From: Thalia democratica
Lineage: Eukaryota
DNA length: 64,000 bases
Direction: 5' to 3'
NCBI GenBank assembly: GCA_965202585.1
Contig: OZ241826.1
Coordinates: 74,090,001-74,154,000 of the forward strand
The notes under the pieces are model-generated. The model was not told where the DNA came from. It was given only the letters and a program-made list of their open reading frames with translations, and did no database searches. The translations under genes and the position numbers were made by a program. The stretch's first letter is position 1. Every line of letters starts with the position of its first letter. This document shows, in pieces, positions 1 to 64,000 of this stretch.

Positions 1-163
1 ACCTGGGTATTTATAATAGGTCAAAGTTTTCTTTGTTTTATTTTTGCAAAAGGTTACATAAAAATTCAAATTCTGACATATCAAATTCTTGAAAAATAAT
101 TGAGAGTATCTCTTAAAAAATAGTGTATATTTGTAAAAAAAAACCTTTGTAGGTATTATTAGT

Positions 164-445
164 GGGCAGCTGTCAAATTCGCGCGATCATACAAAATTTC
201 ACGAGTGCACAAAATTGCACGATGAGACTTTTGCACGAGCAGACAATTTTGCACGGTGACAAAATTGCAGGGGTTGATTTTTTTTTAACTTATCTTTTAG
301 TTTTTTTTTTTTTTATTCGCGTGCGAAATTTATCCTTGGTGCTAAAATGTCTTCATGCAATTTTGTCTCCTCGTAAAAATTTATCTTCGTGCAACTTAAT
401 GACCTCGTGCAATTTAGTAACCTCGTGCAATTTTGACCCGTTCCC
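164..445. mobile_element. MULE/Foldback-type MITE with TGCACGA subterminal repeats
   Basis: Starts GGGCAGCTGTC and ends GACCCGTTCCC. TGCACGA arrays on the left face TCGTGCA arrays on the right. Exact 9-bp TSD ATTATTAGT at 155-163 and 446-454, a length typical of Mutator-like elements. Confidence 0.8.
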
Positions 446-944
446 ATTATTAGTATCTACAAGTGATTTTTTCTTTTTTGAAAAATTTTAAATACTTTTA
501 TGAAATATTTAAAAATTACTAAAAACTACCATATTAAATAACTTATTTTAGTCTTATTTCAAAATTTTTTGAAGTTTTGCAAAAACTTTTAAAATGCTTT
601 TAGATATTATAAAGACCCACACACGTATTCTTATGTTTTAAAAATTATTTTTTGATATACGGTTTTTTATATAATTTTAAGTTTTGAACTGTCAGAATTT
701 GATTTGACTAAATTAAAACAGTCGTGCACTCTTTGTAAATCTTTTGTCTAGTTTAAGTGCATCAGCTAATTAACCAATGAAATAAAAGTTTACCTTTATT
801 TCATGTTTCGTTTTATTAAAGTTAAGTAGACATTCAAACTTTTTCTGGTTACTAGTTTAATTTTTTAACTCTTTTTATTAAACTTAATGAAAAATTTTAA
901 ATACAGAATTAACAATATTTTTGAGTACAAAAAATATCTTAGTA

Positions 945-2495
945 AGGATAGGAAGTACTTTGGTGATGTTTGCTAGACTTATGAGGACATATGATTGAGA
1001 TATGTTTTTCCTTGATTAAGAAAATTCTTTAAAAATATTCAAAAACATTGAAAAATAAAAAGTCGCTGCCCAAAAAACTAATTTCAACCCAAAAAACAAA
1101 ATATTTTTCGATTTTTCGATTTAAACAGTAACAAAATCACCTATACGCGTCTTAGAATTATAGTTTATATCTTAAATAAAAGCTTACAATTATAGGCATA
1201 AATTAGAGACATTTCAACTGCTTTTGATGCATTATGACGTCATTATTACGCAAAATATGAAAATTTTATGTACAAAATCCTAATTTTATTTAGTATAAAG
1301 CAAATTCTTCTGCTGTTTTTAGTAATATATTTTTTGATTTTGAATATAAAATGTATGGAGTCATCGAGCTAGAAAGATATTACTGATATATTGTCATTTT
1401 AATTGTATGTATATATATATATAAATTTTAAATCACTTTTAGTTATTAGAAATTATAATCATTAAGAGCACTTGTCTAAGAATAAAATATCTAGACCTAT
1501 ATGTCATAGAAACTGCATGTAAATTTATTAACATTAGTGTAAATTTGTTATTTAAATATAAAGAGTTTTTATTTAATTAAAAAATAATTATTTATCTGTG
1601 TTAAGGTTCTTTTTTAGCTAAGTATGTTATTTTTTCCACATCTTTATTAGTTTAAGTTTATAAAGTATTATACATTTAAATTAGTTACAACTTAACTTGT
1701 TAGTTTGTTTAAATGTATTAATTCTCTAATTTAAAGGCTTTGTTACAAATCCTTTTAAGTTTAAGCTCATAGCAGTTTAGTATTACTGTATTTACTTATA
1801 CAAGTGCTACTTACATAACTGAGCATTTAGCATGGTATAAAATTTTATCTGTATCATATTTAAAAGTCTATACCGTGCTAAGAAATATAATAAACTTACA
1901 TGCAGTTTCTATGATGTATAGGTCTAAATATTTTACTCTTAGACAGGTGCTCTCTACAACCAATATTTCTAATAACTGAATGTGATTAAAACGTACTTAT
2001 ATATATATATATATATATATCAACCTGCAATTAAAATGACATTACATCAGTTATATTTTTCTGGTTAGCTGGCTCCACACATTATATATTAAAAATTAAA
2101 AAAAAACTTAAAGTTAAAACAGCAGAAGAATTTGCTTTTTATACTAGAAAAAAAGTAGGATTTTGTAGACAAAATTTGCATATTTTGTCTAATAATGACT
2201 TCATAACACATTAAAAGCAGTTGAAATGTCTGTAATTTATACCTATTATTATTTGCTTTCATTTAAGATACAAACCATGAGTCTTGGACACGTATAAGTG
2301 ATTTTATTACTGTTTTAGTCGAAAAATATGGGATTTTTGGGGTTGAAATTAATTTTTGGGGCTGCAACTTTTTATTATTAATGTTTTTGAATTTGTTTTT
2401 AGATTTTTTTAATGAAGCAAAAACACATCCATATCATATGTTTACATATTAATTTTATATAATGACCAAAAAAATGTGCTGCAATCCCTACTCCT
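945..2495. mobile_element. Long-TIR (foldback) non-autonomous MULE-type element
   Basis: About 985-1530 is the reverse complement of about 1890-2470. Termini resemble the family consensus GGGGTAGGGAGTAC. Flanked by ATCTTAGTA at 936-944 and 2497-2505. Confidence 0.7.
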
Positions 2496-2701
2496 AATCT
2501 TAGTAAAAAAAAGTTGTTATTTTTAAGCGACAAAACAGCACTAAATTATATTTAAAAGCTTACTATAATGAAATGTAAAACAAGCTTACTATACTATTGT
2601 ATTTATATGTAATGAGAAAAAAAAAACTATTAAAATGTATCTGGTTGAATACTTATTTGGGCAAGTATACCATGGACTATATTTGCTATAATACTTATAT
2701 A

Positions 2702-2995
2702 CAGGGTTGCCACTTTACCTGGAAACCTAGAAAAACCTGGAATTTGACAGTTTAGCTAAAAGAAGCCTGGAAAAACCCTGAGTTTAAATAATTTTGAAAA
2801 AAAATCTGAAAAACATAGAATTTCGAACAAAGATCACTAAAAAAACCTGGAAAAATCTGGAATTTTAATACCATTTTCACATGTAGAGTAGTAAACTTCA
2901 ATTTGGTCTTAAATTCAATTTTTTAACATATTTAAATTAGCTTAACAGTATTTTTTCAATGATTTTATACTATTTAACACAGTTTCTTACCTTAA
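2702..2995. mobile_element. Truncated CAGGGTTGCCA-family MITE
   Basis: Left TIR CAGGGTTGCCACTTTACCTGG and AAAACCTGG subterminal repeats match the full copy at 4546-4988. The right end was not found. Confidence 0.6.
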
Positions 2996-3045
2996 ACTAG
3001 TTACCAACAGAGCTAGTATTCCCCACCCCAAGTGTTGTATTAAAA

Positions 3046-3401
3046 CAGGGTTGGCAGCCTTTTATAAGTCGCGGGAAATCTTTTTAGAAAATATTGCTCG
3101 CGCTCCGCTCAGTTTAGAAAAAGGCTTTAAAAATATAGTTGTAATAATCCATACAGAAATAATATTTTAAACCAAAATGTAATAAAATAAGCTATAAAAG
3201 AGCCCAAGTAATGCGTAATTATTTAAATTATAGCCTAGTTGTAAGTTTTCACCAGAAAAACTTTTTTGTTTTCTATTGTTTTTCTATTGTTTTAAAAAAG
3301 TGTATTATTTATTAGATTTTAGCTGAAAAGTACCTCGCGGGCCGCAAATTTTGACTATAAGTAACTCATTTGGCCCACAGACCGCAGTTTGCGGATCCAT
3401 G
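3046..3401. mobile_element. hAT (Buster/Charlie-type) MITE, CGCGGGCCGCA family
   Basis: Ends CAGGGTTGGCAG and GTTTGCGGATCCATG, internal CGCGGGCCGCA motifs, imperfect 8-bp flanks TATTAAAA/TATAAGAA. Homologous to 27210-27558. Confidence 0.65.
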
Positions 3402-4545
3402 TATAAGAACTATACATTAATAATCACTATCGTGGTTTACAAAATGAAATTATATTGATAAAAAAAAACATTAAGTTTTATCATACTATAAATAACTAGA
3501 AATATTTTGAAAATGGCTTTGTTTAAGCTTTTAATTTGATAACTATGTTTCATAACTAAATTTGATATCTGTTAATAGTTTATCATTAAATGGTTTTTGT
3601 TTTTAAATTATGTTTAACATTTTTATTTTTTTTACATCTAAATTAGTTGAAAAATTAAAAATTGTTATATATTTTTGAAATAACAAATAAAAATTTTCAG
3701 AAACCTACTTAAAGTAGTTTTTAAAAGTTATTTTACTAATATGCTAACCAAGACAACGTTTGTTGTTGTAATGGGTTTGAGACTCCTGTTTCTATACAAT
3801 AAAAATAAGATAGTTTCTACATAATTCTTAGTCTATAATTAATTAAATATTGTTCATTAGCTAATAAGTTATTGTCGAGTTTTAGTTTAATAATATATAA
3901 TTTTGCTTCTAATTTATTTTTACTTGTTTTTTATTTTCATAGTTGTTATACAAAAGTAAAAAACTAAGTACAAGTTAAATTTTTTTATTTTACTCTTATG
4001 AGGCATACGAGCCAAAAATAATAGTTTTTTTTTACTCAAAAATATCTTTAAAAAGTTAACACTTACCGTCGAAGGTTATCTTTAAACTTTTCTTATTAGA
4101 TTGATACTTATAACATTAGGGTTTTATTTAAAATTAAAGTGACGTTACAGTTAAACTTTAAACTTATGTATTATGTATATTGCTATATCGCAAATAATTT
4201 TGTTTAAGTAAAATATTTATTTAAATGACGAATTTAACTGTTGCTCTATAAAATTGTAATTCTTTTCATTGGATGCAATTTGAGAACTTTTATTTTTATT
4301 TTTTTAATTAAAATAAGAGTATATATTTACTTACGAATGATAGTAAGCATTTTGATACAATCATTATTATATTTCATTGAACGACAAAAACCAAACTCAA
4401 AATACTTTGTTCTAAGACCTAGTACACAAAAAAACCTAGTTGCACACCACAAATATCTGGACAAATACAAGGAGTGTTTGTAGATAGGGTTGCTTGATTA
4501 CTTTACAAACTCTTGTTTTTTTTTTGCTTTTTTTTTTGATATACT

Positions 4546-4988
4546 CAGGGTTGCCACTTTACCTGGAAACCTGGAAAAACCATGAAAAACCTGGAATTTG
4601 ACAATTTAGGCAAAAATAACCTGGAAAAACCTGGAATTTGAGAAATTTTGAAAAAAAACTGGAAAAACCTGGAATTTTGATCAAAACACCTGGAGAAACC
4701 TGGGACTTTTAATAATTTTAACATTTTCAGTACTAAAATTTCAATTTGACACAAAAAATATATCATATAAATAAGATTTTTTTGTCATCATCAAAAAAAT
4801 TTTTTACTAAAAAACACATTTAAAGTAACTTTACAGCATCTTTTAAATGTTTTTGTACTATTTAAGACAGTTTCTTTTATAGAAATTAACTTAAAACTAA
4901 AAATAGAGCCAAAAATGTTTACTTTTAAAAACCTGGAAGAAATTTGGAAAACCTAGAAAAAATTTATAAAAAACGAGTGGCAACCCTG
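4546..4988. mobile_element. CAGGGTTGCCA-family MITE (full length)
   Basis: TIRs CAGGGTTGCCAC and GTGGCAACCCTG. 6-bp direct repeat TATACT at 4540-4545 and 4989-4994. Confidence 0.8.
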
Positions 4989-5434
4989 TATACTGGATCA
5001 AGTGTTTTTTGCAAGGATCTTGATCTTAATTTTTAAAACAAATCCGAACCCGATTGGGTCCAGCCAGAAAATCCGGCGGGGTCAAATTAGTTAATGGAAG
5101 TAATAAACTTTTAAAATTTCAAAATTTATAACACAATGTAGTTTAGGTGACACAAGTATACTGGTAAAACAACAACATTAGGACTTTTATAATTGTTATA
5201 AATATATATTGTAGTAATAAATTGTTGCTATTTTTAAAATTAGCAAACTGTGGTCTACAAACATGCAAATTTTGAAACTTTTAAGGATATTTTGGGATAA
5301 TAGGTTGAAAAGTCAAATATAAAAAGGTTTTTAGTTAAATTGAGGAAACATTTTAAGCTAACACCAAACATTCTGGGTTTGCAATGTGTAAAAAAAAAAG
5401 TCACGTTTGAACAAAGACAATCGTGAACCGTGAA

Positions 5435-5784
5435 CAAGGTTGCCATAAAGTCAGGGATGTCAGAAAAATCAGGAAAAACGAAAAAAAAGACAAAAGTCAG
5501 GAAAAAATGGGGATTTTCGAAAAAAAAGTCAGGAAAAGTCATAAATTTTGATATAAATAATCTTTTAATAAGAAAATTTACCATCATCAAATAATGCATT
5601 TTGCTTATGTTATTTTCTATAAAAAAACCTTTCTCAATTCATCTTTCTTCATGGCCTAATTGAACTTTTGGACTAAATTAAAATCTTCTAAGTCTTTAAT
5701 AATGTACTTTTAAGTTAGCTTTAATAAAGAATTTGGCTCAGAAAACTCAGGAAATGTTTTTCAGCTTGAAATGTGGCAACTCTG
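5435..5784. mobile_element. Related MITE subfamily (AGTCAGG subterminal repeats)
   Basis: Ends CAAGGTTGCCA and TGGCAACTCTG, with near 6-bp flanks CGTGAA/TGTGAA. Confidence 0.6.
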
Positions 5785-8465
5785 TGTGAACTTGAGTTTT
5801 TTTTCTAAATTTAGCTTGCAGCCACCACAAGCATGCCAGCCGATTTAATAAAATTTAACTACAACAATGAAAGCTTAAATTTACTAGATTCGCATCCGAT
5901 ACTGGTTGAATCTTAATTTGAAAATAAAAATTAGGATCTGGAAGGGTTCTCAAATTGAAGAAAGAGATCTGGATCCTTATCCAGTAAAAAGCTAGTTTTA
6001 AGTTAATATTTTATTGTTGGTTAGTTTTTGGAGATACACTGATCACCACAATAACAACACAGTTCTTAAATAACTGATAAAAATTGATAAAATTACAAAA
6101 TACAGTTTATTGAAAGTCAAAAAAAAAATATGCTCAAAATTTTTGATCCTAGCAACCACAGATACCTTTTAACGTCTTGTCTAGGACATACTGATGAAGT
6201 TCAATACAGTATAATTTTTTAGGGTAAAAAAAATATATAAACATTTGTTTTCGACAACACTTAATTTTTTTCTTTAAAAAATCAAAGTCTCCCAGATATT
6301 TAAGCAATAAAATTTTAAAGCAGAATACCAATCACTAATTTTTCTTCATCTTACCGCTCCTTTTGCAAGATATCACCATATGCTGTTTACTAAGTGCAAA
6401 AGTTGCAATTTATTTATTTTACATTGTAAATTTTATACAAATTTATAATTTTACTTCTTTTAGCATAGAAGCTGGCAACGTTCAGCTGGCAAAAAGATTT
6501 AAACCGTCCCAAAATCCGGTACAAAAACATGTAAATTTATTCTTCTAAACTAAATTTCGAAACTTGCATTAGATATTATGGGGTTTAAATAAACAAACGA
6601 AAATCTATTAGGTACAGTTCACAGGGAGTTAAAATTTACGATAGATGTAGTAAAAATAGGCCACATAGAATTATTATTTTGTTAAAATGAACTCGATAAT
6701 TGAGCAGTTTCCTGGTTTAATAAAATTTTAAATGCTTTGGCACGCTGACTCAAAACCTTGGCAATCCCTTTACTGGTACTTGCAAGACTTTGAATACCAA
6801 AAAGCTTAAATATTGAAAATATTTACGTTCGTAAATAAGGACGTTCGTAGAACAAAAGAAAAAACGAAGATGCTCGAAATTTTTTTTGTCTAACGGCCTG
6901 GGTTCAGAAAGTGTAAAACTTAGCATAATGGTCTTTTACAAAACAAGTTAATCTCTCATTTAATTTAGGGTTGGAATGAAAGTATGTAAATAATGCATTT
7001 AACATTCACAAGTAATCAGAGAAAAGTGTATCGAAATTTATATATAAAGCTCTGTAAGTAAAAAAAAAGCATTTTTGGTTAAAATAATCTAAAACTGAAC
7101 ATTTTGCTAATCTATTCTTGATTTTAAGTTATTATCTATATTTATTTACCAAAAGGCATGGTAGCGTAGAAGTTTATCTTGTTTGTATTTTGTACTTGCA
7201 TTGAGTTAGAGATAGCAATTACTTTTAAAGTTTTAATATAAATTTTTTTTTATGTTACTTAAGATATAAATTCACCTGTGAAAAAAAGTAGGTTAAATCT
7301 TTGCTAGAACAATTTCAATTCAACTTAGAACTTGGAATGGCTAAGTTTTGTTTTAAAGTTAAGCTAGTATAAAAGTTGCATTAAAAAGATATTCCTTATT
7401 TAAGTGCATGTTTAATTTTCTTTCAATGATAACAAGACTTACATGTTTTACTAAAACATAAAGCAAGCTATACTCCATCTAAAACCCTTAATTTTTTATG
7501 CGTTTAAGATTTCTAATTTTTGTTTTGTCAAATATAAATTATAATTTAATATAGCTTAAAATAGACTTAAACAAATGTTAAAAAGTACTTCAAAACCTGT
7601 TCGAAATCTACTTGCTGAAAAATTTAAGATCATCGCACTTTGCAAGGAGAATTCAACATACAATGTTATTAAACAAAGTAAGATTCAATTTTTTTTTTAT
7701 AATTCTATGATAAAGTATAATTACCCAGTTATAACAGTAAAGTAATCTGTATACTATCAAAATCCACCGGCGTTCTGGCTGGATTTTGATCGCGGGTGGA
7801 TTTTGATCACAGGTGGATTTTGAACGTGTCCCAAGTAATCACTGTTAAAATATAAATTGATTTGTTCACTAGTATCAATTTTACTTCTAATTTACTAGTG
7901 CATTTATTAGTATTTATTGAAATTGAAGATTCAAATTATTTGGTAAAAGAGTTTAAAAACAAAGTTTTGATAAATTTTTTATACTGAATGTCATTTTTTA
8001 GATTTATTACATTACAAAACTATAAAAATTTGTAAAAAAAATTATAATTCCAATAAAATTTTATAAGAAAAAAAAAGAATGTATATATTTCATACCATTT
8101 TAAGTGCTTTCTTGATTAATATAAACATCCGGTGGTGGTCCGAAAATTTACTAATTTGACATTTTTTAAGTCTTGCAACGTTCGAAACAATATCACTGGT
8201 ATATTTTACATATTTGTTTTACTAAAAATTATAAAAATAATTTAGCTAAAATTTTATCTAATTTTTTATAACCTCTAACATACTTTTTATAAATAAAATA
8301 TCATTTTACTTTTGATATATGACCAGCAATTTTTTTTATATGTTAAAAATTAATTATAATAATTTTACTATCAAGAAGCAGTAACCTCTCTGAGTTCCTT
8401 CTGTTCTTAATTTTTGTTAAACTTATTTATTAAAGTTTTTCAAAGTCCATTGAAACAGGGACGCA

Positions 8466-10238
8466 ATGCTTTCTGTGTCCCTAGGTAAGGAGTTTTTCGA
8501 ACACCAAATGTACATAGTTTAAAAAAAATTAGCAGGGAAATTAAAAGCTTAAGGATAAAACTGACACATTTTATGCAGTTTGTTTTAAGGGGGAACGATT
8601 TCTTAAGCGTTCCTCTCCAAGCATCATCCTTATCTGACTTGTTTAAATGTACAAGTTTGAATTTAACTGAATTTGATCTGTTTTAAGCACTTTTAAAAAG
8701 TGATTTCTATCTTAAACTAATTAGTGCTAATTAGTTGTAGCTAGTACTTGTAATAATAACTTGTTATATAAAATTTGTACATTTTAGGAAAACTGAAACT
8801 TGGTGGATTGAAAAACTTGATTTTTGCATTGAAAACAAAGCATTGTATTTTAATTGATGAAGATAAAGAACATAAGATATGCAACGCTTTAAAAAGAAGA
8901 ATTGACGTTGACAACGTATTAGCGGTTTATTTCTTCGCGTACTTGTTTAAACTCCCAAGTTTATCCAAGCTTTCATTGAGGCTCATCGAACGGTGTTTCT
9001 CAATAGTTTCTGGTTCACCAGACTTCTCCTACTTGGACGTAAGATGCGTGGCAGAAATACTTTCAAGCGATGAGCTGGACATCGATTCGGAGATGGAAAT
9101 TGCCCACATTGCAGAAAGCTGGTTGCTGCACGACGATGCACGTTGCAAGCACGCGCGGCGCCTTTTGTCGAAAGTTCGCTTACAGCTGTTGTCGACTGCC
9201 GCCTTGAAACAAGTTCTGAACAAACCGTGTTTCAACGTGAGCATTTATGAAGCCGAAGTCGGAGAAGCAGTAGCAGTTCGGTACTGCAGCCAAAACAACT
9301 ATGACGTCATAGTCGGCGGAGGTTATACCACCGAAAGTAATTTTGCTTCCTTCAATGATGTTTACGGGGTCGACGTGAACACTTTCAATGCGAGAAGTTT
9401 CTCAGAATTTAAAACGGCGCGGTCCAAATCTAAGATGTTTTGCGTAAAAGGCCAGCTTTACGTTTTTGGCGGAGTGCAAGCCGTCAAAGGGGTCGACAAA
9501 CCGGTTATGTCCGTGGAAAAGTTCTCGCCTCGCGCCAACGCTTGGCAAAATGCAGCTGAAATGTACGATGGCCGACGTTGCTTCTCCGCAACCTGTTTCA
9601 TGGGCGACGTTTACATAATGGGGGGATTCTTTTGGAGATTTCAGAGAGGAATTCAAGCGGAAGCAACCAACTCTTGCGTGAAGTTCAGCTTCGAGAGCGG
9701 GAGGTGGACGGAAAAGGCGCCGATGAAAGTTGCGAGGCATGACGCTGCAGCCGCCGTCTTCCTGGGAAGAGTATACGTTTGCGGGGGATCGTTTCGCATG
9801 AAGAGCGGCGAATACTACGATCACGTGACTGACTCGTGGTCGCGCATGGGTGATTTGGTCGAGGGAAGACACGAACATACGCTGGTGGCATCGGGGGGTA
9901 AGCTGTTGGCGTGCGGCGGATTGTCAAACACTTCTGTCGAGGTGTACGATCATTCGTGCGACAAGTTTTTTTTGATCAGCACGCCACCGCAACTCTCTGA
10001 CTTGACCATTTCTTCCCCCGCCGAGGCCGTGACCGTCGGACGCAAGCTTTTTGTTTTTACCGGTTTCAGGGGCGCGGTTCTTGTCTTTGACACCGAAAAA
10101 GGCGAATGGACGGTGGAAAAGTGTAAATTTCGAAAGGGTTTGGCGAAGTACAGCTGCGTTAAAATGCCGCATTTTAACCAAACCGCAGCAAAAAACAACC
10201 ATCTGAACCAGAGATCGGCAAACTGCAATATATTTTAA
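8466..10238 (+). CDS. Kelch-like protein (BACK plus about 6 Kelch blades, BTB core absent); exons 8466-8484 and 8788-10238
   Basis: The ORF-track frame begins at TTG and has no in-frame ATG for about 100 codons. ATG CTT TCT GTG TCC CTA G|gtaagg (donor 8485) splices in phase 1 to ttttag|GA AAA CTG (acceptor ends 8787), giving MLSVSLGKLKL. BACK motif LSSDELDIDSEMEI..W..VRLQLL. Kelch GG/W motifs: LYVFGG..SVEKFSP..W, VYIMGG..W, VYVCGG..YYD..W, LLACGG..VEVYD. Confidence 0.85.
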
Positions 10239-11348
10239 TTAACAACATTCTCTTGAAAAATAAAAAACAGTTTAGTTAAACTACCGACAACCAGGCTTTT
10301 AAATTAGTAATTACAAGTGGTGTATTTATCCTTATTCTTTCACAGTTTTAATTTAAGACTGCTACAGTTATTTTGAACAACTGCGGTTTGCGATTCATAA
10401 AAGGCTGTTTCTTTGTTTTAACAATACTTTAAAAACAGTTTTGTTTGAATTTGAATGAAGCATAATTGCTTTAAAACATACCACATATGGTTTAACATTA
10501 TAAAAAAAAATAGGTGGTTAAGTTGAATAAAATTGCTACAACACCAAATTTATAAAAACTTAAATTAAGTAAGTATAATCTACAGAAATTTAACAATTGT
10601 AAGCAAAACTCTCTAAAACTTTGGACAGTTTATTGAATTTTTACTTAAAAAACTTTTTTTTACTCCATATTTCTTTTGACTTCGAATAAGCTTAATGTTA
10701 AAAATAATATACCTATTTTGTTTATTCACGTTGTTATTAAGTTAGAATTATCAAGGTAGTAAACTGTTTGACTAATGGTGTTACTGGAAACGTTTGTATA
10801 TTTTGGATATAGTGATGTTATTACAAAAACTTTGATGTATAGTAGATCTAGGTAAATAACATTTTCTATAGTTTTAGTGTTTACGTTTGATTCGCAGCAA
10901 ATTAAATATGCAACTGTTAACGTTTTAGAAAAAAACATATTGTACTCCTTCTTATCACATTAAAAAGAGACAGTTTAAAAAATATATTTATTAAATTAAA
11001 GTTTTATAGCATTATCCTTTTAATTTTTTTAATTCATTAATATATGTTTAACTTATTGAAAAATACAATTTTAAAAATACTGTTGTTTCATAAAGGAAAA
11101 CGCTTTAATCATCAGCTAGTTAAATTTAAAATAAAAAGCTAAACAGTTTACTAAACATAGATGCAAAAGTTATACAAAAAAAACATTATGACGTAATATT
11201 GTGCATTACAAAAATTTGGTACAAAAATTGATCTTCAAACTAACTAATCCAGGGGTCGGCAGGCAGTTTGTGCTTGCGGGCCAAATTTCAAGTTTTCAAA
11301 ATATTCGCGGGCCGCAGTTTTAGTTTTAGTGAAATATAAACAATTTAA

Positions 11349-12211
11349 GGGTAGCTGTCTAAGTTGCACGAGCGTACAAAATTGCACGAGTTCACAAAAT
11401 TGCACGAAGATACTTTTGCACGAGGGGACAAAATTGCACAAAGATTAAATTGCATGGAGATACTTTTGCACGAAGACACTTTTGCACGAGCAGACATATT
11501 TGCACGGAGACAATTTTGCACGGGTTAAAAGATTTTATTTATTTTTATTTATTTATTTGTTTTTTAATTTATTATTATTTATTTTTATTACTATCACTGT
11601 TAACATTACCCTCGGTCGGTAAGATTTTTTTTTATTTATTAATTTTTTTGTTAAATTTTTGAATTTTTTATTTAATTGTATTTTTCTACTATCACTGTTA
11701 CCCCTAACCCTTACCCTCGGTCAAAAGATTTTTTATTTTCTATTTAATTTTTTTTTAAGTTATAATTTTTATTAGCTATTTTTTATTTTTTATTTTTACT
11801 ATCACTTTTACCCCTAACCCTTACCCTCGGTCGGTAGCTTTTTTTTTTTAATTTGTTGTATTTGTATTTTTAAATTATAATTTTTATTATCAATTTTTAT
11901 TTTTACTATCACTTTTCTACTAACCCTTACCCTCAGTCAGTAACTTTTTTTTTTTTATTGTTTAATTTTTATTTTCATTTTTTCTTTAGTTTTTTACTCA
12001 CGTTGAAAAATGTAACTCGTGCAAAATCGTCTACGTGCAATTTTGTTCATTCGTATAATTTTGTACCCTCGTGCAATTTTGGCTTTGTACAAATTTGGCT
12101 TCGTGCAATTTTGTACACTCGTGCAATTTTGTACACTCGTGCAAATCTGTTCTCGTGCCATTTAATCGCCTCGTGCAACTTAGTAACCTCGTGTAATTTT
12201 GACCCGTTCCC
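11349..12211. mobile_element. MULE-type TGCACGA MITE nested in the hAT element
   Basis: Same termini as 164-445 (GGGTAGCTGTC and GACCCGTTCCC). 9-bp flanks ACAATTTAA/AAAATTTAA match at 8 of 9. Internal CCCTAACCCTTACCCT-containing repeats. Confidence 0.8.
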
Positions 12212-12909
12212 AAAATTTAATGGTTTTAGTTTAAGTCACTTTGAAAAAAGTTTTACGCAGCATAATTTTAATGATTTATAGCTGTACATAGCATACCTAT
12301 TTAAATTTTACTTATCTTTCGGACTAAAGTTTACGCTGACTAATAAAGCCTTAATAGTCTAAATAAACTTTTTACTATCTTAATCAGTTAATAAGTTTAA
12401 GTTGATAGTTTTATTTTTTTACTTACAAACTATCTCTGTATAAAACATAGAATTAAAAACATTTATGGGTCACTTTTATACATTTATTTTATTGTCAACC
12501 ACTTTTTTATTTGTTATTTACTTTTGAAAATAGCTTTTAATGTTTTGCAATATTTAAAAAATTCAGTAATTAGTACCTAAATAAAGTTAATATCCATTTG
12601 TATATAAAAAATAGAGTAAATTTTTTAACATAATTAATGCTAGACTACTTTAATAAAACACCTTATTGGTAATTAAATAGTCTTTTACATGGTTGCCATA
12701 TTTTAAGAAAAAATTCCAAGTTACATCAAATTTGACTAAGTTTATTAAAAATTGAAAAAGCCAAAAACTTGCAATATATCAAGCTTTTAAATTTTCAAAC
12801 TAGCCTGTTTATTTGACAACTCTGTTTAGAAATATAAAGAAATAACGAAGTTTATTAACAGCAAAATCAATATATACTGCAAAAAATATTATAAGTCAGC
12901 TAGAATGGA

Positions 12910-13900
12910 CAGATAAGTTTCTAAAATATCTAAATTATTATAAAAATTTAATGATTTGGTATTGGAGTAAAAAAAGATTATTGAGCATTTTAGCAAATCA
13001 TTATTGCTTTATCTGCAATAAAAACATTGCACTTGAAAAAAGAGTAAATGTGAGTATAAGACAAAACTATAAGAACTAAAAAACGTTAGTTAGAAGTTAT
13101 TAGGAGAAACGAATAAACATATACTTAAGCCAGTTTTAACAAAGCACATGATTATCTTCAGTAACTACAGCATGATCAAAAAAAACTTTCATGACAAGTT
13201 ATAAAGTATCAAAAGCAATGACTATAAAGGAGACACCGTTGAGAAATTGAAACTTTTTTAAAGAATTTGTGTTGTCGGTAGTAGAAGTTTTTTGTTTATT
13301 TGTTCAACGACAACAAAAAGTTGTGTTTAAGAAAGGTCCGAAGATTATAAAGCCGCATAAATCAAGTTAGGACTTTCATCGATCTGTTAAGATAAGGGAA
13401 ATGATACAACAAATACTTCTTATCTAAGAATAAATAGAGGTGTTTCCAATAACTTTAACTTTTTAGAAGAACTTCTAGGTTTAGTTCCAATACAAAATAC
13501 AACAATAGGTCAATAAAATTTTAAATCAATGTTGCAACGCAACATTTCAATGAGTGTTGATATTAAGTTTTTGTCACAAACAATGTTGCTACTCCAATTA
13601 TTGCTAGAAACATAATATTAGTTTAATTTTAATTTTGTTTAAAACAAGATTTTAGCATTTCATGCCAAAAACCGTTACAAAAATGCCAACATTGGCAAGA
13701 GATTTTAAAAGTCTTCAAACTAGTCTGACTAAGTCTGAGTGTGTAGCAATGTTTAGTTGTGGCTTAAATTTGAATTATTTCGATTAACAATATACAGCCT
13801 AAATAATTTTACCATCCTAAATAAAGTTTGTAACAAAGAGCGCCTGTGTACATTAGTATACAACTCATAAAAAAACCTAAATTGCCAAAAAATATTATTT
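12910..13900 (+). pseudogene. Degenerate hAT transposase remnants
   Basis: Broken-frame peptides CFICNKNIALEKRVNV (like the Buster/GTF2IRD2 CLIC..IAVLKEYNL motif) and FFKEFVLSVVEVFC (like FIKECLL.AAE.LC). Many stops and frameshifts. Confidence 0.5.
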
Positions 13901-15017
13901 GAAAACAGAAAATTTATACAAAACAAATACTATTAAAACTTTGTTCAACAATTGTTACTTTAGCTAACATTGTTTCTCCTAAAAATATCTGCAGAGCTTT
14001 TAAAGTAACAATATTTAAAAATTTCATAATTAAGCTCTTATGTATTGAGCCATCTAATTCATACAGTTTTCTAACTTATGTAAACAAAACTATTTTATTA
14101 TATGTCATATATATTTTACATGTGTCTGTATACTTTTAGCTATTATATGTAAAAACATTAATAAAAGAAATTGTGCTTAACCTACACTGAATCTTACTTA
14201 AGTATGAAATAAAAAAGTTATTTTAAAAATGAACATCTGTGTACATTGGTATGCATAAGAATTAATTCAAAGTAGACAGACATCTAAAAAAACAAAAGGT
14301 GTCAACACCAAAATAATATAAAACTTATTTCTTATTACAATGTTGTTTATATTTTTAAAAATGTTTGTGTGTACACTGAAATATAAGATATAGTGATAAA
14401 ACATTTATAAGAGAAACTTTAGTATAAATTACATGTTAAACAAAATACCTTAGTTTAAAATAAATGACATTCTACTTAATTACTGTGCATTACTTTTGTA
14501 CACAACAGAAAACGTTTGCATTTGATTTATTTACTAAATATATATGATATAAACAACTTATTAAATCCAAATACTTATTTTAATACTTTATATTTCAGAT
14601 ACTCTATTTTTCAGATCATAATTTGCTATTGTAAAAAGAAAGGTTTTATGAAACTGAGATAAAAACACTGCTTGAACGCTAATCTATCTTTTTACATTTT
14701 TAAGTAAAAACAGTCAAGTCTTTTAATTGTTTTAAAATTTAACAGCTACTTAAACCAAAACTACACAAGTTAAACCAAATCAATAAAAAAAAAAAACCTA
14801 AAATACACTTTTGCTCAGCGAGCCACATTTACATGCTCGCGGGCCGCAGAATTTTCTTTCGAGGGCCGCATTCCATATAAAAAAAGAAACACGCTCGCGG
14901 ACCGCAGATTTACCCTTTGAGGGCCGCCGTTGGCACGCGGGCCGCAGTTTGCCGATTCCTGAACTAATCAAACAACTAAAATTCACAAAAACCACAGTTA
15001 AGTGACTGTAAAATACT

Positions 15018-16036
15018 TCAACATTTTTTGTATTTTAAGAGGAGCTTTTTCATATGTCGAAATAACTTTATGAATTTAATCCTCTTATTTAAAATACCAT
15101 CCTTTTTTAACGCATACATAACGGCTGTTGATTCTTTTAAGCACAGCCTACAAACAGGATTTTTATCATTTCCTATTGGCTGCGCTCTTTTTATCACCTC
15201 CCTAGTTAATTTAAAATCAATGTTTTTGTACTTCAGGCCGCAAACATACTTCGAAAGCTCAGCCTCATTTTCGTATACACCACCTTTAAAAGATTTTTTA
15301 TGGTTAGCATACCGAAATCTGAAGTGAGTTGAGCATAAGCCGATGTAGAACTTATTTTTAAGGTCAGAGTTAACTGTTGCTTTGTAAATAATGTTCTCTG
15401 AACGGCAATTACCCCTTTTCAAATCATATTTACAGCCACCAGCGCAATTACACTGATTTTTGATCAAATTACTTTTGTTTAAAACCCTTTGATTGTGTGA
15501 CTTAATTAATCTCTTCAAATTCGCCATACGTGAATAACTGATTTGCATATTATGTTTATTAAAGATCTTTGATAATAGGTTATTTTAGTTGAAATGTTCT
15601 TTTTCTAGATTTATAAATTCTCTGCCAATATTTGTTTTGACTGAAGCTCAAAATGGAAGATTATACCAAATTATATTTCGCTTTCTTTTATTTCTATTGG
15701 TCGTTTTGTTTTTTTCACTCCGTTGTTTCAACATTAAATTTATCATTGTAACCGCATTTTTTTGTTATTAATTCTTACTTTGTCTTTAAAAAGTTTTCTT
15801 CGTTGCTTGATCTTTTTTCTAAATGTTTATTATTTATATTTGGTGTTTGTTTTATAATATTTTTTTGGTAGCTAGAAAATTTATTTATATACATAAATTT
15901 TGCGTTTTGCTTTTTATAAGGCATATGGGAGAGATCATACAAGTTGAACTTCTTCAAATCTATGGGTTTACGAGTCTCTGTTGAACCACCAATGTTGATG
16001 ACTGACTACCTGGATGTAAAGCTCAACTTGTATGAT
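15018..16036 (-). mobile_element. 5'-truncated Penelope-like retroelement (RT thumb plus GIY-YIG endonuclease, Neptune-like)
   Basis: 15018-15548 reads CNC..GC..CRSENIIYKATV..FYIGLCST.FRFRYANH..CRLCLKE, a PLE GIY-YIG domain with a Cys-rich linker. 15775-15957 reads FNLYDLSHMPYKKQN..YINKFS, a PLE RT thumb. An inverted RT piece (DYLDVKLNL) lies at 15961-16036 on the + strand. Confidence 0.8.
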
Positions 16037-16409
16037 AGTTTTATATTTTTAGTTAACATCTATTTGAATGTATAAATTTGGATATTTGAAGTAAAAAAAG
16101 TAATATTTTGCACAAGTGTCCTACAAAGTGAAAAATTTTAAGCTAATAAGGTTTTGTAATTAAGCTTATGTGTAATAGTCATATATCGGTTTTGATTTAT
16201 TAATATTTATCTAACGCAAAAGAAACAAAACACTTACTACTCAGCAATCACAACAGCAGTAGACTCTTTAGCTGCTATATTAGTTCTACTAATTATTTTG
16301 GTTAACTTTTTTTTTGGTTTTATTTGTTTTAGTTAGTGATGTACCGGACTCACTATCCGGGTCCGGGTCCGGCCGGATATTGCCATTTTTGTCTGATATC
16401 CGGATCCGG

Positions 16410-16545
16410 CCGGATTCTAATTTGAAAAAAAAGTCCGGATCCGGTTCCGGCCGGATTCTAATTTAAAAAAAAAGTCCGGGTCCGGTTCCGGCCGGATTCT
16501 AATTTGAAAAAAAAGTCCGGATCCGGGTCCGGCCGGATCCTAACA
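16410..16545. repeat. 41-bp tandem repeat (about 3 units)
   Basis: Unit CCGGATTCTAATTTGAAAAAAAAGTCCGGATCCGGTTCCGG starts at 16410, 16451, 16492 and 16533. Confidence 0.9.
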
Positions 16546-18386
16546 GAGATCCGGCCGGACCCGGATCTAGTTAGTAAAAAAGAGCATACTGAAAAGTATT
16601 TTTTCAAAAACAAACCCTGTGTAAATTAATAAGAGTCATTTTCGTCAATTAAAATTAAACACATACCGTGATTGGCTCATTTTGTACACGTGACTAATTT
16701 ACATTTGTTTACATTTAAATCATGAGATAAACATTTCATGAAATGCAACTCTTTACATATGTTGTAAAATTGAAAACTTTGGAATGAATACTTGCATTAT
16801 TTATTGTTTAAAGTTGAGCTCAGAGAATATTTAGATTTAATACGGTTGAATGTACGAGCCAATGAGAACCATATGACCATGTTTCAAACTAAGTACTGAT
16901 GCAACAAAACATCAGAACATGACAGGCAGTTTATATGTAAGCAGTTAGTTAGTTTGGTGTGTAGCTTAAAGCAACAAAATATCTTGAACGTTTTTGTGAA
17001 TGCTTATTGTAAGTAGTGTTTTTTTTTTAAAGTGAATATTTCAACAGGTGTTTAATTGTTTAAACATTTAAGCCAGGTTTATAGTTTAATAGTTTACTAA
17101 AAATTTTACCATTTCTTGTTTACTAAAATTTTTAGTTAATTTTTAGTTTTTTGTTATAAGTCTTTTGATATAGATTTAAATAGCTTCCGGTTTTTAAATT
17201 GTTACCAAAGTAATTAATAATTTTGTGTATGCTAGCATTTCTTGTTGTGTTTTATATAAAAGATTCATCACTCAAAACTATCGTGTCTGATTATAGAAAA
17301 TAGTCTCAGTTAGAATTTAGTATTTGTTAGATATTAATTAAATAAGGTAGGATTTAATCATGATGGGTAGTACTAATAAGTTAAGTATACCACAATCAGT
17401 CCACAACTTTACTACCAAATTGTCAACCTTTGCTAGCTGTTCTACTGATTATTAGATTAAAGTAATTTTTTCAGTTTTTAAAAACCTCGACTGCCTCAGG
17501 CTAGTTTAGTTTTTTATAAAAACTCAGGCTAGTTTTCTTTTAGATTTTGAATGAGTTTGAGCTTGTCGCTAACCCGGGATCTACTTATACAATTTTATCG
17601 GCCTGATTTATATAACGCAACGTGCGCTCTAACTTGTATAGTAGATGCCCCAAGATAACGCTTAAATTATAGTCGACTTAAATAAACTAATATGAATTAC
17701 TTACTATTTACTAAAGGTTTAATAAATCAGTTACTTATACTTATTTAAACTTAGTTCGAATCTGTGATAATGATTATATTTACAATGAATTTGCGAAACG
17801 AAAAGATGATAAAATACTGCACAACATTACACTAATAAACCAAATTATCAATTCGTTTAAAAGACGACAATACTCGAATAAAAGAAACTAAAGACTAAAT
17901 GTTTAAACCAAACTCAAAAAGTGTTCTAAAATCGAAATCAACTCGACAACAAGATTGAAACCATTAAAACTTAAGTGCAGCGAAAAGCTGCACTGACTTC
18001 AGTCTGCTGCAATGCATTAGAAACTAAAAAAAAGTCAAAATTACGCGAGATTGTTGAATTTATACTCGCTTGAGAGAAAAGAAGAAAGTAAAAAAGAGAC
18101 AATTGCCACTAGAGTGGCACAAGGTGATCCAGTTTTCAATATTTTGTTATTTTCTTGTGTATTTTGTTCAAGAACTTGATTTCAGATTTTTAATTTTAAT
18201 TAACACCTAAATTTGTAAACCTTGTGACTAGCTGTTCTACTTATTATTAGATTAAAGTTCTTTTTTTTTCAGTTTTTAAAAACCTCATTCTGACTCAGGC
18301 TAGTTTATTCTAGTGATGTACCGGACTCACTATCCGGGTCCGGGTCCGGCCGGATATTGCCATTTCTGTCTGATATCCGGATCCGG

Positions 18387-18550
18387 CCGGATTCTAATTT
18401 GAAAAAAAAGTCCGGATCCGGTTCCGACCGGACTCTAATTTGAAAAAAAAAGTCCGGATCCGGTTCCGGCCGGATTCTAATTTGAAAAAAAAGTCCGGAT
18501 CCGGTTCCGGCCGGATTCTAATTTGAAAAAAAAGTCCGGATCCGGGTCCG
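18387..18550. repeat. 41-bp tandem repeat (4 units), second array in the same orientation
   Basis: The same unit starts at 18387, 18428, 18469 and 18510. Confidence 0.9.
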
Positions 18551-18956
18551 GCCGGACCCGAAATTGTGGGTCCGGTACATCACTAGTTTTAGTCTCATAT
18601 TTTCTATTCCCTACTTTTTTCATTGTACTCTTCAACAACAAAACCTTCAGTATATACACAACAACGAGTACAAATAGAAAGAATAAGTATCCAAAACAAA
18701 TTTCCTATACTGTCCTGTGAAATATAATTTTAAAATATTTATGAATTACTGTTTTACTAAAACTTCATGATTATTTCTTAAAACTATTTTAGATATTATA
18801 GTGTACATAATATGTTTTATACTTTGATTTGATTAAAGAAATTTCTATTTTGCTGTGAAATTTGTATTAAAACGTATAAACTTAACTAATTGTAGTCTAA
18901 TATTATGTCTAATTATTTATGTATAGTATAACGCTTGTAAAATTGTTTAAGACGTT

Positions 18957-19094
18957 TGATCATATCAATTTGGTCATCAGACCACAAGCTTTCAGTAGAC
19001 TGAGGCCAATTTCGTCCTGATGAGTCCTAATCAGGACGAAACCGGTCTCAGTCTACTGAAAGCTAGTGGTCTGATGATCGAATTGGTATGATCA
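18957..19094 (+). ncRNA. 138-nt fold-back hairpin containing a hammerhead ribozyme core
   Basis: 65-nt arms 18957-19021 and 19030-19094 are complementary at 58 of 65 positions around an 8-nt loop. CTGATGA (19017-23), GTCCT-aatc-AGGAC, GAAA-CCGG-TC (to 19047) form the hammerhead core, stem II and palindromic stem III. Confidence 0.75.
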
Positions 19095-19309
19095 ACCCTT
19101 ATAAACTTGAGCTTGTCTCACGGCATATGAAAGTCCAGGCTTCAGCTCTGTAGACTTTCACCAATGTTTTTATATACTTTTTATTTAATCTTTATTTCTT
19201 AGGTCTAAATGTTTTTTTTCTGTTAACTTCAATGTCTCTAAAAAAATTACTAATTAGTTAATACAACATAACTGATTTTTTTGCTGCTATTTTTTATTCT
19301 TTTCTTTTG

Positions 19310-20750
19310 ACAGTATAGTGCTTATTCATTTATCCGGACTTCTATTATCCGGACAGTTTTAGTCGAGAAAAAGTTTCAAAAAAATTTTAAAATTAAACAC
19401 AATATTTTTTTGTGATACAAATATTTAATCTTTCATGCTGTATGAAAATTTAAAGTGATTTTATAGGTTTTGCAATTTATTCATTATTATGAAGTAATAA
19501 TTCTACTAAAGCTTACATTCAAACTTTATTCAAAACTTGTTTAGATATTAAAAATCTTTGTATTTAAAGTAAGTCTGTTTAACTTTTTTTAGAACATTGT
19601 AGTTAAAAATAATTTATGAAGTATTTTATTTAAACTTTTAAAGTTTTTTTGGCAGTTGATTAAATTTATAAGTTTTTTTTTTGAATTATTTTTGATATAT
19701 ATTTTTATTGTAATTATATCTATTCAGAGAGTAATATTTATTTTCTACCAATATTAATAAAAAATTGATATAACTTTATTTAAACTATTAAAAAACTATC
19801 ATAAGGTATATATTTGAATTAAAACATTGAGATAAACATACTTTTGTTGTTTACTTATTTTTAATACTTCACAGTATAGCACTTAAAAATAACTTAGAGT
19901 AATATAAAAGTCAAATTCACAATAAACATCACCATAAAAACTACAAAAATTGGTAAAAACTAAAAACAAATGCTGTAACTTTTGTGTGCTTTTTGAATAT
20001 TTTTTATCGTTTGACTTTCGAGCACCTTACTCTAGCTTACATATTTCAAATAAAATCGCTGAGAAAAAATGACTAAATCTAAAAACATACTCCTGGGAGA
20101 CTTTAATGGCCAATATTAACTATTATTCAGTAACCACTTCATTAATAAATAAACGGAAAATACATTACAAAAATATTAACTAAACTACCTTAAAAGAGAA
20201 TTTAAATATAATTTTTTTATTCTTTTGTTTAAAATCTTTTATTATAAATATTTATCTTAAAACTTAGTAAGTGGAAAAAAAATTACTAAAACGTATAGTC
20301 TGAAAAAACTAACTTATGTTAGAAAAAGGTATAAGCAAAGGCAGTTCAGTTGAAATTCAAAATATAGATTTCGGAACTTTCATAAAATTTTTACTAAAAG
20401 TTATTTTCCGCCGTTCAATAAACAATATAGTTTAAGTTTTTAGTAACTGCTTATCAATTACCAATACTTATATGGTCTTTATACTTGCATTCACAATTTA
20501 AATGTTCCAGATTTTCCATAGTCAGCTGTAAATTCTATAATTCAAATTAATTCCAAGTAGCTAAATGCTATTTTCCAAATACATAGTAGATTCCAAAACT
20601 AATAATATTATGCTTGTATTTAAATTCAAAATTGACTTGAAGATTTCAATTGAGAAATAGATAAATATTTATCAGAATAAATTTCTGAACAGAAAGTCTT
20701 TGATCTTGAGCATATAATTTTATTGGTTTTGACATCTTGTATATTGAATA
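19310..20750 (-). mobile_element. Possible highly decayed pogo/Tigger-type transposon remnant
   Basis: CAGT-start segment with TTATCCGGAC repeats at about 19310-19355. Faint minus-strand peptides resemble pogo DDE motifs (QGII.NMKA, SIGN..NL..VY). Confidence 0.3.
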
Positions 20751-21701
20751 CAGTTAAAAAAAAAGAATATGTTTATACCACAAAGTGTTTAATTTAGTTT
20801 TATGGTTTAATAACATCAGTCACTCTACCCTCTGCATCAATAAACGTTTTTGGGCATAACAAGGGTGTTACATCATATGTAATTTTACCTGCCCCGTTAG
20901 TATTTAAGTTTTAAGTATTAAAAAAAAAAGAAAACTATCTTTTAAACAGTTGTAAAAAACCTTGGCCATGCAACATTTGAATAACACTCACAAGGCTAAA
21001 ATCTAAAAATAACAAAGAGTGGGAAAATCATGAAACTAAAATTCCCAATCAGGTGTTTACTTCATTTGTTCATGTCAATAACATTATCATGGTTTAAAGT
21101 TACTTTTTTTTTAAGTTACAAACTCACATTCAACTCTAAAAGAATATTTTTAAGATTTTTGAGGTAGGGATGTGATGTTATCTGTTAAAAGTGAATATTA
21201 TAGGCCTATAAGAGGGTCCACCTTGCTTTTTATAAGTTGGTCTTGTTTTTTTTTCATTTTATCTAAGCTGTTAGAGTCTTTTTACAACTAGAAAATTCAA
21301 ACTAAGTTTGTTGATATAGGAATTCACTAACCTTAAATTCTTAAAAATTGTTATCAAATTTTTGCATTTATTTTAGAAATTTTTTAAAATGTTTTTATTA
21401 AACATAGTTTTTCATTTAAAAGAGTTATTTTAACAAAGAAAGTTCCAGTTTTTCATTTTATTTAAAATTTACATTCTAACTATTTTCATACTTTACTAGA
21501 ATTATTTTGAGCTTATTAATTTATATTTCATAAAATTTTAGGTCTTTAGCTAAAAAGTTATTGTTTTTGTAAAAGTAATGCCCATCCTATAGTCATAAAT
21601 TAAGGTTATTAGTGAAAAATTTATTTACCAAAACTTTTTTTATATGTTATTATACATATTTAAAGTATATATACTAATATTAAATGTATTTATGTTATAT
21701 A

Positions 21702-22118
21702 CAGGGTTGCCGTTTTACCTGGAAAAAAATCTGGATTTTGACAATTTAGGCGAAAAAACCTGGAACTTTGGAAATTAAAAAAAAAAAACCTGGAAAACTT
21801 TGAATTTTAAACAAATATCACTAAAAAAACATTGAAAAACCTGGAATTTAAACAATTTTCAGTTGTAAAATTTCATTTTGACTCAAAAAATCTACCATAT
21901 AAATAAAAAATTTTTATCATCATAAAAAAAAAAATATTGAAAAACATATTTAAAGTAGCTTTACAGTATCTTTTCAATGTTTTTATGCTATTTAAAACAG
22001 TTTCTTACCTAAACTTAACTTTAAACTAAAAATAGACCCAAAAATGTGTACTTTTAAAAACCTGGAAGAAATTTGGAAAACCTGAAAAAAATTTTTGAAA
22101 AAACAAAAGGCAACCCTA
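21702..22118. mobile_element. CAGGGTTGCCA-family MITE
   Basis: Ends CAGGGTTGCC and GGCAACCCT(A), inserted in (TA)n. Internal sequence is collinear with 4546-4988. Confidence 0.75.
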
Positions 22119-22186
22119 TATATATATTTAATTTTTTTTTAATGTCTACATATATTTATCTTTACATTTTTGTTATTGTTAAATAA

Positions 22187-23465
22187 AGGGTAGGGAGTAC
22201 TTGGGAGATATTTGCTTGAATTATGAGGGGATATGATTTGGATGTGTTTTGGCTTCATTAAGAAGAATCTAAAAAAAAAAAGTCAATGCCCAAAAAACTA
22301 ATTTCAACCCCAAAAGTTGCATATTTTTCAATTTTTTTACTTTAACAGTAATAAAATCACTTATACATGTCCTAGACTTATAATTTATATCTTAAATGAA
22401 AGCTTACAATTTTAGTCATAAGTTATAGACTTTTCAACTGCTTTTCAATTTTCAAACTTTATTAAGGAGTTATGTTATACTTTGGTTTTTGTTACAACAT
22501 ATCTTTCACCAAATACTTTGGTGTAATGTAAATAGAGGGCTTTCCAATATGCAGAAACACAGTCTTGCACCTTTTTTGGTTTTGGCGTACAACAAATGCT
22601 TAAGATATTAATAACAAAGTGCACCAAGCATTTTGTGAAGGATATGTTATATCAAAAACAGAAGTAAAACAAAACTTGTTAGTAATTGTAATTGATTACT
22701 TTAGTTAAGTGCATCTAGAGCAGGGTTTCCCAAAGTGGGCCGAGTGGCCCCCTAGGGGCCATGACAGATACTCAGGGGGCCATGAGCAGCAATGGGGGAA
22801 GAGGGGGCCATGAGGCCATAACTTGAAACTTACTCTAGATATTCTTGAGTTGCAGATGAAGAGCAAAAAACAAAGTCTTATGTGTATTTTATGGTAGTTT
22901 AGAAACTTACACTAGATATTCTTGAGTTGCAGACAAAGAGCAAAAAAAAAAGGTCTTTGGTGTTTTTTATCGTAGTTTATGAGTAATCTTGTTGAATGGG
23001 GCCATTGTTTTTTTCAGTTTCTTTAAAGGGGGCCATTTGCAAAAAAGTTTGGGAAACCCTGATCTATATAAACAAGCAATTGAAATTACATTACATTAGT
23101 TGACTGACTCCACACATTTGAAATTCAAAATGAAAGAAACTATAAGTAAAAACAGCAGTAAAATTTGTTTTTTATATTAGAAAAAAGTAAATATTGTAGA
23201 GACAAAACTGGTATATTTTGTTTAATTATGTTGCATAATATATCAAAAGTAGTTGAAGTGTTCTTAAATATATGCCTTTAATTATAATTTCATTTAAGAT
23301 GTAAATTATAAGCCTAGGACATGTTTAAGTGACTTTATCACTATTTAGTTAAACATAAAATAAATATGAGATTTTTACTGTTTAAATCAGGTTTCTTAGG
23401 TGCTGAATGTTTTTACTTTTTTTTTCTTTTTAAGGTATCCTAAAAACATTCGAATCATATGTTTA
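22187..23465. mobile_element. Second, decayed copy of the long-TIR MULE-type foldback element
   Basis: Left arm AGGGTAGGGAGTAC (22187 to about 22445) and an inverted arm at about 23075-23465 are homologous to 945-2495. Interrupted by the hAT MITE at 22721. Confidence 0.6.
22721..23061. mobile_element. hAT (Charlie-type) MITE with GGGGGCCA subterminal repeats
   Basis: TIRs CAGGGTTTCCCAAA and TTTGGGAAACCCTG. Flanks ATCTAGAG/ATCTATAT fit the nTCTAGAn target preference. Confidence 0.8.
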
Positions 23466-23499
23466 AATGAGTCCAGCAAACATCACTTAAGTACTTCAT

Positions 23500-24035
23500 A
23501 ACCCTATTAAAACCAATTGTTTGTAAGCAAAAAACGACTAACCAGATACTTTGCCGTGCCTGCCCTGATCACAACAAAACTTTTATTTGAAAAAACTGGT
23601 GTGCTGAAATTAAATGATGTGTATGAATTGCAATTTTGTAAATTAATGCACAATACTTATATAGGGTTTGGTGTAGAGCACAATAGATTTACGCATAAAG
23701 TTAGTTCTGTTCAGTCAAACAACACAATATTTAAAAAAATAATAACTGAAAGACCTAGAACAAGACTTGGCCTTAACTGCCTTAGGTATTTAAGTCCAAA
23801 GTTTTAGTCTAGCGTCCCAGAAATTAAAAAAAAAAAATTTTAAATATAGTTTTAAACATTTTTCATTAGATAACTACAAGGAGCAGATCTAGAGTGCTTA
23901 TGTATGTATGTTTTACTTGTATTGAAATTTGATGCAAGTTATATAATTATATATAGCAGAGTATGACAGGTCTTTATATTTTATGATTATCTGGCTAATG
24001 TAAGAGTATTGTTATAAATTATTGAAATAAATTAA
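23500..24035 (+). mobile_element. 3' fragment of a CR1/L2-type LINE
   Basis: ORF 23517-23807, KTGVLKLNDVYELQFCKLMHN..PRTRLGLNCLRYLSPKF, matches the ORF2 C-terminus of CR1/L2 elements. It is followed by a 3' UTR ending near AATAAA. Confidence 0.65.
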
Positions 24036-24736
24036 ATGTATTGTTAAGCTGTTTAATTTATTATCTTCATGTTACAGTGTTTGTTCAAGACAGCTAATTT
24101 ATCAATATCTTTTTTTTGTAAACTAGAGGTAAAAGTCAAAGTATTTTTTTTATGAGTTTTATGTTAATCCAATACTAACAAAATTTTATGTTACATTTAT
24201 TTTGTTAATTTTTTATTATAAAAAGTTGTGACAGTTATTATATGATTATATCGTTGATGTGTTTTTTTTTTTGCAGGCAGATACTTGCTTGGGGATTTGA
24301 GCTTAATGATTTTTTCCATACTTTGTGGTTTTTAGTGTTGAGATTTCAACCTTTAGAAGTGTTTGCAAATGACAGGTCACCAAGGAATATTTTTGAAGTT
24401 AAAAAGATAGTTTTTATTTTTTGATTAGTTTTATGTTAATTTTAAAAGGGCAGTGATGACAAATTGCTTGCTTGACCTTCAAAAAACGTATATCATTGTA
24501 GAGGGAAGAGTAAGTCTGACGTTTTTCTACCATAAAAAAAATAATAAATAAATTTTGTTTGAAACTCCAGGTTTTTCCAGACTATTTTTGCTAATTTGAC
24601 AAATTCCAGGTTTTTCTAGGATTTCAGGTTTTTTGGCAACTCCTGTTGATACTGTGCAATTTAAAAAAATTAAATAATTTTATAGACTAATAATCTTTTA
24701 TTATGACCGGAATAATATTTAAATTTGTATTTAAGT

Positions 24737-25690
24737 AGGGGTAGGGAGTACAGCACTTTTTTTTGGTCATATTGTAAAATTCTTATGAGGGGATATGAAT
24801 TGGATGTGTTTTAGACTGATTAAGAAGAATATAAAAAAAAAAGAAATTTTTCAAAAAGCAAAGTCCCTGCCCAAAAAACTAATTACAACCCCTAAAGTTG
24901 CATATTTTTTGATTTCTTGACTTTAATAGTAATAAAATCACTTATACATGTCCTAGACTTATAATATATACCTTAAATGAAAGCTTATAATTGTAGTCAT
25001 AAGTATTAGACTTTTCAACTGCTTTTGATGTATTATGATGTCATTATTACACAAAATATGCAAATTTTGTCTGTAATAATTTTTTTTTTCTTATTTAAAA
25101 GGCAACTTCTTCTGCTGTTTTCACTTTTAGTTCTTTTGATTTTGAATATAAAATGTGTGGAGTGAGCTAGCCAGAAAGATATTACTGATGTAACGCCATT
25201 TCAATTACATGTTGATAAAGATATTGAATACATTATAAATCACTTTCCATTATTAGAAATCATGATTATTGAGAGCACTTATCTAAGAGTAAAAGATCTA
25301 GAACTAAACATCATTGAAACTGGATGTAAAATTATTAAGAATAGTCTAGTTTTATGTTTAAATAAAAAGAGTTTTTAATTAATTAAACAATAACTATTTA
25401 TCTGTATTAAGTTTTTTATTTTTGCTTCAAGTATGTTGTTGTTTTCACATTACTATTAGTAAGTTTATAAAGTGTTATACATGAAATTTAATTAAAACTA
25501 AGTTTGTTTAAATATTTCAATTCTCTAATTCAAAAGCATATTGTCAAATCCTTTTTTAGTTTTAAATTCATAGCAGTTTATCATTATTGTAATTACTTGC
25601 ATAAATGTTATTCACAATACTGAGCACTTAGCAAGGTATAAACTTTTATCTATAAAATATATAAGAGCTTATATCTTGCTAAGGGCTATA
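24737..25690. mobile_element. Third copy (left arm and centre) of the long-TIR MULE-type element
   Basis: Begins AGGGGTAGGGAGTAC and is collinear with 945-1880. Confidence 0.7.
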
Positions 25691-25904
25691 TTATAAAAAA
25701 AGTAAAATTCCATTTATTATGTATTGAGTTGATATTAACTATTATTAAATTTATTGTTAATTATTTATACTAATTTAAAAATATTCATGGTAAAAAAATA
25801 CTATGATAAATCTGAGTTGATAGTAGATGTGGTTTACTCTTTTATTAAAATAGTATAATATTGTTTCTTGGGACATCTTTTTTTCTCATGGAATTGCTCT
25901 AGAT

Positions 25905-26187
25905 CAGGGTTTCCTAAACTTTTTTGCAAATGGCCCCCTTTAAAGAGTTTGAAAAAGCAATGGCCCCCTTCAACATATAGGTTACTCATAAACTATACAC
26001 ATAAGACCTTTTTTTTTTTTTTGCTCTTCATCTGCAACTCAAGAATATCTAGTGTAAGTTTCAAGTTATGGCCTTATGGCCCCCCTGTGGCTCCTTTACT
26101 GCTCATGGCCCCCCCTCTTCCCCCTTTGCTGCTCATGGCCCCCTGAGTATCTGTCATGGCCCCCTAGGGGGCCACTTGGCCCACTTT
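25905..26187. mobile_element. Inverted, truncated copy of the 22721-23061 hAT MITE
   Basis: CTCTAGAT|CAGGGTTTCCTAAAC, then the reverse complement of 22721-23061. One TIR is missing. Confidence 0.75.
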
Positions 26188-26199
26188 TTTTGTAAAACA

Positions 26200-27100
26200 T
26201 GTTCTCTACATTTGATAGTGTTTGTAATGGTTCTTTAATACAATATGTTAATTCATGTCATGCCTAGTTTTTTCAAGTAGCCCTAAAGTTTTTTATAGAG
26301 TACCTTTAATTATATGTTTAAGTTTGATAATGGTTATTTTTGTAGGTGTATTACATATTATAACTATATAATTTTTTTTAGTAACCTACATTCAGTGTTG
26401 GTTATAATACATCTGAATCTCACTCTCTGAAGTTTTATTAAAAACAAAATCATTTTTACTGAACGAGAACAATACTCATCATTTTTTACACCAACAACAA
26501 TATTTCTCTCTGTTAACAATTTGTCAGTAATTTTTACAAATTTTTGTTCATTAAATTGCTTACATCTTTTGGATCATTCACAAATTTACCACACTCATTT
26601 AGCACACCTTGTATTCTATAACTAGAGGTAAATTTAGTTGAAACAATACTACTATTCACAAGTTTCCATAACGTCTTACTGTTTTCTTTATTTTTTTTAA
26701 CTACTTGTTTAAAATAAAGTCTCTTGGAGCATTCTATTATTTTGTTTAATAGATTTCTATACTTTTTAAAAGGAACCTGATTTTTAAGAATTTTGTGTTT
26801 AATGGAAAATAAAAAAATAAAGTTTTTGAACTTTATTGAAATAATTACACCTTTGGTTATACATGGTTTAAGTTTTTGATCTTTTTTACTTCAAGTTTTG
26901 ATAGGAGCGTGATCAAACACCATCTCACTAAAAATACCTTTAAAAATTACCATTTGTTAACATCTTCACAATTTTCAGCACAAAAACTCATGTTTAGCAA
27001 TTATTATACTCAAATTATTCAGAAAAGTTCTAACTTCAAACTTACTGAAGTTCTGAAAAGACTTTTGGTAATAAAGCTTAACTTATGACTTTTCACATTT
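26200..27100 (-). mobile_element. Degenerate LINE ORF2 (endonuclease-RT linker) fragment
   Basis: Minus-strand peptides such as VNDPKRCKQFNEQKFVKI and FVFNKTSESEI resemble the FN.YF.NIG and F.L.PT.E.EI linker motifs of CR1/L2 ORF2. Confidence 0.45.
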
Positions 27101-27209
27101 AATTTCAAAAATAACAGGCATATGGTTAGATATATCTTAATCTATATCATTAAAATTTAGCTTTTCACATTCAAAACTAGAATACACATGGTCAATTGAA
27201 GAACTAGAG

Positions 27210-27558
27210 CAGGGGTCAGCAGCCTTATGTAACTCACGGGCCAATTTTCTTAGGAAAAGTTGCTTGTGGTCCACACTATTCAGAAAAAATCTTTGAGGGG
27301 CACATTTATTTAAATAAAAGTTCTAGTAATCAGTAGAAATATATTATTTAATATCAAAAATGTAATAAACTGAAGCAATATTAGAGCACTAATAAAGAGT
27401 ATTCATTACATTAGAAGCCTAACTAAGTTTTTGTTACAAAATTTTTAATTTTTATTGTTTTTAAAATATAATTTTTTTGCTAAAAAGTAGCTCGCGGGCT
27501 GCAGATTTTGACTTTGAGTGCCGCATTTGGCTTGCAGGCAGCAGTTTGCCGACTCCTG
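27210..27558. mobile_element. hAT MITE (CGCGGGCCGCA family)
   Basis: Ends CAGGGGTCAGCA and TGCCGACTCCTG. Exact 8-bp TSD AACTAGAG at 27202-27209 and 27559-27566. Confidence 0.85.
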
Positions 27559-27802
27559 AACTAGAGGAATAATCAGTAGATTCTATAGTTAGGGAAAGAA
27601 CACATTGCTTAGCACCAGCACTAGAAATAAAATACAGGTAGTCACAAGCATGCTGATCTCTACTTAATGATTTTTTACTTATATGATCTTCTTTCTTTTC
27701 ATTAAAAAAGTCTAAAACATGATTGAATTTTTTAAGTAGCAAATGCAGAGCTTGGTGTACACATAAACCAACTGTAACAGATTAATTGTTTCAAGTTATT
27801 AT

Positions 27803-28386
27803 GGGCAGAGGGGAGTCCAACATTTCTTTTTTACTAAAAAATAACATTAACACAAACAATATGAACGGCAAATTTTTTGGGATGAATTTTCTCATAGATT
27901 AAAAATTTAATAAAAATCTATCTTCTTCTTTATTTTTTTGACCTAGGGACCTCAAACTTTCAGGAAACGTAAACGTTCCTTTTGTAGTTAAAAAGACTTT
28001 GAGTGTTGCAATTTTTGAAATGTTAAAATAAAAAACTTTATAAAAACAAAAAAAAAAGTTATTTTTTAACAAAAAGTTTATTTTTCAAATTAAAAAAAAA
28101 TCTCCATTCAATTTTTATTTAAATTTAATAATGGACTTTCTGTAAAAATTTAAAGAAAACTGGTTAAAAAATTAAACAAAAGATAGATTTTTAATGAAAT
28201 AGTCTTTTTTTTTGCGTTTTTAGTTTGCGCCTTCCATTAGGAACCTATTGAGGTCACCGACCTTGATCACTTATATCTCAAAAACTACATTGAGTTTTTT
28301 TAACTGGTTAAAAATTTCTGTAGCTTAGATAAAACTCTATAAAATAAGATCAACTTGTAAAAATCAAGGTGGACCTCCCTATGCCC
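27803..28386. mobile_element. Kolobok-like MITE (GG termini, TTAT TSD)
   Basis: Imperfect TIRs GGGCAGAGGGGAGTCCA and TGGACCTCCCTATGCCC, with TTAT on both sides. Confidence 0.55.
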
Positions 28387-29855
28387 TTATTAGTCCACAA
28401 AATGCAACACCACCAGATTGATTACTATTAGACAATGTAGAACTAGTCAGCCATGTTTCACACACTCAAATCCACATACTAAAATAACATTAGGCAACCC
28501 CTCAACTACACACAAAAGCTTTTCAATTTTAGAAACATTTTTATTCAAGCTTTTTATGTTTATATAAACATTACTAGTTTTATCTTTTTGTTAAATTTGC
28601 ACTAGACAAATCTGAATGAATTCAGAAATACTAAGCTTAGCAGATTCATAAAAACAATCATAATCAAGTTATTAACCTTTAGAACGTGAAAAAACTGACT
28701 CCTTACATCTATTGCAATAAACATTTTATTTATCTTGTTTGTATAGGCGTAGTTTCATTTTGTTTTCAGTAGCACACTCAACATGACATTTTTGCAAGCA
28801 TAAAAAAAAGTTTAAACTATTTTAATATTCAATTCAAATACAATTCCATAGAAAATTACTAGGATATGAAATTGATAAAAGTTCCTTAACGTAAAGCACT
28901 TGGTTTTCAAGTTATAAAAATTTTGGTTCAGTGCTATCCATTTCATACAAAATCTCCATTTTTTAAAGCATTCAAATAGTTTCATTTGACAAAAGTCTTA
29001 ACAATTATTTTAAAAGAAAACAGCTAGATTTTATTAAAACAGTTTGACTTGGAAAACCAAAGTAGTTATAACCAGATATTTTGGTTTAAAGTTTCTTTGT
29101 TATAGCAATGCTAAATTTCAAAAACATTGTTATGAAAAGGCATTTGAAGATCTTAAATAGAAATAAATATTGATATAAAAGACATTTGGAATAACAATCT
29201 TTTTATGTCAGTATTTTTGAACTACAGCAATTACTTTTTTTAATTGTTTTTCTTGTAATTATGACTACACAAAGTACATAAATTAATTTAAAAAAACTTA
29301 AAATATTTTCATAACTATATTTAAATAGAAGATATGGTTTAATTTTAATACTAGTAAAACTTATGTGCACATTTTGAGAAATACTTGCTGAAGCATACAA
29401 GCCGGTGGATCTAATTTGAAACCAGTTCTATTAGTTATACAGCAACTAACAGTGCCTTCTTGTATATAGTTATTATAGCTTTTTCAATATTGAATGTTTA
29501 AATAATACAATTTTCTTTTACCAAAGGCTTATAAAATATTCTTTTATAATTTTAATAATAATTTAGAAATGAAAATATTATTGCTTATAACTATTTTTAA
29601 TGAAAACAATTGACACTTATGCTATATGTACTTTATGAAATTTGTAAATTAACAAAAATTTTAACAGTGTTTGTTTAACTTGAAAGAAATTGAAAGTTTA
29701 ATAAGTACTTGCTTAAATTTGCCTACTTTTTAAAATTAAAAAATACCTTCATGGTTACTTTCATACATTGTTATTAAATATTAACCATATCAATATAATA
29801 ACAGCTTTTAATTGGAATTTATTCAAACTAACCAATTAAAATTATTAAGTCAATA

Positions 29856-31421
29856 ATGCAAGAAAGTAGTGCATCAGAAGCAGATATTGATAAAAAGACT
29901 TTAAATATTAAAACTAAAAAAGACATTCAGACTGAAGATGAATCTTTGCTAGTGCGTCTGAATAAAGATCATGTTTTAGCAGTAAACAAAGAAAAGTTGC
30001 TTGCTAAGTCCCAATATTTTAAGTTGATTACCAAGTCTTGTTTTGCAGATCACAAGTCAGAGTTTACTGAAGTATGTGTTCCAGTGGGCATTGATGTTTT
30101 TAAAAGGGTGATGATAAATTACATATTGTCTGACAACATTAGTATTAATAATGAAACTGTTTTTGAAATATTTCAAATTTCGGACTACTTACAAATTGAG
30201 TGTTTAAATAAGATATGTTGGGATCATTTCGTGTATAATCTTAACAAAAAAACATTGAATGATCAAATAAGTTTAATGGAGAGTTATCCATTGTTGAGAA
30301 AAGACTTTAAAGAAGTAGCATTAAAGTTTAAAAAAAGTGCAAGGCCAGCTGTTAAGGGTTTGTACGTGTTTGAATACAGCAATAGTATATATGGTAAGTA
30401 TTACTTTCGACTAGTTACTGACGATCATGATTATCCAATAAACTTTAACAATACAAGAGACTGTTATTATATTAGTTCGTTATACTGTTTTAGTAACAGC
30501 ATAATAATGCACAGTTCTTTTAATCTATTACAATTTGATCTGTTAAGTAGAAACCTACATAAAATTGATATAGGAGAATGTCAACAAATCAATGTTTGTT
30601 ATGACAATAAGAACTTGTTTGTTGTTACTTCAACACAAAGTGAGTTTTCTTTAACATTATTCAGTAAAAGTTATTATGATACAGTGTTAAAAGCTTGTAA
30701 AACAAAAACATTTGATTTTTCAAACAAAAAGATTCCTGATTCTGAGAACAATAATGCTTACATCTTTTTTACAGTCTGTGATGGAGGTAAGCTGTACATT
30801 TTATACATTACTTATTACAAACATATTAAAAAAGATATGAATATTCTTGATTTTTTTCATAATGTTCACCTAGTCACCATACACATTGAAACAATGACCA
30901 TTGTGCGCAATCAAAAATTGACAAAAATTTTAAGGTACAATTCAGGAGGAGTTTTAACACAAAAAGAAAGCGTTAAAAAACGTTACATAGAAGTTGAAAT
31001 GTTTAAGAAGATGTTTTTTATTAAAAGCACACACAAAGTTGTAATAAAAATAGACATGCATGACAAGTTGGTTTTAGTGTTTGATATTAAAAATGATCAC
31101 TTTTATTTTGTTCAAGACATGATACCTCACCCACAAAAATACAATGATGATTACTGTATTGTTCATGACAGGGCAACGCCCAAGTACACAGTTGATAAAG
31201 ATGATTTAGTATACATCTATAAAAAGTATGAACCAATTTGTGGTGATACAGAAATTAAAGAAATAAAAAAGTATTTTACAGCAATTAGTGAAGTAAGAAA
31301 ATATCAGTTCTTAGATGATAGACTGGTGGATGCTGGTATTGTGTGGGAGTGCAAGTATGATAGAATAAGCAAGTACACTGAAAATGTTAACCCAAGAGTT
31401 GAGTCCATTTGTATTGTTTAA
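29856..31421 (+). CDS. BTB/POZ-domain protein, paralogue 1 (521 aa, intronless CDS, divergent beta-rich C-terminus)
   Basis: Open ATG-to-TAA ORF with a BTB signature, VNKEKLLAKSQYFKLI..F.D..EV.V..F..MINYI..NETVFEIFQISDYLQIECL..C. AATAAA lies immediately after the stop. Confidence 0.85.
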   Translation: MQESSASEADIDKKTLNIKTKKDIQTEDESLLVRLNKDHVLAVNKEKLLAKSQYFKLITKSCFADHKSEFTEVCVPVGIDVFKRVMINYILSDNISINNETVFEIFQISDYLQIECLNKICWDHFVYNLNKKTLNDQISLMESYPLLRKDFKEVALKFKKSARPAVKGLYVFEYSNSIYGKYYFRLVTDDHDYPINFNNTRDCYYISSLYCFSNSIIMHSSFNLLQFDLLSRNLHKIDIGECQQINVCYDNKNLFVVTSTQSEFSLTLFSKSYYDTVLKACKTKTFDFSNKKIPDSENNNAYIFFTVCDGGKLYILYITYYKHIKKDMNILDFFHNVHLVTIHIETMTIVRNQKLTKILRYNSGGVLTQKESVKKRYIEVEMFKKMFFIKSTHKVVIKIDMHDKLVLVFDIKNDHFYFVQDMIPHPQKYNDDYCIVHDRATPKYTVDKDDLVYIYKKYEPICGDTEIKEIKKYFTAISEVRKYQFLDDRLVDAGIVWECKYDRISKYTENVNPRVESICIV

Positions 31422-33507
31422 AATAAATGCCATAAAAACAACGTAAAAAAATCACATGAATTGTGTTAGTTGTTAAAACTAACTTTTTTATGTTACTCCC
31501 ACAGTCTTACTTATTGTTAGAGTAAAGATGTTTTACTTATTTCTCTTTGTTGTTGAATTCAGTTTTCAACTTTATAAGATTTTAATAATTTCAAGTAATG
31601 AAAATCTGTGTATGCTTGTTTTGTTTTTACACAAAACATTTCATTTGTAAAGCTCTATATGTTTTTAAATGTGTGCAAGTAACACCACAAAAGTTACTTC
31701 ACCTGTTATTCTTATCAACAGCAACTAATTAGAAGTGGTTAACATTTTCTTTTTTTTTAGCCCACTAGTGGTCTCTACCTATCTCTTGAGAAGAAATAAT
31801 CTGAAATAGTAGTATGGTAGGGTCTACGCTTTTATTATTAAAACCAAGTTTTTATTTAAAAACCATAACATCACAACAAAGGTGACAATTAAATAAGTCA
31901 ATGATCTTAAACAAACATAAATATGTAAGTGAATTCTTGCTAAAAATGGTGAAAAATAAAAAATACCTAGTTTGTTTTATACTTTTTATTAAAGTTTTAA
32001 ATAAGATGGTTGAGATATTATAGACTAGCAGGCCATCATATACAATATATTCTAAAAATTGACAAATCTGTTTGTGCTCTACATGGAAGACTCTACTTAT
32101 ACCTTAAAGCAACATATTGGATGTCCCCATCTCAGCTGTTAGTTGAATGTAAATGAGCTGAAAAAGTGATCATGAAAATTTAAGTAATGCATCAAAAATT
32201 TTGTGTATAAAGAAGCAACTGCTAGTTATTAAAAAGTTGCGCGAATTTTATGTTATCACTTCTATAAATGATGTAAATTCCAATTTAAAAAATACCTGCC
32301 AGCCAAGAAACTGCCTTTTGAATCAACCAACATCATTGCACGGCTTAATTAGTACAAGTGTTCTTATTGTTTCAAAGTTGGAAAAGGCTTGTTATATAAA
32401 TCTAAACTGTAAAACAAGACTTTCTTAAGTGAACTTGATTTTAAAAGTAGACTATAAAACAATTTATTGAAAATGCACCTTTTAATTACTGCAATCATTT
32501 AAAATAAGACCTTTCATGTTTAGGTGAATAAGAGTGTAAATTATTTATTTAAATCAGTTAAATTTAAGTTATTAGTTTTACAACACTACTAGCATATGAC
32601 AATCAGCTTTCAAAATGTAATTAAATTTGAATACTTATTAAACAGTTTTACGCTTAACATCAAAACTTTATATAATTCATTTTATACATTTTTATCAATT
32701 ACTTAAGTTTTGCCAAAGATCAAAAATATAATATTGTGGTTGGACTTTATTTTTTTAATTAAATTCAAAAAATAATCTTAATTATAAACTTTTCATTACA
32801 TAGTTAACTTTTCTTGCACTAATAACAAGTTAGTTTTTACACTTGAATTGTAAGGAATCTTGTTTTGTTGCCAAGTTTAACTGTTTTAATTTCAAGTTAT
32901 TTAAGACGTTATTAAAATAAGCTCATAATTAGTTTAATACGTTTAATTTAGTATAAAGTTCTTAGCTGTTCTTTTAAAAACTTCTTTGTTAAAATTGTTC
33001 ATATTTGCAAGTAATACTTTATATCTTGTAAGTTTTCTATCAATAATTTTTATACCAAGTTTAAAGCATTTTTTGAAACCTTTTATTTTACTTTTTTTTT
33101 TAAGTTTTTTTAAACTTTTGAAATATTTAAACTAATCATTTTCTATTTGATGTGCATCAATTTATAGTTAATGATCTTTCTTTTTTTAATTTTTCTAATC
33201 AGTTAGCAATTCAGCTTTATTGAAAAAATTGAAAAATAATGTTTGTTGTTTAGCAACAAAGTTAAAGTACACTTTAATTTTTCTTAATGCATGCTGTTAG
33301 AGTATCACCTGTCTAAGAAAAAATGCTTAAAGTTTTTGTGTTCACTGTTACAAACCAGAAATTTTGTCGTATAAAAAATGCCTAATATTATTAGAACATA
33401 TTAATTAACTAATATTACATTTTTGATACAAAATTTACAGTATAATTTTTTTACAGATTTAAAACTGAATCAATTTAAACTAAGCAGTTTGAGTTATTTA
33501 ATCAATA

Positions 33508-35034
33508 ATGCAAGAAAGTAGTGCATCAGAAGCAGATATTGATATAAAGACTTTAAATACTAAAACTAAAAAAGACATTCAGACTGAAGATAAAACTTTG
33601 CTTGTGCGTCTGAATAAAGATCATGTTTTAGCAGTAAACAAAGAAAAGTTGCTTGCTAAGTCCCAATATTTTAAGTTGATAACCAAGTCTTGTTTTGCAG
33701 ATCACAAGTCAGAGTTTACTGAAGTGTGTGTTCCGGTGGGCATTGATGCCTTTACAAGGGTGATGGTAGATTACATATTGACTGAAAAAATTAGTATTAA
33801 AAATAAAACAGTTTTCGAAATATTTTTAGTCTCTGACTATTTACAAATTGAATGTTTAAGCAAGTTGTGTTGGGATCATTTCGTTTACAATCTGAACAAA
33901 AAAACTTTAAATGGTCAGATAAACCGAATGAAAAACTATCCATTGTTGAAGGACAATTTCATGGAAGTAGCATTGGAATTTCAAAAAGGCGAAAGGCCTT
34001 CTGTTCAAGGTTTGTATATGTTTAAATACAACAAAAACGGGTATTATTTTCTTCAAATTACCGGTAAAGAAGGTTATTCTGTTAAGTTTAACAAATATAC
34101 TTACAAAGATTATTGTTTACTACTGTACTTTAATAACAGCATAATAATGCAAGGTTATTACAGGAGTCCTGTTTTGCTACAGTTCGATCTGTTAAGTACT
34201 GACTTGGTTAAAATTGATTTAGAATATAGTCACCAGTCAAGTGTTTGTTCTAACAACAAAAACTTGTTTGTTGTTACCCCAATAAAAGATGAGTTTACAG
34301 TATCAATTTTAGGTAAAAAACATTATAATGCAGTGTTGGAAGTTTTTGAAACAAAAACATTTTGTCTTTTTAACGAAAGTAAACCTGGTGTTGAAAAAAA
34401 AAATATTCACATCATTTTTTCATTTTATGATGAAAGAAAACTGTACTTTTTTTACATGTTTTACAAATATATTTATTTTAGTAAGAGTATTATTGATTAT
34501 GTTCAAAACATCAAGATGGTCACCATACAGATTGAAACAATGACTGTTATCAGCAATGAAGAGTTGACAAACAAATTAAGATATAACACGGGTGGACCTT
34601 TGACACAGAAAGAAAACATCAAAAAAAGCCATGCGAAAGGCATAATGTTCAATAAGATGTTCTTTTTCAAGAAAGCACACAAAGTTGTGATAAAAATAGA
34701 AAAGCATGACAAGTTGGTGTTAGTGTTTGATGTTAGAAATGATCATTTTTATTTTGTTGAAGACATGATACCTTATTCAACCATTGCAAATGATAATTAC
34801 AGGATTGATTACAATGATATCAAGTACGCGGTCGACAAAGATGATAAGGTACACATGTACAGTCATGATGAAATCAATTCTGATGTAACACAGCATAGTT
34901 TTACTGAAAGATGTGAATTACGAACGTTCAGATTTAAAAGCTCAGATGATAGACTGGTAGAAACTGGTAATGCTCTGAAGCGCAATTATGTTGACAATGA
35001 TCGCCCATGTGTTAAGGCCATTTGTAGTGTTTAA
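33508..35034 (+). CDS. BTB/POZ-domain protein, paralogue 2 (508 aa)
   Basis: Tandem duplicate 3652 bp downstream of paralogue 1, with the same BTB signature. Possible 5'-UTR acceptor ttttttacag ending at 33456. Confidence 0.85.
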   Translation: MQESSASEADIDIKTLNTKTKKDIQTEDKTLLVRLNKDHVLAVNKEKLLAKSQYFKLITKSCFADHKSEFTEVCVPVGIDAFTRVMVDYILTEKISIKNKTVFEIFLVSDYLQIECLSKLCWDHFVYNLNKKTLNGQINRMKNYPLLKDNFMEVALEFQKGERPSVQGLYMFKYNKNGYYFLQITGKEGYSVKFNKYTYKDYCLLLYFNNSIIMQGYYRSPVLLQFDLLSTDLVKIDLEYSHQSSVCSNNKNLFVVTPIKDEFTVSILGKKHYNAVLEVFETKTFCLFNESKPGVEKKNIHIIFSFYDERKLYFFYMFYKYIYFSKSIIDYVQNIKMVTIQIETMTVISNEELTNKLRYNTGGPLTQKENIKKSHAKGIMFNKMFFFKKAHKVVIKIEKHDKLVLVFDVRNDHFYFVEDMIPYSTIANDNYRIDYNDIKYAVDKDDKVHMYSHDEINSDVTQHSFTERCELRTFRFKSSDDRLVETGNALKRNYVDNDRPCVKAICSV

Positions 35035-38000
35035 AGTAAATACTTTAAGAACAATCTTGAATGATTTTATGCAAACTGTTCAAGATGTTAGATTTAACTT
35101 TTAAATATTGTACCTCAACCGTTTATACTTTTCTTTATAGCACAAAAAAAAACTTCTCTGACATAAACGTTAACTTTTGTTAATGTGTTGTATATATTAT
35201 GTTATGTACGCATGTTTATCAATGTACCATACAAACAATTAAAATACCTTTAACAGTACTTGTTAAACCATCAACTTCTGCCTTCTAAAATTGGCAAATA
35301 TCTTTACTCACTCTTACAAGATAAACAGACAGGGTAGTAGAGTAGTTTTTACAACAAACACATACATTATACATTTAAAAAACTAACATCAAGACCCAAG
35401 AAGTATTTTTTAAATCAGACCTTCTCAGTTAGTTTGTTTATGCAGGTTTGAGTCTGGCTGTAGATGCTATAAAAAGAAGATTTTGTTTTTATATACGCGA
35501 AGAAGACATCTTGGATATAATGGGCAAGCAGTGCTTCTATAAAGAAAAAATAAATGTTGTGTACGAACAATTTATTATTTACACTACCTTGAACACAAAA
35601 CTAGATTGTCCAGATATGTTTATGCAGGTGCTTAATGACAATTTAAAGTGTTTTCCAAGATCTTTTGTATTATGAGAAGGACCTGCTTTTAGGCTAAATC
35701 ACTCTTTTTATAATGCTTGCAAGCTCAGCATTAAAAATTGAAAGCTGCTAGCCATTAACTTACCGCTTTTTACATCAAAATTGCACTGATCAGTTATCAC
35801 AAGTGTTCTCCATCCACGATCCTTTTAAGTTGATAAGAATCGTTATTTTATTTTTAATTATGTTTGTATTTAAAAGTACACACTGAACTATGAAATAATA
35901 AATGAAAAATCTGCTATCAATACGTATAAGTTTATTCGGTAATAATAATTAAGCAATAAACAGCTTATTAATGTTTTAATTAGTTCAAGTCTTTTTGTTA
36001 TACACTGCTACTAGTAAATCACAATCTTTTATAAGCTTTGAATTTTAAACAACAAATGGTGCTTTTTTAACAACTTTGCATTTAACATCTTATAAACTTA
36101 TTACCAATATTTCATTATTTTTTGCTGATGATACAAACATTTCATACAGTACTTGATTTTGTTAAATCATTAAATTTAATTATAGATACTAATTTGAGTA
36201 GACTATTGAAGATTAAAATCACAAAAAACTTCTCTGTCACAAATAAAAACTTACTTTTTCTAGTTTAGTTTTTAAAAGTCTCATGTTATTAGTGCGCAAT
36301 TGTAGTATTTTTATTTGTTATTTCTAAATTATTCCACTTTTAGTTTTTGTTAATTAATTTTAAGTATGTATTTTAAATCAAAGTTACTGATCGCTTCATT
36401 TTTACCTTTTAATATTACAATTATGAACGGTAATTAGAAATTTGTTAAGTTTAATTTTTTTATAAGCTTCAATGGCTAACTTATACAAAAATTTTTGACA
36501 ATCCTTCATTTTGTTAATCTTATTTACTTTTGATTATCTTAACATTTTTCTATTAGTTAAAATAATATAGTTCCTAATTGTGTTTAGTATTTTAAAAATA
36601 AAGCTTGTAAATAATATTCACTCATAGTAACAGTCTCTAATATTTATCTATTAAAAACGAAATATTTCAGATTATGGAGCTGTTTCCAAAAAGTGTAACG
36701 AAAGTTTAGTTTAATAATTAAGTAAAAATACAACATTATAAAAACAAAATTTTCCACGTTTATCCACTAACATTAGAAGGTTAGTATCTCGTTATGGCAA
36801 TAATTTTTCATATAAAATAAATTTAAGCTAGTTTATTGCGCACAACTTTTATAACCACTAATTAAAAGCGTGCCACATGATTTATACTTTGATAAAAGTA
36901 ACCTTTAAAAGATAACTTAAGTTTTCTTTTAAAGTACGTGACTTATAAAAAGTTAAAAACCATGTAATTTCAGACAAAATTGTCATAAAAAAACTAGTTT
37001 AGTTTTGAAAACTTTCCTCATTTAGAGGATCATTTGTTTAAGCGAAAATAAAAATTATTATATTGCAGTTATTTACTGTTTTATGCAGATACTTAATATT
37101 AATAAGTTGTCAGAAATAATTTTTATTTATCAATTATTTAAATTGTTTCTTTTTTGTTAATAGTTGTTAGTTAAAAAAAAGTAAGCCTCATTGCAAAAAA
37201 TATAAAAATGTTTGCAACTGTAAGTGAAATTAATGGTCCATTAAGTTGAAAAATATTTCGAATTTGTAAAATAAAAGTTTTCCTTTGCAGTATCATAACA
37301 ATTAAAAATGTTTAATATATGAACAAAACGTTTTTACTTTATACCTTTTAAGGTGTATTTAGAGTTTTCGCACTTGGATAATAAAATAAAGTTTTGTTGA
37401 TTTACACTTAAATGTTAAAGTTGAAGTTTTTTTTTAAATGTTTGCTAAATTGATGTAAGTTCTAAATATTTAGTATCTAGCTCTAAAGTCTAGTGTAATA
37501 TATTTTTTTTTAATAATATAATAAAAAATATTTTAAAAATGTAGTTGAAATCGTTTAGACTTAAGGCAATGGAGTGGTAATGCACTTTATTTTACATGTT
37601 GAACTTAAGATATATAATTTAGCTAGCAGTTACTTTTTATTGTTTTGTATGATTCAAATTAGTTTTGAGATATGAAGGTACAAATTCGGAGAACTCTATA
37701 GGCTCCTTATGGAAGGACCAAAGTAAAAAGGCAGAAAAGACTATTTTATTAAAAATCTATCTTTTACTACAGTCAGTTTTAAGAAGTTTAAAAGTTTAAT
37801 TTTCACTAACTAGATAATAAACATTTCTGTTGTTGGATTTTTTTTTATTTTAAGTAAAAATATTACTTATATTTAAAATGTTTTTTTTTTAATTTTTACA
37901 ACAGAATTATTTCAACCAATGTAAGAAACATTTCCTAAAATTCTGAGATTAATTAACCAAAAAATAAAGAAGAATAAAGATTTTTGTGAATTTTTAAAGA

Positions 38001-38066
38001 GTATAGAAAATAGGCAATAAGTGACCAGTAAATTACCATAAATTACACAAGACACACACTTTCAAA

Positions 38067-38104
38067 ACACCAGATATATTTCGAGCAATTCTCTTCAGTA
38101 GAGT
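38067..38104 (-). ncRNA. Minimal type I hammerhead motif in the PLE pseudo-LTR
   Basis: Minus strand reads ACTCTA-CTGAAGA-GA(attgc)TC-GAAA-TATA-TC-TGGTGT: CUGANGA core, GAAA, palindromic ATATAT stem III, AUC cleavage triplet and an imperfect stem I. Confidence 0.6.
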
Positions 38105-38450
38105 ACAATGCTAACAAATAAGAACATTTTACACACTTATATAATAACCAAGTAATCATAAAGTAATCAAGAGATTAATAAAAGACAAAAGCAATTGAAA
38201 AAGTTAAAACCAAATTAGTACATTTTCGTTATAATTGATCTACAGTAAAACTAAACATAAATATAATGAAAACATTTCTTATAAAATGTTACGAAAATAA
38301 AGAACCAGTGTAGTCAAAATCTTTTTGCTTACATAAAACAGGTCTCCTTAACAAAATACAAATAGCTTCTAATTTAATCAAATCAAAAACATTACTTCAA
38401 ATTTTAATAATTTTAATTTATCTATATTATAATTGTTTGAAGTTGTTGGA

Positions 38451-39473
38451 TTATAAAACTAAATGTTCTGAAATAGATGAACGTTTAGATGCGTTTAAAA
38501 CCTTAACCGGTATATCATCTTTCTTATCTGACAGGAAAAAATTCTCTACACATTTTGGTATGTGTTCTTTTATTCTCTTCCTTAGATGTCTAGTTGTTAA
38601 TCCAATATAACTTGCTTTACAACAGCAACTATACTGGTAGATTACCATACTTTTATATTATTTTGATACTGGATCCTTACCACCTGGTGTTATTAGTGGT
38701 TTAGAGGTAAAAACAATTCTAGGGTTCGCTGCATAATAAGTATTTCTTACTAGTTGTCTAATTTTCTTTTCTAACATCTCTGAGCTTTTATTAATAAATG
38801 GAACTTTTAAAGTAACTACACATTTTTTCGGTCCTATTGTCTTTATTCTATCCAAATTTTTCACATGTAAATGAATTGTTTTGTTAACTAGCTCTTGTGG
38901 GAAACCGTTTTTGTTTAATAGTGTTTTGACTTGTTTGATTTTACTTAGTAGCAACTCTGGGGAACAAATTTTGTGTGCCTGATGACACAAAGTTCTTATT
39001 AAATTTACTTTTCTTTGTAAACTGCAGTTTGATTGAATATTTAAATAACATCCTGTAAAAGTTTTCTTTCTGTACACAGAAGTTAAAAATATTTTTTCTT
39101 TTCGTTTAATTTGTACGTCTAAAAATGCAAGTTCACCATTGTTTTCCTTTTCTATTGTGAAGTTTATAGAATCATGAGCATTATTCAAAATATTAAAGAA
39201 TTTATCCTTAGTTTTCTCGCTTTTAAGTAAAACATAACAATCATCCACATACCTTAGATATGATAAATTATTTTTGGACGCAGGAACAACTTTTAATTCA
39301 ATATAACCCATAAAAATATTTGCTAATGTTGGTCCAAAGGGGGATCCCATGGCTATCCCGTCTTGTTGTGAATAAATTAAGGAATTAAAATTAAACTTGA
39401 CGCCAGAAGTTTCGAGTTTCAAAAGTTTTTTAAAATTCATTCTGCTAATTGTAGGTTTACTTAACTTAAACAA
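38451..39473 (-). pseudogene. PLE reverse transcriptase plus GIY-YIG endonuclease, interrupted by in-frame stops
   Basis: QQDGIAMGSP.GPTLANIFM, YLRYVDD, FLDVQI and SVYRKKT are RT motifs. An in-frame TAA at 38658 is followed by MVIYQYSC..YIGLTTR.L..RIKEH (GIY-YIG). Confidence 0.88.
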
Positions 39474-39835
39474 TGTATTAACAAAAATTTCAATAACCTA
39501 AACAATTATAATATAGATAGATTTAAAATAGTTAAAATTTGTAGTAATGTTTTTGATTTGATTAAATTAGAAGCCATTTGTATTTTGTTAAGGAGACCTT
39601 TTTTATGTAAGCAAAAAGATTTTGGCTATACTGTTTCTTTATTTTCGTAACATTTTATAAGAATTGTTTTTATTTTATTTATGTTTAGTTTTACTGTAGA
39701 TCAATTATAACGAAAATGGACTTATTTGGTTTTAACTTTTACTAATTGCATTTGTCTTTTATTAATCTCTTGATTACTTTATGATTTATTGGTTATTATA
39801 TAATTGTGTAAAATCTTATTATTTGTTAGCTTTGT

Positions 39836-39873
39836 ACTCTACTGAAGAGAATTGCTCGAAATATATTTAGTGT
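39836..39873 (+). ncRNA. Second hammerhead motif (inverted pseudo-LTR copy)
   Basis: ACTCTA-CTGAAGA-GAATTGCTC-GAAA-TATA-TT-TAGTGT. Stem I pairs 5 of 6, and the cleavage-site C is replaced by T. Confidence 0.55.
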
Positions 39874-40806
39874 TTTTGAAAGTGTGTGTCTTGTAACTTA
39901 TTGTAAAATAGGCAATGAAAAATTTATCTTCCATACGTTTGTATTGAAACTTTTTACACAACTTATACAAAAATTAATTTATTATTTTTTCTTCTGTGAA
40001 AAGTTTCTTATAGTGTACAATTATAGCTTTCATAGAAGGTCTAATGTCAATTTTTGTTTAAAAAAAATGTTGAACTCCCCTATGGCCTTAATAATATAGG
40101 TATACTTTAAAAGTAAAAATGAGACAAGTTAAACACAGATTTTTATTACTTTTGATTTTTATAGTATTTAAATGTTTAGTAGATGTTAAAAATAAAAGTT
40201 TTGGTAATCAAAAAGACTGTTTTATACTTGAAATATTGTAAGAAAATCTAAAATTTAAGTTCTTTAGATTGTTTTCAAATAATACGTCGGCTAAAACTGT
40301 GCTAGAAACTTAACTTGTTTGATTTTTTTTCCTAAATTCCATATGTATCCACAAACTTTGCGGTTATTATCATGGTCTTTAAAACTTACTACAGTAACTG
40401 CAAAACATGTTTTTTTTTTATTGAAAAAGTTTTACTAGTTAATCAAAGCTTTTAAATATACTTTTAAATAATGTAAAAACAACTAAAATAATTTTACGAG
40501 AAAAAATGTTTTAAAGATGATAGTATTGTTATTGATTATAATTTGTTCTTAGCAAAAACCCTTTAAATCGCGTCGCGCCAACTGACATAATTTCTGTTGT
40601 AAGCAAATTAAAAAAATTAGTTTAAAGCTCTCAATGCGCTAAAATCTTTGAATTTTTGAAACAATGTATTTTTAAATCCAAAATAGTGTTTTTCTTATTT
40701 CCATTTGTGGAATCATTGTGTAGTGTGTACTAGTTTTTCTTTTAAGTTTTTATACCTGTTTTAAATAGTACAAATTTTTCAATCAAAGTAGTTTTTTTTA
40801 AATAAG

Positions 40807-41137
40807 CAGGGTCGCCACTTTATCTGGAATTTGAGAACTTTTGAACAAAATCACTAAAAAAAACCTGGAATTTTTAACATGTAAAGTAGTAAAATTTCGA
40901 TTTGACACAAAAAATCTATCATGTAGATTAGAAAATTTTGTCATCATCAAAATTTTTTTCATTAGAAAACACATTTAAAGTAGCTTAATATTATCTTTTC
41001 AATGTTTTTAAAGTATTTAACACAGTTTCTTACCTTAAATTTGAACTAAAAATAGACCCAAAGATGTGTACTTTTAAAAACCTGGAGGAAATCTGGAAAA
41101 CCGGAAAAAAAATTCGAAAAAACGAGTGGCAATCCTG
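40807..41137. mobile_element. CAGGGTTGCCA-family MITE
   Basis: Ends CAGGGTCGCCAC and GTGGCAATCCTG, collinear with 4546-4988. Confidence 0.75.
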
Positions 41138-44100
41138 GTTAAGACCTATTTGTAATAAAAACTAAAAAGCATTTGGAAAAAATCAAAAGTGTTATTATGA
41201 GAAGTAAAACGTTTATTTTAATTTATACTGTTTTTCAGCTCAATACCTAAATTTTTATCTAGAGGAGCACTTTCTAAGTTTCTTAAAAGCTGTGTACGGC
41301 ATATTACTAAGAATGAATTTCTGTCGATATCAGATTATAGTTTTTTATATAAGTAACGGTTTAATTGTGTTTATAATTGTAAAATGTGTGAAAACTGACA
41401 AAGTAGGTTTGTTTTAAAAGTAATTATTTAAATATACGTATAAATGATCATTTAAAAATACTTGCTATGTAAAATAAATTAAGCGTACATTTTGAAAAAA
41501 AAAACACACCTATCTAAAATATACTTGTTTAATTTATTTTTGTCTCAACTATTCAAATGTAAACAGCTTTTTTTCAAACATTAAGCTTTTATGAAAAAGT
41601 TGTTTCTATTATATACTTCTTATGTTTGTTAAACGATAAAAAAACGATTAAAATATTTAGTCCTTGGACCTGGTGCACGAAGAACCTTTCGATTATCGAG
41701 TTGCACACCACGGGTAGCTTTAAATGTCATGTACAGGACTTGAATTAAATATATTTGTACTTAAATCAACAGATTTACAAAGTTTTTTTTTTAAGTATCT
41801 TAGCTATCTGATTTGTTTTTTTCATCTAAAAACTATTTCTGAATTATTATTTTTTTAATATTATTTCCGAAAAAACACGTTTTTAATAATTTTTACAAGT
41901 TTATTTAATTAACTGTGATTGGATTTCCTTAATTTGCTTGAAGTTATTATAACTTATTACCTAGAAAAAGCTCCACTAGATGGTATGGATTCTTTTACTT
42001 GCATCATTTAGAACCATATTGTTAAAAAACAAATTTAACGGCGAATTCATTAGAACTGGCAGCTGTATTTGTGGTAAAACTCTTAATTTTGTTTCTTAAA
42101 GTCTTTTAATTTTGGATATGTCGTATTAATCAATCTAACAGCGGAATTTCACTCTGTTGAACACTAAAACAAAAAAGTTTAATTTTATTAAGAAAAAAAA
42201 CATTCGCTCTGTTAATAAATGTAACAATGTCATTATTTTATAGTATAACATGTTTATGTAGGTTTTATGTAATCATTAACCTTTAACAAATATAAATATA
42301 CTAAAAAAGTAAAAATGTTTCAAGATGTTTTCAATTTATAACTAATATCTGTAAAATAAGGCATTGTGTTACATTATCGGTCTAATCATATTTTATTATG
42401 TTTTTATAGTTCTGTTAAATTTTGATAATTTTTTGTTAAAATGACTAAAGTAAACTGACATACTTAGCGTTTAATTTGATTTAACAATTTTAAAGTTAGT
42501 TGTTTTGAATGTGTGACTGACTACAGATAGTTAATTATTAACTAAACGTGCTTCATGTTAAAATTTTATTTTTGTTTTTTCAGAAATTTCAATTAGGTTT
42601 TTTTATGGCTAAGTGTTAAAATATTTTTCACAAAGTTTTATAGGTTTAGTTTTCAAATAAATTTAAGATGCTAATAGTATAAATTTAATTTATTTAAACG
42701 ACAGTACTACATCGATTACTTTCAAAATAAAAAGATCAAATATTAACTTGTTAGTATGCATGACAATATTAAAAAATATATATTAAAAATAATTAAGATT
42801 TATTACAAAAAAGTGTTGGAATTTAGTAGACGGCTTAGTTTTTAAATCAACTTGAAATTACATTATATAGAAAGTATGATTTGAATAAAGAAAATTTCAG
42901 TATTAAACTAAAATATGATAATGAATTTTTAGTGTTTTTTTTTATCTTTAATGGTCTGTTTGCTCATAAGTAAGATTAACCTTTAATTTTTTTCGTTGTC
43001 TGTATAAATTCTTTACTGGCTTAAAATTACTATGTTGATAAGAATAAGTTTAAGCTGTGATAAGGTTTCATCAGACCATAAGCCTTCGATAGAAAATCTT
43101 AAAATAACTTTAACTTGACTTTCGGAATATGAAAGACTCGTTAGACTTTTACCGATGTTTTCTTTGAGAATAACCTTAAAGTAAAGTTTTATCACTCAGT
43201 CTTACCATTGATTTAACAGCATTATTATTTTTAAAAGTTTGTAAACAATATTTTTATGTGAACTTTTAGAATTGATAATGAAAATTGTAAATAAGAGTAG
43301 AAAAACAAAGTTATTAAAAGCTTGAAATTTTTTTAGTTCAAAAAAACAGCTGTAATAAAAAGCATACAGCCTTGAATAATAAGTTGCGATCTATTACATA
43401 CTAGTTGTGCATAATAAAAACTTGTGATATGATTTCATCAAAAGAATCTGAATTTTTGTAAATTTGATACACCTTAAGAAAAGTTATTCAACTTTGAACT
43501 TTATCAAATATTTATAATAATTTTTGCAATGTTTATTTGTATTTCGCAAAAGTAAACTTTGACTTACCTCTACAGTTTTATTTTCTCCTTAAACTATTTG
43601 TGTTGCAAGAGTTTATGATTAACAAAAGCAAATATTACACTTATGTTTAAAATGAAGCTTGTTTTGAATTAAAGTCAGTCGTATAAATTACAATCACCCA
43701 GCCTAAACTAGTTAGTATTGTTTACTAATAATTTTTTATTTATTTCAATACTTTTATGTAATACAAGGCGTAAATAGTGATATGCTAAATAATTGCTAGA
43801 CGTTTTATATAAACTCAAAGACTATGCTTGCTAGACAATTCACCTCAAATTAAAAATAAACATTAAATTTTTATACAAAATTACAGAAATATAAACCTAA
43901 ATAGCAAATATTATATTTTGTACTAAGTTTCAAACTAAACAACAAAACTCTCATCACATAGTAGTTTTTATGAGTAGTTATGATATATTTTTGTTTTAAA
44001 TTAATTGTTTTACTAAATTAAGTAACTTTATATTACTACAATCTTTTTTTTTTGATGCACTTGATTTAAAGAATTATAACTATTTCTAATGATAAACAAA

Positions 44101-45834
44101 TATATTTGTAATTATTAATAAAAATAAGTAAGTTTTTTGAATATAACTAAACAGGATATACTTTGTTTGCTTAAATACCTGTCAACAAAAGCTTTTAAAC
44201 TTAAAACACGCCTTTCATTTTCTCATTGAAATTTTATTTGTATTTTTTCTGTTTATTGTAGTTCTGATTTTTTTCAATGTTTTTATTAGTTTAGTTTCGT
44301 AATTTATGTAAAGTATTAAAGACGTTTAAAGTTTATAATTTGCTTTAAAACTATGTGTTTAAATTTTTCACTGTATTTTGTCAAATAATTTTATACATTA
44401 AACTTTTCGCTTTTGTAAAAGCTGAACAAAAGTAATAAAAACTAAGAATTCAATAAATATTTTTGATAATTTAAAAGTATTCGAATAAAGAAGTTAGTTA
44501 AGATAAATTAATGACAGCTGAAAAAAAAAATTTAAAATATAAATACGTTTTTTTTTTCAGAAAAAAAATCTATTGAAAGTTAGTCAAGCATACAGTAGTT
44601 TCAATGAAGGAAATAATTTATATTACTTTTTTTTTGTTGTGCTCTAGTATTTCTAATTATTTTGTTTTTTAGTATATAAACGAATAAGATAAACTTTATA
44701 CTTTATATATTTTAAATTTGTAAGTGAATATTGAACTAAAAAGTTTGTATAGTTTAGCACTGTTAAAATAAATAAATCATTATGTTTAAAACTTTTTTTG
44801 ATTAAACTTATTTGTGCACAAAACTCAGGTTTAACAATCTGTAGAAATTTTTGTTTGTAGAACAGATCACTTAGTTACTATATAAAAAAAAAGTTAATAA
44901 TTGAATATCTTACCGAACAAATTCATATTTCGTTCCTTAATATTTGTTTTATATATAGTATTATAACTGTTTTATTGAGATTGTAAGCCAGAGCAAGTTT
45001 TATAAAATATATCTTATTAAAATATTATTATGTATAACTATTCAATCTAGGATTTTATCATTATACTACAATGTTTTATCCATTACTGATTTGTCATATA
45101 TTTATAAATGTGAAAATAAAGTTTGTTAACATAAACGATGTAATATTAACGTATCATACAGGTAAACAACAAACAGCTACTACATAAAAGTAAATAACAC
45201 ATAATCAATATGCTAAAGCATTAAATAAACATTGTACTGTACAGTTATAATACTAAAACTTATGTTTTAATATAACTTAAAAATTATAGGACTAATGTAG
45301 ACATAAAGTTTTTTATTTTTTTATTTTTACTAATAAGACTACTAAAAAATAATAACATTGTTGTTAATAAAAGATAAATACTAAAACTGTTCTTTTTTAA
45401 AAATAATTTAGAAATCTGAAGTATAAAAACATTCAATATTTTAAAAGCACAAATAAAAATATACATACACCAAAAATTGCCTTTTTCAAACAGTAAGGCA
45501 AGACGAAGATTTATATGGATTTAAAATTAAAGATGCAAATCACGTTGTTAAAAAGCAAGTATTTTGGTTATTACCAAGTTAAAGAAAAACTTTTATTCTG
45601 AATAATTATCTATTTTGTTAATGCTATATTTATTTTTTTAAATTTTAGTTCCTGCATAATTTTTTTGTATTTCTTTTGTCTACTGAGTTATATTTGCCAT
45701 TTGTTTTGTTCTATAATCTCTAAATGTATTTAGATAACTTAGTTCCGTTACACTTCTTATTTTATTATTGTTCATGTGGTCTTTGTATTTAAAGTACATT
45801 GATCATTTTTACTTAAAATATGTCATTTTTAGTA

Positions 45835-46196
45835 GGGTAGGTGTCTAAATTGCACAAAGACAAAATTGCACGAAGACAATTTTGCACGAACAGACAATTT
45901 TGCGCTGAGACATTTTTGCGTGGGTTAATTTTTTTATTAATTTTGTTTTTTTTGTTTATTTTTTAACTATCACACCCCTAACCCTTAGTTATCTTTTTCT
46001 TGTTTACTCTTACTGTTACCTCTAACCCTTACCCTAGGTCAGTAACTTTTTCTTTTTTTTTATAGATTTATCCTTTAGTTTTATTTTCTTCTTTTTTCTA
46101 TACTCTTGTGCGAAAATGACCCTCTGTGCAAAATTGTCTTCGTGCAATTTTGTCTCCTCTTGCAATTTTGTCTTCGTGAACTTTTGAACCGTTCCG
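45835..46196. mobile_element. MULE-type TGCACGA MITE
   Basis: Ends GGGTAGGTGTC and GAACCGTTCC, with TGCACGA/TCGTGCA arrays and CCCTAACCCT motifs. The TSD is not clean. Confidence 0.7.
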
Positions 46197-46284
46197 TTTT
46201 ATTATAATTTGCTAACAGTATTTAAATTATTTTTGACATAGCTTTTTTTCATAGTGAGTAAATTAAGTAATTGAGTACCAACAA

Positions 46285-47475
46285 ATGGAACGCAACGCTT
46301 GGAAAGTAGCCAGAACAACGCTTAAACGTTCCCTGGAAGCCCAATTTCCAAACAGTGACAGCTTAAGTCTTAAAAGGTCTCTGACCTCCACCATAAACAC
46401 CAATTTGGTCTCGCTGACTAACGCTTGCGTCAAAGCCGATGACGTCAGGAGCGTAAACGTCAACATCGGTTTGCTAAAGAGCTCCTTCATCGATTTGGGA
46501 AATCTGAGAAACAAGCATGTCAACATCACGTCAATGGAAAACTGCGAGCTCAAGTTCGGGGAAATTCGCAACTGCCACGTCACCATTGAAGGCGTCTCAC
46601 GCAGCACTCTTGTTTTCGGGGAATCACGGAACAGCCACTTCAACTTCGGAACCATGTGCTGCGGCGACTTGCAGTTTGGAGAAATGAGAAACTGCCACCT
46701 CAACGTGCAACGGATAAGCGATTATGACGTCGCGTTCGAAGACGTCCGTAACTCACACATCAATGTAAACAGCGCCAGTGACGTAACTACCACGTATAAC
46801 GGGGATTCCCGAAACAGCCACTGGAACGTTCCGAGCTCCTTCGAACGACCACTGTCCAGACCTTCGTCGAGTTCCGGGGGCTTTAGTTTTGGAAACGTGA
46901 TGGTCGGGGGCAACGTCAACGTAAGAAACGTCGTGATAGGTGGGGTAGGCCAAGACGAGGTCACGATAAACGGCAGAATCGTTTCGTCCACTCAAAACGT
47001 TTTCAGATCTGGTAGCAGCCGCGGCACGGTTATTATCGGCGGCAGCGTCATAGTCGGGGGTAATACCCGCTCCATAAGCTTGAGGAACAATGGGAGCAGC
47101 GGAACTGTCACTATAAACGGACGGACGGTTGATTCGAATGGCGGCAACTTGGTGATAAACAACGGCAACGTGCGATCCGTCTCTTCCGATGACTCTTGGT
47201 CTGACAGCTCCGACATATCTTTCGATAATTTTGACGAACTGATCAACGACAGGCCGGCGAGAGGCTTGACGAGCGACCGGATCGGCCGGTTCGAGCAGTT
47301 CACCGCCGACGCGTCCGCGGACGGGCAGCAGTGCGACATCTGCTTCGACGACCTGGTCGCTCACGAAACCGCGATGGTCAGGCTGGACTGCAGTCACGTG
47401 ATGTGCCGGAAGTGCGCGGGTAAATGGTTCGGTGAGCACGCCACTTGCCCCACCTGCCGACACGCGTTTGTGTGA
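46285..47475 (+). CDS. RING-finger (C3HC4) E3 ligase with N-terminal 20-residue beta-solenoid repeats and a Gly/Val/Asn-rich middle (396 aa)
   Basis: C-terminal C-x2-C-x15-C-x-H-x2-C-x2-C-x10-C-x2-C, including the conserved W (GKWF) and CPTCR. RN(K/C/S)H recurs every 20 residues in the N-terminal half. Confidence 0.85.
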   Translation: MERNAWKVARTTLKRSLEAQFPNSDSLSLKRSLTSTINTNLVSLTNACVKADDVRSVNVNIGLLKSSFIDLGNLRNKHVNITSMENCELKFGEIRNCHVTIEGVSRSTLVFGESRNSHFNFGTMCCGDLQFGEMRNCHLNVQRISDYDVAFEDVRNSHINVNSASDVTTTYNGDSRNSHWNVPSSFERPLSRPSSSSGGFSFGNVMVGGNVNVRNVVIGGVGQDEVTINGRIVSSTQNVFRSGSSRGTVIIGGSVIVGGNTRSISLRNNGSSGTVTINGRTVDSNGGNLVINNGNVRSVSSDDSWSDSSDISFDNFDELINDRPARGLTSDRIGRFEQFTADASADGQQCDICFDDLVAHETAMVRLDCSHVMCRKCAGKWFGEHATCPTCRHAFV

Positions 47476-50319
47476 GTTTTTGAATCAGGTGAAAAATCGC
47501 TTGTTTGGTAAGTTTTATTCTCTTCTTTTAAATTTAAGCTTTTTCATTATTAACAACATTATGTACTAGAGTTTTTAAAATGTTTTTATTTCCAATTTTT
47601 AATTTATTTATTTTAGTTCTTGCAGGAGTTTCTTTGTCCATTCTTAGAGCTTGCTTAACTGTCGGTTTGTTTGAAAATATTTTTAAGCGAAAATAAATTG
47701 TTCACTTTAGAAATTTATTAAAGTTTGATTCAGTATTACAAAAATTTTTCCAACGTTGTAACATTAAAAATTTTTAATAGTTTTTGTTGTGATCTTTGTT
47801 TGATTTAAGTTTTATAAGTTTGGTTTGACTTGATAACTTTTAGTTCTTTTATTCTAAGTTTGAAGTTTTTGGTGTTTGTCAATAGAAAATTTCTAAAAGT
47901 TTTAGATTAATCTTTCTAAAATTATAAAATGTTTTAATCATTTTAGTAAATGACACTTAAGTGTCGTTGAAATTCCTGGCAGTTTCAAACTAAAAAGCCT
48001 GTGTTTTAGGAGGTTTGATCATTTCCTTGTTTTCTTACAATTCTTTATTGATCTGGTCATAACCTAAAACTTAATAACTAAGAAAATATGTTTTTGTAGA
48101 CAAAATTAAAGTTGTTTTTACAGTATGTAATTTTTTTTTAAATAAATTCTTCAAAGTATTTTTACGAAACTTTATATAGAAGAAAGTAACAAAAAAACTC
48201 AATTTAATTGCAAATTTATTTGCTGTTATAACAATATTAACAAAATTATATTCAATTAGCGTTTTTAAAAAGTGATTCATAGTATTTTTATATAGATACT
48301 TTTTAATATTAAACTGCTTACATAAAAAAAATTATTGTTTTCATTCTTTTTCTGTACTGGTTTTTAGCAAAACTTTTGAAGTTTCATTGTCTGATATTTT
48401 TTATCAATTATCGCTTTATTTTGATAGTTTGAAGTCTTGTTCTATCATGGTTTTCTAACTCCTTTATTCTTCCATTATATTTAAAGATTGTGAGTTTATA
48501 CACAAAGGAAACTTTTATTTCGTTTAGTCTCATATTTTTAAAAAAATAACTTTTATTAAAGTAATTAGATTTTAAGATTATGATTGATATAATTATTTTA
48601 AAAACTCAATATTAATCATATCTATATACCTTATTAAGTTAAGACCAGTTATTATATTCTTTTTTAATTTTTAAATTGCAAAAAAAAATATAAAAAATAT
48701 GAAATATGTCGTAAATTTTAAATATAAAAACACTAACATGTTTATTGAAAGTGGGTTTAATCGAACAAAAATGAACATTTTTCTACAACAAGTTAAATGT
48801 ATAAGTTAAAAATTTTTAGATATAAAGAATGTAAAATATTTATTTATAAGTATTGGTCTATTTATTTGTTTTAAGGATTTAGAAACATTTTACGCAATAA
48901 ATTAAAAAACGTTTTAAAAGAAAAGCTCCCAAAAACTAAAAACTGCTTTTACTTTTAGTTGTTACGTAACAAGTTAAACAAACAGAAACTGTCTGTTGAA
49001 AAAATTAAATTCCATTTATGCGTAATTTAAACATAAAACCTTGAATAACTGAAAGTTTTTATGTTTATGATATGTACATGTTATCAAATCTTTTGAAAAC
49101 AAATACTTAATGTTTAAAAATTTTATAAATATCAAATAACAACTTCTTAATTCAAATAAATGCAAGCAATTAAAAAATTTTTGTTTTGATTCTTAGCTTA
49201 AATTAAATCGTCTAAAAAGAAAAAGATTTGAAATTGTATATTTTTAATAAGAGTAAGTTTTTACAGTATAAAACTAACTATAAGTCGTTTGTAAGTTAAT
49301 GGTAAATATTATACATTTTTTACGATGTATATAACGCTAAATGTTACATATTTAGTAAGCATCTTATAAATTTTTGAATCTATATTTTTTATTAATTACT
49401 ACAAAATAAAAGTGTTATAACGTTACAAAAAATACTTGTAATCATAGACTGAACTAGTGAAAATTGAAAAAACTATTATTCAATAAAAACATAAAGCTGC
49501 AAGCGTTTTTGATATTAAGTGAGATAAATCACAATATTGAAAATAAATTAATAACTGAAAAATTATTAACTAAAACAATCATTACATCTAAGACAAACGT
49601 TTTAGAAAAAATTAAAGAAATATTTACTGAGCTAGATTTTTAGTTTTATTGTTACTAGCTTTTAAACTAATTAGTGATTTTGCTCTACGTATAGTTCTTT
49701 TCGAGTTAATTTTTTAACAAGTTGTCCAGCAGACAAAAATTTATAAGTTAAATTTTTAAATAGTATAGCTGCAATACATAATTTAACTTTTGTTTTACTA
49801 TATCAATGACTTAGAATAAATTAAAAAAGGTTTCTAAATTCAAGAAATATTTAGAATCCCAACAAAGTAAGAAAAACTTTTTATTTTGTTACGTTTTTAC
49901 CTAGAGTTCGTTTATAAGATTTTTTGGCTAGAAATATTGATGAAAACTTATTTAAAACACTAATAAAAAGTTTTTTTAAAAGCCTAACTTAAAATTATTT
50001 ATTATAAATGATTAAATATCATAACAGGAAGTCTTCATATACTTTTGCTTCTTTACCCACACTGTTTTTAAGTACATTAAAGCTTAGATTAAAGTATACA
50101 GTTTTTTTTCACTGATTGAAATGAACTTCTTATTTTTTGGATTTTTACTTTCATTTGTAGCTGTTAATCAGTCAAAATTAGGTGAAATTGTTTAATTTAT
50201 ATAAACTTAAATACTAATTTTTAAAGTATTGCTTTAGAACTTTTTTTGTATTGGAATCTTTCACTTTTTAAATTTATATAAAAAAATTGTAATCTGTTTC
50301 AATAAAATCTATTTTACAG

Positions 50320-62400: not shown

Positions 62401-63433
62401 AGTGGCGTGATTCTTGAGTAACCCAGAACGAGTGGTTGATGGGTTCTAAATTCCCCAATTGAAGTTCGACATCCGCGCTACCAATAGGGTGGGTTGTTTT
62501 GTTACCAAACCCTTGGATGGTTCTACTTTGTTTGGGAAAATATTTGTCTATCCCGTTAGTCAATTCCTTCGGCAGGATTGAAATTTCGGATCCGCTGTCA
62601 ACCAAAAAAATGACATTTGTGTTTGAATCCGCTACAAATAGTAGGCCCTGAGGGAGGTTCTTCGGTTTGGGTGCAGGGAATTTATTTAGTTGAAATGTCC
62701 ATTTTTTTACACTTTTATCTTTGTTGTGATTGGTAGTGTCGAGAGATTTTTGTTGTGATTCCGGCTGCGTTTGCGCTGACCGTTGGGACTGCCCGTTGTG
62801 GTGCTGGCTAAGGTAGCTCGGATCGTTGGCTCTCGTCGTGGAGGTGCTGGCTTCGGCGGCGCTGACCGTTGACGCTGGCCCTGGTGATGCTGGCTGTGTT
62901 TGCGCAGACCGTTGGGACTGCCCATTGTGGTGCTGGCTAAGGTAGCTCGGATCGTTGGCGCTTGTCGTGGAGGTGCTGGCTTCGGCGGCGCTGACCGTTG
63001 ACGCTGGCCCTGGTGATGCTGGCTGTGTTTGCGCTGACCGTTGGGACTGCCCGATGTGGTGCTGGCTAAGGTAGCTCGGATCGTTGGCGCTTGTCGTGGA
63101 GGTGCTGGCTTCGGCGGCGCTGACCGTTGACGCTGGCCCTGTTGATGCTGGCTGCGGTTGCTCAGAACTTTGGTTCTCATCAGGTGTTTCTGCTGCACTA
63201 CGTGAGGCTGTTTGCTTTATATGAAAAGTCATCTTTGGTTTGTTTGAAGGTGTGGACACTTCATTTCCTGGATGACTTATAGTGCAGTTTGAGGCATTTC
63301 TGGTTGGTCTCGGTTGAGATGGGGGTTGCTGTCGAGGGGCGGTTTTATTTACCAATTGGACAGCTCTTGCGTGAGATAGTGTAGCCCCAATCACTCTCCC
63401 TCTCACTGCAGAGAGTTTGGGATCTCGTTTTTT
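59420..63433 (-). CDS. pol: Ty3/Gypsy Pol (protease, RT, RNase H, integrase), expressed by -1 frameshift
   Basis: Uninterrupted 1328-codon frame: FLVDSGSEIS (PR), LDLKEAYY and YLDDILIYS (RT), FSDAS..ELTG..IRSDN (RNase H), HQVLH..CLQC (HHCC), VHMDLIGP/VSDNGKEF/NGFIERQHR (DDE) and YHGPYRV (GPY/F). The PR-RT-RH-IN order is Metaviridae. Confidence 0.95.
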   Translation of the reverse strand, partial: KKRDPKLSAVRGRVIGATLSHARAVQLVNKTAPRQQPPSQPRPTRNASNCTISHPGNEVSTPSNKPKMTFHIKQTASRSAAETPDENQSSEQPQPASTGPASTVSAAEASTSTTSANDPSYLSQHHIGQSQRSAQTQPASPGPASTVSAAEASTSTTSANDPSYLSQHHNGQSQRSAQTQPASPGPASTVSAAEASTSTTRANDPSYLSQHHNGQSQRSAQTQPESQQKSLDTTNHNKDKSVKKWTFQLNKFPAPKPKNLPQGLLFVADSNTNVIFLVDSGSEISILPKELTNGIDKYFPKQSRTIQGFGNKTTHPIGSADVELQLGNLEPINHSFWVTQESRHFGIIGMDLLRKNELAILPSTSQLCKMGSNESARLFAPAELPTPIVASVNHINLGGKNTTPLEEKCKRLLMDFPEITRKPTYHAKPKHNYELEIILDNYKPAMVKARRPGGRRAAIQDHFNDLLYRGVVTRGEATEGASPVTCVQKKDGSMRVCIDYTTLNKATRPLSFPLPRIDELAQIIPGGTRYFTNLDLKEAYYSLPLAANSQKCAAIIVHSGVFIPNRCVFGLKNAPMKFQQVMEALLRECEDFTYVYLDDILIYSYTEEEHIYHVRKVFETLSKYGLFLNVKKTTFAKSKLEFLGHVIGVEGINVQASKVAAIKEYPVPITRKDLKRFLGMANYYHSFIDGLAEILAPLSAISGGPKKTNRTILKLDDSHIKAFEDTKTALANAATLSFEDQGKPLILFSDASDTHTGASLEQLNDKNVMVPLAFFSRSIPENKRARCTYYKELTGLAMAIKHFHSRIYGRQLIIRSDNMALCNALKKELTDQSPYVQRHLQRIQEYSPTVIHVKGTDNVVADALSRPPQAATMYMGRYETDPDYEEMWYPDSEDEVSEEESMEIEEEIITPERIDRNSLALLQQSEPDLIETAQTLKKVVEFSKPENIAEIVEVGNKRAILPESLRLQAFNAAHQVLHLGVEKSIDAVAKDFWWPTLRADVTRWVKTCLQCQAVKVIRHNRPKIGFFPETTTRLSFVHMDLIGPMNVVSNNCRYVLTIKDRGTGFLVATPIPDKRAITVRNAFMQSWCSYFGTPQVVVSDNGKEFANQLLSDAFIQLGVDHRFVPPYSPQSNGFIERQHRTINQALRAEKTKTNWALRLPMITATINNTSIEGSPYTPSQYALGMCANLSGQIFVDKKVEDGKFEYNHSDTRLFLNIMSGITRKHQRHKERKEYYEPSLFQCEKVWVKRANKKKLSTVYHGPYRVLHASEHSMFIQKNGGVVKVSIRNVKAYYPREELEESKCDEIPENRYNLRERKKVINWDKVINCQEESSSDEN
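62760..63155 (-). repeat. Three 129-bp (43-aa) tandem repeats in the gag-protease spacer
   Basis: GATGCTGGCTG recurs at 62886, 63015 and 63144. Peptide unit QPAS(T/P)GPASTVSAAEASTSTTSANDPSYLSQHH(I/N)GQSQRSAQT. Confidence 0.95.
63386..63433 (-). promoter_or_regulatory. -1 programmed ribosomal frameshift signal
   Basis: Heptamer A AAA AAC in the gag frame (63427-63433), 5-nt spacer GAGAT, then stem-loop CCCAA-ACTCTCT-(10 nt)-GGAGAGT-GA-TTGGG. Pol is in the -1 frame with no ATG at its start. Confidence 0.8.
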
Positions 63434-64000
63434 GAATGAGGCTGAGATATGGTTTGATGGTGCATACTACATCTCCTGTCAAAACAGGAACGGGTATTTA
63501 CACCAAATCTCTGATGGTTTCTGCATATAAATTCATTGTTGTTAATGGCTGTCCATTGCTGCTGTGCTTGGGCTGGTCTGTTTTGATTTGAGCGCGGGGC
63601 ATTGCTATAGTTTATATTCCTAGCTCGTCCCATTGCCTCTTGCTCATTTGTGTCGAGCATTACTTTCCAAGCAATTTGAAAGTCTTTGTCTTTCAGGTGA
63701 AGCTTCTCCCGTAAACGATTTTTTAAACGAGGAGGTGCTAAATGTATTGTGAGAAATTTTGTTAATACACCTTCATTTCTGAACTCAGCTAACCAATGAT
63801 TAATCTCATCACCTAGTTCCCTACTTGACATGGAGTGCCTGTCAGCTCTTGCCAGTAGCACGTTGCTTACTCGCTCTTGCCCACTCATTAGGAACTCTTT
63901 CAACGTGTCGTAGTTCATATCTTCTGGTTTATATCTGTGGTAGTAGCTCTCTCTCTCTTTCCAGGTCACTAATGTTTCAAGCAGCCTGTAAAGATCTTGA
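63403..64000 (-). CDS. gag: Gypsy Gag, C-terminal part (frame open to the window edge), CsRn1-like CHCC knuckle
   Basis: The frame is open from 63999 (QDLYRLLETLVTWKERESY..) to TGA at 63403. C-RN-H-x9-C-x4-C matches the CHCC gag motif described for the CsRn1 clade. Confidence 0.85.
   Translation of the reverse strand, partial: QDLYRLLETLVTWKERESYYHRYKPEDMNYDTLKEFLMSGQERVSNVLLARADRHSMSSRELGDEINHWLAEFRNEGVLTKFLTIHLAPPRLKNRLREKLHLKDKDFQIAWKVMLDTNEQEAMGRARNINYSNAPRSNQNRPAQAQQQWTAINNNEFICRNHQRFGVNTRSCFDRRCSMHHQTISQPHSKNEIPNSLQ

Follow-up and report, generated by a model that had tools for sequence, protein, structure and literature searches.

What does the protein encoded at positions 46285-47475 (+ strand) do, in which a RING domain is preceded by a regular 20-residue repeat, and to which family, if any, does that repeat belong? 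The ORF lies in the window, the whole 64,000-nucleotide stretch of DNA that was analysed, and encodes 396 residues (translated part 46285-47472). The reading favoured here, to which about even chances are given, is a single-chain RING E3 within an expanded RING family, with the repeat, a beta-solenoid, as its binding module.

The gene has two exons. Exon 1 (43546..43710, +) is a non-coding 5'UTR exon followed by GT at 43711; it was recognised from three transcript contigs, L017-L019, that come from a close relative; their first 166 bases match 43546-43710 at 92-93% identity, and they resume at 46255. The 5'UTR intron (43711..46254, +, GT..AG, 22% GC, ends reading GTTAGT...CATAG) is absent from these contigs. 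It contains a high-copy repeat (about 45738-46238) and a 16/34-bp tandem array (46121-46186, Tandem Repeats Finder), and is uncovered by metatranscriptome contigs except for its high-copy repeat. Exon 2 (46255..47877, +, 3' end possibly near 48274) carries the complete coding sequence and the 3'UTR; contig L017 aligns at 91% across 46255-47877, with a weaker stretch reaching 48274. The start ATG at 46285 is preceded by A at -3 and followed by G at +4, and an in-frame TGA lies upstream of the ORF at 46255. The spliced contigs of the relative encode an orthologue of 394 residues, 93% identical in protein sequence, and the depth of the relative's metatranscriptome over the gene is substantial. 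The gene is real and is transcribed in a close relative; the lack of expression that an earlier, sequence-only reading of the locus named as a refutation is countered by these spliced contigs and by RNA-library contigs covering 46283-47743, that is, the coding exon and not the intron. Expression in the source species is represented by one run, X6, of a kind not on record, in which one contig equals 43566-43752 with 0 differences; this counts against reading the gene as functional.

The GC3 of the coding sequence is 0.675, and strong codon bias is limited to the coding sequence. The host is an AT-rich marine animal; marker searches for tunicate cellulose synthase (PF03552 and PF01341) gave no match in its genome, but as PF01341 matched no control genome either, they carry little weight on the taxon. 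That the GC-rich coding sequence came from a virus or another foreign source is ruled out, because the spliced 5'UTR intron is conserved in the relative and the RING module is common to about 100 host paralogues. Two antisense ORFs (46263-46703 and 46753-47463) overlap the coding exon.

Between the two species the coding sequence is about 96% identical and the UTRs 91-93%, and the 396-codon frame is intact in both. The overall dN/dS of the two orthologues is 0.39 (28.5 non-synonymous changes over 913 sites, 20.5 synonymous changes over 266 sites). By segment it is 0.25 in the RING, 0.22 in residues 186-300 (the lowest of any segment) and about 1.2-1.3 in residues 1-50 and in the acidic linker. 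The solenoid has 0.61, a value deriving from just 10 changes and not clearly below 1. Every ladder residue of the solenoid is unchanged in the orthologue.

The RING (residues 346-396 followed by the stop codon; 47320..47475, +) has the C3HC4 pattern. The RING seen by eye in the sequence-only reading is borne out by Pfam, where zf-RING_2 (PF13639) matches residues 348-392 at E 3.8e-11 (43.5 bits, cut-off 27.3) and is one of six RING models above their cut-off. The zinc ligands C350, C353, C369, H371, C374, C377, C388 and C391, with spacings of 2, 15, 1, 2, 2, 10 and 2, fit C-x2-C-x(9-39)-C-x(1-3)-H-x(2-3)-C-x2-C-x(4-48)-C-x2-C, and all eight are invariant in the orthologue. Residues I352, W381, P389 and R392 align with positions of RNF4 and RLIM that contact E2 or ubiquitin, including the linchpin. 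Sequence matches in the PDB are RNF4 (8.7e-11) and RLIM (3.9e-8, query residues 320-395, RGLT..I included). AlphaFold2 models the RING poorly (pLDDT <50). From its ligands and contact residues, the protein is expected to have E2-dependent ubiquitin ligase activity.

The RING module was matched by HMMER at no fewer than 105 loci of the genome, from 1,498 first-look candidates; exact TCPTCRH sites number 96, versus 1 in the control. Most copies lie in tandem clusters on contigs C2, C4, C5 and C8. The C-terminal module of 75 residues, with RGLTSERI, MVRLDC and WF..H.TCPTCRH, is 42-63% identical to the paralogues, whose N-termini are repeat-rich and unrelated to one another. Like these paralogues, the present protein has a single open coding frame and a repeat N-terminus; unlike the clustered ones, its gene is dispersed, with no other exact-motif site on the contig. 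Where the paralogues read C-H-V-D-H, this copy has a two-residue deletion and shows the canonical C-x-H, and its GC3 is 0.68-0.82, against 0.19-0.42 in the paralogues. The solenoid N-terminus was found in no paralogue. Within this large RING expansion, seen so far only in one genome and in environmental contigs, the gene is a divergent and dispersed copy.

Three further segments accompany the solenoid and the RING. The translated N-terminal segment (residues 1-50; 46285..46434, +) is basic (pI 10.4), shows no signal peptide or membrane helix by eye, and is modelled by AlphaFold2 as two helices of low confidence (pLDDT 31-45). Residues 186-300 (46840..47184, +) form, by composition, a basic region (pI 12) rich in Gly, Ser, Val and Asn, with two copies of a unit of about 45-50 residues and the motif G-T-V-T-I-N-G-R twice; pLDDT is 23-35 in the full-length model and averages 47.8 when the region is folded alone, and it has no Pfam match better than E 0.16 and no Atlas match. 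Residues 301-345 (47185..47319, +), delimited by alignment with 15 paralogues and with RLIM, comprise an acidic Ser/Asp-rich linker (pI 4.05) and the pre-RING 'RGLTSDRIGRF', a motif common to the paralogue family and RLIM.

The solenoid (residues 51-185; 46435..46839, +), delimited by periodicity, AlphaFold2 and structural matches, has seven coils of 20 residues with E/D, R, N, H and N ladders. Seven in-register repeats (residues 51-191) share the core F-G-[ED]-x-R-N-x-H-h-N-h, and R-[NS]-x-[HN] starts at residues 55, 75, 95, 115, 135, 155 and 176. The seven strings picked out in the sequence-only reading (DDVRSVNVN, GNLRNKHVN, GEIRNCHVT, GESRNSHFN, GEMRNCHLN, EDVRNSHIN and GDSRNSHWN) all occur in the translation, and the motif starts confirm its spacing of 20 residues with 21 for the last. 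It had also placed a second 10-residue strand of alternating hydrophobics in each coil; the hydrophobic columns stand, the clean alternating strand does not, as the second half is variable. Over residues 41-190 there are 36 identities at lag 20, where shuffled sequences average 8.3 (sd 2.7, max 21) and 0 of 20,000 reach the observed count (z-score about 10); at lag 40 the count is 29, and a lesser peak, of 17, stands at lag 10. Arg is present in 7/7 units, and the following Asn, the His and the second Asn (position 10) in 6/7 each; unit positions 1, 4, 9, 11, 14 and 19 are hydrophobic.

Mean identity between the units is 45% in nucleotides and 29% in amino acids, and Tandem Repeats Finder detected no DNA array over them; judged by this divergence, the units are old. 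The invariant Arg is encoded over the seven units by AGG, AGA (twice), CGC, CGG, CGT and CGA, so that selection, not recent copying, has kept it. An old internal duplication of 60 bp would have produced the solenoid. It is mildly acidic (pI 5.8; 12 K+R versus 16 D+E) and is single copy in the genome. The proposed homologue search returned one orthologue from two very large collections holding billions of proteins, which marks the solenoid as lineage-restricted. Weak matches to the N-terminus in its own genome (E 0.002-0.27) were rejected as translated satellite DNA with periods of 10 or 20 residues and are not paralogues.

The beta-solenoid with 20-residue coils foreseen from the letters is predicted confidently by AlphaFold2, with pLDDT 75-91 over residues 60-185, nearly all strand, from an alignment that is shallow because only two sequences exist. 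Structural matches of the model are right-handed beta-helices (Z 11-13.5). Predicted strand breaks occur solely at N-x. From this and the in/out pattern of side chains, and not from coordinates, the first Asn probably lies at a corner, with Arg and His on its two adjacent faces, which would leave E/D-x-R and H-x-N as the exposed flat rows of two successive faces.

We infer the solenoid to be the recognition module and, likewise, which of its residues are exposed. In the favoured reading, the functional two-exon gene would yield a single-chain RING ubiquitin ligase of the cytosol or nucleus. Its C-terminal RING, together with a pre-RING motif like that of RLIM, would recruit and activate a ubiquitin-charged E2, and the N-terminal right-handed solenoid of seven coils would bind a target or partner. 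Binding would use the conserved half of each coil, with an acidic row and the Arg row, the corner Asn, and the His and Asn rows on the next face. A long flexible spacer, rich in Gly, Ser, Asn and Val and then acidic, would join the solenoid to the RING. The family would consist of one RING module joined to many unrelated repeat-rich N-termini. Conserved ladders of solenoids are sometimes purely structural (stacking, salt bridges, turn-capping Asn); as this may hold here, their conservation alone is no proof of a binding face.

As modelled, the solenoid appears to fit no known family: its shape is nearest to TBCC/CAP (CARP), and its period and pairwise alignments are like those of pentapeptide repeats. 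That it is a highly diverged member of one of these, either a pentapeptide-repeat protein of DNA-mimic type or a CARP/TBCC domain (actin, tubulin, Arl GTPases), with the family function kept, is considered unlikely. The comparison with C-CAP and cofactor C made in the sequence-only reading was reasonable and favours such an origin: TBCC is the top Pfam match to the solenoid alone (residues 58-110 against profile 3-53), and TBCC 9m1m_C (Z 13.2, rmsd 3.0, 126/164 residues) and CAP1 6fm2_B (Z 12.2, rmsd 2.6, 118 residues) superpose on the model. However, the TBCC match is below threshold (E 0.0094; 16.2 bits, cut-off 24.8), the locus is absent from genome-wide TBCC profile matches at E up to 1, and BLASTP of the solenoid against the genome's own TBCCD1-like TBCC domain gave no match. 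The Z scores are level with those of a phage tailspike (13.5), an antifreeze helix (12.5) and pectate lyases, and therefore show a common fold class only.

A pentapeptide origin is favoured by the exact 20-residue coils with a hydrophobic at every fifth position (4, 9, 14, 19), and by a gapless alignment over 118 residues with a genuine pentapeptide protein, P0006 (pairwise E 5e-11). Library-wide phmmer gave E 1.2e-8 for P0003 and 4.3e-6 for P0006. Alignment scores were 84-111, versus 35 +/- 7 for queries with permuted unit columns, and column-permuted controls reached the observed score in 0/200 cases for four targets and 1/200 for P0007, in a control biased by the choice of its targets for similarity to the query. 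Among the five targets, the confirmed pentapeptide proteins are P0003 and P0006 only; P0005, P0007 and P0010 are 10-residue repeat proteins whose matched part has no Pfam family. The phmmer matches P0002, P0004, P0008 and P0012 were discarded as tandem-repeat noise, and P0009, a near-perfect 10-residue tandem array, as noise of a similar kind. Against this origin, Pfam Pentapeptide (PF00805, cut-off 20.2 bits) gave no hmmscan match to the solenoid at E up to 10, and the locus is not among the 120 matches of a whole-genome PF00805 scan at E up to 10. Pentapeptide structures match the model at Z 10.2-11.7 and rmsd 3.8-5.7, no better than unrelated beta-helices; three-sided helices superpose better (rmsd 2.1-3.0).

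Searches by fold also count against known-family membership. The Foldseek comparison suggested from sequence gave nothing below E 0.001 in the PDB (best E 0.055) or in the AlphaFold DB clusters (best E 1.1e-3, TM about 0.1). By shape, the best ESM Atlas matches were a bactofilin and an archaeal cluster (TM 0.31-0.32), neither assignable, and the Atlas feature search gave no usable match to the solenoid or to residues 186-300. A PDB sequence search with the solenoid alone returned chance lactoferrin matches only (E about 1). The statement that this architecture is not recognised from any characterised E3 agrees with these results: no sequence or fold match that would place the solenoid or the full architecture with a characterised E3 was obtained in Pfam, PDB, Foldseek, Atlas or the literature, where searches on RING and beta-helix E3s and on tunicate RING expansions found the architecture not described.

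It is rather improbable that the solenoid serves for self-association, clustering RINGs through end-to-end or side-by-side oligomers and so boosting ligase activity instead of selecting a substrate. In its favour, the proteins nearest in shape, CAP-type CARP helices and pentapeptide-repeat proteins, are known to dimerise; the hydrophobics at unit positions 1 and 11 exceed the need of a square pentapeptide core; and the RING, with a tail of five residues after its last Cys, is without an RNF4-type dimerising tail. The conserved half of the coil argues against such a scaffold, as its ladders are mainly polar and not hydrophobic.

Quite improbable, too, is the function put forward in the sequence-only reading, a pattern-recognition E3. 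In it, the stacked Arg, Asn and His rows would recognise a ligand of periodic build, be it nucleic acid, glycan, filament or amyloid, and link this recognition to ubiquitination. The four polar ladders (E/D, R, H, N) kept in old repeats while the other coil half is free to vary would suit it, as would a fast-diversifying RING expansion of the kind often found in immune-type E3 families. But the acidity of the solenoid is unexpected for a nucleic-acid binder, Arg and His probably flank a corner and do not share one flat face, and structural roles account for the ladders equally well. The single copy and the slow change between two species give no sign of an arms race. There is a slender chance that the solenoid represents a new beta-helix family. 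Its conserved ladders, acidic/Arg and His/Asn, would then offer a regularly repeating surface that recognises some repetitive polymer, whether cellular or foreign. The protein would be the first RING E3 to choose its targets with a solenoid 'ruler', and one outcome of a tunicate-style system that makes new E3 specificities by attaching new repeat domains to a single RING module.

Least probable is a young, lineage-restricted gene of little or no specific function, its repeat a foldable by-product of tandem duplication: the lone orthologue in two very large protein collections, the many arbitrary repeat N-termini among paralogues and the high dN/dS (about 1.2-1.3) of the first 50 residues and the acidic linker favour it, but the overall dN/dS of 0.39 with a 396-codon frame intact in two species, the ladder residues kept by old repeats through synonymous change, the substantial metatranscriptome depth in the relative and the coding-confined codon bias speak against it.

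If the favoured reading, a RING ligase with a solenoid binding module, is true, the protein would be a compact natural RING ligase with a short, regular beta-solenoid as its recognition part. It would illustrate how one genome may make many candidate ligase specificities from a single RING module and newly made repeat domains. With seven coils, 135 residues and fully regular polar ladders, the solenoid might also prove useful as a small scaffold in structural studies or protein design. Because the gene is restricted to one lineage and has not been assigned to a family, it is of uncertain, probably modest importance for biology at large.

Compared with known systems, the RING most resembles the RLIM (RNF12)/RNF4/Arkadia class. 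It lies at the extreme C-terminus, the pre-RING 'RGLT-x-[DE]-x-I' aligns with 'RGLTKEQI' of RLIM, and the linchpin Arg stands within 'CPTCR', as it does in RNF4. Its zinc pattern is C3HC4, whereas RLIM is a RING-H2 protein, and neither SUMO-interaction motifs nor the dimerising tail of RNF4 were seen; the likeness to both is confined to the last 80 residues or so and need not mean orthology.

As modelled, the solenoid resembles CARP domains (TBCC, RP2, CAP C-terminal; PF07986/PF08603), which are right-handed beta-helices of similar size with six to seven short coils. The RP2/TBCC repeat motif is h-x-[DN]-C-x-N-C-x-h-x-h, which h-G-E-h-R-N-C-H-h-x-h of the solenoid resembles. The period of CARP domains is 17-19 residues, that of the solenoid strictly 20, and unlike in CARP no single arginine-finger context was identified. 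With PF00805 proteins (Qnr, MfpA, the SV2 luminal domain, KCTD9) it shares the 20-residue coil and the hydrophobic at every fifth residue, and 'G-[DEN]-h-R-N' fits the pentapeptide consensus A-[DN]-L-x-x; unlike in pentapeptide repeats, only one of four faces is near consensus and there are extra hydrophobics at positions 1 and 11.

The combination of RING and solenoid was not found among characterised RING E3s, the known analogues having HECT-like, F-box or BTB modules. FBXO11-type CASH-domain F-box proteins couple an adaptor module to a parallel beta-helix, the presumed substrate-binding part. SopA and NleL are bacterial effector ligases with a beta-helix thought to bind substrate (PMC4822128), and in KCTD9, a Cul3 adaptor, a pentapeptide helix serves a ubiquitin-ligase complex (PMC6019787). 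Unlike the protein described here, SopA/NleL and FBXO11 carry a HECT-like domain or an F-box, and the sequences are unrelated; like them, it joins a ligase catalytic or adaptor module to a parallel beta-helix, an analogy in architecture only.

The window has a GC content of 21-30% over most of its length and a few GC-rich islands, one of which carries an open reading frame of 396 codons on the + strand (46285-47475). In a region-restricted search of 5.8 billion proteins the sole relative was P0001, a 394-residue orthologue from a close relative that is 93% identical overall and whose coding source is three short contigs of one JGI sample. The first 166 bases of these contigs align to positions 43546-43710 and the remainder from 46255 onwards, and the 2.5 kb skipped start with GT and end with AG. 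The gene therefore consists, on the + strand, of a non-coding first exon (43546-43710), a 5'UTR intron of 2.5 kb between 43710 and 46255, and a second exon from 46255 that holds the entire coding sequence. An in-frame stop at 46255 precedes the ATG at 46285, the start context of which is good. Contigs from two marine metatranscriptome runs cover 46283-47743 with about 3-5% divergence; in the same runs, contigs within the intron are confined to a high-copy repeat. A small run of the source organism (kind not on record) yielded two contigs, one of 1,538 letters spanning 46299-47811, with 4 differences, and one over exon 1. Expression, presupposed by the sequence-only reading, thus has good evidence in a close relative, whose transcript contigs cover the gene, and suggestive evidence in the source species itself. 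The intronic repeat (45738-46238), a short way 5' of the coding exon, harbours a 16/34-bp tandem array at 46121-46186; contig depth over the repeat is very high in every run, RNA libraries included, with many rearranged joints.

The gene had been described as a RING E3 ligase fused to a 20-residue beta-solenoid with an Arg-Asn-x-His ladder, and all seven repeat strings listed in that description were found in the translation. The motif R-[NS]-x-[HN] starts at residues 55, 75, 95, 115, 135, 155 and 176. Within residues 41-190, 36 identities occur at lag 20 against a shuffle mean of 8.3 (sd 2.7, maximum 21; 0 of 20,000 shuffles reach 36), with 29 identities at lag 40 and a smaller peak at lag 10. 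In register, the unit runs h-G-[ED]-h-R-N-x-H-h-N-h and then nine variable residues, of which those at positions 14 and 19 are hydrophobic; a second Asn at position 10 and an acidic residue at position 3 form two further ladders. Mean identity among the seven units is 45% at the nucleotide and 29% at the amino-acid level, and no DNA-level repeat was detected at the solenoid by Tandem Repeats Finder; the units are evidently old copies. The use of six different codons for the invariant Arg argues for its having been held by selection rather than by recent copying.

The RING assignment also stood. It is the only Pfam domain in the protein (residues 348-392), where six RING models pass their cut-offs, and its C3HC4 pattern is complete, with the eight zinc ligands in canonical spacing. 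I352, W381, P389 and R392 are aligned with E2- or ubiquitin-contacting positions of RNF4 and RLIM, and within the 25 residues before the RING the string 'RGLTSDRI' aligns with 'RGLTKEQI' of RLIM. The segment at residues 186-300, basic (pI 12) and rich in Gly, Ser, Val and Asn, contains a unit of about 45-50 residues twice; two AlphaFold2 jobs gave no confident fold for this segment, and family and Atlas searches gave no match. By-eye inspection of the translation revealed neither a signal peptide nor a membrane helix, in keeping with an intracellular ligase.

With a two-sequence alignment, AlphaFold2 modelled residues 60-185 as the strand-rich solenoid that the sequence-only reading had foreseen (pLDDT 75-91, nearly all strand, breaks confined to the N-x dipeptide of each unit); pLDDT outside these residues, RING included, was below 50, as can occur with such a shallow alignment. 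Structural comparison of the trimmed model gave matches to many right-handed parallel beta-helices at Z 11-13.5; among those compared are phage tailspike (Z 13.5, rmsd 2.9 Å, 152 aligned residues), TBCC (Z 13.2, 3.0 Å, 126 aligned of a 164-residue chain), a Ca-dependent antifreeze helix (Z 12.5, 2.1 Å, 118 residues), the CAP1 CARP domain (Z 12.2, 2.6 Å, 118 residues), pectate lyases (Z about 11.6, about 3.2 Å, 155 residues) and pentapeptide-repeat proteins (Z 10.2-11.7, 3.8-5.7 Å, 163-173 residues), and by the tool's guidance such tied scores for repeat folds indicate fold class, not family. Foldseek with the solenoid returned no significant match in PDB, AlphaFold DB clusters or Atlas.

Sequence comparison offers two weak leads to a family, which point in different directions. 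Phmmer, run exhaustively over 1.8 billion representatives, returned genuine pentapeptide-repeat proteins (E 1e-8 to 4e-6), one of them aligned without gaps over 118 residues, in addition to the orthologue and repeat noise. Five phmmer targets, pre-selected by similarity to the query (two confirmed pentapeptide, three 10-residue-repeat proteins without a Pfam family), gave alignment scores of 84-111. Control queries, with the order of the 20 unit columns permuted in the same way in every coil, scored about 35 +/- 7, and for four of the five targets 0 of 200 permutations reached the observed score. The Pfam Pentapeptide model did not match the domain, either directly or in a whole-genome scan. 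The other lead is TBCC, the top Pfam match of the domain scanned alone (E 0.0094; 16.2 bits, under the 24.8-bit cut-off); BLASTP of the solenoid against the genome's own TBCC-domain gene gave no match. As modelled, the domain is a right-handed beta-solenoid of 20 residues per coil with a 10-residue sub-period, CARP-like in shape and pentapeptide-like in period, but belonging to neither family by their own models.

We infer from the unit that hydrophobic positions 1, 4, 9, 11, 14 and 19 should face the core; positions 6-7 (N-x) are its only strand break. On this arrangement one face would expose Arg5 and the acidic position 3 and the next face His8 and Asn10, with Asn6 capping the corner of the coil; the conserved half of the coil would thus present two adjacent polar faces, the other half being variable. 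These faces are compatible with a binding or interface surface; a structural role of the ladders, through Glu-Arg salt bridges, His stacking and Asn turn caps, is equally compatible. With a pI of 5.8, the solenoid domain as a whole is slightly acidic.

The C-terminal stretch of about 75 residues matches at least 105 other places in the 802-Mb genome with 42-63% identity, drawn from 1,498 first-look candidates. The exact TCPTCRH motif occurs at 96 sites (1 for a reversed-pattern control), most of them in tandem clusters on contigs C2, C4, C5 and C8. Dense clusters of the small RING genes lie at 15.08-15.33 Mb and 66.54-67.01 Mb of C2, 77.15-77.43 Mb of C4, 69.9-70.17 Mb of C5 and 21.8-22.0 Mb of C8; the main difference between copies of one cluster is how long their N-terminal repeat is and of what type. 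Each paralogue read is one open frame, about 130-540 residues long; the N-termini are unrelated low-complexity or tandem-repeat sequences, e.g. Asn/Arg/Gln-rich or Arg/Gln/Leu/Glu-rich. Whereas the family is mostly clustered and carries a two-residue insertion in the RING, the window's gene is dispersed and has canonical C-x-H spacing at that site. A small-paralogue query found 24 relatives, all of them proteins without a name on short ENA contigs and 0 from an annotated genome, which fits a lineage-restricted RING family. Quick genome searches for cellulose synthase, a tunicate marker, gave no match with either of two Pfam models (PF03552, PF01341), a result that does not decide the taxon. 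The solenoid is single-copy in the genome, carried by the window's gene alone. Weak extra genome matches to it were rejected as copies, being translated satellites; the satellite arrays L015 (G000:C1:15042636-15046004) and L014 (G000:C5:70003244-70006555), whose periods are 60 bp and 30 bp, have several frames that stay open for hundreds of codons and give weak false matches to the solenoid.

Between the source species and P0001, dN/dS is 0.39 overall, 0.25 in the RING, 0.22 in the Gly-rich region, 0.61 in the solenoid (from 10 changes only) and about 1.2-1.3 in the N-terminal 50 residues and acidic linker. Identity between the two species is about 96% in the coding sequence versus 91-93% in the UTRs. 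The coding sequence (46285-47475) has 53% GC and a GC3 of 0.675 (0.82 in the RING part), versus a GC3 of 0.19-0.42 in the RING paralogues; the gene's own intron and 3'UTR have 22-23% GC, and GC drops sharply, to about 20%, directly after the stop codon. Codon selection, biased gene conversion and retrogene history are candidate causes of the high GC3. GC3 is also high, at 0.74, in an actin-related ORF without introns elsewhere in the genome (L038); a class of GC3-rich coding sequences therefore exists in this genome.

Elsewhere in the window lies a tandem pair of AT-rich ORFs, paralogous to each other (29856-31421 and 33508-35034, + strand; 521 and 508 residues). The sole domain recognised in them is a weak BTB domain at the N-terminus (E 1e-5 to 2e-6). 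A GC-richer ORF (8775-10238, + strand, GC3 0.55) encodes a BACK domain and Kelch repeats; no BTB domain was recognised in its frame, and an upstream exon may supply one. A long-terminal-repeat retrotransposon of Ty3/gypsy type (59420-63969, - strand, 46-48% GC) has an intact pol frame of 1,328 residues (protease, reverse transcriptase, RNase H, integrase) and a gag-like frame of 188 residues. The - strand also carries a reverse-transcriptase fragment (38658-39473; RVT_1, E 1.3e-7) and a 176-residue Cys/Lys-rich ORF (15018-15548) without Pfam match, which on inspection by eye resembles the GIY-YIG-type endonuclease found in Penelope-like elements.

The best-supported reading of the gene is a functional single-chain RING E3, with ligase activity predicted from the protein sequence. 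The RING end would engage an E2 enzyme, the solenoid, on a long flexible spacer, would serve as a binding module, and the gene was probably born in a lineage that repeatedly joined one RING module to new repeat domains. The further proposal of the sequence-only reading, a pattern-recognition E3, is improbable. Neither a direct RING-solenoid fusion nor this solenoid sequence family was found in the literature and databases searched. In FBXO11 the CASH domain, a beta-helix, is attached to ubiquitin-ligase machinery. SopA/NleL have a beta-helix attached to a HECT-like ubiquitin-ligase domain (PMC4822128), and KCTD9 is a pentapeptide-repeat Cul3 adaptor (PMC6019787). Given these precedents, a beta-helix on ubiquitin-ligase machinery is already known and not new in principle; what may be new here is the direct fusion of RING and solenoid, together with the solenoid sequence family itself.
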